Below the pieces are notes generated by a model. It was given only the letters and a program-made list of their open reading frames with translations. It was not told the DNA's origin and did not search any database. Below, one piece after another: positions 1 through 32,000 of a DNA stretch of 32,000 nt (position 1 is the first letter of the stretch; every line of letters begins with the position of its first letter). The position numbers and the translations under genes are program-made. The stretch is from positions 240,001-272,000 of the forward strand of contig JAUYHT010000002.1 of assembly GCA_030688545.1 (NCBI GenBank). The letters run 5' to 3'. Origin of the DNA: Candidatus Iainarchaeum sp. (GTDB lineage: Archaea; Iainarchaeota; Iainarchaeia; Iainarchaeales; VGJJ01).

Positions 1-18
1 GATAGTAAGAAATAGAGT

Positions 19-483
19 ATGCCCATCCGCGAAGCCACCATAAAAGAAGCGCCCACCGTGCTCGCTTTCATCCAAGAATTCTTCCCATACAAACACATGG
101 ATCTCCCCACCCTGGAGCAGAGGATGCAGGATCTGAACATCGCCATCCTCGTGTATGAGGAAGGGAAAACCATCCATGGTTTCGTGGACATCGAGATCAT
201 TACTCCCTCCGCGGGAGAGGTGCGGCTGAATGGCGTCGCGGTGAGGAAAGAATCCCAATACCATGGTATTGGGGGACAATTAGTAAAGGCGGCCATCGCC
301 TGGAGCGAAGAAAGGGGAATGACGCGAATGGTTTTGCTAGTGGAACCTACCAATGCGCCCGCCAAACAATTGTACACCATTTTAGGATTTGTATTCGAAA
401 AAGAAGCGCCTCCCATCGAGGGAAAGCCCGTGGAGCAATGGGCCAAAAAACTCCACCCCCCTAAACCGGAATACGTGCACTGA
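19..483 (+). CDS. GNAT-family N-acetyltransferase
   Basis: 154-aa ORF. It has a GNAT motif-A-like segment, VAVRKESQYHGIGGQLVKAAI (R/Q-x-x-G-x-G/A), followed by LVEPTNAPAKQLYTILGF. Confidence 0.7.
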   Translation: MPIREATIKEAPTVLAFIQEFFPYKHMDLPTLEQRMQDLNIAILVYEEGKTIHGFVDIEIITPSAGEVRLNGVAVRKESQYHGIGGQLVKAAIAWSEERGMTRMVLLVEPTNAPAKQLYTILGFVFEKEAPPIEGKPVEQWAKKLHPPKPEYVH

Positions 484-534
484 TACTGGATTAATACGGT
501 TTGATTACAAAAGACTTGGTTGTGGTTTGTTCAC

Positions 535-1983
535 TTAGTATGTTTTAGAAAACAAGGTGTACCATTCCGCAGTCTGGCCGCAATGCCCACACACCCCTTT
601 CTCTGGTTGCTCATCCAATGGGATGCATCGCGAGGTCGCGGTGGTCTTTTCTTTTAGGGCTTTCTCGCACTCGGGACGCCCGCAGAACTTCATTCGAATG
701 ATCTTGCGCTGCTGCAAAGCCTCCTCGAAGGCTTTCATGGTGTCTACGGTGATTAGGCTTCCATGGAGGAAGGATTCAGCCTTGGAAAATAGGGCATGAT
801 GCATGGCCTCCAATTCGGATTCCACGGCTTGGGTTATCTGGGAAAGGGAAACCGTTTTTTTCTCCCCCGTATCGCGCCGAACAAGGATGCATTGGTCCTG
901 CGCCACGTCCCGCGGGCCCAATTCGATTCGGAGGGGAATGCCCTTCAATTCCCATTCGTTGAATTTCCATCCCGGAGAATACCCGTCGCGGTCATCCACG
1001 AACGCTCCAAAAGAAGAGAGGGTGGTCTCCAGACCCCGCGCGGCCTTCAACACCCCCTCCCGGGTATCGGTGAAGAGAATTGGAACAATGGCCACTTTTT
1101 GGCGCGCCAGACGGGGAGGGAGAACCAATCCCTTATCATCCCCATGCACCATGACCAAAGCGCCCAACAGACGCGTGGAAATGCCCCAGGAATTCTGGTA
1201 GGGAAGATGGGCTTTCTCATCCTCGCCCGAGAACACCGTGCCAAAGGCTTTGGCAAACCGCTGACCCAAATCATGAGAGGTGCCCATCTGCAATGCTTTC
1301 CCATCCGGCATGAGGGCTTCGATGGTATAGGTTTCATCCGCCCCCGCAAAGCGTTCCATTTCCGTCTTTCTTCCCGCGATCACAGGTACGGCCAGCAATT
1401 CGTGGGACAATTTTTGGTATTCCATGAGGAAACGCAGGGCCTCATCCTTGGCTTCTTCATGCGTGGCATAGGCGCAATGCCCTTCCTGCCAGAGGAATTC
1501 CCTCCCCCGGAGGAAGAACTTAGTCATCTTAATTTCCCAGCGCACGATGTTACACCACTGGTTGATGCGCAATGGCAGATCGCGGTGGGATTGAATCCAT
1601 TTGGCGAACATGTCATTGATGATGGTTTCACTCGTGGGACGAATGGCTAAACGCTCGGCCCCCGCTTCCTCCTTTTCCTGGGCAATCCATGCCACTTCGG
1701 GAGCGAAGCCTTCCGCGTGGGATTTTTCCTTATTGAAAAAGGATTCGGGTATGAGGAGGGGGAAATAAGCGTTCTCCACGTCCAACACCTTCAAACGGGA
1801 ATTGAAATACGCTTGGATATCTTCCCAGAGCCGCATCGAGCCGGGACGATAAACCATGAAACCGTGCACGGGAGAATAATCCGCGAGCCCCGCCTTCAAG
1901 ACAACCTGGGTGTACCACTCAGATAAATCATCGGCTTTCTTCACGGTGACCCCCACCAGGGTTGGGGTGTTAGGCTTGGGCAT
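535..1983 (-). CDS. proS: Prolyl-tRNA synthetase, archaeal/eukaryal type
   Basis: 482-aa ORF with class IIa ProRS signatures (FAPEVAWI, RPTSET, GTSHDLGQRFAKAF) and a C-terminal Cys-rich Zn-binding region (CGRPEC...CGHCG). The long antisense ORFs inside it are shadow ORFs. Confidence 0.93.
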   Translation of the reverse strand: MPKPNTPTLVGVTVKKADDLSEWYTQVVLKAGLADYSPVHGFMVYRPGSMRLWEDIQAYFNSRLKVLDVENAYFPLLIPESFFNKEKSHAEGFAPEVAWIAQEKEEAGAERLAIRPTSETIINDMFAKWIQSHRDLPLRINQWCNIVRWEIKMTKFFLRGREFLWQEGHCAYATHEEAKDEALRFLMEYQKLSHELLAVPVIAGRKTEMERFAGADETYTIEALMPDGKALQMGTSHDLGQRFAKAFGTVFSGEDEKAHLPYQNSWGISTRLLGALVMVHGDDKGLVLPPRLARQKVAIVPILFTDTREGVLKAARGLETTLSSFGAFVDDRDGYSPGWKFNEWELKGIPLRIELGPRDVAQDQCILVRRDTGEKKTVSLSQITQAVESELEAMHHALFSKAESFLHGSLITVDTMKAFEEALQQRKIIRMKFCGRPECEKALKEKTTATSRCIPLDEQPEKGVCGHCGQTAEWYTLFSKTY

Positions 1984-2008
1984 ACCACCATCCTACTCCC
2001 AAAATTCA

Positions 2009-2018
2009 CTTAAATAGG
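2009..2018 (-). promoter_or_regulatory. TATA-like box for proS (CCTATTTAAG on the minus strand)
   Basis: AT-rich box centred about 30 nt upstream of the proS ATG (1983). The same TTAAATAGG word sits upstream of the 10996 gene. Confidence 0.4.
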
Positions 2019-2275
2019 GGCCGGTTTCTCGCGGGCAATGGTACCTGGTTTTTAACTTTTTTTACCCAGGGTTACAATCTGACTTGGGGAAAAAAACGAG
2101 GCCATTCCAACTCGGTTATGTGAATTACGCGGATGCATGAATAGAAAAATCTCCTTTTTCATCCCACTCAAACCTATATTCCCCCTCACTAATTTACATC
2201 TTCATCCATTTGGAAATGATTAGCCGCCCATTCACCCAATCCTTTTTAATCAATCCTCCACCTCTTCCTGGGAGA

Positions 2276-2348
2276 GGGGGAGTAGTATAGCCTGGTAGTA
2301 TGCCACCATGGGGTGGTGGTGACCCCGGTTCAAATCCGGGCTTCCCCA
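2276..2348 (+). tRNA. tRNA-Pro (anticodon GGG)
   Basis: Manual cloverleaf: acceptor GGGGGAG/CTTCCCC, anticodon stem CCACC/GGTGG, loop ATGGGGT (G37), T-arm CCCGG-TTCAAAT-CCGGG, discriminator A. It is 73 nt with no encoded CCA and no intron. Confidence 0.88.
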
Positions 2349-2455
2349 TACCCACATTCCAATTAGGGCGTTCGAAATTAGGGAAGGTTCACCGAGGCCT
2401 CCCGGCTGACTGGTATCCGTCACCCTTTGAGTCAAGGGCTAATATTTTACTGTTT

Positions 2456-3112
2456 TCACACGAATGCATCTTCAAATGTGTTAATTTGAAAGTCTGCTTT
2501 TGTCAATGGGTCAGAACCGTGGTTTCCAATTAGAACTCCCACGGTTAGTATACCTGCGGATTTGGCTGATTCAACTCCTCGACGTGTATCTTCAAACGCA
2601 ATACAGTCTGATGCCGATAATTTTATTTTTTCTAAACTATGAGTATATGATTCAGGGTTTGGTTTATCCTCCAGATAATCCTCGCGTGCAACAATAAAGT
2701 CAAAAGAAGAACGAATTCCGACGTTTTTCAATACCCGCTCAACAATTAGACGTGTACTCCCTGAGCAGATGTTGCAGCTAACCTTTTTTGATTTATAATA
2801 ATCCAAAATATCTAAAACACCAGGAAGAGGAGTGTTGATTCGTTGAATAAGCTGGTAATAAAGGTTTTTGTGTTCTTTTAGCACCATATTTGCATCAACC
2901 TGTATTCCTCTGGATTTGAAAATATCTCCATAAAAACGCAAATCAGGAATTTGGAAATAATCCATTTTTTCTTCAGGGGTCAAACTAATGGCATACTTTG
3001 CCAGGATAGTTTTACTTGCATCAAGGCCTACTTGCTCGGTGTCTACTAAAATACCGTCGAAATCAAAAATGGCGGCTTTTATCTTTTCAGGAAATCGCTT
3101 ATCCAAAGCCAT
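2456..3112 (-). CDS. HAD-superfamily hydrolase (beta-phosphoglucomutase-like subfamily)
   Basis: 218-aa ORF. HAD motif I is FDFDGILVDTE. The C-terminal region AFEDTRRGVESAKSAGI resembles motif IV. The DNA is low-GC. Confidence 0.78.
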   Translation of the reverse strand: MALDKRFPEKIKAAIFDFDGILVDTEQVGLDASKTILAKYAISLTPEEKMDYFQIPDLRFYGDIFKSRGIQVDANMVLKEHKNLYYQLIQRINTPLPGVLDILDYYKSKKVSCNICSGSTRLIVERVLKNVGIRSSFDFIVAREDYLEDKPNPESYTHSLEKIKLSASDCIAFEDTRRGVESAKSAGILTVGVLIGNHGSDPLTKADFQINTFEDAFV

Positions 3113-3114
3113 AT

Positions 3115-3756
3115 TTAGACCTTTTTAGATTGTTTGCTCTTAAGGTAAGATTTGATTATGGATGTTTTACTTTCGTTAATAATATACATGCAATGACGCT
3201 CTTCACGCCAGATTTTTATTGAGCTAAAATCTACATCTTGAGTGGCAGGATTCACACCCAGGGGAATTTTTAGGGTGCCAATATCTTCAAAACCAATTGA
3301 AAAATACAACCTTTTTGCGCGCTCATTCCAATGAGCAAATGTCAATTCGATTGCATCCGCTTTGGAGTCTTGTGCATATCCCATAAGAAACTGCATACCT
3401 AAACGACCTATACCTTTCCCTTGGAAAGCATCTGCGATACATATTCCAAGAATGGGTATTTGTAAGCTTTTACCATTGAAGGAATATTTTTGTGTGATCC
3501 TCCATAGGGCCAAATGACCAATCGGGGTGCCAGAAGGAGAGAATATCAAATAGGACGAATCCTTTCCTGCTTCGTGGCCTGCAATGGCCATTCGGTAATC
3601 TTCTATTTGTTTATCGGTATCCCACCGGTAAGGGGCAAATAGTTCTTTGGAATTTGCGCTAAGAGTATCCGCAAATGCTTTAAGATATTTTTCGTCACCT
3701 CGCTCAAGAGGTCGAACTTCCAGCGATCCAATACAGGAGGGTAAAGTAGACCTCAT
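3115..3756 (-). CDS. GNAT-family N-acetyltransferase
   Basis: 213-aa ORF with motif A QGKGIGRLGMQFLMGYA. It stops 2 nt before the HAD start, so the two are likely co-transcribed. The DNA is low-GC. Confidence 0.72.
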   Translation of the reverse strand: MRSTLPSCIGSLEVRPLERGDEKYLKAFADTLSANSKELFAPYRWDTDKQIEDYRMAIAGHEAGKDSSYLIFSPSGTPIGHLALWRITQKYSFNGKSLQIPILGICIADAFQGKGIGRLGMQFLMGYAQDSKADAIELTFAHWNERAKRLYFSIGFEDIGTLKIPLGVNPATQDVDFSSIKIWREERHCMYIINESKTSIIKSYLKSKQSKKV

Positions 3757-3872
3757 AGATAGAACTAAACTGCCCCATCACCATCTAAATACTTATCTAG
3801 AATGTGATTAATTGACCAAATTTTTCCTATTGGAAAGGTTTACCTCATCCCCGGCCTATAAAGTCCGAACGA

Positions 3873-4634
3873 TCAGGGCACCCTGATCGTGTAGATGCGC
3901 ATTTCCTGCTCGATGACGGTTTTCCCGTCTTTGGTGTGCTGACGCAGGAATTCCATTATCTCTTTCTGTTTAGCTACGGCCTCCTCGCGCCGCATGAAGG
4001 TATTGGAAAATACTTCCAATGCCCATTCTGGGGATTTGAATTGAAAGGGAAGCACGAGTTTGCGCACGGAGACCTTCCACCCCTGTTCCTCGCAGAACGC
4101 GGGAAACGTTTGATCGAACGCTTTGGTTTTCAACACATTATCCGGCTTGGTGAACCCTTCCAAATGGGGCAAGTCCCTCTCACCTGATGTAAACCCTATC
4201 ACGATGGGACATCCTTTTTTGGTTATGCGCACCAACTCCTTGACTATTTTTTCCCATCGAGATTTGGCATAATGAATCACCCACACGCAATACGTGGCAT
4301 CCGACACTTCATCGTCCAATGGCAATCCCACGGAAGGGGATTTAACAACCTGCACTTTATCGCGTAAACCATGCTCACGGACCAATTTTTGGATGGCCGT
4401 CACCGACCAATCGCTCTCCCGAACACAGGTGATAGAGGCCGCTAGTTTAGAAAAAGGCACAACCAACCGACCCGGGTCATAGCCCGCATCGATCACATGC
4501 TTTCCAACGATATTGGCCTCTTCAAGGATGGCGGGCAATTCATGTGTGTCGCGCCGAATGCTGGCCTTCACCATCTCGTGCCAGTAGTCCCAGTAAACGG
4601 GATCTTTAGGGGTGTTGGGAGGGAATGATGCCAT
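3873..4634 (-). CDS. Class-I SAM-dependent methyltransferase-like protein
   Basis: 253-aa ORF. It has a degenerate motif I (HVIDAGYDPG) and a later VRITKKGCPIVIGF strand typical of the Rossmann methyltransferase fold. A TATA-like CCTTAAAAAAAGG lies at 4655-4667. A 10-bp-stem palindrome (ACGATCAGGG-CA-CCCTGATCGT) lies at the 3' end. Confidence 0.55.
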   Translation of the reverse strand: MASFPPNTPKDPVYWDYWHEMVKASIRRDTHELPAILEEANIVGKHVIDAGYDPGRLVVPFSKLAASITCVRESDWSVTAIQKLVREHGLRDKVQVVKSPSVGLPLDDEVSDATYCVWVIHYAKSRWEKIVKELVRITKKGCPIVIGFTSGERDLPHLEGFTKPDNVLKTKAFDQTFPAFCEEQGWKVSVRKLVLPFQFKSPEWALEVFSNTFMRREEAVAKQKEIMEFLRQHTKDGKTVIEQEMRIYTIRVP

Positions 4635-4874
4635 ACCTACTACTAGTCAAACCTCCTTAAAAAAAGGTCCAGGAAAAACCACTTGACTTGCGATTTCTAA
4701 TGATGTGACTTGCCACCCGCTTCACCATAGGTAACATCCCATCCGCTCCTATGTTTCACCCGCCCTATTTTTCACTTACTCCAATATTTTGTCCATTCCT
4801 CTGGGGGATTTGAAACCTCCACCTGAAAGGAAAAAAACGACCTTAAGGAATTCATTTAAAAAGACCAAAATTTT

Positions 4875-5513
4875 ATGCCCCTCATGGCCCAAAGGAAAAT
4901 GTCCAAACAAGAGAAAGAAGCCCTGGTCGCCCGGTTGCAAGCCGGACGTGTGGCAAAGCAGGCTAAAAAAAGGAAACGGAACGCGACCCCTGTTCCAACT
5001 GCAACATCACGCGCGCTCACCCGTCGGCGGTTGAAAGCACGACCCAAACCCAGACCTAAACGTTTACGAAAATCATTGCGCGCGACGCGCGTTTCCCCAC
5101 GAAACACGCGTGTGACGTCGCGCACCCTTTCTGACATCCTGCGTGAATCGGATGCGCGTGATAACCTGCAGCGCGCCAAACGGGCGTTACGGGGTCTACA
5201 TCGGGCCGTCTGGTTCCCCAAAGCGGTGGTGCACTCTAACCAGGTTCACCCGCGTGAACACCATACGATCGAAGAAGAGATTCCCGAGCAGGCGCTCATC
5301 GAACATTGGGAGGCCATCGGGGAACTCAAACGCAAAGGCATCGATATCCGCCACGCGGATTGGCCGGTGCGCATCCCCACGCGATTGAAGGAAATCGAAC
5401 TGGAAACCCCAGTGTCCATGCACGCCCGACGATTTGCCTCCCGTCATGGATTAGTGGTGCGCGAAAGGCTCCCGACCCCCCGCCGGATAGTAGCACGGGT
5501 GTTGGGGCATTAA
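4875..5513 (+). CDS. Hypothetical highly basic (Arg/Lys-rich) protein
   Basis: 212-aa ORF. The N-terminal ~110 aa are low-complexity and K/R-rich. The TATA-like ATTTAAAA at 4854-4861 fits a leaderless start at the second ATG (4884) better than 4875. The antisense frame is also open (4856..5221), so coding status is less certain. Confidence 0.45.
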   Translation: MPLMAQRKMSKQEKEALVARLQAGRVAKQAKKRKRNATPVPTATSRALTRRRLKARPKPRPKRLRKSLRATRVSPRNTRVTSRTLSDILRESDARDNLQRAKRALRGLHRAVWFPKAVVHSNQVHPREHHTIEEEIPEQALIEHWEAIGELKRKGIDIRHADWPVRIPTRLKEIELETPVSMHARRFASRHGLVVRERLPTPRRIVARVLGH

Positions 5514-5527
5514 GGACGACCCCCTCT

Positions 5528-5537
5528 TCTAATAAAT
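5528..5537 (+). promoter_or_regulatory. TATA-like box for lig (TCTAATAAAT)
   Basis: Centred about 25 nt upstream of the ATG at 5558. Confidence 0.4.
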
Positions 5538-5557
5538 CAGGGGTTTCGTGAATAGGT

Positions 5558-7387
5558 ATGGCCTTTGTCGACGTCGCCGCTTCCCTGGAGAAGATTGAAC
5601 AGACGAGTAAACGTCTTGAGATGACGGAACAGCTGGCCGAGCTGTTCGCCCGAACCCCTGCCGAAGAGATGCGGGAAGTCATCTACTTATTGCAAGGGCG
5701 ATTGGCCCCCGCGTATGAGAATATCGAAACAGGGTTAGGGGAGAAATTAGTGGAGCAGGCCATTGCCCATGCAACGGGGTATTCTAAGGAAGAGGTGGCC
5801 AAGCGCTTCAAGAAAACAGGGGATCTGGGGACCACGGCGGAAGAGCTGCTGCAGAAAAAGACCCAGCAGAGCCTGGTGAAACAAACCCTTACCGTGAAGA
5901 AGGTGCACGCTAACTTCATGAAGCTGGCGACCACTGCGGGGACGGGCACCCAAGATACCAAAATCAGATTGCTCGCGGAACTTTTGCACGCCGCCTCCCC
6001 CCTGGAAGCACGGTACATCATTCGGTTCGCCCTGGGAGCTCTTCGATTGGGGGCCGGCGACCCCACCCTAATGGATGCCCTGGCCAAAGTCCATTTGGAT
6101 GAATTCAAGCGGAAGAACCCCGCGCTCATTGAAGAGATAGATGGGAAGACGGATGAGGAAAAGGATAAACGCATCCAATTGAGGCTGCGCGAGACCATTG
6201 AAGCCAAATATAACATCCATGCTGATTTGGGTCATATCGCCGAAAAAATAACCCATAAAGGATTGATAGGGTTAGAGGAAATCGACCTCGAGCCCGGCGT
6301 ACCTATTCGGCCGACACTCGCGGAAAGACTGCCCTTGTCCAAGGATATCATCGCCAAGTTAGGAAAGTGTGCCGTGGAATCCAAATACGATGGATTTAGA
6401 GTTCAGGTGCACAAAAAGGGAAAATCCATCTGGATTTTTTCCCGCAACCTGGAAAAAATGACGGATATGTTTCCCGAAATAGTTGAGGGGGCTCAAAAGC
6501 AGCTCGACGCACAGGATTGTATCGTGGAAGGGGAGGCCTTGGCGGTGAATGAAGAGACGAATGAATTTTTTCCCTTTCAAGTGACGATCCAGCGCAAACG
6601 GAAATATGAGATTGAGGAGAAGGCCAAAGAGCTGCCACTCAAACTATTCCTCTTCGATGCCATGGCCATCAATGGGAAAAATATTATGTCCCTCCCCTTC
6701 GGGGAACGGAGGAAGCAATTGCAGCGCCTCATCGGAAAAGGGAACACCATCGCTCCGACTCATTCCATCATTACGGACCAGGCTGGGGAGATTGACAAAT
6801 TCTTCAATGAGAACGTGGCCCAAGGACTGGAAGGCATCATGTGCAAGGATCTGAACGCTCCCTACATCGCGGGGGCGCGCAAGTTTGCATGGATCAAGCT
6901 CAAGCGATCCTACAAGGGAGAATTACAGGACACAGTGGACCTGGTCATACTTGGTTTTTACAAAGGGAAAGGAAAACGCACCACCTTCGGTTTAGGGGGG
7001 TTATTGGCCGGGGTGTATGAGGAAAAGGAAGACCTGTTCAAATCCGTCACACGCATAGGAACGGGGTTCAGCGAGCAGATGCTGCAGGAACTGCATGACC
7101 TATTATCCAAACATACATCGGAAAGGAAACCCGCCCGCGTGGACTCGGATATTGTACCCGATGTGTGGGTAAAACCCCAATTTGTCGTGGAGGTGCGCGC
7201 GGATGAAATTACGCAAAGTCCGATGCATACCGCCGGCCGAAAGGGAGGGAAAACAGGATACGCGTTGCGCTTTCCCCGCATCCTCCGATTGCGTAGGGAT
7301 AAGGATCCTGAGCAGGCCACGTCGGTGAAGGAAATCATCGACATGTATAAAACCCAGAAACGGGTCTCCCTGAAGGAATCCAGATGA
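5558..7387 (+). CDS. lig: ATP-dependent DNA ligase
   Basis: 609-aa ORF. The adenylation motif I is KYDG (ESKYDGFRVQVHK). The N-terminal DNA-binding domain, OB-fold C-terminus and overall length are typical of archaeal Lig. Confidence 0.93.
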   Translation: MAFVDVAASLEKIEQTSKRLEMTEQLAELFARTPAEEMREVIYLLQGRLAPAYENIETGLGEKLVEQAIAHATGYSKEEVAKRFKKTGDLGTTAEELLQKKTQQSLVKQTLTVKKVHANFMKLATTAGTGTQDTKIRLLAELLHAASPLEARYIIRFALGALRLGAGDPTLMDALAKVHLDEFKRKNPALIEEIDGKTDEEKDKRIQLRLRETIEAKYNIHADLGHIAEKITHKGLIGLEEIDLEPGVPIRPTLAERLPLSKDIIAKLGKCAVESKYDGFRVQVHKKGKSIWIFSRNLEKMTDMFPEIVEGAQKQLDAQDCIVEGEALAVNEETNEFFPFQVTIQRKRKYEIEEKAKELPLKLFLFDAMAINGKNIMSLPFGERRKQLQRLIGKGNTIAPTHSIITDQAGEIDKFFNENVAQGLEGIMCKDLNAPYIAGARKFAWIKLKRSYKGELQDTVDLVILGFYKGKGKRTTFGLGGLLAGVYEEKEDLFKSVTRIGTGFSEQMLQELHDLLSKHTSERKPARVDSDIVPDVWVKPQFVVEVRADEITQSPMHTAGRKGGKTGYALRFPRILRLRRDKDPEQATSVKEIIDMYKTQKRVSLKESR

Positions 7388-7626
7388 AACACAAATTCAA
7401 ACGAATGCTGACCTGGATCTGGCGATGGGGATTATTCGTCCTCGCCTTTCTCATCGTGGTTTTCGCGGTCGTATCCCTGGACACATTCGTCATCGAGCAG
7501 CGCCTCTACTTCCTCCGCGCGGGGGCTTGGGAAGAACTGCTCCTCATCACGGCGTTAGGGTTGCTCATCGCGTATGTCCTGAAACGCCTGCTCGTCCTCC
7601 AATGGAAATGGGGAGTGGGCAAATGA
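7384..7626 (+). CDS. Small membrane protein (two predicted TM helices)
   Basis: 80-aa ORF. Its ATG overlaps the lig stop (ATGA at 7384-7387). Its stop overlaps the next ATG (ATGA at 7623-7626). It has two hydrophobic stretches. Confidence 0.55.
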   Translation: MKHKFKRMLTWIWRWGLFVLAFLIVVFAVVSLDTFVIEQRLYFLRAGAWEELLLITALGLLIAYVLKRLLVLQWKWGVGK

Positions 7627-8597
7627 ACGTGTTCAAGTTGCTGGTCATGGCCGTGGGAGCGGTGGCCCTGCTGTACATTATTCTCCTCCTCTTTGCCCCT
7701 TTGTTTTCAACCCCTCCCAATATTGCACATGCGGCGGAAGGTCTGTTGCTCACCGCCCAAACGGATTTGGGAAAAAGCTATTCCACTACTCTTGATGTGC
7801 GGGCGGAGCAATCATTGGATGCCCGATCCCTCGATGAACCCTCCCGGAGTGTGGCTTTTGCTTGCTCGGGCATAGACTGTTGCGATGATCCCCGGGACTG
7901 CCCCCTCCCCCTTACAGTTAATGCCCAACGCATCCTCTTCCACCAGGATATCCGCACCACCTTTTCGGCGCGTTGTGAGGAAACAGCTGGCATCCACGCG
8001 TGCACGGTGTACGTGGGAAAAAGGCCCGCGCAACTGGAGTGGCGCGACTTAGTGTTGCCGGAAGTTAATAATGGGGATGATCTCCCTTACGTGGCGCAGG
8101 CCACTATCTTTAACACGGGAGAAATAATTTTGAGAGATGTCACCGTATTATTGCGCGTGTATGAATCCCAAGTATTCGCTGGAAACGAGGAAAAGATCAT
8201 CATCCACACGCAGGAACAAATTATCCCAGCACTCGATCCTTCTTCGGGATATCCACTGGCGTTTACGGAAACTATTCTCCCAGGGAATTATACGATCGAC
8301 CTATTTGCCTCCGCCCAGGAAGGGGGATTCGATCGCGTGCGGAAGGACGTGCACATCACGGGAGAGACTATTTCCCTTTGCCAACCTATTCTTGAAAACC
8401 GGGGCCTTGGTACTTGGGATGGGTTTACCGAACTCTGCCGGGCCCAGAGGGATTGCACGGGGTGTACGTTTGCCTTCGAATGTCGGGAGGCCTGGGAGCG
8501 CACCGCGCCACTGTCAGGGGGTGGGTCTTATGATGCGTCCCGGGGGGAGCCAGGGTTCACTTACGCCCTGTACGAGCCGGTAGAGGGGAGTTGTTAA
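7623..8597 (+). CDS. Membrane-anchored or secreted Cys-rich protein with a CARDB-like beta-sandwich segment
   Basis: I chose the internal ATG at 7623 (MNVFKLLVMAVGAVALLYIILLLF hydrophobic anchor). The 7425 start would overlap the previous ORF out of frame. The middle region ATIFNTGEIILRDVTVLL...LPGNYTIDLFA resembles CARDB. It has several Cys residues, mostly in two clusters (CSGIDCCDDPRDC and CRAQRDCTGCTFAFEC). Confidence 0.6.
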   Translation: MNVFKLLVMAVGAVALLYIILLLFAPLFSTPPNIAHAAEGLLLTAQTDLGKSYSTTLDVRAEQSLDARSLDEPSRSVAFACSGIDCCDDPRDCPLPLTVNAQRILFHQDIRTTFSARCEETAGIHACTVYVGKRPAQLEWRDLVLPEVNNGDDLPYVAQATIFNTGEIILRDVTVLLRVYESQVFAGNEEKIIIHTQEQIIPALDPSSGYPLAFTETILPGNYTIDLFASAQEGGFDRVRKDVHITGETISLCQPILENRGLGTWDGFTELCRAQRDCTGCTFAFECREAWERTAPLSGGGSYDASRGEPGFTYALYEPVEGSC

Positions 8598-9240
8598 TGG
8601 CCCAATCCATGAAATCGCGAATAATATAGGGGTGGCCCACTTCCGGGTGGAAGGATAGCCCTAAAATGCGTTTTTGGGGATGCACGAAGCCCGAAATGGG
8701 GCAGGAGGGGCTGGAAAAGCATAGGAATGCCCCTTTGAATAAAATTGATGAGGATGGGGGAGAAGAAGAGGCGGACAGTGGGATAAAGGGGGCTGGGGAG
8801 GTGGATGAGACGCTGGGGAGGGTGACTTCCTTGGCATGCAGGGAATACACCCGAATGGAAGAAGGCACGTTTTCAAGGAAAGGAAAATTGCCCTTTTTAC
8901 GAATGAGATTCATTCCTATCAAAGGGACTTTTCGTGCTTTCACGCGGGCCCCAAAAAGGCGGGCGAGGAACTGCTGTCCGGCACAGATACCCACCATGGG
9001 GATGTCCACATTCCGTAGCCAGGCTAATCGTTTGACGTGCGCCTCATACGTGAAATCCTGCACTGGGCAACCGGAGAAGATGATGGCCCGCGCCGGCCGC
9101 ACATGCTTCTTTCCTAATTTGGAAATGGGAACGACCGTTGAAGGAAACTGGAGCGCCCGCTGGAGGGGCCAAGCAAATTCTCTCATGGTGAGGAGGGAAG
9201 ACATTCCAGAATTGACGACGAGGATATGATCCATGCTCAT
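8557..9240 (-). CDS. Class-I glutamine amidotransferase (GATase1) domain protein with an S/P-rich insertion
   Basis: 227-aa ORF. The nucleophile elbow is GICAGQQFL and the His-x-Glu motif is LSFHPEV, so the triad appears intact. It has an unusual insert, SVSSTSPAPFIPLSASSSPPSSS. Its ATG overlaps the upstream stop (ATGA at 9237-9240). Confidence 0.68.
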   Translation of the reverse strand: MSMDHILVVNSGMSSLLTMREFAWPLQRALQFPSTVVPISKLGKKHVRPARAIIFSGCPVQDFTYEAHVKRLAWLRNVDIPMVGICAGQQFLARLFGARVKARKVPLIGMNLIRKKGNFPFLENVPSSIRVYSLHAKEVTLPSVSSTSPAPFIPLSASSSPPSSSILFKGAFLCFSSPSCPISGFVHPQKRILGLSFHPEVGHPYIIRDFMDWAINNSPLPARTGRK

Positions 9241-10007
9241 GTGGATTTTCTCCTTTTTCCATTTTTCATTTTTCCTTTTTTATTTTTTCTATTTTTGTTT
9301 TTGGGAAAGGGGATAATCGGTTTGTGAATCGCTTGCAATTCCCGGATGTGCCGGGTGCCCTGCAGCCCTATCCATTCATCCTCGAAGCGCCGCACGCGGA
9401 GACGCTCATGGAAGAATGGCGCATCGAGGACGAAGCTCTCGAATTCCCCCCCTTCGCCTATGGGGGAAACACCATGGGAGGATTCCAATGAAAATAATAC
9501 GGGAGAATGATTCTCATCAATGGTTTTCCCCAACCATTCTTTCTCCAGTCCCCGCGCGGCCACCGCGACTAACATGATTTCAAAGCCCCGCGTATGCAAC
9601 TCATGCCAATGCGCCCGAGGAGATGATTGCCAGAGGGGATTGAAACACCATAACCCCATATCCCAACAGATACGCTGGATGCGGGAGGCCTGGTAAGTCG
9701 AATACACCGCACCCGTAACCACTCCTTCAATTCCACAAGTCTCTTTCAATGCCCCGAGCACGCGTTTCAGATCCACATACTCCCGCGTTTTCTTACCGGA
9801 GGTGGGCACAAAAACTAAAGGGAGTCGCATGCTCGCCGCCTGAGTCTTCGTCCACGTGATATTAGGCACATGAAAGAGGAATGATTCCTTGTTCTCGGGC
9901 GCCATGGCCACCAAGCAAACTATCTCATGCCCCGCCTGCTTTGCAATATGCAGGGCGAGCGTGGAATCCTTCCCCCCCGAGAACAAAGAAGCGAGGCGCA
10001 TGGTCAT
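9237..10007 (-). CDS. dph6: Dph6/MJ0570-type PP-loop ATP pyrophosphatase (diphthine-ammonia ligase family)
   Basis: 256-aa ORF. The PP-loop is SGGKDS near the N-terminus. It also has NPLW and GEGGEFESFV motifs typical of the ATP_bind_4/diphthamide synthase family, and a Lys-rich C-terminal tail. Confidence 0.78.
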   Translation of the reverse strand: MTMRLASLFSGGKDSTLALHIAKQAGHEIVCLVAMAPENKESFLFHVPNITWTKTQAASMRLPLVFVPTSGKKTREYVDLKRVLGALKETCGIEGVVTGAVYSTYQASRIQRICWDMGLWCFNPLWQSSPRAHWHELHTRGFEIMLVAVAARGLEKEWLGKTIDENHSPVLFSLESSHGVSPIGEGGEFESFVLDAPFFHERLRVRRFEDEWIGLQGTRHIRELQAIHKPIIPFPKNKNRKNKKGKMKNGKRRKST

Positions 10008-10996
10008 TCCTTCCTGCTTCGGTTCAAGGCGATTTGGACGACTTTTCCCCGTCGGCGTCGTTTCTGTTTCTGCATGCGGCGATCGAGTTCGTCAAATAGA
10101 TCATCGTAATCGACCTTCTTGTCGTAGGAAGAAGTCCCGATAACGGCGGCAGTAAACGATATTGGTTTCCACCGGCGCTGGGCCAATAACCCTTTGACAA
10201 ACTCGAGTCCCATATTTTTACTCAATTTTTTCCACCAGTGTTGGTCTTGTTTTCCCTTCCTCCAACGTTTACTCAATTCCATGACTTCATCCCGAAATTC
10301 TGGGGAGTCAGTATCCCGAAGGTAATTTTCCTGCAACATTTTTATCAATGTGAATGCCGTCGCGGGATCTTTACGGAAAAATAGATAATATTCATCTCCA
10401 CCCATCCTACCAGCATAACCATTTCCTATTGCCGCCACCTGGGATAACATTTCAGTGAATCGGGATAATGTAACGTTTCCCACTTTTTGTCCGAAACGCT
10501 TGTTGATCCTTCCGAAACGATCGAGGTCGATGACGATTGCTGAAAAAGGCTGGTGATTAGGCTCGCGAAGCGCCTCATACACCCTCGCTTTGAACATGGA
10601 ATCATTCACGACGAGTGGGGTTTGGTGGTGATGAGTCAGTGATTTGGCAGTAATCTCCCGCATCACTCGCGCTAGCCGTCGGATCCCACGGTAGGTTCCA
10701 ATTACCCGATTTCTCTCCTCGGGAGAAAGGGTTTTCAAATGGCGCGTGAATCTGGGGTCATGGAAAAGGGAGGAGGTCCTTCGCTCAAATTGGGTGACCA
10801 GATTCAGGGAAGAGACGAGTTTTTGGGGATCCGCAATGAGCTCCCTCCCCTGTCTCGCTTGTTGATGATATTCATAGTAAAGCCCCAGGCTGCGGAATGC
10901 GTCCGTCCTGATTCGACTGGATGGTGTCAGTATATTAATTAGCCAATCCACCTTACGCTCCTTCTTTCGACGGGGGCGGAAAGGGAGAACGGGCAT
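10004..10996 (-). CDS. GGDEF-domain (diguanylate-cyclase-like) protein with an unknown N-terminal domain
   Basis: 330-aa ORF. IVIDLDRFGRINKRFGQKVGNVTL...GRMGGDEYYLFF aligns without gaps to the canonical GGDEF palm. The C-terminal ISFTAAVIG...DELDRRMQKQK matches the last strand and helix. Confidence 0.7.
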   Translation of the reverse strand: MPVLPFRPRRKKERKVDWLINILTPSSRIRTDAFRSLGLYYEYHQQARQGRELIADPQKLVSSLNLVTQFERRTSSLFHDPRFTRHLKTLSPEERNRVIGTYRGIRRLARVMREITAKSLTHHHQTPLVVNDSMFKARVYEALREPNHQPFSAIVIDLDRFGRINKRFGQKVGNVTLSRFTEMLSQVAAIGNGYAGRMGGDEYYLFFRKDPATAFTLIKMLQENYLRDTDSPEFRDEVMELSKRWRKGKQDQHWWKKLSKNMGLEFVKGLLAQRRWKPISFTAAVIGTSSYDKKVDYDDLFDELDRRMQKQKRRRRGKVVQIALNRSRKE

Positions 10997-11015
10997 ACCC
11001 AGGGAAGATAGACCT

Positions 11016-11026
11016 CCTATTTAACC
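11016..11026 (-). promoter_or_regulatory. TATA-like box for the GGDEF operon (GGTTAAATAGG on the minus strand)
   Basis: Centred about 25 nt upstream of the ATG at 10996. Confidence 0.45.
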
Positions 11027-11145
11027 CTCGGGGAAAGAACTACTGTCAATCCTTCTATTGACATTCCTCCCAGTATTCAAAGCAGCTAATCACGATTTTT
11101 TCACCCATTTGGGAGAACGGGGCATAAATCGAGGACGAGAGCACC

Positions 11146-11156
11146 CTATATAAATC
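11146..11156 (+). promoter_or_regulatory. TATA-like box for arcC (CTATATAAATC)
   Basis: Centred about 25 nt upstream of the ATG at 11176. Confidence 0.5.
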
Positions 11157-11175
11157 AGGAGTCATTTTTCTGGCC

Positions 11176-12090
11176 ATGCAACCACATATAGTAGGGTTGG
11201 GGGGAAATGCCCTCATTCGAATGCACCAATTAGGGGATTTCACGCAGCAATTGAAAAACGTGCAACGCACGTGCCGCGCGCTCGCCACCTATGCGGGGAA
11301 AGGAAACCCATTGGTTATTACTCATGGGAATGGGCCACAAGTGGGAAATCTGGAACTCCAGATGCGCGCCGCTTCCCCAAACGTTCCTCAGATGCCATTG
11401 GACGTGGAAGGGGCGATGACGCAAGGGCAGATTGGGCACCTCCTCTTCCTGGGGTTGAAAAAATGGAAACCCACATTGGAAATAAGCATGATCCTGACTC
11501 ACGTGGAAGTGGATCCCAAGGATTATGCATTCAAAATCCCCACCAAACCCATCGGACCCTGGTATTCCCATTCCACCCATCTCACGCGCCACCGGATTCC
11601 CTTTCTCCACGATCCCAAAAAAGGGTTCAGACGGTTAGTGGCCTCTCCCAACCCTCAAAAAATAATTGAATTGGACGCCATCCGCACATTGTTGAAACAA
11701 GGCCACGTGGTCATTGCCGGGGGAGGCGGGGGCATCCCCGTGTTTAGAAACAAAATGGGTTACCGGGGCGCGGAAGGCGTCATCGATAAGGATCTGGCAT
11801 CCTCCCTGCTCGCCACCCGACTGAAGGCGCATCAGCTCACTATTCTTACGGATGAATCCCACGTATACACCCAATTCGCCACTCGCCATCCACGCCCCAT
11901 TCTCCATATGAATAGACGCGAGGCCCGCGCCCATCTGAGGAAAGGGGAATTCGGGGAAGGGAGCATGCGACCTAAAATAGAGGCCGGACTCCGATTCCTT
12001 CAAAAAGGGGGAAGGGTTGTGCACATCGGGCATACCGACGACGCGAAACAGGTGATGATGGGTGAAAAAGGGACGCGCATCTATCCATGA
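11176..12090 (+). CDS. arcC: Carbamate kinase
   Basis: 304-aa ORF with GLGGNAL at the N-terminus, the THGNGPQVG motif and IAGGGGGIPV. Confidence 0.9.
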   Translation: MQPHIVGLGGNALIRMHQLGDFTQQLKNVQRTCRALATYAGKGNPLVITHGNGPQVGNLELQMRAASPNVPQMPLDVEGAMTQGQIGHLLFLGLKKWKPTLEISMILTHVEVDPKDYAFKIPTKPIGPWYSHSTHLTRHRIPFLHDPKKGFRRLVASPNPQKIIELDAIRTLLKQGHVVIAGGGGGIPVFRNKMGYRGAEGVIDKDLASSLLATRLKAHQLTILTDESHVYTQFATRHPRPILHMNRREARAHLRKGEFGEGSMRPKIEAGLRFLQKGGRVVHIGHTDDAKQVMMGEKGTRIYP

Positions 12091-13063
12091 GATAGATTCC
12101 ATTCTAAGCTCCAGGCCCTTCCGCCAATTGAAAGGAAAGGATTTCCTGAACACACATGATATTACCTCCCATCAAATGGACGACATCCATTCCCTCGCGG
12201 GCCTCCTCAAAAGAATGCACCAGCACCACGAGGGATTACCTCCCCTACTCCACCAGAAAGCCGTGGCCTTGCTCTTCGAGAAGCCCTCCACCCGCACGCG
12301 CACGTCGTTCGATGTGGGCATCCATCTGCTGGGTGGACACAGTTTTTTTATCGACAAAACCACCACCCAAATGTCCCGGGGAGAAGACTGGAAGGATACC
12401 ACTCTCACGTTAACCCAATACACGGATGCCCTAATGGCCCGGGTGTTCGAACATACGACGCTGGAACAGATGGCCCGCTTCTCTTCCAAACCCGTGATCA
12501 ACGGTCTCACGAATGAAAACCACCCCTGCCAAATCCTTTCGGATTTATTCACGATGCGGGAACATTACGGGACGCTCGACGGGTTAACAGTCATGTATGC
12601 TGGGGTCTCCGATAATGTTACGGATTCCCTCCTCGTGGGATGCGCGATGATGGGAATGGACATCATCGTGGCCTCCCCACCCCCTTTCAAGGTGTCGCCG
12701 AAATACCTCGCGATCGCCAGGAAATTATCCAAGAAGACCGGAAGCGCCATTACCGTATTTCCCCGCATTCCTGAATTAAAAATATTGAAACAAGTGAACG
12801 TGGTCTACACCGATGAATGGGAAAGCATGCACATGCACCTCGACAAGAAGAAGATGCTACCCCTTCTGCGCCCCTTCCAGGTGAATGAAAAATTGATGGG
12901 AAAATGCGCCCGGGGCGCCAAGATGATGCACTGCCTCCCCGCCATCAAAGGGGAGGAAGTATCCCCAACTATCATGTATGGGAAATATTCTCTCGTGTGG
13001 GAACAGGCCCAAAACAGGATGTGGGCGCAAATGGCTTTGTTGAGTGGGTTGCTGCGTGATTAG
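12062..13063 (+). CDS. argF: Ornithine carbamoyltransferase-family transcarbamylase
   Basis: 333-aa ORF with STRTRTSF (carbamoyl-P site), HPCQ and HCLP motifs. The usual SMG ornithine loop reads SMH. It overlaps arcC by 29 nt, so the start is uncertain. Confidence 0.85.
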   Translation: MKKGRASIHEIDSILSSRPFRQLKGKDFLNTHDITSHQMDDIHSLAGLLKRMHQHHEGLPPLLHQKAVALLFEKPSTRTRTSFDVGIHLLGGHSFFIDKTTTQMSRGEDWKDTTLTLTQYTDALMARVFEHTTLEQMARFSSKPVINGLTNENHPCQILSDLFTMREHYGTLDGLTVMYAGVSDNVTDSLLVGCAMMGMDIIVASPPPFKVSPKYLAIARKLSKKTGSAITVFPRIPELKILKQVNVVYTDEWESMHMHLDKKKMLPLLRPFQVNEKLMGKCARGAKMMHCLPAIKGEEVSPTIMYGKYSLVWEQAQNRMWAQMALLSGLLRD

Positions 13064-14275
13064 ATGGGCCGTTCTACGCTTATCCAACGCGGGCTCGAAG
13101 GCAACCTCTGGAAACTGCTCGCGTATACTATCTCCCAGCGCCGAAACTTTTTCCCTATCTTGTCCATCTATTTCCTCACCCTCCCGGGAGCAGATGCCCA
13201 GCAGATAGGGTTGTACTCTGCCATCGGATTCCTGGTTTCCTTCCTGATTGAAATACCTTCTGGATACATGGCCGATCATATTGGGCACCGGAAAACACTC
13301 ATCCTGAGCAAAGTGTTCATGGTGCTCTCTACCCTATCCTTCCTCACCGCGAACAGTCTGCCAGGATTCATACTCGGGGCATCTTTTTTATCCCTTTCAT
13401 TCGCTTTCCAATCGGGCACCCTCACGGCCTTCCTCTATGACACCCTCCAATCCCTGAAGCGGGAGAAGGAGTATGCCCGCCAACATAGTCGGATTGCGGC
13501 CAATGGCTCACTTGTGAGCATGGTGCTTATGTTCAGCCTGCCATTCCTGGTTCCCATTGACATCCGCCTGCCATTCCTCATCGTGTTGGCCTTCGACCTC
13601 GTGGGAATGGCCATCGTGTTCGCGCTGAAAGATCCTCCCGTGGAAAAAGAGCACCGCGCCCAACCCTATCAATCCATAACAAAACTCATCCATGACGCCA
13701 AGGAATCAGGAATGCTTCCCTTCGTGATGTTCACAGGATTAATCGGGGGATTCATGATAGGCATCTCGGCCTTCCGAGAACCCTATCTCCTATCCTTGGG
13801 GATGCCAATTGCCCTTATTGGATTGGTCATGGGAGGATCGCGGCTTATCTGGTATGTCGTGGGAACCCACATCCAGCACCTGGAAAAATTCCCTTTCCGG
13901 CGACTTATCCAGGCCGAACTGTTCCTCTTCCCGGGGATGTTCATCCTCGCCTCGGTGATTCAGGAAGTTTTCCTCACCGCGCTCATTTTCATGCTTACGT
14001 TGGGGTACCTCTGGGGCCGCTCCCACCTCATGGAGGATTACTTCATCCGCACCTACATCCGCCAGCCCAAATACAAAGCCACCCTCCTCTCCATCCATTC
14101 CCAAGTCTCCCTCATCATCCAAGCCCTCGTGGCTGGGGGCGCCGGTTATCTCATGGCCCAATCCTATTCCTTAGGTTTCCTGGTGTCAGGGATCTCCCTT
14201 TTCCTTTTACTTGGAATGGTCTACTTGTTTCTGCAACCCCAACTCAGGCGGGGCGTGGGAATAGCCGACCATTGA
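13064..14275 (+). CDS. MFS transporter
   Basis: 403-aa ORF, multi-TM, with MFS motif A-like GYMADHIGHRKTLIL. Its ATG directly abuts the OTC stop (TAGATG). Confidence 0.78.
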   Translation: MGRSTLIQRGLEGNLWKLLAYTISQRRNFFPILSIYFLTLPGADAQQIGLYSAIGFLVSFLIEIPSGYMADHIGHRKTLILSKVFMVLSTLSFLTANSLPGFILGASFLSLSFAFQSGTLTAFLYDTLQSLKREKEYARQHSRIAANGSLVSMVLMFSLPFLVPIDIRLPFLIVLAFDLVGMAIVFALKDPPVEKEHRAQPYQSITKLIHDAKESGMLPFVMFTGLIGGFMIGISAFREPYLLSLGMPIALIGLVMGGSRLIWYVVGTHIQHLEKFPFRRLIQAELFLFPGMFILASVIQEVFLTALIFMLTLGYLWGRSHLMEDYFIRTYIRQPKYKATLLSIHSQVSLIIQALVAGGAGYLMAQSYSLGFLVSGISLFLLLGMVYLFLQPQLRRGVGIADH

Positions 14276-14439
14276 ATGGGTGGAATAGGTACATTTTTAC
14301 CATAGGGAAATTTTCCCCCATGAGGAAAAATTGTAGCCCACTAGAAATGGGTGGTATTGCTTTTCAGAAAGCAGGTAACCCTATATAGAACTGAGGGCCA
14401 ACTCCATATGCAAGCCCACATTTTCAGGAGGCCACCCGC

Positions 14440-14820
14440 ATGATTGGATACACCACTAATATCGAAAAGGAAACACTTGACAACACCGCTTACCGGCGCG
14501 TACTGTTCACCGGTAAAAAGATGCAATTAGTGGTGATGACGCTCAGGCCGCAGGAAGACATCCCCCTGGAGACGCACCCGGACACGGACCAATTTATTCG
14601 CGTGGAAAAAGGAGAGGCCTTGGTGAAAATAGGAAGTGAAGAGAACAAAGTGTCTGAAGACGAAATGATCATTATTCCGGCGGGGAATGCGCATTACGTG
14701 AAGAACACCTCCACGGAGGAAGATTTGAAGATCTACACCCTATATTCGCCCCCCGAACACCCGGAAGGAACGGTTCAACAAACTAAAGCGGAAGCGGATG
14801 CGGCGGAAAAGGATCATTGA
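14440..14820 (+). CDS. Cupin-domain protein
   Basis: 126-aa ORF with cupin motifs (ETHPDTDQFIRVEKGEA and IIIPAGNAHYVKN). It is preceded by a GGAGG Shine-Dalgarno sequence (14425-14429) and a TATA-like CTATATAG near 14383-14390. Confidence 0.7.
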   Translation: MIGYTTNIEKETLDNTAYRRVLFTGKKMQLVVMTLRPQEDIPLETHPDTDQFIRVEKGEALVKIGSEENKVSEDEMIIIPAGNAHYVKNTSTEEDLKIYTLYSPPEHPEGTVQQTKAEADAAEKDH

Positions 14821-14831
14821 TCAAACATCCA

Positions 14832-14944
14832 TTTGAAAAAAGGTGCACGAAAAAACAAAAAAAAAATGGGGCGGGAGAGATTCGGAACGCACCTTTTGAA
14901 AAAAGGTGCACGAAAAAACAAAAAAAAATGGGGCGGGAGAGATT
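14832..14944. repeat. Tandem duplication (two units, 63-nt period) containing the tRNA-Pro(CGG) 3' end plus its T-rich trailer
   Basis: 14832-14882 and 14895-14944 are identical except for one A in a homopolymer. Each ends with TGGGGCGGGAGAGATT, the complement of the tRNA 3' end. A 9-bp-stem hairpin (GCACCTTTT-gaa-AAAAGGTGC) lies at 14889-14909. Confidence 0.9.
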
Positions 14945-15001
14945 TGAACTCTCGTCGACACCTCCCGAAGGTGCCATCCTACCAGGCTAGACGACCGCCC
15001 C
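14929..15001 (-). tRNA. tRNA-Pro (anticodon CGG)
   Basis: The reverse complement folds as acceptor GGGGCGG/CCGCCCC, anticodon stem GCACC/GGTGT, loop TTCGGGA (G37), T-arm GAGAG-TTCAAAT-CTCTC, discriminator A. It is 73 nt. Confidence 0.9.
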
Positions 15002-15167
15002 AAAGGGTAGCTAGGATGAAATGGTTTGATTGGGTACCCATATAATGGGCACGCATCCTTCTTCCCCTCCGGGTGTAAATAGGGCACAGACGATTTTACC
15101 TGGCCTAACCAGAGGGAGGTGCCGGTTAGGGGATTTCTATTAAATCCTCTTAATGGCTGGCTGAGGC

Positions 15168-16382
15168 ATGGAACCCTACACGCGCATCACCCTCGTGTTC
15201 GCGGTCTTCTCTATGGCCGTGGTGCTCGTGGACCCTATTTTTGCGTTGTACTTGACCCAAGAGGGATATGGAACTATTGAGATAACGGTTCTCCTCTCTG
15301 CCTTCGCCCTCGCGGGGATGGTGGCAGCCCCCTTATTGGGTGGAATGTCAGACCATTGGGGAAGGAGACCCATTATTTTGGCTGGAATATTGTTTGCCAT
15401 GATCGCCTACTCCTTATATGCCTTCATCAACAATCCCATTGTCATTTTTCTCGCGCGAATACTCGAGGGTATCGCGTACGTGGCCGTGATACTTGCGGCC
15501 ATCGCGAAGATGGAAGACATTGTCGTGAATGAAAAAACAAAAAAGGCCAGCACGCGCGTCGGAATGAGTTTGTCCATTGGAAAAATAGGGCATGTTGTGG
15601 GACCCCTCCTGGGGGGAATTATCGCGACGTATTATGGAATTATTTCTCCCTTTCTCGCGGCCGTCATCGTACTGGGAATCATTGGAATATGGTATTTTTT
15701 CCAAAAACACAACACGCACCCGATTCCAAAACTGAGAGAATTAACATTCAACCCCATTCCACTTGTTCAGGAGTTCTGGAAAAACAAACCCCTACGCGGA
15801 TTGAGCGCGCTGGTAATAACGCACCAATTCAGCATCTCGGTGCTATTCGTTTTTCTCCCCCTTTTCATGGTGAAAGATTTGGGTTATTCCATTGAACTCG
15901 TTGGAATTGCCCTCTTCGTGAAAGAAGTGCCTCAGCTCATTCAGTTCCTCGCGGGAAAACTCACAGACTCCTGGGGAAGCAAGCACGTGGTGATCCTCGG
16001 AACTACGCTCTGCGGGGTGTCGATGGTGGCGCTCTCTTTCTTCCACACTTTCGATTGGATACTGGTGGCGCTCTTCGTGTATGGAATGGGAGGAAGCCTC
16101 ATGGGGATTAGTACGATTGCACTCCTCTCTGGGTTTGCCGAACAAACCAAGCAAGAAGGATCTTTCCTCGGGAGCCACGTGGCCATTTCCAGAATAGGCG
16201 CCTTCCTCGGATTCATTATCTCGGGAATCGTGGTTCAACTCACGAGCATCCCCACCCTCTTTGCGGTGGCGGGAACGCTCATTCTCGTGGGAATCGTAAT
16301 AGGAGAAGAGTACTTGGCCTCGCATACCTTCTATTTACCCAAACCCAAGCACCTTCTTTCGGCCCTCTTTCACCACCGGTAA
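15168..16382 (+). CDS. MFS transporter
   Basis: 404-aa ORF, roughly 12 TM helices, with motif A GGMSDHWGRRPIILAG. A TATA-like CTATTAAATCC at 15137-15147 is centred about 26 nt upstream. Confidence 0.8.
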   Translation: MEPYTRITLVFAVFSMAVVLVDPIFALYLTQEGYGTIEITVLLSAFALAGMVAAPLLGGMSDHWGRRPIILAGILFAMIAYSLYAFINNPIVIFLARILEGIAYVAVILAAIAKMEDIVVNEKTKKASTRVGMSLSIGKIGHVVGPLLGGIIATYYGIISPFLAAVIVLGIIGIWYFFQKHNTHPIPKLRELTFNPIPLVQEFWKNKPLRGLSALVITHQFSISVLFVFLPLFMVKDLGYSIELVGIALFVKEVPQLIQFLAGKLTDSWGSKHVVILGTTLCGVSMVALSFFHTFDWILVALFVYGMGGSLMGISTIALLSGFAEQTKQEGSFLGSHVAISRIGAFLGFIISGIVVQLTSIPTLFAVAGTLILVGIVIGEEYLASHTFYLPKPKHLLSALFHHR

Positions 16383-16390
16383 ATGGGCGC

Positions 16391-18346
16391 ATGAATCGGG
16401 TTTTAAACTTCAAAGAATCCAAGGAATGCATGCCGGCCCCCGGAACGTTACCCACCTCTTCCACGCATCCCGTGACGTGCGGGCTGGAAGTCCACCAGCA
16501 ATTGGACACGCATAAACTCTTTTCTCGTTGCCCCAGCACCCTGCGCGAGGACGCTCCAGATTTCACCTTTTTCAGGAAGTTGCACGCGGTTGCTTCCGAG
16601 CTGGGAGAGTATGATTTGGCCGCGCTTGAAGCGGCGCGGAAGAGACAGACCTATACCTATCAAGGGCACCACGAGAACACCAGTTTGGTGGAAACGGATG
16701 AAGAACCCCCCGCCCCCATGAATGCGGAAGCCCTATGTATTGCCCTGGAGGTGGCGCTCCTCTGCCAAGCGAAGACCGTGGACAAAATAACGGTGATGAG
16801 GAAAACCGTATTGGACGGGAGCAACACTTCGGGATTCCAACGCACCGCCCTGGTATCCATGGGGGGACAACTCACGCTCACGAATGATATGCCCATCCGG
16901 GTCATGGGAATTGCCCTGGAAGAGGATTCCGCCCGCCCCATCGGACAGAAAGGGGAAGACGGGGTGTACCGCCTGGATCGGCTCGGGTTTCCCCTTATTG
17001 AACTCGCGACGTATCCGGATATCCATTCTCCCGAACAAGCCAAGGAAACCGCTCTCAAGATTGGGGAGGTGCTCCGCATCACTGGAAAGATGAAACGAGG
17101 CCTGGGAACCATTCGGCAGGATTTGAACATCTCCATCCCTGGAGGAGCGCGGGTGGAAATCAAGGGGGTGCAGGAGGTGGGGATGATCGACGAATACGTG
17201 CGGCGGGAGATGCAACGACAACAGACCCTGCTCGCCCTGAAGGACACATTAACAAAGGAAGGATTGACCAAAGATAAGGTGAACAGCCAGGGCGCCACCG
17301 ACCTTACTCTTATTTTTTCGAACACCTCCAGCCCGCTCGTGCGGAAAGCCCTGGAGAAACAGCATCATCTATGGGGGGTGCGGTTGCCCCAAATGAAGGG
17401 AAAAATGGGATTGGAAATACAACCTGGCCGACGAGTGGGAGGCGAAGTTTCATCCTATATGAAGAATAAAACCGGGTTGCAGGGCATCCTTCATGGGGAT
17501 GAGTTGCCAGCGCATGGCGTCACGGAGGAAGAAGTGAAGCAGGTTAGGGAGGCATTGCATGTTCAGGAAAAGGATAGCTTTGCTTTGGTGATGGGCCCTG
17601 AAACCAAGGCGCGATTCGCCATCGACACCATCAAGCACCGGGTGTCATTCCTCCTGGAAGGCATTCCTGAGGAAACACGGAACGCCCTGGAGGGAGGTAA
17701 CTCGGAATATTCCCGCCCCCTTCCTGGAGCGGCACGCATGTACCCGGAGACGGACGCGCAGGATATTTTCATCACCCCTTCCCTCATTGGGGATTTGAAA
17801 AACACCTTACCCGCATGGGGAGAGGATAGAAAAAAACAGTATATGCAAATGGGATTGAGCGAAAAGCACGCGGAAGAGATGAAACTGGACAACAAGGCCC
17901 GCTTTTTCGAACGCATGGTTGGAAAAGGGTATGCTCCCACCCTCACGGCCACGCTATTATTGGACACTTTCAACACCATCCGCCGAGAAAATCCCCAAGT
18001 ATCCCGACTCACGGAAGAGCAACTGGAATCCCTATTGGAAGCGGAAAAGGGAAAACAGGTGCTGCGGGACAACTTCCCCTCTATCCTACGTGAATGGGCG
18101 ATTAATCCTTCCGCCCCGCTGTCCGCTGTAATTGGGCGCCTGGGGAATGAGACAATGAAAGAGGATGAGGTAACGAAAGTCGTGAAACAGATCGTGGACA
18201 AGCACGCGCACTTGGTGCTCGCCAAAGGCATGCAAGCCCAGAAGCCCCTGATGGGGTTGTGCATGCAAGCCTTACGGGGTAAAGCCCAAGGATACTTCAT
18301 CGCTCAAGCATTGGAAAAAGAATTGCGCCAGCGAACAGGGAAATAG
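16391..18346 (+). CDS. gatE: Glutamyl-tRNA(Gln) amidotransferase subunit E
   Basis: 651-aa ORF. The N-terminal CGLEVHQQLDT motif, an AspRS-like insertion and a GatB/YqeY-like C-terminus give archaea-specific GatE architecture. The start could instead be the downstream ATG. Confidence 0.9.
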   Translation: MNRVLNFKESKECMPAPGTLPTSSTHPVTCGLEVHQQLDTHKLFSRCPSTLREDAPDFTFFRKLHAVASELGEYDLAALEAARKRQTYTYQGHHENTSLVETDEEPPAPMNAEALCIALEVALLCQAKTVDKITVMRKTVLDGSNTSGFQRTALVSMGGQLTLTNDMPIRVMGIALEEDSARPIGQKGEDGVYRLDRLGFPLIELATYPDIHSPEQAKETALKIGEVLRITGKMKRGLGTIRQDLNISIPGGARVEIKGVQEVGMIDEYVRREMQRQQTLLALKDTLTKEGLTKDKVNSQGATDLTLIFSNTSSPLVRKALEKQHHLWGVRLPQMKGKMGLEIQPGRRVGGEVSSYMKNKTGLQGILHGDELPAHGVTEEEVKQVREALHVQEKDSFALVMGPETKARFAIDTIKHRVSFLLEGIPEETRNALEGGNSEYSRPLPGAARMYPETDAQDIFITPSLIGDLKNTLPAWGEDRKKQYMQMGLSEKHAEEMKLDNKARFFERMVGKGYAPTLTATLLLDTFNTIRRENPQVSRLTEEQLESLLEAEKGKQVLRDNFPSILREWAINPSAPLSAVIGRLGNETMKEDEVTKVVKQIVDKHAHLVLAKGMQAQKPLMGLCMQALRGKAQGYFIAQALEKELRQRTGK

Positions 18347-18372
18347 GATTTTTTCATGGCTCCAGGAAAACA

Positions 18373-18819
18373 TTATCTCTCCAGAAAAACCTTCATGGGC
18401 TTCCAATAGAAGGCATTCCATCCCTCCGCGATACTCGCGGCGTGAGACGAGGGTATGTTTTCGTGCGTGAACACCAATTTGGTTCCATTCCTGCTTTTTT
18501 CCAATTCAAACCGGACAATGGAAAATGGTTCCCCTTTTTCCCAATCCGACGCACGCCAGGATTGAACAATTCTTTTCCCCGGAATCAGTTCTAGGTTCTT
18601 TCCAGTAATGTAGTCATCGTACGCTGAAATGGACCCCCCCACGCGGCGAGAAATGGAAGCCTTGGATTGGGTGAAAAAAGAATGTTTTTTGGAATCCATC
18701 AGCGCCTCATACACTTTTTCAGGGGGAACGGAAAACGTGATCGTTTGCCGGATGGTTTTTCCTCTTTCAGCTTTTTTGGATGGTGCTTTTGGTTTCAGTT
18801 GTTTTCGCTTTGGTGCCAT
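18373..18819 (-). CDS. SRPBCC/AHSA1 (Aha1-like) family protein with a basic N-terminal tail
   Basis: 148-aa ORF. The pattern ITFSVPPEKVYEALMD...GGSISAY...IVQSWR...FELE...GTKLVFTHENIP is typical of AHSA1/START-like proteins. It overlaps the upstream PLD gene by 25 nt. Confidence 0.6.
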   Translation of the reverse strand: MAPKRKQLKPKAPSKKAERGKTIRQTITFSVPPEKVYEALMDSKKHSFFTQSKASISRRVGGSISAYDDYITGKNLELIPGKRIVQSWRASDWEKGEPFSIVRFELEKSRNGTKLVFTHENIPSSHAASIAEGWNAFYWKPMKVFLER

Positions 18820-19373
18820 AAGGTTTCAAACTCCTGCGCGAACCGCGCATTCAATGCTGTGGAATGAATAACCAACACATTTTCATTATTTTCTCCCACC
18901 CCGTTACGCGACCAATTCATGGAGCCGGTGAGGACTACTGTTTGGTCGATCACCGCGAATTTGTGATGCATGTAGGAGGGGTTGGCGTCAATACGCACGG
19001 AAAGGCCAGCATCCCGAAGATTTTGGAGCTGGGAAAAAGAACCCCCTGCCTGCTGGCGCTCAAGGAGAACCCGCACCACCACGCCTCGCTCATGGGCATC
19101 CATAAGGGCTTGGGCGAGCTGGGGATGGGTAAAGGAATACATGGCCACGTCTATTTTGGATTGCGACGCATGAATGGCAGACAGGGGCAACGATTCGCAG
19201 ATAGGGGAGGGGCAGAAAGCGGATTGGATGGAATCATATTCCAAGGAGGAAGGAGTTTGAGTTGTGGGCTGGATGACTAACCCCGTGGGGGAAAAATGCG
19301 CCACGCCTACCCCCAATCCCACTCCGAAAACCAAGAGAAGAATCCCTAAAAAAACCTTGGGAGAGAGGTGCAT
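18795..19373 (-). CDS. Phospholipase D-family (Nuc-like) nuclease/phosphodiesterase with an N-terminal TM anchor
   Basis: 192-aa ORF with a single complete HKD motif, HHKFAVIDQTVVLTGSMNWS (HxK-x4-D-x6-GSxN). The N-terminal segment is hydrophobic (FLGILLLVFGVGLGVGV). A TATA-like box lies at 19396-19405. Confidence 0.8.
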   Translation of the reverse strand: MHLSPKVFLGILLLVFGVGLGVGVAHFSPTGLVIQPTTQTPSSLEYDSIQSAFCPSPICESLPLSAIHASQSKIDVAMYSFTHPQLAQALMDAHERGVVVRVLLERQQAGGSFSQLQNLRDAGLSVRIDANPSYMHHKFAVIDQTVVLTGSMNWSRNGVGENNENVLVIHSTALNARFAQEFETLWHQSENN

Positions 19374-19494
19374 GCACCCACTCCCGCAGGGGGCTCTTAA
19401 AAGGCTATTTTACAAAAAGTCATCATCCGAGGCAACCCGAATGGAGTCGTCCGCGAATAATCCATTGGAAGGAAGTTGCTATTGGGAAACGGCG

Positions 19495-19567
19495 AGCCCC
19501 GTCGTCTAGTGGTCAAGGATGTCAGGCTTTGGACCTGAAGACCGGAGTTCGAATCTCCGCGGGGCTA
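19495..19567 (+). tRNA. tRNA-Gln (anticodon TTG)
   Basis: Acceptor AGCCCCG/CGGGGCT (A1:U72, typical of archaeal tRNA-Gln), anticodon stem TCAGG/CCTGA, loop CTTTGGA, T-arm CGGAG-TTCGAAT-CTCCG, discriminator A. It is 73 nt. Confidence 0.9.
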
Positions 19568-19608
19568 TGTTGGGGTTCCTGCACCGCGGGAAACCGCACG
19601 CTTTTTCG

Positions 19609-19633
19609 CCGGCCTTTTTTCTAAAAAGGCCGG
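19609..19633 (+). terminator. Hairpin with 11-bp stem (CCGGCCTTTTT-tct-AAAAAGGCCGG), a terminator-like member of the recurring hairpin family
   Basis: Perfect inverted repeat with T6 and A5 runs, giving oligo-T on both strands. It lies downstream of tRNA-Gln. Confidence 0.5.
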
Positions 19634-19638
19634 TTCCT

Positions 19639-19655
19639 GAATCTTCGCGGGGCTA
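19639..19655 (+). repeat. Second copy of the tRNA-Gln 3' end (GAATCTTCGCGGGGCTA, 16 of 17 identical)
   Basis: Direct comparison with 19551-19567 (GAATCTCCGCGGGGCTA). Confidence 0.85.
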
Positions 19656-19675
19656 TAATCACCAAAAGCAATTTC

Positions 19676-20569
19676 TCACTCGGACATGATTTGTGTATTC
19701 TTTCTTTCTCCGTGATAAATGACTTTTTGTAGTTTCAATTTGAGCCCATATCTTTTGATTAGCTTATGGATTATTTGATTTAACTGTTCTCTATAGTTCT
19801 CGCTTTTTGAGGTATAGAATTCGGTGATTATTTTTTCACCGAGCTCTTTTGCGTCTTCTTTTAATCGTTTGAAAATATAGGGACTTAGATTGATATGTTC
19901 GACAAATATTTCTTTATTTCCGGTTTCTGCGATAGCCTTGAATAACTTATCTAGTACTATTTCTTTTGAAACAAAATGAGGCAATAAGGGCCCAATGAAT
20001 GCATAGGTTTTCACCCCTTCTTCATTCAGTTTCTTGAGTGTTTCTAATCGTTTCGATGCAGGTGGGGCATATTTCTCAAAATAGCGTGAAATCGAATCGT
20101 CAGTAGTTGTTATGGTCAAACCAACTTCCGTATGTTTTAGCTTTTTAATTAAGTCTAAGTCACGCAAGATTAGATCTGATTTTGTTAGAAAACTAACCTC
20201 TCCTTCAAAGTGGTTTTCAATTAACACTTCTAAACACTTTCGTGTTAATTGGTACTTTACTTCTAATCCTTGATAAGGATCTGTAACTGAACTAAACAAC
20301 ACGACCTTTCCTTTTCCTTTATTTTTCAGCGACAAAATTTCTTTTCTTAATAATTCCGCTGCATTCATTTTAGGATAAACATATTCTCCCCAATCAGCAA
20401 CGGATTTATCCGCAAATCGACCCATGAAACTAGCATAACAATATGAGCAAGCAAAACGACAACCCAAATAGGGGTTAACCACGTAATCCGCTGCTGGAAG
20501 TTTAGATGGGGTCAAAATAGATTTTGACTGGATTTCTTTAATCTCCATATTAGCAAATGGTCTTCCCAT
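19676..20569 (-). CDS. Radical SAM protein, SplB/DNA-photolyase-like (COG1533-type)
   Basis: 297-aa ORF with NPYLGCRFACSYCYA (CxxxCxxC) near the N-terminus. The DNA is low-GC; one 60-nt line hand-counted at about 32%. A TATA-like CAATTTAATG (minus strand, 20571-20580) fits a leaderless start at the internal ATG 20548 (MEIKEI...). Confidence 0.8.
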   Translation of the reverse strand: MGRPFANMEIKEIQSKSILTPSKLPAADYVVNPYLGCRFACSYCYASFMGRFADKSVADWGEYVYPKMNAAELLRKEILSLKNKGKGKVVLFSSVTDPYQGLEVKYQLTRKCLEVLIENHFEGEVSFLTKSDLILRDLDLIKKLKHTEVGLTITTTDDSISRYFEKYAPPASKRLETLKKLNEEGVKTYAFIGPLLPHFVSKEIVLDKLFKAIAETGNKEIFVEHINLSPYIFKRLKEDAKELGEKIITEFYTSKSENYREQLNQIIHKLIKRYGLKLKLQKVIYHGERKNTQIMSE

Positions 20570-20610
20570 ACATTAAATTGACATCCATCCCGACCTAAAA
20601 AGGCGTATCT

Positions 20611-20627
20611 GAATCTCCGCGGGGCTA
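20611..20627 (+). repeat. Third copy of the tRNA-Gln 3' end (GAATCTCCGCGGGGCTA, 17 of 17 identical)
   Basis: Exact match to 19551-19567. The upstream CTAAAAAGGC...TCT also matches the flank of copy 2 (19621-19638). Confidence 0.88.
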
Positions 20628-20682
20628 ATTTACTTTTCTTTCGGCCGGGTGGTTTATATTTCCCCACCGCGCCAACTCTTCC

Positions 20683-21234
20683 ATGAAATATTCCATGATC
20701 GGATATGGTTCCCTGCTCTCCCATCAATCCCTCAGTCGTACTATCCCAGACAAACCTTTTACTCCTATCCTGGTGAGGGGATACAAACGCCTGTTCAACC
20801 TGGCCGTTAGCAAAGGCAGAAACCCGGATGTGTTGAATGTTCAGAAGGCGCGGGGAAAAACATTCAATGGAGTTTTATTCCATGTGGATGAGCAGGAGTT
20901 GCGCCGCATCATGGAGCGGGAGGAGGATTACAATCTCGAGGAGACCCATGCCTATGATTTCAGAACGAAAAGAATGGTAGGAAAAGGATTCGTTTGCGCG
21001 GATTATGTGGTGGGTATCGACCGATTGAAACGACTGCCGGAAAAGAAGTATTTTATTCTCTGCCGGGAGGCCGCCTATCATATCAGCTTGCCCTTCGGAG
21101 AATATTGGGATCAAACAACTTATTTGGCGGACGGGAATACGGTAACCCAATGGATTGGAACCCACCCTGCCTATGATACGATTGACGTTAGCCCACCGAG
21201 CCGGGTTTCTCCCAACTATCGGCGCCTGAAATAA
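20683..21234 (+). CDS. ChaC/gamma-glutamylcyclotransferase-like protein
   Basis: 183-aa ORF with N-terminal IGYGSLLS, VRGYKRLFN and a MEREEDY catalytic-Glu-like motif. A TATA-like TTTATATT at 20653-20660 is centred about 26 nt upstream. Confidence 0.62.
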   Translation: MKYSMIGYGSLLSHQSLSRTIPDKPFTPILVRGYKRLFNLAVSKGRNPDVLNVQKARGKTFNGVLFHVDEQELRRIMEREEDYNLEETHAYDFRTKRMVGKGFVCADYVVGIDRLKRLPEKKYFILCREAAYHISLPFGEYWDQTTYLADGNTVTQWIGTHPAYDTIDVSPPSRVSPNYRRLK

Positions 21235-21378
21235 TAAAAAAATTCTGAAAGATGGATTAAATGGTTAATTCTGGGGTGGGGATGTTACTACGCGCCACGG
21301 CATTTTTAGGTCATTCGTGAGCGGAAAAAAAGTAACCATAAGAAGGAAAGCCCCACGCAGGATTGGGGAGGTGATTGC

Positions 21379-21519
21379 ATGAAATCTTTGAAATGCCCCG
21401 ACTGCCATTATGTGGCCAAAGGAAAGAGTGAGACGACTGCCCAACTGGTTCTGGACGAACACCGCACCCAAGAACACCCTGGATTGCCCCCGCGAGCTAC
21501 CTTGGAAGAGCGGGCCTAA
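21379..21519 (+). CDS. Small (46 aa) putative zinc-finger protein, absent from the ORF track
   Basis: Hand translation: MKSLKCPDCHYVAKGKSETTAQLVLDEHRTQEHPGLPPRATLEERA. It has a C-x2-C...H-x4-H pattern. A strong GGAGGTGA Shine-Dalgarno sequence ends 5 nt before the ATG. Confidence 0.45.
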   Translation: MKSLKCPDCHYVAKGKSETTAQLVLDEHRTQEHPGLPPRATLEERA

Positions 21520-21677
21520 TCCCTATTTTTTATCCTCCCACCCAGGTTGAAGGAAAAAAAAGTGGGGGGGATTTATTTTTAGAGCCAGGGATAAATTTTT
21601 GAAAAAGAGGAATTTTGGGAAAAGAATAAGGAGGACAACCTCCCCCGTTAAAAAACCTATTGGGCACCCGATATAAC

Positions 21678-23450
21678 ATGATTCCGGGCTGGAAATACAT
21701 CCGCGCGCACCGGAAGACCCTGGCACTCGCCCTGGGCCTCGCGACCATCAACCAGGTCTTTTCCCTCCTGGATCCGCTCATTTTCCGATTCATCATCGAT
21801 GATTACGCCACCAACATCGAAACTATTCCCCCTGATGCATTTCTGTCGGGGGTGCTATTGCTATTAGCCGCTTCGGTAGGCGTGGCATTCGTCTCCCGCA
21901 CGGCCAAAACATTCCAGGAATATTACGTGAGCCTCATCACTCAAAAAGTGGGCACCACTATGTACGCCCACTCAGTGAGTCATACATTCTCCCTCCCCTA
22001 TGGGGTTTTTGAGGACCGGCGATCGGGGGAGATTTTGCAGAAGCTCCAGAAGGCGCGCACCGACACGCAAGGGGCTATCGAGAGCTTCATCGGGGTGCTC
22101 TTCCTGTCCGCGGTGGGAATTATTTTCGTTTTAGGTTACGCCTTCACCGTTCACTGGATGGTGGGCGCCGCATTCGTGACCATGATTCCTCTTCTGGGGG
22201 GATTTACTTTCATCATGTCGCAACGCATCAAGCAGGCGCAGAAGGGTATTGTCACGGAATCTGCTGAACTGGCCGGGAGCACCACCGAAACCCTGCGCAA
22301 TGTCGAATTGGTGAAGAGCATGGGATTAGAGCACCAAGAAATCACGCGCCTCAATGAGGTGAATGAACGTATTTTGGGATTGGAACTCACCAAAGTGAAG
22401 CTCGTGCGCACCCTGGCCTTTATTCAGGGAACAACGATCAACCTATTGCGCACGGGACTACTATTCCTCATGCTCTGGTTGGTTTTCCAGGGGGAAATTA
22501 CGCTCGGAGCGCTCTTCTCCTTACTCTTCTACTCCTTTTTCATATTCGGCCCCCTCTCGGATTTAGGACGCGTGGCCCAGGCCTACCAAGAGGCGAAAGC
22601 AAGCAATGAGGCCCTGGATGAAGTGTTATCCATCCCCCCTGAGGCCAAACCCGCACGACCCATCCTCATTCCCCATATCCAAACCATCGAATTCCAGGAT
22701 GTGTCATTCAAGTACGCATCCTCAACCATCCCTTCGGTAAATGGAGCCTCGTTCAAGCTGAATGCGGGGGATGTGGTGGCATTCGCGGGCGCCTCCGGGA
22801 GTGGGAAGACCACGCTCGCCAAACTCATGGTGGGGTTATACACCCCTTCCCGGGGAAAAATACTCTTCAATGGAAAGGATTCCGCGCGCGTGGATTTTGA
22901 TTCTTTACGGAAGCGAGTGGGATTGGTATCGCAGGAGACCCAATTGTTTGCCGGGACGATACGGGAAAACCTGTTGTTCGTCAACCCCCAGGCCACGGAT
23001 GAGGATTGCCTGCGGGTGTTGGAACAAGCTAATATCATGGGGATCGTGCATCGTGGGGACAAGGGGCTAGACACCAAAATAGGGGAAGGAGGCATCAAGA
23101 TTTCTGGAGGGGAACGGCAACGCCTGGCGATCGCCCGCGCCCTCCTGCGCGACCCCGATCTCATCATATTCGACGAGGCCACCTCCTCATTGGATTCCAT
23201 TTCAGAGCGGGCCATCACGCACACGATTCAAGAAATAAAAAAGAAGCGCCCTCACCTCATCTGCGTGCTCATCGCCCACCGATTATCCACCATTACCCAT
23301 GCGGACACCATATTCGTGCTCGAGCGCGGCGGCATTGAAGAGGTTGGCAACCACTCCCAATTGGTGAGGAAGAAAGGATTGTATTTTGCGTTCTGGCGCC
23401 AGCAGAGCGGGGAAATTACCTCGCCCGTCGCCGAGGCGGAGACCCTCTAG
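21678..23450 (+). CDS. ABC exporter, fused permease and ATPase (MsbA/MdlB-like)
   Basis: Six-TM N-terminal domain. Walker A is GASGSGKTT, the signature is ISGGERQR, and Walker B is LIIFDEATS. I chose the ATG at 21678 over the TTG at 21660 because the TATA-like GTTAAAAAACC (21647-21657) lies about 26 nt upstream. Confidence 0.9.
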   Translation: MIPGWKYIRAHRKTLALALGLATINQVFSLLDPLIFRFIIDDYATNIETIPPDAFLSGVLLLLAASVGVAFVSRTAKTFQEYYVSLITQKVGTTMYAHSVSHTFSLPYGVFEDRRSGEILQKLQKARTDTQGAIESFIGVLFLSAVGIIFVLGYAFTVHWMVGAAFVTMIPLLGGFTFIMSQRIKQAQKGIVTESAELAGSTTETLRNVELVKSMGLEHQEITRLNEVNERILGLELTKVKLVRTLAFIQGTTINLLRTGLLFLMLWLVFQGEITLGALFSLLFYSFFIFGPLSDLGRVAQAYQEAKASNEALDEVLSIPPEAKPARPILIPHIQTIEFQDVSFKYASSTIPSVNGASFKLNAGDVVAFAGASGSGKTTLAKLMVGLYTPSRGKILFNGKDSARVDFDSLRKRVGLVSQETQLFAGTIRENLLFVNPQATDEDCLRVLEQANIMGIVHRGDKGLDTKIGEGGIKISGGERQRLAIARALLRDPDLIIFDEATSSLDSISERAITHTIQEIKKKRPHLICVLIAHRLSTITHADTIFVLERGGIEEVGNHSQLVRKKGLYFAFWRQQSGEITSPVAEAETL

Positions 23451-24354
23451 GGGTACGCCGCGGGGCAGTATTTCCCGCGCGCTTACGCCATACTGAGGGG
23501 GGTAGGGGGCGCTTGCTATTCCCCGTTGAAACTTTTCGCTGTTGACGTCGGCGGCCTAATCCAAAAAAGGTGAAATTGATTCCGGCCGACAACTCCCACT
23601 TATTGGTCTTATCATCATATACCGGCGTAATAAACAGGAAATGCCTTCCATCTTTGCCTAAACCATATGAAAATTGGTTAATGTAATCCTGCAGCCCAAC
23701 ATGATAGGCCACATCCCACGTCACGCGCCCCCGTTCCAAGGATGAACCTACCCGCCAATTATCATTCCCGTCCCAACCGCGTTCAACGTATCCAATCACT
23801 GTTGTTCCGGCAAATTCTCCAAAAGAGTGTTCCAGATTGAGGATACCGGTTTTCAATGGCTTGGTTGGGTCCATTGATAAGGTGAATTGAGTGTTTTTGT
23901 TTACTTTTAACCTACCCGCCAATTCCTTGGATAGCGCATCCCTCACGAAAGTGGTGCCTCCACCCACTGTTACTTTTCCACCTGCGAATTCGCGAGCCAC
24001 CCCAGCTAAAAACTGGGTCATCTCAGGTTCCCGATTGTCAGGGATCGCCCCAATATGCCAACCATAATTACCATTTCCCAAGCGGCCCCAGGTGCCTAAA
24101 AATGGATTCAATTGAATGCTATGGTCCTGCTTTCGGGTGGCCCCCAGAATGAGGAAGCTGGTTGGGTTGAATTCTTCAGGAGGAATAAACGTGTGAACTC
24201 CTGCGGTAAAATCCTTCATTGGAGGAAATCGCCAGATGGGTTTCTTATCCCCTTGTTTTGGAGATAACGCGGTGCACGCGCTTAATACCAAAACTCCAAG
24301 CAACTGGATTTTCGGTAAAAATTGATTTTTGCTAGGTAAGGGTTTGCGCGCCAT
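23416..24354 (-). CDS. Putative lipoprotein with beta-strand-rich (barrel-like) body and an Arg-rich C-terminal tail
   Basis: I chose the start at MARKPL (24354) over 24432, which would cross the promoter. The lipobox-like sequence is LVLSAC. The body has alternating-hydrophobicity strands and the mature part ends in INFTFFGLG. The 3' end overlaps the ABC gene by 35 nt. Confidence 0.55.
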   Translation of the reverse strand: MARKPLPSKNQFLPKIQLLGVLVLSACTALSPKQGDKKPIWRFPPMKDFTAGVHTFIPPEEFNPTSFLILGATRKQDHSIQLNPFLGTWGRLGNGNYGWHIGAIPDNREPEMTQFLAGVAREFAGGKVTVGGGTTFVRDALSKELAGRLKVNKNTQFTLSMDPTKPLKTGILNLEHSFGEFAGTTVIGYVERGWDGNDNWRVGSSLERGRVTWDVAYHVGLQDYINQFSYGLGKDGRHFLFITPVYDDKTNKWELSAGINFTFFGLGRRRQQRKVSTGNSKRPLPPSVWRKRAGNTAPRRTPRGSPPRRRAR

Positions 24355-24377
24355 GCCACGAGTACTCCCCCCCCCCC

Positions 24378-24387
24378 TTTTAAATTT
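24378..24387. promoter_or_regulatory. Shared, near-symmetric TATA box (TTTTAAATTT) for two divergent genes
   Basis: Centred about 25 nt from the pepF ATG (24408) and about 29 nt from the lipoprotein ATG (24354). A C11 tract at 24367-24377 abuts it. Confidence 0.5.
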
Positions 24388-24407
24388 GTTCGCAATGGCG
24401 GTGATAC

Positions 24408-26156
24408 ATGCCCCCCGAAACCCTCCCCACATGGGATTTGAAAACCCTTTTTTTGAATGACACTAAACTTGAGGAAGCCATCTCGGAACTTAGGAAAGAA
24501 GGCCGGGAATTCCAGAAATACCGAAATATGCTCCCGAAGGCAACCCCCGCGCTGATAGAGGAGATCCTCCGGAGGAAAGAACGGATGTCCACTATTGGCA
24601 GCCGTATTGGGGGGTACAGCAATATGCTGTTTTCGACCAACACGACAGATGAAAAGGTCAAGGCCCTCGAATCCCGTTTATCCCTCATGGGGGCGGAAGT
24701 TGGAAATCAGACCATGTTCTTCGGGTTGTGGTGGATGGGATTGCCTAAAGAAAAGGCCCAGGCGCTGTTGCCCAAAAATCCCGAATACCGTCACACCCTC
24801 CTGGAGATGCGCAAGTTCTCCCCACACATGCTTAGCGAGAAGGAAGAACAACTGGCCAACCTCAAAGATACCACGGGAGAAGAAGCATTAGTGAAGCTCT
24901 ATGACATCATCACCAATGAATTCACGTTTCCTTGGGAAAAGGAAGGGAAAACCGTGATGGTTCCTGAAGAGGAAATCCGCGCTTACATCAAACACCCTAA
25001 TCCAAAATATCGGGTGAGGGCCTATCAGCGGCTGTGGGAAACCTATGGCGCTCATAACCCGGTGCTGGGAGAAATTTATAGAAACCTCGTCCTGGATGTA
25101 TGGAATGAGAATGTGGGGTTGAGGAAATACGAACGCCCCATCAGCGCCCGCAACCTGGGAAACAACCTCACGGACAAGATGGTGGATACCTTCCTGGGGG
25201 TGTGCCGGAAAAATACTAAAATATTCCAGGATTATTTCCAATGGAAAACAAAAGAATTAGGAGTAGACTACTCCCGTTATCATATTTATGCGCCCCTCCC
25301 CCAACCGGAGAAAAAATGGGGATTCGAGGAGGGCTATAAACACGTCATGGCGGCCTACCGCGGTTTCTCTCCCCGCATGGAAAAAGAAGCGCACCGCGTT
25401 CTAACCCAAAATCGAATGGATGTCCCCATCCGAAAGGGAAAACGGGGAGGCGCGTATTGCGCCGGCATTACTCCAGAGGAAACCAGTTTTGTCCTCCTGA
25501 ATTGGGCAGGGAATTATACCGATGTCTCCACCCTCGCCCACGAATTGGGTCACGCAGTGCACAATCACCTTTCCTCCTCCCACAGTATTCTCAACCATCA
25601 TGCCCCCCTTCCATTGGCAGAAACCGCCTCCACCTTTGGAGAAATGCTTTTGGCGGATAGGATGATGGAACAGAATAAGGAGGAAGGATTCACTCGCTAT
25701 ATGCTCGCGCACCAGGTGGACGACGCCTATGCTTCCATCCCCCGACAGGCCTTTTTCAGCCTATTCGAGATGGAAGCCTTTGACTTGATACGGGAGGGGA
25801 AGACCATCCCGGATATTCATGACGCCTATAAGAAAAACCTGCAGGAACAATTGGGAAGCATGCACCTCCCTGAAAACGTGTCGAATGAATGGACGATGAT
25901 CCAGCATTTCTTTCATTACCCTTTCTATGTGTACGCGTACGCCTTCGGACAATTGCTCGTGTACGCGCTCTGGGAAATGTACCAGGAGGAAGGAAAATCC
26001 TTCGTCCCGCGATATGAAACATTCCTATCCTATGGCGGGAGCGAGGACCCGGAAAAAATGCTCCTCGAAATAGGATTCGACCCCAACAAAAAGGCGAGCT
26101 GGCAGAAAGGATTCGACCTATTGGAAGCCAAAGTGAAAAAGCTGAAGGCGCTCTAA
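24408..26156 (+). CDS. pepF: Oligoendopeptidase F (M3B metallopeptidase)
   Basis: 582-aa ORF with the HExxH zinc site HELGHAVH. Length and flanking motifs are typical of PepF. Confidence 0.9.
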   Translation: MPPETLPTWDLKTLFLNDTKLEEAISELRKEGREFQKYRNMLPKATPALIEEILRRKERMSTIGSRIGGYSNMLFSTNTTDEKVKALESRLSLMGAEVGNQTMFFGLWWMGLPKEKAQALLPKNPEYRHTLLEMRKFSPHMLSEKEEQLANLKDTTGEEALVKLYDIITNEFTFPWEKEGKTVMVPEEEIRAYIKHPNPKYRVRAYQRLWETYGAHNPVLGEIYRNLVLDVWNENVGLRKYERPISARNLGNNLTDKMVDTFLGVCRKNTKIFQDYFQWKTKELGVDYSRYHIYAPLPQPEKKWGFEEGYKHVMAAYRGFSPRMEKEAHRVLTQNRMDVPIRKGKRGGAYCAGITPEETSFVLLNWAGNYTDVSTLAHELGHAVHNHLSSSHSILNHHAPLPLAETASTFGEMLLADRMMEQNKEEGFTRYMLAHQVDDAYASIPRQAFFSLFEMEAFDLIREGKTIPDIHDAYKKNLQEQLGSMHLPENVSNEWTMIQHFFHYPFYVYAYAFGQLLVYALWEMYQEEGKSFVPRYETFLSYGGSEDPEKMLLEIGFDPNKKASWQKGFDLLEAKVKKLKAL

Positions 26157-26165
26157 CTCCAAACC

Positions 26166-26296
26166 AAACTTTTTTAGAAAAAAAGTTTGATCAAAAGAAA
26201 CTTTTTAAAAAAAAGTTTCATCAAAAAACGAACCTTTTTTAGGAAAAAAAGTTTCATCAAAAGAAACTTTTTAGAAAAAAGTTTCATCAAAAAAAC
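26166..26296. repeat. Four tandem ~32-33-nt units, each an AAACTTTTT-loop-AAAAAGTTT hairpin followed by (G/C)ATCAAAA
   Basis: Hairpins lie at 26166-26188, 26198-26218, 26231-26254 and 26264-26284, between convergent pepF and the 26342 methyltransferase. There are oligo-T runs on both strands. Confidence 0.85.
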
Positions 26297-26341
26297 AAAT
26301 ATATAGGTTTTTGCTTGGCCTTTTAGGGAAGGAAACCTTTT

Positions 26342-26962
26342 TCACCCCGGGCGCTTGCGAAAGAGATAATTGAGGTACACTTTCCCATCAGGGACGACCG
26401 CGGTTTTCCCTTCGAGTACGTCAAATCGTTGGTTGAAAAGGGAACGGGCTTCCGCATCCGTGAAGAAGCTGTACCAGCGCTTCACTCCCGGCATAAGAGG
26501 GACCTCGATGAATTTTTCGCCGTACCCACCGAAGAAGGCCACCCCTAACAAACCGCCGCCTTTCAACATATCACTAATATTTCGGATGACCTGGGGGATG
26601 TTTTCTTTCTGAATATGGAGAAGGGAGGTGTAGGCCCAAACCCCATCCACTGTATTGGGAGGCATTCGGAATTCCTCGATGTCGGCCAATTGAGTACGCA
26701 CCCCCTTGGCCGCACACCGCTTGAGCATCTCGGGAGAATAATCTACGCACATCACATCCAAACCTTTATGGTAAAAGTATTCCGCATGCGTCCCCGGCCC
26801 CGATCCCAAATCGATGATGGTGCGCCCCCTAAGGTGAGATATGAAGGCATCGGCCAATGGGCGAACGAAATTTCTGAAATGGATTTCCGACTTCTTTTCA
26901 TAAATCTCCGGATACAACTCATAGGCCTGTTTTGTCTCTTCCTTATAGGGTTCCATCCTCAT
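26342..26962 (-). CDS. Class-I SAM-dependent methyltransferase
   Basis: 206-aa ORF with motif I IIDLGSGPGTHAEYF, an acidic residue after beta-2 (VDYS), and motif IV/V-like GVWAYTSLLH...LKGGG. Confidence 0.8.
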   Translation of the reverse strand: MRMEPYKEETKQAYELYPEIYEKKSEIHFRNFVRPLADAFISHLRGRTIIDLGSGPGTHAEYFYHKGLDVMCVDYSPEMLKRCAAKGVRTQLADIEEFRMPPNTVDGVWAYTSLLHIQKENIPQVIRNISDMLKGGGLLGVAFFGGYGEKFIEVPLMPGVKRWYSFFTDAEARSLFNQRFDVLEGKTAVVPDGKVYLNYLFRKRPG

Positions 26963-27012
26963 TTAGACAAGGATACCCTTATTTAAGCCAAAATGGCCAT
27001 TAATGCCTTCAA

Positions 27013-27396
27013 ATGCCATCCGCCGAAAATAGGGAGATCAAGCACATCCTTTATCAATTGTCCTGCCTCCAGGGGATCACCCGATATTTCGTGCTGACTC
27101 CTGAGGATTGCGCCTACGTCCGGGAGCACGAGGACGCCACCAATTTAGGGGTGTTAGAGGCCGTTGGAAGGAAATACTGCGTTTGTGTCATCCATGATTC
27201 CACGTGGCGGGAGCCGACGCAAAAGATTGTGCACCAGGGGAATGGAGAAATTATCTTCCCTCCCGTGGTTTTCCCCGAGGTCCCGGCCAAAAATGTGGTG
27301 TCGTCATCGCCGGGGTTGGGAGTGCATGACTATTTATGCCAGCACATTAAGGTCATTGGCGACGAAGCCACATTGCTCATCGGATTCGACATCTAA
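27013..27396 (+). CDS. Hypothetical protein
   Basis: 127-aa ORF with no recognisable motif. It is followed immediately by a 20-nt perfect palindrome and a T-rich run. Confidence 0.4.
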   Translation: MPSAENREIKHILYQLSCLQGITRYFVLTPEDCAYVREHEDATNLGVLEAVGRKYCVCVIHDSTWREPTQKIVHQGNGEIIFPPVVFPEVPAKNVVSSSPGLGVHDYLCQHIKVIGDEATLLIGFDI

Positions 27397-27526
27397 AAAG
27401 TTCCACGATCGTGGAACTATGGGTGATTATTTTATTTGGATTGGCCTTTTGGAGGGGAAAAATTCTCAACCTTTAAAACGATTGACCCTCTTACCTGGCA
27501 TAGATCCCATATTGGAGGAAATCATC

Positions 27527-27703
27527 ATGACAGGAGAAAAATTCAAGTGTACGGTCTGCGGATTCATTTCGGAGACTCCTGGCGAGCATTGCGGGAAACC
27601 CCTGGAGGCAGTCACGGAAACCCCGGCACCGGCCCCCGAAGCGCCCGCGAGCAATCAGCCACCCTCGGATGAAAATCCTCCGATGCCTAATCTCGGCCAA
27701 TGA
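27527..27703 (+). CDS. Small (58 aa) zinc-ribbon-like protein with a Pro/Ala-rich tail
   Basis: This is the C-terminal part of track ORF 27164..27703. The ATG at 27527 is preceded by GGAGGA 7 nt upstream. It has a CTVCG...HCG cysteine pattern. The upstream part of the long ORF overlaps 27013..27396 out of frame. Confidence 0.5.
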   Translation: MTGEKFKCTVCGFISETPGEHCGKPLEAVTETPAPAPEAPASNQPPSDENPPMPNLGQ

Positions 27704-27721
27704 TCAGCTCCATTTAGAGGG

Positions 27722-27752
27722 AGGGGGTCATTCCCCCTTCTTCTCTTTTTTT
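27722..27752 (+). terminator. Hairpin AGGGGG-tcatt-CCCCCT followed by a T7 run
   Basis: Inverted repeat plus oligo-T about 20 nt after the stop at 27703. Confidence 0.45.
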
Positions 27753-27806
27753 CAAAGCATTAATCATACTCATGTCCCAAAATTCTCTATAGATGTAAAA
27801 AAATCC

Positions 27807-28742
27807 TCAAATCGCGGCCAGTGTCATCTCTTGGACGTGCGACAAATCCTTTCCCGCCATGACCCTCATACGATGGGATTTAATATGCGGAAGGCCGGAG
27901 AGCATGCCAGAAACCTGGGCCTTGATGTCAATTAAATCCGTATTAGGGTGCGCCTGGCAAAGTTGGAAATAGCGCGCCAACAATTCCCGTTTGGAGGGAA
28001 TGGGATTGCCAACGATTTCCCTGAACAATTCAGGGCGGTTCCACGCCGACCGACCGAGCATGACGAGATCGCAATAGCCGTTATCCAGTTTCTCCCGCAC
28101 CCCCTGCGCGGTGCGCACATCCCCATTTCCGATGAGGGGAATGGAAACTAGGGATTTGATGCGCTTAATATATTCCCAATCCGCAGCTCCAGAATAACCC
28201 TGCTGGGCGGTACGCGCATGAAGGGCAATGCCCTGCACTCCCACCTCCTCAATCTTTTTAACAAAGGAATGCAATACTGGCTTATCCCACCCCATGCGCA
28301 TCTTGCAGGTGACCGGTTTTTTAGAAACGGAAACCGCCGCTTTAATGAGCGAAATCAGTTTGTCAGGATCTTTCAACAAATATGCCCCACACCCACCCCC
28401 CGTAATTTTGGGGGAAGGACAACCAAAATTGATATCCACCAAATCGAAATCCTTTTCGACAAAATCGATGGCCGTGCACAAATCCTTTTCCTCGGGGGCG
28501 AACAATTGCACCCCTACTGGGTGTTCCTCCCTCACGGTGCGAATCCGATTAAACACTTTGTTGTTGGAGGCCGTGCCATTCATGTTTCGTGTAATAGCCA
28601 TGGCGGACGCAAACTCCGTGTAAGTTAATCCCGCCCCCAGCTCTTTGCAAAGCAGGCGGAAAGGAAGAGTGGAAACCCCCGACATGGGGGCCAACACGGC
28701 CGGACTTTCAAGGGAGAGGCCGGCGTAGGAAGTGGAGGGCAT
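27807..28742 (-). CDS. tRNA-dihydrouridine synthase (Dus family)
   Basis: 311-aa ORF with the DINFGCPSPKI motif (catalytic Cys region) and a TIM-barrel FMN-binding pattern. A TATA-like CCTTTAAAAGC at 28765-28775 is centred about 28 nt upstream. Confidence 0.87.
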   Translation of the reverse strand: MPSTSYAGLSLESPAVLAPMSGVSTLPFRLLCKELGAGLTYTEFASAMAITRNMNGTASNNKVFNRIRTVREEHPVGVQLFAPEEKDLCTAIDFVEKDFDLVDINFGCPSPKITGGGCGAYLLKDPDKLISLIKAAVSVSKKPVTCKMRMGWDKPVLHSFVKKIEEVGVQGIALHARTAQQGYSGAADWEYIKRIKSLVSIPLIGNGDVRTAQGVREKLDNGYCDLVMLGRSAWNRPELFREIVGNPIPSKRELLARYFQLCQAHPNTDLIDIKAQVSGMLSGLPHIKSHRMRVMAGKDLSHVQEMTLAAI

Positions 28743-28876
28743 ACGATTTGCCCCCGCGGAAGAGCCTTTAAAAGCATTCTTTATGGCAGATTAGAAAGCG
28801 AGATAAGTGTGCGAAGATATGGGTTCCTAGAAAGGAAACCTAACGCTTTTTCGCCATCCTTTTCCGCAAAAAGGTT

Positions 28877-28950
28877 GCACCGGTAGCTTAGCCTGGTAGA
28901 GCACCCGACTGATAATCGGGAGGTCGGAGGTTCAAATCCTCCCCGGTGCA
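28877..28950 (+). tRNA. tRNA-Ile (anticodon GAT)
   Basis: Acceptor GCACCGG/CCGGTGC, D-arm GCTT-AGCCTGGTA-GAGC, anticodon stem CCCGA/TCGGG, loop CTGATAA, T-arm GGAGG-TTCAAAT-CCTCC, discriminator A. It is 74 nt. Confidence 0.92.
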
Positions 28951-29066
28951 TACACCGTTCCATCGGTGTGGTGCGGTATAGAAAGATTGTTTCAACACCC
29001 CTCAGCTGGCCATTTTCTTTGACTGGGCGCTACTTTCTTTTCTTAAAAGAAAGGAGTGCGTTCCCG

Positions 29067-29084
29067 AATCCTCCCCGGTGCATA
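29067..29084 (+). repeat. Second copy of the tRNA-Ile 3' end (AATCCTCCCCGGTGCATA, 18 of 18 identical to 28935-28952)
   Basis: Exact direct repeat. It is preceded by the hairpin CTTTCTTTT-ctt-AAAAGAAAG (29033-29053). Confidence 0.88.
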
Positions 29085-29147
29085 AACAGTTTCGGCTGCT
29101 TGGTGCGAGAGACTGCACCGAGGGGGTTAGGAGAACCCCCACAGACC

Positions 29148-29459
29148 CTACTTTTTTTTCTTCTTCCTCTCTGCATCTTTTTTACGATTAATAGACCGCA
29201 AATCACTTACACTTTGTCTCATGTCATTTGAACTAAAAATGCGTTTAATAGAAGAAGAATCGACATTGTATAACAGACTTAAACCCCTATTTGCACCGAC
29301 AAGATCTACAAACTCTTGGGCTTTCTCCCAACCAACAATTTTGATAAACCTCCAGGCAACTTCATGACCACCAACAATATTGCTTCCGCTAGAAAATTTG
29401 CCATAATCTATTGCTCGCTCAGTATACTCACGTGTTTCACTCCGTATCTTTGCGCTCAC
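29148..29459 (-). CDS. Hypothetical protein (GTG start, Lys-rich C-terminus)
   Basis: 103-aa ORF in low-GC DNA. There is no ATG start and no recognisable motif. It may be a gene remnant. Confidence 0.3.
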   Translation of the reverse strand: MSAKIRSETREYTERAIDYGKFSSGSNIVGGHEVAWRFIKIVGWEKAQEFVDLVGANRGLSLLYNVDSSSIKRIFSSNDMRQSVSDLRSINRKKDAERKKKKK

Positions 29460-29735
29460 TTGTTCACGTCTGGCATCCGCTTAAGGCCTTTCCCTACCCA
29501 AGTGATCCCCTGTACTTCCGGTGTAACCGCTTGTTTCCCGCGAACTGGGGCTGGATCGAAATCGGTGCCTCTTTCCCACCACGTCTGAGAAATCCAATTA
29601 TGTTTTTTTAAGATTACCTAGAACCCTCGGTGGACTAACAGATAACGAGTTCGAGTCCCCTAAACCCGTAGAAACTTCACCATTAAGTATCACCCTCTTC
29701 AGTATTTTTGGATTTGAGTAACAACGGAACTACTA

Positions 29736-29840
29736 TTATCACCACACCCCTAAAGAGAAAAAGTGGTGATAACTCGCCCCTGTAGCGGACCCACCTCACA
29801 AGTTATCACCACATTTTATAAAGTGTTTTGTGGTGATAAC
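29736..29840. promoter_or_regulatory. Two copies of the palindromic operator TTATCACCAC-N17-GTGGTGATAA, the second enclosing the Fic TATA box
   Basis: Half-sites lie at 29736-29745 and 29763-29772, and at 29803-29812 and 29830-29839. Both spacers are exactly 17 nt. The TATA-like TTTTATAAAG (29814-29823) sits in the second spacer, about 26 nt upstream of the ATG at 29845. Confidence 0.65.
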
Positions 29841-29844
29841 ATTT

Positions 29845-30789
29845 ATGGGCTCGATTATTTCCAGGAAAGTAAAAGGAAAGGAATATTTCTACATTGAACA
29901 AACCATCCGCATTGGGAAAAAATACCAGAAAATATCTGTTTATCTCGGAAACCAGAAACCCCTCACGAGCGAGCTGCCAATATTTAAAAAGAAGCTTCAA
30001 AAACGAGTCAACGCGTTTTACTCGAATGAATTATTGAAGCCTGAAACGAGCTATGTTAATATAGCTGCTGCCAAAAAGCTGGAAACGATCAAACAAGAAA
30101 CTAACACATTTATAGAAAATTTAAACAGCATTCAAAAAAAACATTGGATTGAAAGGGAGCGAGAAAGGTTCATCACCAATACAAATGCAATTGAAGGAAG
30201 CACACTCACGCTTAACGAAACACATCGCATACTTAAGTTAGATGAAAAAATAGGAACGGAGAGAGAACGTTTGGAAGTTTTGAATATGGAGAAATGCCTC
30301 CAACGTTATGACCAATACTTGAAAATCAACCAGGAATTAAACGAAAAAATGGTTCTGCAACTCCACTATATCTTATTGGATAAAATTCCTCATTACGATC
30401 AATACAAGGGGATCTGGAGACCGGTTGATGTTGAAATTCGAACAAGCCAATTTGAATTCCCCCATTTTCAATATGTTCCGGGAGAAATGAGGAAATTATT
30501 TGAGTGGTATTATGAAAAGAAAGATCGAATACACCCGCTGGAGTTGGCTGCCGTCTTTCATTGCCAATTTACAACCATTCACCCATTTGCAGATGGAAAT
30601 GGCAGAATCTCACGGCTACTTATGAACTACATCCTTCAATATGCACAGTTTCCTTTCACTAACATCCCTTATTCCAAACAAAAGGAATACTTTGAAACCC
30701 AAGAAAAAGGACATCACTCCCAATACCAACTATTCACTCAATTTCTTATTAAACAATTACAACAAAATTACCGAGAAATCAAAAAGTAG
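29845..30789 (+). CDS. Fic-domain protein (class II, intramolecular inhibitory motif)
   Basis: The Fic motif HPFADGNGRISR is canonical. The N-terminal TNAIEG matches the (S/T)xxxE(G/N) inhibitory helix. I chose the ATG at 29845 over the GTG at 29830. The DNA is low-GC; one line hand-counted at about 33%. Confidence 0.87.
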   Translation: MGSIISRKVKGKEYFYIEQTIRIGKKYQKISVYLGNQKPLTSELPIFKKKLQKRVNAFYSNELLKPETSYVNIAAAKKLETIKQETNTFIENLNSIQKKHWIERERERFITNTNAIEGSTLTLNETHRILKLDEKIGTERERLEVLNMEKCLQRYDQYLKINQELNEKMVLQLHYILLDKIPHYDQYKGIWRPVDVEIRTSQFEFPHFQYVPGEMRKLFEWYYEKKDRIHPLELAAVFHCQFTTIHPFADGNGRISRLLMNYILQYAQFPFTNIPYSKQKEYFETQEKGHHSQYQLFTQFLIKQLQQNYREIKK

Positions 30790-30882
30790 ATAAAACACGC
30801 GAGACGGATTTGAACTGGTTTCCTGAGGGCCTTCGGCGGGCTTTGGGCCGAGCTTTTTCGCAAAAAGGGCAGTATCGACTCA

Positions 30883-30893
30883 TCCCCGGTGCA
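30883..30893 (+). repeat. Degenerate third copy of the tRNA-Ile 3' end (TCCCCGGTGCA)
   Basis: An 11-nt exact match to 28940-28950. Extended, ATCGACTCATCCCCGGTGCA matches the tRNA T-arm/acceptor (TTCAAATCCTCCCCGGTGCA) at about 15 of 20 positions. Confidence 0.5.
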
Positions 30894-31033
30894 CTTTCAC
30901 TTTTAGAAATGACTTCCCCCGGCCTAAAGACTGATAGGGCCATGAAGAAAAATGTCAATTGGCTCGCGCAATTGTTCACCAAACAAGATGAGATGAACAG
31001 TCGCCCTATTTGAGGGGGTTATCTACCTTTTTG

Positions 31034-31060
31034 ATCGAACTTTTTTCTAAAAAGTTCGAT
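31034..31060 (+). terminator. Hairpin with 12-bp stem (ATCGAACTTTTT-tct-AAAAAGTTCGAT), same core as 19609-19633
   Basis: Perfect inverted repeat. The 15-nt core CTTTTTTCTAAAAAG is identical to 19614-19628. Confidence 0.5.
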
Positions 31061-31098
31061 GAACCCTAATAAAGCCTTCTGGCCCAGTAGTATCGTTC

Positions 31099-32000
31099 AT
31101 GCCAATCATTTCTTTCAAGCATGTCTCCAAATCATTCCGTATACCGGAACCATCCCAAGGATTTTGGAAAAGCCTCGCGCGCAAAGAGAAGTTGGTCCAC
31201 GCCCTGAACGATGTTACCTTCGAAGTGAAGGAAGGAGAGATATTGGGGTACATTGGACCCAATGGGGCCGGGAAAAGCACCACTATCAAAATTTTGACGG
31301 GAATATTGGTTCCTGACAAGGGCGAGGTGGGCGTAAATGATTTCACCCCATGGAAGGAGAGGGAACGATACACCTTTGATATCGGGGTTGTTTTCGGACA
31401 CAAATCATTATTGTGGTGGGATATTGCCCCCTTGTATAGTTTCAGATTATACAAGAGCATCTATGAAATGACTGAGACAGAATACCAGGATCGATTGAAG
31501 TATTTGGTCGATTTGTTCGATGTACAAGAATTCATGCACATTCCCACGCGCAAATTATCTCTTGGACAGCGTATGCGATGCGAATTGGTGGCGTCTCTCA
31601 TCCATAAACCAAAGATATTGTTCCTGGATGAGCCCACGATTGGGTTGGATGTAGTGGCCAAACAACGCATGAGGGAGGCGATACTTGCGATCAACCAGAA
31701 AGAGAAAACAACGGTGATTCTTACCACGCATGATATGGGTGATATCGAGCAGTTGGCCCACCGCATTATTGTATTAGACAAGGGAAAAATCATCCATGAA
31801 GGGGATGTGCACTCGCTCAGGAAAACCCTCTTGATTGAAAATGAAATCCAATTCGAGATAGAAAAAATAATAAATGAAAAGGAATTCCAGAGACTCTGCC
31901 GCCTGTATGGGGTTGAATTGAAGGAACGATCATACATCCTGAAATTTGACGCCAACCATTCTGCCAAACTCATATTGGATTCATTTTACTCATGCGCACG
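31099..32000 (+). CDS. ABC transporter ATP-binding protein (5' portion; continues past the window end)
   Basis: Absent from the ORF track because no stop falls in the window. Hand translation gives MPIISFKHVSKSF...GPNGAGKST (Walker A)...LSLGQRMR (signature)...ILFLDEPT (Walker B)...TTHDM, with no stop up to 32000. A TATA-like CCTAATAAAGCC lies at 31065-31076. Confidence 0.9.
   Translation, partial: MPIISFKHVSKSFRIPEPSQGFWKSLARKEKLVHALNDVTFEVKEGEILGYIGPNGAGKSTTIKILTGILVPDKGEVGVNDFTPWKERERYTFDIGVVFGHKSLLWWDIAPLYSFRLYKSIYEMTETEYQDRLKYLVDLFDVQEFMHIPTRKLSLGQRMRCELVASLIHKPKILFLDEPTIGLDVVAKQRMREAILAINQKEKTTVILTTHDMGDIEQLAHRIIVLDKGKIIHEGDVHSLRKTLLIENEIQFEIEKIINEKEFQRLCRLYGVELKERSYILKFDANHSAKLILDSFYSCA

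What the first reader, a model, noticed from the sequence alone, without database searches (positions are those of the whole stretch)
8557..10996. ATGA-coupled three-gene cassette: GGDEF-like cyclase, Dph6-type PP-loop ATPase and glutamine amidotransferase
Seen in sequence: the three minus-strand ORFs are joined by 4-nt start/stop overlaps (TCAT on the plus strand at 10004-10007 and 9237-9240). A single TATA-like box lies upstream of the first gene (11016-11026). The GATase keeps its Cys (GICAGQQ) and His-x-Glu (FHPEV) residues but carries an S/P-rich insert.

Established knowledge: archaeal GMP synthase is split into a GATase subunit and a PP-loop ATP-pyrophosphatase subunit. Dph6 amidates diphthine using free ammonium.

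Inference: the Dph6-like protein and the GATase could form a previously undescribed glutamine-dependent two-subunit amidotransferase. That might be a glutamine-dependent diphthamide synthetase or something acting on another substrate. Tight coupling to a nucleotide cyclase suggests a functional link, either regulation by or modification of a nucleotide product. I know of no precedent for this trio.
Basis: partly seen in the sequence, partly recalled or inferred. Interest (0 to 1): 0.62.

Follow-up and report, generated by a model that had tools for sequence, protein, structure and literature searches.

The report
Glutamine-using diphthamide synthetase pair plus archaeal GGDEF
In this DPANN archaeon the last enzyme of diphthamide synthesis (Dph6) is coupled to a dedicated glutaminase from a previously unnamed family that is adjacent or fused to Dph6 in many archaea, which suggests glutamine is the nitrogen donor; the upstream GGDEF cyclase gene is a lineage-specific operon passenger.

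Summary
Three minus-strand genes (GGDEF 10004-10996, Dph6 9237-10007, GATase 8557-9240) are packed start-to-stop behind a TATA box.

The Dph6-GATase inference is strongly supported and reaches well beyond this window.
- The GATase is not GuaA subunit A: it scores 65 bits against a cut-off of 198.
- It belongs to a distinct triad-GATase clade with an N-terminal E-F-V-x-P motif.
- Among the 80 best metagenomic members, 74 of 76 informative loci carry dph6 upstream on the same strand: 67 directly adjacent, 2 fused, 5 within 1.5 kb.
- The junction is a 4-nt ATGA overlap in 80 of 87 adjacent pairs.
- The pair occurs in Iainarchaeota, in Bathyarchaeota and in further archaeal MAGs of unnamed lineage, with unrelated flanking genes.
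- Six diverged natural Dph6-linker-GATase fusions exist, one of them in Methanothrix. An AlphaFold2 model of one fusion has pTM 0.86.

The GGDEF link is much weaker. The gene is a full diguanylate-cyclase-type domain present in all 16 Iainarchaeota loci, but it is absent from every other pair and is separated from dph6 in one Iainarchaeota lineage.

Best reading: a heteromeric glutamine-dependent diphthamide synthetase, co-transcribed in Iainarchaeota with a sensor-less GGDEF cyclase. I rate it a new variant of a known kind. It has not been tested biochemically.

The parts
11016..11026 (-). TATA-like promoter box (GGTTAAATAGG) of the three-gene operon. It is centred about 25 nt upstream of the GGDEF ATG, which implies a leaderless or near-leaderless transcript.
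   Evidence: Sequence. A homologous motif, tttggaatttatatagg, sits at the same distance in 10 of 12 orthologous Iainarchaeota loci.
10004..10996 (-). GGDEF-domain protein, 330 aa. It has an all-helical N-terminal region (residues 11-125, ending in a long stalk helix 92-125) followed by a complete GGDEF fold (129-323). A helical insert of about 40 aa (232-274) is specific to this genome.
   Evidence: PF00990 53.5 bits and TIGR00254 51 bits. The profile of the orthologues matches whole DGC domains in the PDB. AF2 model pLDDT is 78.8; Foldseek TMt is about 0.8 to the GGEEF domain of 6EIB, to DosC and to WspR.
10388..10402 (-). Active-site motif G199-G200-D201-E202-Y203 (GGDEY) of the GGDEF domain, preceded by R197.
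   Evidence: Read. G199, G200, E202 and R197 are invariant in 14 orthologues, as are D157, D159 and N165. By my own alignment to the PleD sequence recalled from memory, the window copy has G162, Q170 and N174 at the positions equivalent to PleD K332, H340 and D344.
9237..10007 (-). Dph6, diphthine--ammonia ligase (PP-loop ATP pyrophosphatase). It is 256 aa from the first ATG or 254 aa from the ATG at 10001. It carries a Lys-rich C-terminal tail of about 30 aa that is specific to Iainarchaeota.
   Evidence: TIGR03679 equivalog 254 bits against a cut-off of 197.3; PF01902 205 bits. PDB sequence hits PH1257 (168 bits) and PF0828 (158 bits), with the EF-2-interface and catalytic residues conserved (residue list from PMC3541065).
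9963..9980 (-). PP-loop motif S10-G-G-K-D-S15 of Dph6, the ATP pyrophosphatase signature.
   Evidence: Sequence. Invariant in alignment A7.
8557..9240 (-). Class-I (triad) glutamine amidotransferase, 227 aa, belonging to the Dph6-linked family. Proposed role: glutaminase subunit of diphthamide synthetase.
   Evidence: PF00117 60 bits. Best NCBIfam match is GuaA subunit A at only 65 bits against a cut-off of 198. Family alignment A3 shows the invariant E-F-V-x-P, GICAG and FHPE motifs. The clade is separate from GuaAA. dph6 lies upstream in 74 of 76 informative metagenomic loci.
8983..8985 (-). Codon of the catalytic nucleophile Cys86 (GICAGQQ).
   Evidence: Invariant column in A1 and A3.
8641..8649 (-). 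Codons of His198-Pro199-Glu200 (FHPEV), the rest of the catalytic triad.
   Evidence: Invariant columns in A1 and A3.
8731..8811 (-). Ser/Pro-rich insertion of 27 aa (V144-G170) in a loop of the GATase. It is found only in this genome.
   Evidence: It appears as a gap in all 13 other sequences of A3. L001 and L003 carry a different insert elsewhere in the protein.

Best explanation
The two downstream genes encode a heteromeric glutamine-dependent diphthamide synthetase.

Shown by homology: Dph6 is the PP-loop enzyme that adenylates the carboxylate of diphthine on EF-2 and amidates it.

Inferred: the GATase hydrolyses glutamine through its Cys86-His198-Glu200 triad and delivers the ammonia to the Dph6 active site. 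This would work the way GuaA subunit A serves the PP-loop subunit GuaA-B.

The GATase belongs to a distinct and so far unnamed clade. Its members are almost always encoded immediately after dph6 with an ATGA overlap, or are fused to Dph6.

In Iainarchaeota (Diapherotrites) the pair has lost its own promoter. It is transcribed, probably as a leaderless mRNA, from a conserved TATA box together with an upstream gene for a sensor-less GGDEF protein with a helical stalk. That protein most likely makes c-di-GMP or a related cyclic dinucleotide. I treat its link to the amidotransferase as co-expression only, not as a demonstrated biochemical coupling.
For: 1. Dph6 identity. It scores above the TIGR03679 equivalog cut-off. 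So do all partner Dph6 proteins examined in other lineages and all six fusions.

2. Forward test. 11 of 11 Dph6 relatives whose contigs I inspected have the GATase directly downstream. Seven are Iainarchaeota. Four are from other lineages, including Bathyarchaeota, with unrelated flanking genes.

3. Converse test.
- All 13 strong GATase orthologues among GTDB species genomes sit immediately after dph6.
- Of the 80 best metagenomic family members, 67 are adjacent, 2 are fused, 5 have dph6 0.8-1.5 kb upstream on the same strand, 4 lie at a contig end, and 2 lack dph6.

4. Junction. It is a 4-nt overlap in 80 of 87 adjacent pairs.

5. Fusions. P0123 is 419 aa. Five 50%-identity cluster representatives are 421-470 aa, with different linkers and intact PP-loop and triad motifs. 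One is annotated as from Methanothrix sp..

6. AF2 model of fusion P0151. pLDDT is 86.2 and pTM is 0.86; only the linker is disordered. The N-domain matches PH1257/PF0828 (TMt 0.94-0.95) and the C-domain matches GuaAA-type GATases (TMt 0.72-0.77).

7. Not GuaAA. The window GATase scores 65 bits and four other Iainarchaeota copies 75-92 bits against a cut-off of 198. True GuaAA proteins score 216-240 bits and sit next to GuaA-B. In an NJ tree, 83 Dph6-linked GATases form one clade that excludes 7 GuaAA and 4 other GATases.

8. The catalytic triad is invariant.

9. Operon. A conserved TATA box lies upstream of the GGDEF gene. The GGDEF fold and motifs are confirmed.
Against: - There is no biochemical evidence. 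Yeast Dph6 is reported to work with ammonium (established knowledge; the reaction is described as needing an NH3 source in PMC3541065). A glutaminase is therefore not obligatory.
- The window GATase carries a unique 27-aa S/P insert, and its activity is untested.
- I could not inspect the interface or an ammonia tunnel, because model coordinates are not returned. The pTM comes from a 6-sequence alignment.
- I could not scan the whole genome for a second DUF71 paralogue, or for guaA-A and guaA-B.
- I know how common the pair is only among Dph6 proteins at least 45% identical to this one. The Thermococcales context (PH1257, PF0828) was not examined.
- A few family members are uncoupled from dph6: L065, L111, and L028, which overlaps a DUF1846 gene.
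- The NJ tree has no bootstrap support values.
Confidence: 0.75

Rival explanations
1. All three proteins form one functional system. Either the cyclic dinucleotide made by the GGDEF protein regulates the amidotransferase (or is regulated by it), or the PP-loop/GATase pair amidates a nucleotide product of the cyclase.
For: The trio is present in all 16 distinct Iainarchaeota loci. The GGDEF stop and the dph6 start are 0-4 nt apart or overlapping in most of them. They share a single conserved promoter.
Against: - The whole neighbourhood (DNA ligase on one side, carbamate kinase, OTCase and MFS transporter on the other) is syntenic in these genomes. Adjacency inside this phylum is therefore weak evidence.
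- GGDEF is absent from all 80 metagenomic pairs, from the 5 non-Iainarchaeota loci and from the fusion proteins.
- In GCA_016198125 an opposite-strand gatD separates GGDEF from dph6, and dph6 has its own TATA box there.
- Dph6 keeps its EF-2-contact residues and its equivalog score.
Confidence: 0.1
2. The pair is a glutamine-dependent amidotransferase, but its substrate is not diphthine on EF-2. It would be a neofunctionalised DUF71 member, comparable to the proposed B12-salvage subfamily.
For: [quoted passage not shown] I could not check this genome for a second copy.
Against: - All partner Dph6 proteins score 254-297 bits on the archaeal Dph6 equivalog model against a cut-off of 197.
- The EF-2-interface residues predicted for PF0828 (S44, E78, Y103, Q104, A149, E183, E186, E188) are conserved here, and Y45 is replaced conservatively by Phe (list).
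- Only one such gene from the 418-kb source contig appeared in the protein search.
Confidence: 0.07
3. The GATase is the ordinary glutaminase subunit of GMP synthase (GuaA-A). Its PP-loop partner GuaA-B lies elsewhere, and the position next to dph6 is incidental.
For: GuaA subunit A is the best-scoring named family in NCBIfam and in the PDB. JGI annotated one family member as GMP synthase.
Against: - The scores are one third to one half of the family cut-off, and the N-terminal 30-40 residues do not align.
- True GuaAA proteins from Thermoplasmatales and Micrarchaeota pass the cut-off and are adjacent to GuaA-B.
- The clade is separate.
- Linkage to dph6 is near-universal, and six fusions to Dph6 exist.
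Confidence: 0.03
4. In this particular genome the GATase is a decaying relic, with its S/P-rich low-complexity insert. Dph6 uses free ammonium, and the conserved order reflects operon inertia only.
For: The window copy is the most divergent member: 30-41% identical to other Iainarchaeota copies, with a unique 27-aa insert. A word-seeded search of 5.8 billion proteins found no close homologue.
Against: The reading frame is intact at 227 aa. All family-invariant residues, including the triad and the E-F-x-x-P motif, are kept. The insert lies in a loop position where L001 and L003 also tolerate extra residues nearby.
Confidence: 0.05

Closest known systems
Two-subunit archaeal GMP synthase (GuaA-A GATase plus GuaA-B PP-loop ATP pyrophosphatase)
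   Same: - A small stand-alone class-I triad GATase is paired with a PP-loop adenylating enzyme that amidates an adenylated intermediate.
- The gene order is the same, with the PP-loop gene first and the GATase second and overlapping. This is seen for true guaAB-guaAA in L022 and L031.
- GuaA-A is the closest sequence and structure relative of the GATase.
   Different: - The synthetase partner is Dph6 (DUF71/PF01902) acting on a protein-bound substrate, not GuaA-B acting on XMP.
- The GATase fails the GuaA-A model cut-offs, lacks the GuaA-A N-terminus, and forms its own clade with an E-F-V-x-P motif.
- In the fusions the GATase is C-terminal. In bacterial GuaA it is N-terminal. Foldseek found no match covering both domains.
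Dph6 / diphthine--ammonia ligase (EC 6.3.1.14): PH1257, PF0828, yeast Dph6
   Same: The middle gene is an equivalog-level member. It has the PP-loop motif, the EGGEFE motif and conserved EF-2-interface residues. The fused relative's N-domain has TMt 0.94-0.95 to PH1257/PF0828.
   Different: - The characterised enzymes are described as ammonia ligases.
- Proposed ammonia suppliers were an AsnB/GAT-II fusion in a few archaea and two RidA domains in eukaryotes (PMC3541065).
- Here the supplier would be a class-I GATase, either as a separate translationally coupled subunit or as a C-terminal fusion.
- Iainarchaeota Dph6 proteins also carry a Lys-rich C-terminal tail.
Bacterial GGDEF diguanylate cyclases with a coiled-coil stalk and no sensor domain (for example the DgcB coiled-coil plus GGDEF construct and WspR-type stalks)
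   Same: - A complete GGDEF fold.
- The motifs R-x-G-G-[DE]-E, D-x-D-x-F and N(335) are conserved.
- A long helix leads into the domain.
   Different: - The host is archaeal (DPANN). Reviews state that c-di-GMP has not been detected in archaea and that DGCs are almost exclusively bacterial (PMC10249747).
- There is no RxxD I-site.
- The window copy has GGDEY. It has G, Q and N at the positions equivalent to PleD K332, H340 and D344 (my alignment to PleD from memory). It also has a 40-aa helical insert.
- It is encoded in an operon with a translation-factor modification enzyme.

Membership tests
Dph6 / archaeal diphthine--ammonia ligase (TIGR03679, PF01902) | Whole-protein score above the curated equivalog cut-off | tested here: met
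   254 bits against 197.3 for TIGR03679; 205 bits against 23.2 for PF01902.
Dph6 / archaeal diphthine--ammonia ligase (TIGR03679, PF01902) | PP-loop SGGKDS motif and C-terminal EGGE[FY]E motif | tested here: met
   S10-GGKDS15 and G-E-G-G-E-F-E-S are present and lie in invariant columns of A7.
Dph6 / archaeal diphthine--ammonia ligase (TIGR03679, PF01902) | Residues predicted to contact EF-2 in PF0828 (S44, Y45, E78, Y103, Q104, A149, E183, E186, E188) | tested here: met
   The alignment to PF0828 and PH1257 shows all conserved except Y45, which is Phe here. The residue list comes from PMC3541065.
Dph6 / archaeal diphthine--ammonia ligase (TIGR03679, PF01902) | ATP-dependent amidation of diphthine on EF-2, and presence of dph2, dph5 and a target His in EF-2 in the same genome | not testable with these tools
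   Only 32 kb of the genome is available. None of these genes lies in the window.
Class-I (triad) glutamine amidotransferase (PF00117) | Pfam score above the gathering cut-off and a Cys-His-Glu triad in the canonical motifs | tested here: met
   60 bits against 22.8. C86 (GICAG), H198 and E200 (FHPE) are invariant in 14 family members.
Class-I (triad) glutamine amidotransferase (PF00117) | GATase alpha/beta fold | tested here: inconclusive
   The fold was shown for the GATase domain of the fused relative P0151 (TMt 0.72-0.77 to GuaA-A structures). The window protein itself was not modelled.
GMP synthase subunit A (NF001975, TIGR00888) | Score above the curated cut-off over the full length | tested here: not met
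   65 bits against 198 and 62 bits against 172, and only in partial stretches. Four other Iainarchaeota copies score 75-92 bits, while true GuaA-A proteins score 216-240 bits.
GMP synthase subunit A (NF001975, TIGR00888) | Genomic or physical partnership with the GuaA-B PP-loop subunit | tested here: not met
   The upstream partner is Dph6 in the window and in 74 of 76 informative family loci. GuaA-B was seen only next to true GuaA-A in L022 and L031. Whether guaA-B exists elsewhere in this genome could not be tested.
GGDEF diguanylate cyclase (PF00990, TIGR00254) | Domain score above the cut-off and a complete GGDEF fold | tested here: met
   53.5 bits against 23.8 and 51.2 bits against 37.4. 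The AF2 model aligns to isolated GGDEF domains with TMt about 0.8.
GGDEF diguanylate cyclase (PF00990, TIGR00254) | Catalytic GG[DE]EF motif, metal-binding Asp (PleD D327) and Arg before the motif (R366) | tested here: met
   R197-M-G-G-D-E-Y and D157 are present. These columns are invariant in 14 orthologues. The last motif residue is Tyr here, and Phe, Leu or Ile in the orthologues.
GGDEF diguanylate cyclase (PF00990, TIGR00254) | Guanine-recognising pair N335/D344 and K332 (PleD numbering) | tested here: inconclusive
   N165 is kept. The D344 equivalent is N174 and the K332 equivalent is G162 in the window copy. Most orthologues keep K and D. The PleD numbering comes from my own alignment to the PleD sequence recalled from memory. 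Product specificity is therefore open.
GGDEF diguanylate cyclase (PF00990, TIGR00254) | Synthesis of c-di-GMP from GTP, and presence of cognate phosphodiesterases or receptors | not testable with these tools
   No EAL, HD-GYP or PilZ domain was found among the window ORFs scanned. The rest of the genome was not available.
Heteromeric glutamine-dependent amidotransferase (GATase subunit plus synthetase subunit) | Conserved co-occurrence, translational coupling or fusion of the two components | tested here: met
   Searches show adjacency. One search shows the ATGA overlap. Searches show the fusions.
Heteromeric glutamine-dependent amidotransferase (GATase subunit plus synthetase subunit) | Physical complex with an ammonia path from the triad to the adenylation site, and glutaminase activated by the synthetase substrates | not testable with these tools
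   The only indication is a pTM of 0.86 for a natural fusion. Coordinates and PAE are not returned.

The most novel reading that the evidence does not exclude
The GGDEF protein is a working archaeal cyclic-dinucleotide synthase, making c-di-GMP or, given N174 in place of the guanine-binding Asp, a mixed product. Its signalling would be wired to the glutamine-dependent diphthamide synthetase encoded in the same leaderless operon. That would be the first c-di-GMP-type second-messenger module in Archaea, and it would tie nitrogen or translation status to EF-2 modification in DPANN cells.
Probability: 0.1. Interest if true: 0.85.

Novelty: new variant of a known kind. Interest (0 to 1): 0.6.

Why it matters
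[quoted passage not shown] The 2012 comparative study could only point to rare AsnB fusions and to eukaryotic RidA domains.

A dedicated class-I glutaminase that is adjacent or fused to Dph6 in DPANN, Bathyarchaeota and Methanothrix gives a concrete, testable answer for a large part of the Archaea.

It would add a subunit to a conserved translation-factor modification pathway.

It would also correct annotation. These proteins are currently called 'hypothetical' or 'GMP synthase'. That can falsely credit reduced DPANN genomes with GMP synthesis.

Separately, a GGDEF cyclase conserved in all 16 Iainarchaeota loci examined is a good entry point for asking whether any archaea use c-di-GMP-type messengers. 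Current reviews say this has not been observed.

Tried and rejected
- Word-seeded protein searches with the window GATase and GGDEF returned only the proteins themselves. These proteins evolve too fast for that tool. I reached their relatives through Dph6 neighbours instead.
- The GTDB scan with the narrow Iainarchaeota GATase alignment missed the non-Iainarchaeota family members, because its pattern required GICAG[HQ]. They surfaced only through Dph6-anchored look-ups.
- I considered and rejected GuaA-A identity.
- I looked for a consistent third gene in the five loci where dph6 and the GATase are separated. The inserted genes are unrelated to each other: HTH plus SIMPL, an HD-like protein, and others.
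- DUF1846 overlaps the GATase gene only in Pacearchaeota locus L028.
- The apparent truncated fusion P0109 in GCA_027000205.1 has a frameshift at the GIC motif. An independent ENA assembly gives an intact 419-aa fusion. I therefore treat the frameshift as an assembly error or strain variant.
I repeated it with the same proteins after registering them through cluster look-up.
- A Dph6 scan of viral contigs, meant to give an extra sample of Dph6 contexts, found nothing.
- Literature searches for Diapherotrites with GGDEF, Diapherotrites with GMP synthase, and diphthine with glutaminase found nothing relevant.
- I could not test whether guaA-A, guaA-B, dph2, dph5 or a second DUF71 gene exist elsewhere in this genome.

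Full report
**What is in the window**

The region holds three minus-strand ORFs: 10004-10996 (330 aa), 9237-10007 (256 aa) and 8557-9240 (227 aa). On the coding strand both junctions read ATGA.

Family scans give the following:
- First protein: a GGDEF domain (PF00990 53.5 bits, TIGR00254 51 bits).
- Second protein: archaeal Dph6 at equivalog level (TIGR03679 254 bits against a cut-off of 197.3).
- Third protein: a class-I glutamine amidotransferase (PF00117 60 bits). Its best named relative, GMP synthase subunit A, reaches only 65 bits against a cut-off of 198.

The source is a 418-kb contig of a Candidatus Diapherotrites (Iainarchaeota, DPANN) MAG.

Neighbouring genes are housekeeping:
- On the far side of the GATase gene: an ATP-dependent DNA ligase, a small membrane protein and a 327-390-aa protein, all on the opposite strand.
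- Divergent from the GGDEF gene: carbamate kinase, ornithine carbamoyltransferase, MFS transporters and GatE.

One nuance concerns the Dph6 start. Orthologues start at MRL, and NCBI calls a 254-aa product. The true start may therefore be the ATG at 10001, which leaves a 2-nt spacer after the GGDEF stop instead of a 4-nt overlap. The Dph6/GATase overlap is unambiguous.

**Is the arrangement conserved?**

Word-seeded searches with the GATase and GGDEF proteins found only themselves. Dph6 has thousands of relatives.

I looked up the contigs of seven Iainarchaeota Dph6 relatives, 51-66% identical. Every one showed GGDEF, Dph6 and GATase in that order.

A scan of GTDB species genomes with an alignment of the GATases found 13 strong orthologues. 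All lie immediately downstream of dph6, and all loci also carry a GGDEF gene.

This gives 16 distinct Iainarchaeota loci, counting the window. The whole neighbourhood is syntenic in these genomes, so conservation within the phylum proves little by itself.

Two observations separate the components:
- In GCA_016198125 an opposite-strand gatD sits between GGDEF and dph6, while dph6 and the GATase still overlap.
- The four nearest non-Iainarchaeota Dph6 relatives I inspected include a Bathyarchaeota genome and a 774-kb chromosome-level MAG. All have a 178-181-aa GATase overlapping the dph6 stop by 4 nt. Their flanking genes are completely different, and none has a GGDEF gene.

**The GATase is a dedicated Dph6 partner**

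The non-Iainarchaeota GATases share diagnostic features with the window protein: an N-terminal E-F-V-x-P motif, GICAG, an I-G pair, Y-x-L-H, and FHPEV (alignment A3).

I scanned JGI metagenomes with this family alignment and kept the best 80 loci. The results were:

| Context of the GATase gene | Loci |
|---|---|
| dph6 directly upstream | 67 |
| In-frame Dph6-GATase fusion | 2 |
| dph6 0.8-1.5 kb upstream on the same strand, with unrelated genes between | 5 |
| Contig end, uninformative | 4 |
| No dph6 in the 1.0-1.4 kb available | 2 |

None of these loci has a GGDEF gene.

Across all fetched loci, 80 of 87 adjacent pairs overlap by exactly 4 nt. Some of these loci are redundant copies of the same genome region.

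An exhaustive search of 1.84 billion cluster representatives with the window GATase returned five full-length Dph6-linker-GATase fusions of 421-470 aa. Their linkers differ, and their PP-loop and triad motifs are intact. One is annotated as diphthine--ammonia ligase from Methanothrix sp..

A sixth fusion, P0123 (419 aa), is the intact ENA version of a gene that carries a frameshift in an NCBI MAG.

An AlphaFold2 model of fusion P0151 from a six-sequence alignment has mean pLDDT 86.2 and pTM 0.86, and only the linker is disordered. Its N-domain superposes on PH1257 and PF0828 (TMt 0.94-0.95). Its C-domain superposes on GuaA-A-type GATases (TMt 0.72-0.77).

**It is not GuaA subunit A**

True GuaA-A proteins recovered in the same scan, from Thermoplasmatales and Micrarchaeota, score 216-240 bits on NF001975. 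They lie directly after a GuaA-B gene.

The window copy scores 65 bits and four other Iainarchaeota copies score 75-92 bits. They align only from about residue 30-40 onward.

In a neighbour-joining tree of 94 GATase domains, the 83 Dph6-linked sequences form one clade. This clade includes the fused members, the 'nearby' members and the two uncoupled members. It excludes the 7 GuaA-A and 4 other GATases. The Iainarchaeota copies form a subclade within it. The tree has no bootstrap values and is midpoint rooted.

The parallel with GuaA is instructive. Both systems place a small triad GATase gene directly after a PP-loop adenylating enzyme gene.

**Is the Dph6 a real Dph6?**

The window protein, the partner Dph6 proteins from other lineages and all six fusions pass the archaeal Dph6 equivalog cut-off, at 254-297 bits.

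The alignment to PF0828 and PH1257 shows the PP-loop, the EGGEFE motif and the residues proposed to contact EF-2 all conserved, with one Tyr-to-Phe change (residue list in PMC3541065).

I could not check the rest of the genome for a second DUF71 copy or for dph2 and dph5.

**Mechanism proposed**

Shown by homology:
- Dph6 adenylates the diphthine carboxylate and amidates it.
- The GATase retains the full Cys-His-Glu triad.

Inferred from adjacency, fusion and analogy with GuaA:
- The two proteins form a complex.
- Glutamine-derived ammonia is passed to the Dph6 site, which makes the enzyme a glutamine-hydrolysing diphthamide synthetase.

The 2012 comparative study of DUF71 argued that the NH3 source may differ between organisms. 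It named an AsnB/GAT-II fusion in a few archaea and RidA domains in eukaryotes. It reported that physical clustering was generally not seen (PMC3541065). A class-I GATase partner is not mentioned there. It is also not mentioned in the 2018 survey of archaeal dph genes (PMC6143161), nor in anything my full-text searches found. The library searched is limited to open-access papers and preprints, so I cannot exclude prior mention elsewhere.

**The GGDEF gene**

A profile of the Iainarchaeota orthologues matches complete diguanylate cyclase domains in the PDB.

The AF2 model of the window protein (pLDDT 78.8) shows three parts:
- An all-helical N-terminal region ending in a long stalk helix.
- A GGDEF fold with TMt about 0.8 to isolated GGDEF domains.
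- A helical insert of about 40 aa that is unique to this genome.

The columns corresponding to the metal-binding Asp, N335, R366 and the G-G-x-E of the signature motif (third position Asp or Glu) are invariant in 14 orthologues. The window copy reads GGDEY. By my alignment to the PleD sequence recalled from memory, it has Gly, Gln and Asn at the positions equivalent to PleD K332, H340 and D344. Most orthologues are canonical at these positions. Its product is therefore uncertain.

NCBI already labels the orthologues as GGDEF-domain protein or diguanylate cyclase. A 2023 review states that c-di-GMP has not been detected in archaea and that DGCs are almost exclusively bacterial (PMC10249747).

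**Operon structure**

A motif, tttggaatttatatagg, ends 20-22 nt upstream of the GGDEF ATG in 10 of 12 orthologous loci. The window has the degenerate version GGTTAAATAGG at 11016-11026. This spacing fits an archaeal TATA box driving a leaderless mRNA; that reading rests on established knowledge of archaeal promoters.

Non-Iainarchaeota dph6 genes have their own TATA-like box at a similar distance from the dph6 ATG. So does the one Iainarchaeota dph6 that is separated from GGDEF.

In Iainarchaeota the ancestral dph6-GATase pair therefore appears to have been captured behind the GGDEF promoter. That shows co-expression. It does not show a biochemical link, and the absence of GGDEF from every other pair argues against an obligatory one.

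**Verdict**

- The Dph6-GATase interpretation is strongly supported and extends to a widespread archaeal module.
- The cyclase link is unsupported beyond co-transcription.
- I classify the finding as a new variant of a known kind: a triad-GATase/PP-loop amidotransferase with a new synthetase partner.
- It has moderate-to-good interest. It makes the nitrogen-donor question for diphthamide directly testable. It also flags a conserved archaeal GGDEF enzyme.

Noticed in passing
window 9237-9330 (C-terminus of Dph6); L001-L008 equivalents: Iainarchaeota Dph6 proteins end in a Lys/Arg-rich tail of 10-35 aa; in the window it reads KNKNRKNKKGKMKNGKRRKST. The tail is absent from Bathyarchaeota, Thermococcales and other Dph6 proteins of 222-227 aa. 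The GGDEF proteins have similarly basic N-termini. The function is unknown.
   Followed up: partly
window 11176-13063 (+): Carbamate kinase (11176-12090) and ornithine carbamoyltransferase (12062-13063) are transcribed divergently from the operon. They overlap by 29 nt, and the same overlap is seen in the orthologous loci. They are two steps of the arginine deiminase pathway, which releases ammonia and yields ATP.
   Followed up: no
L002 2283-3014, L005 2316-3008, L008 2358-3053: In several orthologous Iainarchaeota loci a diadenylate cyclase (DAC, PF02457) gene lies just beyond the OTCase gene, about 2 kb from the GGDEF gene. Two different cyclic-dinucleotide synthase families are therefore neighbours there. 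The window has no DAC gene at that position.
   Followed up: no
L007 4620-5936 (GCA_016198125); window 16391-18346: gatD, the asparaginase-type glutaminase subunit of the archaeal Glu-tRNA(Gln) amidotransferase, is inserted on the opposite strand between GGDEF and dph6 in one Iainarchaeota lineage. Its partner gatE lies about 5.4 kb from the GGDEF gene in the window. Amidotransferase genes thus recur in this neighbourhood.
   Followed up: no
window 8557-8597: The 3' end of the GATase gene overlaps by 41 nt the 3' end of the convergent ORF 7425-8597. The orthologues of that ORF are 326-345-aa proteins with at most a weak CARDB hit. No terminator-like T-run is visible between the two genes.
   Followed up: no
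L056 4960-4990 (GCA_027000205.1, JALTOJ010000098.1): The Dph6-GATase fusion gene of this NCBI MAG is interrupted by a stop and frameshift exactly at the catalytic GIC motif. A near-identical ENA contig encodes an intact 419-aa fusion, P0123. This is probably an assembly error or a strain-level pseudogene.
   Followed up: yes
L028 2931-4489 (Pacearchaeota, JBNLCO010000007.1): A family-type GATase overlaps the end of a gene encoding a DUF1846 (PF08903) N-terminal-domain protein instead of dph6. dph6 ends about 3.7 kb upstream on the same strand, with HTH, SIMPL and RecQ-like genes between. This may be a re-pairing of the glutaminase or just a rearrangement.
   Followed up: partly
window 2001-4000 and 29001-31000: Two stretches have markedly lower G+C (0.39-0.43 against about 0.50-0.55 elsewhere). 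The first holds HAD hydrolase, GNAT and methyltransferase genes. The second holds a Fic/DOC-domain gene (29830-30789). They may have been acquired horizontally.
   Followed up: no
PDB 8QJ3, 8QJ4 and 8QPF (hits): Among solved structures matching the GGDEF profile is an 'ammonium transporter' chain of 644-661 aa with a C-terminal GGDEF domain. It is an existing example of a GGDEF domain fused to an ammonium-handling protein. I did not follow this up as a lead for the operon.
   Followed up: no

Follow-up and report, generated by a model that had tools for sequence, protein, structure and literature searches.

Introduction

The great majority of GGDEF domains are found in bacteria (PMC10249747, PMC10086821). 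Hardly any diguanylate cyclases are known from outside the bacteria, and c-di-GMP has yet to be detected in any archaeon (PMC10249747). The GGDEF proteins encoded on archaeal contigs still "need to be confirmed", as stated by Römling (PMC10086821). The specificity switch documented in Hypr GGDEF enzymes replaces Asp with Ser/Thr, not with Asn, and natural Ser/Thr Hypr enzymes carry exclusively GGDE[F/Y] (PMC6456294).

Here we analyze a gene for a stand-alone GGDEF protein in a 32,000-nt stretch (hereafter, the window) of a Candidatus Iainarchaeum genome. The first-pass annotation had described its product as an archaeal GGDEF-type cyclase, or oligonucleotide synthase, with non-canonical NTP preference, and had proposed a profile search, a structure prediction and a phylogeny as checks. 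Our literature search found no paper describing this protein family, nor any link between Diapherotrites/Iainarchaeota and GGDEF proteins beyond a generic count of diguanylate cyclase genes in ultra-small MAGs.

Results and discussion

Identification of the GGDEF domain

The protein encoded in the window is identical to GenBank MDP2666239.1 (exact-sequence look-up), which the NCBI automated annotation already labels "diguanylate cyclase [Candidatus Diapherotrites archaeon]". The enzyme is hence of a known kind. The profile search returned a significant match to PF00990 (E=3e-14, 53.5 bits against a cutoff of 23.8) and a second one to TIGR00254 (51.2 bits, cutoff 37.4), and PF00990 was also matched by all ten of the aligned family members, with a best E of 6.3e-22. 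A phmmer search of the protein against the PDB yielded 43 chains at E<=10, of which 42 correspond to GGDEF domains as judged by their molecule names, the exception being an adenylate-cyclase toxin fragment (E=1.1). At the sequence level, the GGDEF match is hence far beyond chance, and the open reading frame codes for a GGDEF-domain protein, in agreement with the original claim of a GGDEF-type cyclase.

The structure prediction points in the same direction. The AF2 model of the window protein (pLDDT 80.7) retrieved only GGDEF cyclases among its top 50 Foldseek matches against the PDB, with TM-scores, normalised to the target, of 0.78 for 6eib_A (rmsd 3.0) and 0.82 for 5euh_A (rmsd 2.5), both isolated GGDEF domains. 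The model thus contains the palm fold with the GGDEF core order and matches solved diguanylate cyclases. The features of the locus are compiled in Table 1.

Table 1. Annotated features of the GGDEF locus (positions in the window)
Feature	Position	Strand	Evidence
Stand-alone GGDEF protein gene, complete, 330 aa	10004..10996	-	ORF; Pfam and NCBIfam GGDEF matches; exact-sequence look-up
GGDEF palm domain, aa 121-325, core beta1-alpha1-alpha2-beta2-beta3-alpha3-[insertion]-beta4-alpha4-beta5	10022..10636	-	Pfam stretch 130-222 and a second stretch; AF2 secondary structure; Foldseek
All-helical, very basic N-terminal domain, aa 1-120, pI 11.4	10637..10996	-	AF2 helices 11-120; conserved residues; hydrophobic periodicity
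DLDRFGRINK, aa 157-166	10499..10528	-	Translation; D157, D159, F161 and N165 invariant; 162/166 covariation
Codon of N174, PleD D344 equivalent, Watson-Crick-edge base reader	10475..10477	-	Translation; position mapping; D/N distribution in orthologues
GGDEY active-site hairpin, aa 199-203, with invariant R197 (PleD R366) just before	10388..10402	-	Translation; R197, G199, G200 and E202 invariant
21-aa insertion HWWKKLSKNMGLEFVKGLLAQ, aa 253-273, within the extra helix that the whole family has between alpha3 and beta4	10178..10240	-	Alignment; translation
Dph6, archaeal diphthine-ammonia ligase	9237..10007	-	TIGR03679, 254 bits (cutoff 197); same order in 11/11 loci
Class-I glutamine amidotransferase, third of co-oriented trio, 4-nt overlap with Dph6	8557..9240	-	PF00117; weak GuaA N-terminal similarity; synteny
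Carbamate kinase arcC, divergent conserved neighbour marking the syntenic slot	11176..12090	+	TIGR00746, 298 bits; synteny
TTAAATA, TATA-like box, centred ~25 nt upstream of the ATG	11018..11024	-	Sequence; putative function

Genomic context and phylogeny

The gene is flanked by genes coding for GatE (731 bits), the archaeal Dph6, a Lig1-type ligase and an archaeal/eukaryotic ProRS (family I), and the order arcC <-|-> GGDEF -> Dph6 -> GATase is found in all 11 loci examined (the window, L001-L007 and L161-L163). Archaeal marker genes hence lie on both sides, as expected from the archaeal locus initially proposed, and the arcC synteny extends to a distant relative (P0031). The stop of the GGDEF gene is overlapped by 4 nt by the start of Dph6, suggesting that the two genes are probably co-transcribed. 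Since synteny extends over the entire region and DPANN genomes are compact, the mere proximity of Dph6 and the glutamine amidotransferase constitutes weak functional evidence. In 8 of the 11 loci, a TATA-like box precedes the ATG by ~30 nt, with the same TTTGGAATTTATATAG motif in seven of them, and the TTAAATA box of the window would fit an archaeal promoter driving a leaderless or short-leader mRNA.

The family was recovered by an exhaustive search of representatives, whereas word-indexed searches, whether queried with the protein or with the profiles of the family and of the N-domain, returned only the protein itself, P0010 and the fragment P0278. A metagenome scan contributed a single new partial locus (L082), another of its hits (L081) lying on the same contig as L006. 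All seven full-length genome matches are archaeal MAGs, and the next-best matches are bacterial and cover only the GGDEF domain. In the phylogeny, the archaeal family separates from the 50 best other hits in 46 of 50 bootstraps, arguing against recent transfer. Its members are only 24-34% identical to the window protein, and GGDEF orthologues share 27-31% identity, compared to 50-75% for their housekeeping neighbours; this fast evolution might stem from a change of partners or from a loosened constraint on residues away from the active site. The same protein is encoded on a contig of 418,565 nt, and a second assembly has it as well.

Conservation of the active site

The phmmer match to 2wb4_A paired residues 149-214 of the query with PleD 319-382, establishing the equivalences D157=D327, N165=N335, Q170=H340, N174=D344 and GGDEY=368-372. 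The residue mapping put forward in the first-pass annotation therefore holds, although the alignment to the canonical palm is not gap-free as claimed, since HMMER introduces an indel of one residue after helix alpha2 and before the GGDEY hairpin. The translation contains the three motifs reported as retained, namely the metal-binding Asp (D157) of DLD, the base-contacting Asn (N165) of INK and the GGDE(Y) turn. With residue roles taken as listed for PleD in PMC12943098, the GG[DE]E[FY] motif, both metal ligands, R366, K442 and a basic residue equivalent to R446 are kept in every lineage. Despite the low identity among family members, D157, D159, F161, N165, G173, R197, G199, G200, E202 and K312 are invariant, and position 316, Arg in the window protein, is occupied by Arg or Lys.

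Two canonical residues are absent from the window protein. One is D344; the other is the transition-state Lys (PleD K332), the site of which is occupied by Gly at position 162, with a Lys at position 166. These two positions covary strictly across some 20 archaeal lineages, as either (G,K) or (K,non-K), which argues for selection keeping one catalytic Lys, and in other GGDEF hits a Lys at the second position never occurs together with a Lys at the first. This pattern suggests that K166 is a relocated equivalent of K332. As judged from these alignments, the active site is retained across the family, even if D344 and K332 are substituted in the window protein.

The RxxD I-site located five residues upstream of GG[DE]E[FY] is missing in all family members, as had been noted for the window protein, which presents IGNG at this location. 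The reported replacement of GH by GQ is likewise present, but the position is variable within the family (H/Q/N/Y).

N-terminal domain and insertion

The N-terminal region had been described as ~140 aa devoid of a recognizable sensor. Its length is closer to 120 aa, and the lack of a recognizable sensor was borne out: the N-domain had no match in Pfam, its best match among PDB sequences was DnaK (E=0.034, judged to be due to chance), and Foldseek retrieved no match with E<0.3, returning only generic helical bundles and designed proteins. The N-domain is specific to this archaeal family, in which residues Y40, R48, G50, R51, P57, F60, F83, Y102 and R113 are conserved in the alignment. It is followed, at aa 123-135, by a family motif (HxxTPxVLNRRxF) that resembles the usual GGDEF-domain start, DxLTGLxNRRxF. 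Amphipathic and with 3-4 spacing, the last N-domain helix (aa 92-120) continues into the GGDEF domain, suggesting that it may act as a dimerisation stalk or regulatory module. The proposed dimerisation through the N-domain is inferred from a model of the monomer with a pTM of 0.60. All members of the family are very basic, with pI values of 10.4-11.6 and net charges of +23 to +39, and distant archaeal relatives have pI values of 10.0-11.0. The proteins encoded nearby also tend to be basic, with a median pI of 9.0.

The ~45-aa basic insertion previously described in the palm domain is indeed extra sequence, but it is made up of two parts: a helix of ~25 aa between alpha3 and beta4 that is common to the whole family, and a segment of 21 aa found only in the window protein. 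The latter is modeled with pLDDT <50 (aa 253-273), and the sequence containing it recurs in the second assembly (P0001).

Signalling partners

No EAL or HD-GYP phosphodiesterase, PilZ protein or riboswitch effector was found within the 32-kb window. In 176 kb of archaeal loci, phmmer searches with EAL, PilZ and HD-GYP proteins against six-frame ORFs matched only GGDEF genes, and Rfam identified tRNAs only and no c-di-GMP riboswitch. The matches to GGDEF genes came via the GGDEF domains of the queries themselves. Given that 176 kb covers only a fraction of each genome, this search constitutes a weak negative. A defence role was also considered and discarded, with no PADLOC match and no defence-type neighbours at the locus.

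Asn at the specificity position

The presence of Asn at the D344 position, correctly identified in the first-pass annotation, leaves the window protein with a guanine-reader pair in which N165 (N335) is present and the Asp reading the Watson-Crick edge of guanine has given way to N174. This substitution had been taken to denote a non-canonical NTP preference; together with GGDEY and GQ, it would imply cGAMP, c-di-AMP or a mixture as product instead of c-di-GMP. Several observations would fit such a preference. Through its amide, Asn could conceivably pair with guanine (O6/N1-H) as well as with adenine (N6-H/N1); Asn is enriched in the family, being present in 5 of 14 lineages of same-slot orthologues compared to 6 of 244 (~2.5%) other GGDEF hits, mostly bacterial; and the only two members with GGDE[F/Y], the form to which natural Ser/Thr Hypr enzymes are restricted (PMC6456294), are both N-type.

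The distribution of the residue argues otherwise. The remaining nine lineages of same-slot orthologues have Asp, as do all distant archaeal relatives, and N-type members were monophyletic in 0 of 50 bootstraps, indicating that Asn arose at least twice. This excludes Asn as a family signature, and the alternation between orthologues suggests that Asp and Asn are near-equivalent in this family. Three of the N-type members keep GGEEF, the form found in the rest of the family. The 'Goldilocks' distance argument is not applicable here, because the side chains of Asn and Asp are of equal length. The window protein, with Asn at position 174 and GGDEY, does not fall within the Hypr definition of Ser/Thr plus GGDE[F/Y] (PMC6456294), and our literature search found no paper reporting a D-to-N (D344N-type) variant of a GGDEF enzyme. 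We hence regard N174 as a variant that the enzyme probably tolerates, rather than as the mark of a new specificity. We consider a shift in NTP preference unlikely, even if a relaxed purine specificity of N-type members is chemically plausible.

Proposed activity and alternative explanations

The sequence and model data make it fairly probable that the gene encodes a catalytically competent, stand-alone GGDEF cyclase that is vertically inherited in a clade of Iainarchaeota (Diapherotrites, DPANN) and acts as a dimer. Its most likely product would be c-di-GMP, since the Asn/Asp guanine-reading pair is kept in 9 of the 14 lineages and in all distant archaeal relatives. The helical N-domain, with the amphipathic helix at its end, would bring two subunits together, and one purine NTP-Mg2+ would be bound in each GGDEF domain. 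The metals would be held by D157 and D201/E202, the base would be contacted by N165 and N174 and the phosphates by R197, K312 and R316, with K166 taking the place of the Lys normally found at position 162. A 3',3'-cyclic dinucleotide would then be formed by a pair of reciprocal 3'-OH attacks. N174 should be able to read the Watson-Crick edge of guanine (O6 and N1-H), but it could also read adenine (N6-H and N1), and some relaxation towards ATP may occur. The absence of an I-site implies that product feedback inhibition would not operate, and control might then be transcriptional or exerted through the basic N-domain. Several points count against this proposal: c-di-GMP is so far undetected in archaea (PMC10249747), no signalling partner turned up in the 176 kb of archaeal loci searched, the window protein departs from the canonical enzymes at D344 and K332, the family diverges rapidly, and the dimer is derived from a monomer model.

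In a more ambitious version of this proposal, which we regard as doubtful, the Iainarchaeota would run a genuine GGDEF cyclic-dinucleotide pathway, the first in Archaea, acting through effectors that bear no relation to PilZ, EAL or riboswitches. Synthesis would be linked by the very basic N-domain to a polyanion, for instance nucleic acid, and the product of Asn-type members, the window protein among them, would be broadened from c-di-GMP to mixed purine dinucleotides.

It is improbable that the domain is enzymatically silent. Degenerate GGDEF domains act in bacteria as sensors, receptors or scaffolds, and an equivalent role as nucleotide sensor, receptor or scaffold could be envisaged here from the absence of a partner phosphodiesterase or effector nearby, the loss of canonical K332 and D344 in the window protein and the rapid divergence between genomes. 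Such domains, however, normally lose the signature motif, which is kept here together with the catalytic residues in every lineage, and the Lys has apparently been relocated, not lost.

Equally hard to sustain, and a shade less credible, is a nucleotidyltransferase associated with polyanions or nucleic acids that, like Cas10 or mCpol, would be activated by or act on RNA/DNA to make linear or cyclic oligonucleotides. The extreme basicity of every member and the absence of known fold relatives for the N-domain would be in line with this possibility, but the basic character is partly shared by the neighbouring proteome, profile and fold matches are exclusively to GGDEF cyclases, defence-type context is absent and the conserved base-reading Asn/Asp pair is typical of dinucleotide cyclases. 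No specific support was found for the oligonucleotide synthase activity initially suggested. Lastly, an origin of the gene in contaminating bacterial DNA, in a chimeric contig or in a very recent transfer from bacteria, which the bacterial prevalence of GGDEF domains and the bacterial origin of the nearest relatives examined outside the archaeal group might evoke, is effectively refuted by the synteny in 11 independent assemblies, and runs counter to the overlap with archaeal Dph6, the TATA-like boxes, the monophyly of such divergent members and an unremarkable GC content (0.49 for the gene region, ~0.50 for the window). The GGDEF gene is an archaeal chromosomal gene, neither chimeric nor recently transferred.

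With archaeal housekeeping flanks in 11 assemblies, a putative archaeal promoter and an active site kept through deep divergence, the locus confirms for one lineage the presence of a GGDEF gene on an archaeal chromosome. It therefore provides a defined set of enzymes with natural D-type and N-type orthologues, on which to ask whether any archaeon makes c-di-GMP and what effect Asn has at the specificity position.

Comparison with known systems

Among known systems, the Cas10/mCpol palm cyclases, which synthesize cyclic oligoadenylates, have a related RRM-like palm with a GGDD/GGDEF-type hairpin (PMC2904730) and occur in archaea. The window protein differs from them in lacking a CRISPR or CARF context, and neither Pfam nor its top 50 Foldseek hits returned a Cas10/mCpol match. 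Small or degenerate bacterial GGDEF proteins of the GdpS/YybT non-cyclase type are similarly short, with one GGDEF domain and no classical sensor, but their active-site motifs are degenerate, while the archaeal family keeps the catalytic residues. The Hypr GGDEF enzymes (GacA of Geobacter and Bd0367) share with the window protein a substituted Watson-Crick-edge reader and GGDE[F/Y]. They are bacterial, however, with Ser/Thr at this position (PMC6456294), a REC-domain architecture and a signature cross-dimer residue, whereas the substitution in the archaeal family is Asn and is not fixed among orthologues.

With the canonical bacterial diguanylate cyclases (PleD, WspR, DgcB/DgcR; PF00990), the archaeal family has in common the profile family, the predicted palm fold, the GG[DE]E[FY] hairpin, the metal Asp, the base Asn, the Arg preceding the motif and a Lys/Arg pair at the C-terminal end. 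The GGDEF domain is entered from a helix, an arrangement reminiscent of the coiled-coil stalks in DgcB/WspR. The archaeal family departs from these enzymes in its host, in the absence of an RxxD I-site and in having Asn or Asp at the D344 position. In half of the archaeal lineages the K332 Lys is shifted four residues along alpha1, and a ~25-aa helix is added between alpha3 and beta4, with 21 further residues in the window protein. In place of a REC, PAS or GAF domain, the members of this family, all with a pI above 10, carry a basic helical N-domain.

Identification of a GGDEF-family protein in an archaeal locus

The 330-aa protein encoded in the window belongs to the GGDEF family. Its motifs were confirmed by direct translation, and profile searches scored above the cutoff both for PF00990 (E=3e-14, 53.5 bits; gathering score 23.8) and for TIGR00254 (51.2 bits; cutoff 37.4). 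A phmmer search against all PDB sequences returned 43 chains at E<=10, with 6eib_A as best match (4.8e-7); 42 of them contain a GGDEF domain by molecule name, the exception being an adenylate-cyclase toxin fragment (E=1.1). Residues 149-214 were paired with residues 319-382 of full-length PleD (2wb4_A), equating D157 with D327, N165 with N335, Q170 with H340, N174 with D344 and GGDEY 199-203 with GGEEF 368-372. This upholds the residue mapping of the first-pass annotation, but not the gap-free alignment it described: HMMER introduces a one-residue indel after alpha2 and before the GGDEY hairpin, which leaves the mapping upstream of it unaffected.

The locus is archaeal, as first proposed. The window encodes the archaea-specific amidotransferase subunit GatE (NF003107, 731 bits), an archaeal-type Dph6 (TIGR03679, 254 bits versus 197), a three-domain, Lig1-type ATP-dependent DNA ligase and a family I ProRS with the archaeal/eukaryotic C-terminal domain. 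A 418,565-nt contig carries a protein of the same sequence, GenBank MDP2666239.1 ('MAG: diguanylate cyclase [Candidatus Diapherotrites archaeon]'), an identical partial copy is present in a second assembly, and GC content around the gene is unremarkable.

Coordinates of features in the window (nt) and of the GGDEF protein (aa)
Feature	Position	Strand	Remark
tRNA-Pro	2276-2348		
Methyltransferase gene	3873-4634		
80-aa predicted membrane protein	7384-7626	+	overlaps ligase stop by 4 nt
Cys-rich protein, one N-terminal hydrophobic helix, no family match	7425-8597	+	after 80-aa membrane protein
Dph6 and class-I glutamine amidotransferase	8557-10007	-	
GGDEF protein gene, 330 aa, ATG start	10004..10996	-	ORF call
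GGTTAAATAGG element	11018-11024		
arcC, OTCase, two MFS transporters	11176-16382		
tRNA-Ile	28876-28951		
Fic-domain protein	29830-30789		
N-domain, all-helical	aa 11-120		AF2 model
Linker, low confidence	aa 120-126		AF2 model
GGDEF core, first half	beta1 151-158, alpha1 161-168, alpha2 170-190, beta2 194-199		AF2 model
GGDEF core, second half	beta3 202-207, alpha3 211-229, beta4 281-288, alpha4 297-314, beta5 319-323		AF2 model

Distribution and conserved synteny of the family

Nine full-length relatives (P0002-P0010; 273-321 aa; E 7e-38 to 2e-17) emerged from an exhaustive HMMER scan covering 1.84 billion representative proteins. They are 26-34% identical to the window protein by phmmer, and their matches reach into the N-terminal region, mostly from about query residue 10-35. 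Below these, generic matches (E>=1.7e-14) were restricted to the GGDEF domain. Scanning one genome per GTDB species revealed seven full-length loci (L001-L007), all in archaeal MAGs labeled 'uncultured archaeon' or 'Candidatus Iainarchaeum', a member of the phylum Candidatus Iainarchaeota, followed by bacterial, domain-only matches from E=2e-12. A metagenome scan yielded just one further, partial locus, indicating that the family is rare. In the phylogeny proposed to separate recent bacterial transfer from an archaeal clade, a neighbor-joining tree with the 50 best other matches, the family was monophyletic in 46/50 bootstraps.

In the window, in L001-L007 and in L161-L163, three additional contigs identified through exact protein matches, the GGDEF gene occupies a shared slot. 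It is divergent from the carbamate kinase and OTCase genes and is followed by Dph6 and a class-I GATase, which converge on genes for a conserved secreted protein, an 80-aa membrane protein and the DNA ligase. Identity to the window proteins is 59-75% for the ligase, 41-66% for OTCase and 51-68% for Dph6, 27-36% for the GATase and 27-31% for the GGDEF protein. The GGDEF, Dph6 and GATase genes of the window are co-oriented, with 4-nt overlaps. The nearly identical element TTTGGAATTTATATAG lies ~30 nt upstream of the GGDEF ATG in seven loci (L001-L004, L006, L007 and L161), within a very short divergent intergenic region common with arcC, and its window counterpart is GGTTAAATAGG at -28. The geometry is as expected for an archaeal TATA promoter, and the element is probably the BRE/TATA promoter of a leaderless mRNA. 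Taken together, archaeal loci, conserved synteny, TATA-like upstream geometry and the family data exclude a bacterial contaminant, a chimeric contig (the first-pass annotation had named both as grounds for refutation) or recent transfer. The GGDEF gene is vertically inherited within the clade, while diverging fast.

Several weaker matches also map to archaeal contexts. P0031 adjoins arcC and OTCase, P0013 has an archaeal-type ProRS nearby, and P0279 and P0073 lie between flavin reductase and GatD, with GatE near the former and the ligase module near the latter; P0011, P0012 and P0093 occur in bacterial contexts. The distant archaeal relatives are short proteins (243-294 aa) of very high pI (10.0-11.0), retain a W-x(3)-SF[ST]AG motif and all carry Asp at the D344 position, which looks ancestral. 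These archaea thus contain a small radiation of GGDEF proteins.

Other features of the neighborhood

In the window, L001-L007 and L161-L163, Dph6 is always followed by the class-I glutamine amidotransferase, usually overlapping it, and the latter presents weak similarity to GuaA-N, which hints that diphthamide synthetase in this lineage may be a glutamine-dependent enzyme of two subunits. In L005 (Ca. Iainarchaeum NC_groundwater_1145), which diverges most among the core genomes, about 1.3 kb (4730-6092) separate the GGDEF gene from Dph6; the other loci are tightly coupled. The arcC/OTCase pair adjoins the GGDEF gene wherever the flank is covered, including the distant relative P0031 (L164); with two MFS transporters it forms a partial arginine-deiminase-type module, and no arginine deiminase was seen within the window. 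The membrane-protein/Cys-rich pair is kept beside the ligase in related archaeal loci with called genes, including the distant relative L170; the true start of the Cys-rich protein is probably near 7605, the 390-aa ORF being over-extended. The Fic-domain protein matches the PADLOC SoFic and PDC-S04 models, and its gene lies just after tRNA-Ile in a low-GC stretch (0.39-0.43, 28876-30789) that may be an integrated or defense island. A second low-GC stretch (0.41-0.42, 2001-4000) begins around tRNA-Pro and carries HAD-hydrolase and GNAT acetyltransferase genes, with the methyltransferase gene next; given the shorter ProRS-to-ligase interval in relatives, it may be an insertion.

Predicted structure

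The structure prediction and comparison advocated in the first-pass annotation produced a GGDEF fold. The AF2 model, built from a 10-sequence alignment (pLDDT 80.7, pTM 0.60), contains a complete GGDEF core, and the top 50 Foldseek matches in the PDB were exclusively GGDEF cyclases (PleD at 2e-8; TM normalised to target 0.78 for 6eib_A, rmsd 3.0, and 0.82 for 5euh_A, rmsd 2.5). The ~45-aa insertion noted before beta4 is present and resolves into two parts: an extra helix between alpha3 and beta4, family-wide and starting at aa 232, and a poorly modelled 21-aa segment (aa 253-273), unique to the window protein, that lengthens it. The N-terminal ~140 aa had been described as devoid of a recognisable sensor; they contain a helical N-domain (pLDDT 80.9 when modelled alone), for which no significant fold, PDB-sequence or Pfam match was found. 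Conserved hydrophobic residues occur at 98, 102, 105/106, 109, 112 and 115 of its last helix (aa 92-120), with a 3-4 periodicity compatible with a dimeric stalk as well as with packing in a bundle. All family members are strongly basic (pI 10.4-11.6, net charge +23 to +39; median pI of neighboring proteins, 9.0). Across all archaeal GGDEF proteins found (the family alignment plus P0013, P0029, P0031, P0073 and P0083), pI is 10.0-11.6, well above the local median.

Active-site conservation and the residue at the D344 position

Across 14 distinct lineages whose identity to the window protein is only 24-34%, D157, D159, F161, N165, G173, R197, G199, G200, E202 and K312 are invariant, as are W276, F281 and G287 around beta4, and the R446-equivalent is Arg or Lys. 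The invariant residues correspond to the listed metal, base and phosphate ligands of PleD (PMC12943098). The transition-state Lys position (PleD K332) is Gly162 in the window protein. Positions 162/166 covary strictly in ~20 archaeal lineages, being (G,K) in seven core lineages plus P0029 and P0279 and (K,T/S/E/D) in the remainder; among 248 other matches, 222 present (K,D) and five a second-position Lys, never together with a first-position Lys. The catalytic Lys hence seems to have been relocated by one helical turn, a reading that speaks for selection on catalysis. The RxxD I-site, reported missing from the window protein, is absent from every family member.

The first-pass annotation had interpreted Asn at the D344 position as a shift to non-canonical NTP preference. 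Position 174 is Asn in five of the 14 lineages (window, P0003, P0004, P0006 and L004) and Asp in nine. N-type members are monophyletic in no bootstrap and L004 groups apart from the other four, in a separate subclade, implying at least two D/N changes. Asn also occurs in 6/244 other GGDEF matches (~2.5%), a sample biased by its selection for similarity to an N-type query. The established specificity switch is Asp to Ser/Thr and needs GGDE[F/Y] for geometric reasons (PMC6456294), a constraint not transferable to Asn, which is isosteric with Asp; GGDE[F/Y] is present in only two members, both N-type, and three N-type members keep GGEEF. On chemical grounds, the amide of Asn can bind guanine in bidentate fashion (O6/N1-H) or, flipped, adenine (N6-H/N1), and some loss of base discrimination is conceivable. 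Given that orthologs in one conserved slot toggle between both residues, the simplest reading is that Asp and Asn are functionally near-equivalent, and the proposed shift in preference is not supported as it stands. The GH-to-GQ substitution is likewise present (Q170) but not fixed, this position being H, Q, N or Y within the family.

Proposed mechanism and comparison with known systems

We propose a homodimeric cyclase in which the N-domain and stalk helix would align two GGDEF domains, each carrying a purine NTP-Mg2+, for reciprocal 3'-OH attack; the resulting 3',3'-cyclic dinucleotide would most probably be c-di-GMP. I-site feedback would be absent, and regulation could be transcriptional, through the putative divergent arcC/GGDEF promoter region, or operate via the basic N-domain. 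Searches of the window and of 176 kb from related archaeal loci, which cover only a small fraction of each genome, detected no EAL, HD-GYP or PilZ genes and no c-di-GMP riboswitch. In no archaeon examined has c-di-GMP been detected (PMC10249747), archaeal GGDEF genes were explicitly left 'to be confirmed' by Römling (PMC10086821), and our literature search found no paper on an archaeal GGDEF family or on Iainarchaeota and c-di-GMP. The value of the family lies in making directly testable whether archaea use c-di-GMP, and does not rest on the specificity residue initially stressed.

In Pfam, PADLOC and Foldseek searches, the window protein, which the NCBI pipeline already names 'diguanylate cyclase', could be linked neither to Cas10 or mCpol palms nor to defense systems. 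Having Asn instead of Ser/Thr at the D344 position, it is not a Hypr GGDEF enzyme, and it departs from the strict residue pattern of a canonical GTP-specific diguanylate cyclase at D344 and, formally, at K332. Its mode of action is probably that of a PleD- or DgcB-type diguanylate cyclase. Compared with canonical bacterial enzymes, the family stands apart in its archaeal, lineage-restricted and syntenic distribution, its basic N-domain not assignable to known relatives, its alpha3-beta4 helical insertion, its putative Lys relocation and its D/N polymorphism.

What the first reader, a model, noticed from the sequence alone, without database searches (positions are those of the whole stretch)
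19572..19655. Conserved non-coding module with compensatory hairpin changes, associated with tRNA ends at three loci
Seen in sequence, first comparison: 19572-19633 and 28821-28874 share ordered blocks. These are GGGTTCCT, loop, GGAAACC, NN, ACGCTTTTTCGCC (13 of 13 identical), NN, CCTTTT, loop, AAAAAGG. A looser version occurs at 30817-30867.

Second comparison: the second half aligns with the reverse complement of 14883-14920. That is TTTTTCG, stem, TTTTTTC(T), AAAA(A)GG, stem, GTTCC(T)GAATCT. The outer stem differs (CCGG/CCGG versus GTGCA/TGC) but pairing is preserved.

Third comparison: the extra tRNA-end copies at all three tRNAs are preceded by a T-loop-like word carrying an insertion, GTTCC(N)GAATC. 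The forms are Gln GTTCCTGAATC, Pro GTTCCGAATC and Ile GTTCCCGAATC. The parent tRNAs instead have GTTCGAATC or GTTCAAATC. The copies therefore resemble one another in this segment more than they resemble their parent tRNAs.

Inference: a common element end, or a small structured RNA or protein-binding module, is joined to tRNA-specific 12-17-nt tails. It could be a MITE-like insertion that targets the universally conserved T-loop. Alternatively it could be a promoter/terminator cassette, since at 28821 it sits directly upstream of an intact tRNA-Ile.
Basis: seen in the sequence. Interest (0 to 1): 0.65.

Follow-up and report, generated by a model that had tools for sequence, protein, structure and literature searches.

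The report
Mini elements inserted at tRNA ends
The conserved hairpin module is the arm of small DNA pieces, some empty and some carrying one gene, inserted behind tRNA genes of a DPANN archaeon, each flanked by a copy of the tRNA's last 16 bases; this is a familiar kind of event in an unusually small form with no integrase gene found nearby.

Summary
tRNA-Gln, tRNA-Pro(CGG) and tRNA-Ile are each followed by extra copies of tRNA positions 58-73 (16 nt). Each copy is preceded by a T-run/A-run hairpin and a T-loop-like word, GTTC+Y(1-2)+G. The window comes from a Candidatus Diapherotrites (DPANN) genome.

Syntenic relatives show the same architecture at 12 of 22 tRNA genes examined. Homologous 46-190-nt elements sit at different tRNAs in different genomes. 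The identity block starts sharply at A58 in most junctions.

Some intervals hold only the two conserved arms. The left arm is a hairpin plus oligo-T; the right arm is a T5-N3-A5 palindrome plus the T-loop-like word. Other intervals hold one gene (radical SAM, Fic, a kinase, a HAD hydrolase). I found no integrase or transposase gene.

My best reading (0.45) is that these are att-type junctions of small tRNA-targeting integrative elements and their cargo-less derivatives, moved in trans, with arms that act as oligo-T terminators. Rivals are a MITE-like transposon making a 16-bp target duplication, local tandem duplication, and a promoter/terminator module. The last fits the copy flush upstream of tRNA-Ile. 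This is a new variant of a known kind, of moderate interest.

The parts
19495..19567 (+). tRNA-Gln(UUG), intact. Its last 16 nt (19552-19567, AATCTCCGCGGGGCTA, positions 58-73) form tail copy 1.
   Evidence: ARAGORN; Rfam 63.8 bits; sequence
19568..19639 (+).
   Evidence: (fold z = -2.85)
19640..19655 (+). Gln tail copy 2 (AATCTTCGCGGGGCTA), 15 of 16 identical to the tRNA.
   Evidence: (family D4)
19656..20611 (.). One-gene interval at Gln (E1). It carries a radical SAM / SPL-like ORF at 19676-20569 (-). The right end is TTGAC..CCTAAAAAGGCGTATCTG.
   Evidence: Pfam PF04055, E = 3e-16; absent from syntenic relatives; sequence
20612..20627 (+). Gln tail copy 3 (AATCTCCGCGGGGCTA), 16 of 16 identical. 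Weak homology to the tRNA runs back to the anticodon stem (27 of 36).
   Evidence: (D4)
14929..15001 (-). tRNA-Pro(CGG), intact. Tail copy 1 is 14929-14944.
14883..14928 (-). Mini-element at Pro (46 nt): T9-G-T6, then the hairpin GCACCTTTT-TTC-AAAAGGTGC, then GTTCCG.
   Evidence: z = -3.74; covariance model hit, E = 2.6e-4
14867..14882 (-). Pro tail copy 2, 16 of 16 identical. It is followed by a repeat of the next 30 nt of the tRNA's downstream flank.
   Evidence: (D1, D6)
28821..28876 (+). Module B: the same hairpin 1, the 13-mer and an H2 palindrome. Here it lies flush upstream of the complete tRNA-Ile. The T5 run is at -30 to -26 and AAAAAGG at -9 to -3 relative to tRNA position 1.
28877..28950 (+). 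tRNA-Ile(GAU), intact. Tail copy 1 is 28935-28950.
   Evidence: Rfam 75.1 bits
28951..29066 (+). Cargo-less mini-element at Ile (E2, 116 nt). The left arm has hairpins and a T-run. The right arm is TTTGAC + the palindrome CTACTTTCTTTT-CTT-AAAAGAAAGGAG + TGCGTTCCCG.
   Evidence: covariance model 103.9 bits, though this is a training sequence
29067..29082 (+). Ile tail copy 2, 16 of 16 identical.
   Evidence: (D8, D9)
29083..30877 (.). Interval at Ile (E1) carrying Fic. The left arm is paralogous to that of E2: 17 of 25 matches at its start, then hairpin GGGGGTT-AGGAG-AACCCCC (29122-29140) and T8 (29152-29159). The Fic/DOC ORF is 29830-30789 (+) and there is an unknown ORF at 29148-29459 (-). 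The right arm (30817-30877) holds the palindrome GCTTTTTCGCAAAAAGG and ends in GCAGTATCG.
30878..30893 (+). Ile tail copy 3 (ACTCATCCCCGGTGCA), 14 of 16 identical. The same variant and the same left flank occur in relative L009.
   Evidence: (D9)

Best explanation
The module is not a free-standing gene. It is the pair of arms of small DNA segments inserted site-specifically at the T-loop / 3' end of tRNA genes.

**How the insertion works.** Each segment brings its own copy of tRNA positions 58-73, which keeps the tRNA whole. The previous tail is pushed downstream. Repeated insertions therefore give arrays of the form tRNA | element | tail | element | tail.

**Anatomy of an element.**
- The left arm follows position 73. 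It is a GGGTT..AACCC-type hairpin plus an oligo-T run that ends the tRNA transcript.
- The right arm is a T5-N3-A5 palindrome with oligo-T on both strands. It is followed by GYGTTC-Y(1-2)-G, a T-loop look-alike that is the element's half of the recombination site.
- Between the arms there is either one gene (radical SAM, Fic) or nothing. The pieces at 19568-19639, 28951-29066 and 14883-14928 are cargo-less derivatives.

**Shown here.**
- The repeats and their sharp A58 boundary.
- The conserved arms.
- Homology of elements across different tRNAs and genomes.
- The variable cargo.

**Inferred.**
- The joining is done by a recombinase (most simply a tyrosine integrase of the tRNA-3'-end / T-loop type) encoded elsewhere and acting in trans.
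- The T-runs work as archaeal terminators.
For: **1. Five extra tails in the window, each at a sharp boundary.** Identity to the parent tRNA is 14-16 of 16 from A58 to N73 and collapses at position 57. The same boundary is seen in L009, L059, L011 and in distant DPANN loci L012, L018 and L036.

**2. Displaced terminators.** The outermost tail is often followed by the oligo-T run expected of the displaced original terminator: Pro T10, L018 T8, L009-Ile T8.

**3. Foreign cargo.** Genes between tails are absent from syntenic relatives and differ between genomes: radical SAM, Fic, an AAA_33 kinase in L009 and a HAD hydrolase in L018. Fic homologues in relatives are not next to tRNAs.

**4. Cargo-less and cargo-bearing elements share arms.** In the window's Ile locus the two adjacent elements have paralogous left arms and equivalent right arms.

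**5. Elements are homologous across tRNAs and genomes.**
- L010-Pro, L059-Pro and L008-Ile are related; L008-Ile and L010-Pro share an exact 21-mer.
- L009-Pro matches the window's Ile element.
- A covariance model built from five copies recovers the window Pro element and the L011 Pro element. All 7 significant hits in 678 kb abut tRNA 3' ends.

**6. Shared variant tail.** The window's Ile tail 3 and the L009 Ile tail share both the variant CATCCCCGGTGCA and the flank AAAAGG(G)CAGTWTC. The tail therefore appears to travel with the element end.

**7. Precedent.** Direct repeats made of a tRNA 3' segment are the standard mark of integrase-mediated insertion. The T stem-loop and the 3' end are recognised target regions in archaea (PMC8371274; PMC9897764).
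Against: - I found no integrase, transposase or Cas1 in the window (Pfam and NCBIfam), in the intervals checked in relatives, or in the precomputed Pfam lists of the related loci.
- One element family at three different tRNAs requires repeated swapping of the carried tail. An att model does not explain that simply.
- At Pro (window, L011) the duplication runs 30-45 nt past the tRNA end. At L010-Gln two tails are only 3 nt apart. Both look more like local duplication or an excision footprint.
- The same module flush upstream of complete tRNAs is not predicted by insertion at the 3' end. Cases are the window's Ile and the Pro genes of L010, L011, L060 and L062.
- No circular or free form was found in viral, phage or plasmid collections.
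Confidence: 0.45

Rival explanations
1. A MITE-like, non-autonomous transposable element that targets the tRNA T-loop. It inserts just after position 73 with a staggered cut at 57/58, so that positions 58-73 are duplicated as a 16-bp target-site duplication. The element itself carries no tail. Its conserved right end, GTTC-Y-G, mimics the sequence to the left of the cut.
For: - The same element family occurs at Pro, Ile and Gln without any need to swap tails.
- The duplicated block has a constant start at A58 and a near-constant length of 16-17 nt in more than 10 junctions, including distant lineages.
- The tail-3 nt-tail arrangement at L010-Gln looks like an excision footprint.
- No integrase lies nearby.
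- Palindromic units also appear as a discrete insertion inside another element (L059 against L010).
Against: - No terminal inverted repeats and no transposase were found.
- I know of no transposon family that makes 16-bp duplications. Casposons make 14-15 bp, of which only the last 4 bp of the tRNA are included (PMC6977970).
- At the window's Ile locus the 16-nt tail is perfect while the next 25 nt are only 68% identical. That fits related left arms better than a longer target duplication.
- The shared variant tail plus flank in the window and L009 suggests the tail belongs to the element end.
Confidence: 0.2
2. There is no mobile element. The T-run/A-run palindromes are the normal terminator and promoter furniture of tRNA genes in this lineage. 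The extra tails are leftovers of local tandem duplications of [tRNA 3' part + flank], made by slippage or unequal exchange at tRNA genes and followed by decay and later gene shuffling.
For: - At Pro in the window and in L011, the repeated unit includes the tail plus 30-45 nt of downstream flank, including half of the palindrome.
- Tandem copies of such palindromes exist away from tRNAs, at 26163-26290.
- The same palindrome type sits flush upstream of complete tRNAs in five cases.
- Palindromes are concentrated within about 200 nt of tRNA genes or tail copies (about 17 of 26 non-coding ones, my count).
- L013 has tRNA-Gln halves separated by such palindromes.
Against: - The change is always exactly at position 57 while the tail stays near-perfect. 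This marks a junction, not decay.
- The R-copies of Pro and Ile carry G57 where the parent has A57.
- Elements at different tRNAs in different genomes are homologous over more than 100 nt.
- Whole foreign genes lie between tails.
Confidence: 0.15
3. The module is a functional transcription cassette or small RNA. Either it is a portable promoter that starts transcription at its right end, driving tRNA-Ile at 28877 and a short tail-led RNA at 19632. Or it is a structured RNA matured by tRNA-processing enzymes.
For: - In module B the T5 run lies at -30 to -26 and an A-rich stretch at -9 to -3, with T/G at -1/+1. This is the layout of an archaeal promoter (my inference).
- A promoter further upstream would have to read through T5 and T4 runs.
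- L062 differs from L030 by a roughly 41-66-nt indel that places a palindrome module between the old TATA box and tRNA-Pro.
- The hairpins are kept through compensatory changes.
Against: - The canonical TATA boxes seen here read TTTAAAAG or TTTTTAAG, not CTTTTTCG.
- In several flush copies the T-run is too close to position 1.
- The elements contain T5-T8 runs that should stop archaeal RNA polymerase, so a full-length RNA is unlikely.
- No Rfam family matches.
- This reading does not explain the duplicated tails.
Confidence: 0.1

Closest known systems
Genomic islands and integrated elements in tRNA genes, inserted by tyrosine integrases targeting the T-loop or 3' end (for example Pyrococcus PYG1, SSV and pTN3-type elements, P4-like islands)
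   Same: - An intact tRNA followed by direct repeats of its 3' segment.
- Tandem arrays at one tRNA.
- Variable foreign cargo.
- The displaced tail keeps the original terminator.
   Different: - The elements are 46-1800 bp, against the usual 5-100 kb.
- No integrase gene lies inside or beside them.
- The identity block is only 16 nt.
- One element family is found at three different tRNAs.
- The arm next to the tail is a conserved palindrome plus a T-loop look-alike.
CIMEs (cis-mobilisable elements): att-flanked, integrase-less derivatives of integrative elements, described in Streptococcus (my own knowledge)
   Same: - Flanked by att-type repeats.
- No recombinase of their own.
- Found in tandem with related elements.
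- Thought to be moved in trans.
   Different: - CIMEs are several kilobases long and bacterial.
- Their partner ICE is known. Here no autonomous partner has been seen.
MITEs and REP/BIME-type palindromic repeats
   Same: - Short, non-coding and hairpin-rich.
- Multiple diverged copies in intergenic DNA.
- Nested insertion of palindromic units (L059 against L010).
   Different: - No terminal inverted repeats.
- No short fixed target duplication.
- Strict association with tRNA ends, with a 16-nt tRNA-specific repeat.
Casposons (Cas1-dependent transposons that insert at tRNA 3' ends)
   Same: - Archaeal.
[quoted passage not shown]
- A long duplication flanks the insert.
   Different: - The casposon duplication is 14-15 bp and overlaps only the last 4 bp of the tRNA (PMC6977970).
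- Casposons have terminal inverted repeats and carry cas1 and polB. None of these is present here.
Integron gene cassettes
   Same: - Arrays of single-gene units.
- Each unit ends in a hairpin-forming recombination site.
- New units are added next to a fixed anchor.
   Different: - The anchor is a tRNA T-loop, not attI.
- There is no IntI.
- The hairpin is not an attC (no R''/L''-L'/R' boxes).
- A 16-nt direct repeat separates the units.

Membership tests
tRNA-targeting integrative element (tyrosine-integrase att junctions) | An intact tRNA gene plus one or more direct repeats of its 3' segment that bound the inserted DNA | tested here: met
   Five extra tails of 14-16/16 identity at three tRNAs
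tRNA-targeting integrative element (tyrosine-integrase att junctions) | Inserted DNA is foreign or variable compared with related genomes | tested here: met
   The radical SAM and Fic intervals are absent from syntenic L008 and L009. Other genomes carry different cargo at the same tRNAs.
tRNA-targeting integrative element (tyrosine-integrase att junctions) | An integrase gene inside the element, usually next to one att site | tested here: not met
   No Phage_integrase or other recombinase domain in any window ORF tested, or in the intervals of L018, L036 and L059-L061. None appears in the precomputed Pfam lists of related loci.
tRNA-targeting integrative element (tyrosine-integrase att junctions) | Excised circular form with a single attP (right arm - tail - left arm) | not testable with these tools
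   This needs read-level data from SRR13727534 or the rest of the genome. Exact-pattern scans of viral contigs found nothing real.
MITE | Terminal inverted repeats and a short fixed target-site duplication | tested here: not met
   Left and right ends share only direct GTTYC words. The flanking repeat is 16 nt and tRNA-specific.
MITE | Many dispersed copies in one genome, plus a related autonomous element | tested here: inconclusive
   Only 32 kb of this genome is readable. The scan of species-representative genomes gave only chance hits. Copies are seen in 7 or more related genomes, but always at tRNAs.
Casposon | cas1 (casposase) and polB, terminal inverted repeats, 14-15-bp duplication | tested here: not met
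   No such genes. The duplication is 16 nt and lies wholly inside the tRNA (compared with PMC6977970).
Known structured RNA family (Rfam) | A match to a curated covariance model | tested here: not met
   Only the four tRNAs reach gathering score. With permissive thresholds nothing credible overlaps the modules.
Archaeal oligo-T terminator | A run of 5 or more T on the transcribed strand directly after the gene | tested here: met
   T5-T10 runs follow tail 1 or lie in the left arm at Pro, Gln and Ile. The palindromes give T-runs on both strands. Function was not tested.

The most novel reading that the evidence does not exclude
DPANN archaea may carry a so far undescribed cassette system anchored on the tRNA T-loop. 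In this reading, tiny elements with structured arms insert between positions 57 and 58 with a precise 16-nt duplication (A58-N73). They can sit at any tRNA, because recognition rests on the universal GTTCRAATC word. They also deliver single genes, in the way an integron does. The enzyme would be encoded elsewhere and would not be a classical linked integrase.
Probability: 0.2. Interest if true: 0.75.

Novelty: new variant of a known kind. Interest (0 to 1): 0.5.

Why it matters
- Mobile DNA of DPANN archaea is almost unknown. Here about half of the tRNA genes sampled in one Diapherotrites clade carry these small insertions, so they may be a major route by which these reduced genomes gain and shuffle single genes (Fic, radical SAM, kinases, hydrolases).
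- The very sharp A58 junction and the T-loop look-alike at the element end give a concrete site to test with candidate recombinases.
- For annotation, the extra tails and palindromes break short-read assemblies (the identical Logan contigs break inside them) and could be mistaken for tRNA pseudogenes or small RNAs.

Tried and rejected
**Searches that found nothing useful**
- An exact-pattern scan of the species-representative genome collection for GAAACCNNACGCTTTTTCGCC gave four chance hits in bacteria. The source genome is not in that collection.
- Six exact-pattern scans of viral contigs gave nothing, or hits inside coding sequence with no hairpin and no tRNA. The patterns covered the element right end, left arm, module A/B and attP-type tails.
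- BLASTN of the elements against phage and plasmid collections gave no match.
- Rfam, at gathering and at permissive thresholds, matched nothing but tRNAs.
- A recombinase search with Pfam and NCBIfam on 30 or more ORFs of the window and related loci found none. The 338-aa unknown ORF is a Kelch-like propeller.

**Tests that came out negative or unusable**
- I tested whether the Fic gene travels as a tRNA-linked cassette. Its closest homologues (57-64% identity) lie away from tRNAs in two relatives.
- A covariance model of the palindrome alone failed: the alignment gave no consensus pairs. I replaced it with hairpin scans and a model of whole elements.

**Ideas considered and dropped**
- tRNA intron or BHB splicing: the junctions are same-sense, so no helix can form.
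- IS200/IS605 or IS91-type insertion: these make no duplication.
- C/D-box small RNA: no consistent boxes.
- Bridge-RNA or guide-RNA homing: the duplicated tail is not explained.
- The 22-mer shared between 7032-7053 and 30798-30819 is at chance level.

Full report
**Source and setting**

The window encodes GatE, so it is archaeal. Its GatE is 100% identical to a protein named as from a Candidatus Diapherotrites (DPANN) metagenome-assembled genome, on a 418,565-bp contig. Short contigs from SRR13727534 and GCA_034375545.1 are identical to the window. The two Logan contigs break inside the repeats discussed here, at 14899, 19630, 26265 and 31057.

The window holds four tRNA genes:
- Pro(GGG) at 2276-2348
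- Pro(CGG) at 14929-15001 (-)
- Gln(UUG) at 19495-19567
- Ile(GAU) at 28877-28950

None encodes CCA.

**Checking the observation**

The flagged stretch follows tRNA-Gln directly. The sequence reads: tRNA...GTTCGAATCTCCGCGGGGCTA | 72 nt | AATCTTCGCGGGGCTA.

The 72 nt contain three features:
- GGTTCC-loop-GGAAACC
- the word ACGCTTTTTCGCC
- an 11-bp-stem palindrome, CCGGCCTTTTT-TCT-AAAAAGGCCGG

They end in GGTTCCTG.

The copy at 28821-28874 is clearly homologous. Its alignment score is 55, against 13.5 +/- 5.4 in shuffles (0 of 2000 reach it). The 13-mer is unique to the two sites. The first hairpin motif has 2 matches against 0.03 expected.

The second half of the module, with its tail, also aligns significantly with the reverse complement of the Pro locus (0 of 2000). 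The 'looser' copy at 30817-30867 is not significant by alignment (113 of 2000) but occupies the equivalent position.

The T-loop-like words with an inserted base are exactly as described. The combined pattern (A-run, GTWYC, GAMTC) occurs 4 times against 0.01 expected.

Gln has a third at 20612-20627 and Ile a third at 30878-30893.

**Anatomy**

All tails are the same piece of the tRNA: positions 58-73, 16 nt. I aligned each extra copy to its parent. Identity is 14-16 of 16 from A58 onward and falls to chance immediately to the left. Where the parent has A57 (Pro, Ile), the copy has G. One or two pyrimidines are inserted after C56, giving GTTC-C-G, GTTC-CC-G, GTTC-CT-G and GTTC-T-G. The change is therefore a junction and not random decay.

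The intervals between tails are of two kinds.

*Three intervals are non-coding:*
- 46 nt at Pro
- 72 nt at Gln
- 116 nt at Ile

*Two intervals carry genes:*
- a radical SAM / SPL-like ORF at 19676-20569 (-)
- a Fic/DOC ORF at 29830-30789 (+), plus a small unknown ORF

At Ile the two adjacent intervals have paralogous left arms. They share 17 of 25 matches at the start, then a GGGTT..AACCC-type hairpin followed by a T-run (T8 at 29152-29159 in the Fic interval). Their right arms are equivalent: a T-run/A-run palindrome, then the T-loop-like word. The non-coding intervals therefore look like cargo-less versions of the gene-carrying ones.

**Relatives**

GatE homologues of 63-68% identity led to nine syntenic loci (L008-L011, L030, L059-L062). 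These hold the same Pro, Gln and Ile genes.

Of 22 tRNA genes that can be assessed in this clade, 12 carry at least one extra tail. The right ends are the same family. For example:
- L009-Pro: ...TTTTTGACCGGGCGCGACTTTTTCTTTTAAAGAAAAAGGGGTGCGTTCTG|AATC
- window-Ile: ...CTTTGACTGGGCGCTACTTTCTTTTCTTAAAAGAAAGGAGTGCGTTCCCG|AATC

Whole elements are homologous between tRNA-Pro of L010 and L059 and tRNA-Ile of L008. L008-Ile and L010-Pro share an exact 21-mer, TTTCGATTGGACCAACCGAGA (alignment).

A covariance model built from five such elements found the window's Pro element (E = 2.6e-4) and the L011 Pro element (E = 1.8e-4), neither of which was used to build it. All seven significant hits in 678 kb of related DNA abut the 3' end of a tRNA gene.

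More distant DPANN loci show the same junction:
- L012-Gln (GTTCTGAATC + tail)
- L018-Gln, where a promoter plus a HAD hydrolase gene sits between the tRNA and a 16-nt tail followed by T8
- L036-Arg

The genes between tails are absent from syntenic relatives and differ from genome to genome. L009 has an AAA_33 kinase gene at tRNA-Ile. Fic homologues in two relatives lie far from any tRNA.

**The hairpins**

Twenty copies of the second hairpin, from the window and relatives, all fold with a T-run/A-run core. Their outer stems differ: GCCGGCC, GCACC, GCGCC, GAACC, CAAGC, GATCGAAC and others. The three non-T:A pairs next to the core take 8 different forms across 19 copies. They pair fully within a copy but only 60% when arms are swapped between copies. 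The consensus fold of five whole elements keeps 13 pairs, 3 of them with two-sided changes.

It is also what a family of DNA palindromes shows, and it does not require an RNA.

These palindromes are not general gene terminators. In about 180 kb of clade DNA, roughly 17 of 26 non-coding ones lie within about 200 nt of a tRNA gene or tail copy (my count). The exceptions in the window are 26163-26290 (four in tandem), 31031-31063, 14308-14332 and 18351-18370.

The palindromes also occur flush upstream of complete tRNAs. Module B at tRNA-Ile is one case. The tRNA-Pro genes of L010, L011, L060 and L062 are others, whereas L030 and L061 lack the palindrome. In L059 a pair of such units is inserted inside an element that L010 has without them.

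**What it most likely is**

The facts fit the classical picture of insertion into a tRNA gene by site-specific recombination:
- an intact tRNA
- a stack of direct repeats of its 3' segment
- foreign and variable DNA between them
- the oligo-T run of the original terminator after the outermost tail (T10 at Pro, T8 in L018 and at L009-Ile)

In that picture the element supplies the part of the tRNA downstream of the crossover and displaces the old part (PMC8371274; PMC9897764).

The conserved module is then the region around the element's attachment site:
- The left arm gives the regenerated tRNA a terminator.
- The right arm is a two-way oligo-T block plus a T-loop look-alike, which would be the element's half-site.
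- The 72-nt piece at 19568-19639 is an element reduced to its two arms.

One further observation supports the tail being part of the element end. The window's Ile tail 3 and the L009 Ile tail share both a variant tail (CATCCCCGGTGCA) and the flank AAAAGG(G)CAGTWTC.

The recombinase step and the terminator function are inferred, not shown.

**What does not fit, and the rivals**

No recombinase gene was found in the window or near any related site. One element family at three tRNAs would need repeated tail swapping. A transposon-like element that makes a 16-bp target duplication explains that more simply. It also fits the tail-3 nt-tail arrangement at L010-Gln. But there are no inverted termini, and I know of no family with such a duplication. 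Casposons make 14-15 bp and include only the last 4 bp of the tRNA (PMC6977970).

At Pro (window and L011) the repeat extends 30-45 nt beyond the tRNA, into half of the palindrome. That looks like local tandem duplication.

The copies flush upstream of complete tRNAs are not explained by insertion at the 3' end. In module B the T5 run lies at -30 to -26 and an A-rich stretch at -9 to -3. A promoter role is therefore possible there, and a promoter further upstream would have to read through T5. However, the clear TATA boxes of this clade read TTTAAAAG or TTTTTAAG.

A free-standing structured RNA is unlikely. Rfam gives no match and T5-T8 runs lie inside the elements.

**Verdict**

The choice between a MITE and the attachment-site arms of small integrative elements stays open.

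I favour the attachment-site reading at 0.45. The rivals stand at:
- transposon with a 16-bp duplication: 0.20
- local duplication of tRNA flanks: 0.15
- transcription cassette or RNA: 0.10

This is a new variant of a known kind: very small, integrase-less, tRNA-anchored elements and one-gene cassettes in DPANN archaea. Interest is moderate (0.5). It would be higher if the elements prove to be moved by something other than a classical integrase.

Noticed in passing
L013:16910-17176 (- strand); JGI contig Ga0209541_10002389: A split or permuted tRNA-Gln(UUG) in a distant DPANN relative. The 3' half (positions 38-73, 17125-17159) lies 177 nt upstream of the 5' half (positions 1-37, 16910-16947). 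The leader of the 3' half (TTCTCCTGAGAA) pairs over 12 bp with the trailer of the 5' half (TTCTTGGGAGAA). The joined halves give a perfect cloverleaf. ARAGORN and Rfam both miss it. T-run/A-run palindromes follow the 3' half and sit just upstream of the 5' half.
   Followed up: partly
window 26163-26290: Four tandem T-run/A-run palindromes with a 66-nt period lie between the convergent M3 peptidase and methyltransferase genes. One arm (26265-26293) is 93% complementary to 31028-31056, and the identical Logan contig L001 ends at exactly these two places.
   Followed up: partly
window 2349-4700: A low-GC block (0.41 against about 0.52) directly after tRNA-Pro(GGG) carries HAD hydrolase, GNAT acetyltransferase and methyltransferase genes, all on the minus strand. 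No clear copy of this tRNA's tail was found, so an old insertion is possible but unproven.
   Followed up: partly
window 23416-24432 (-): A 338-aa ORF with Kelch-like beta-propeller repeats lies between the ABC transporter and the M3 peptidase genes. These two genes are adjacent in relative L008. There is no Pfam or NCBIfam hit; PDB matches are to Kelch repeat proteins.
   Followed up: partly
window 14440-14820; L009:8116-8493; L008:14764-15117; L061:15314-15688: A small cupin gene lies next to tRNA-Pro in the window and in L009. In L008 and L061 it lies in the variable region downstream of tRNA-Gln. Single genes therefore seem to move between tRNA-adjacent regions.
   Followed up: no
L010:5758-5810 and L008:12732-12845: Directly after tRNA-Gln there are degenerate extra tails with almost no spacer. 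L010 reads tail, TTT, ATCGCCACGGGACT; L008 reads TCGAATCTTGCC.... A further decayed tail lies just before the helicase gene in both genomes.
   Followed up: partly
window 29760-29845; L066:170-230 and 1330-1385: The Fic gene has a conserved upstream region with repeated GTGGTGATAAC-type words around a CATTTTATA box. The same layout occurs in Fic paralogues of a relative. It looks like an operator for autoregulation.
   Followed up: no
window 28742-28775 and 19373-19405: The Dus and PLD-like genes have a TTTAAAAG-type box centred about 26 nt upstream of their start codons. This suggests leaderless mRNAs and shows what the canonical TATA box of this organism looks like.
   Followed up: no
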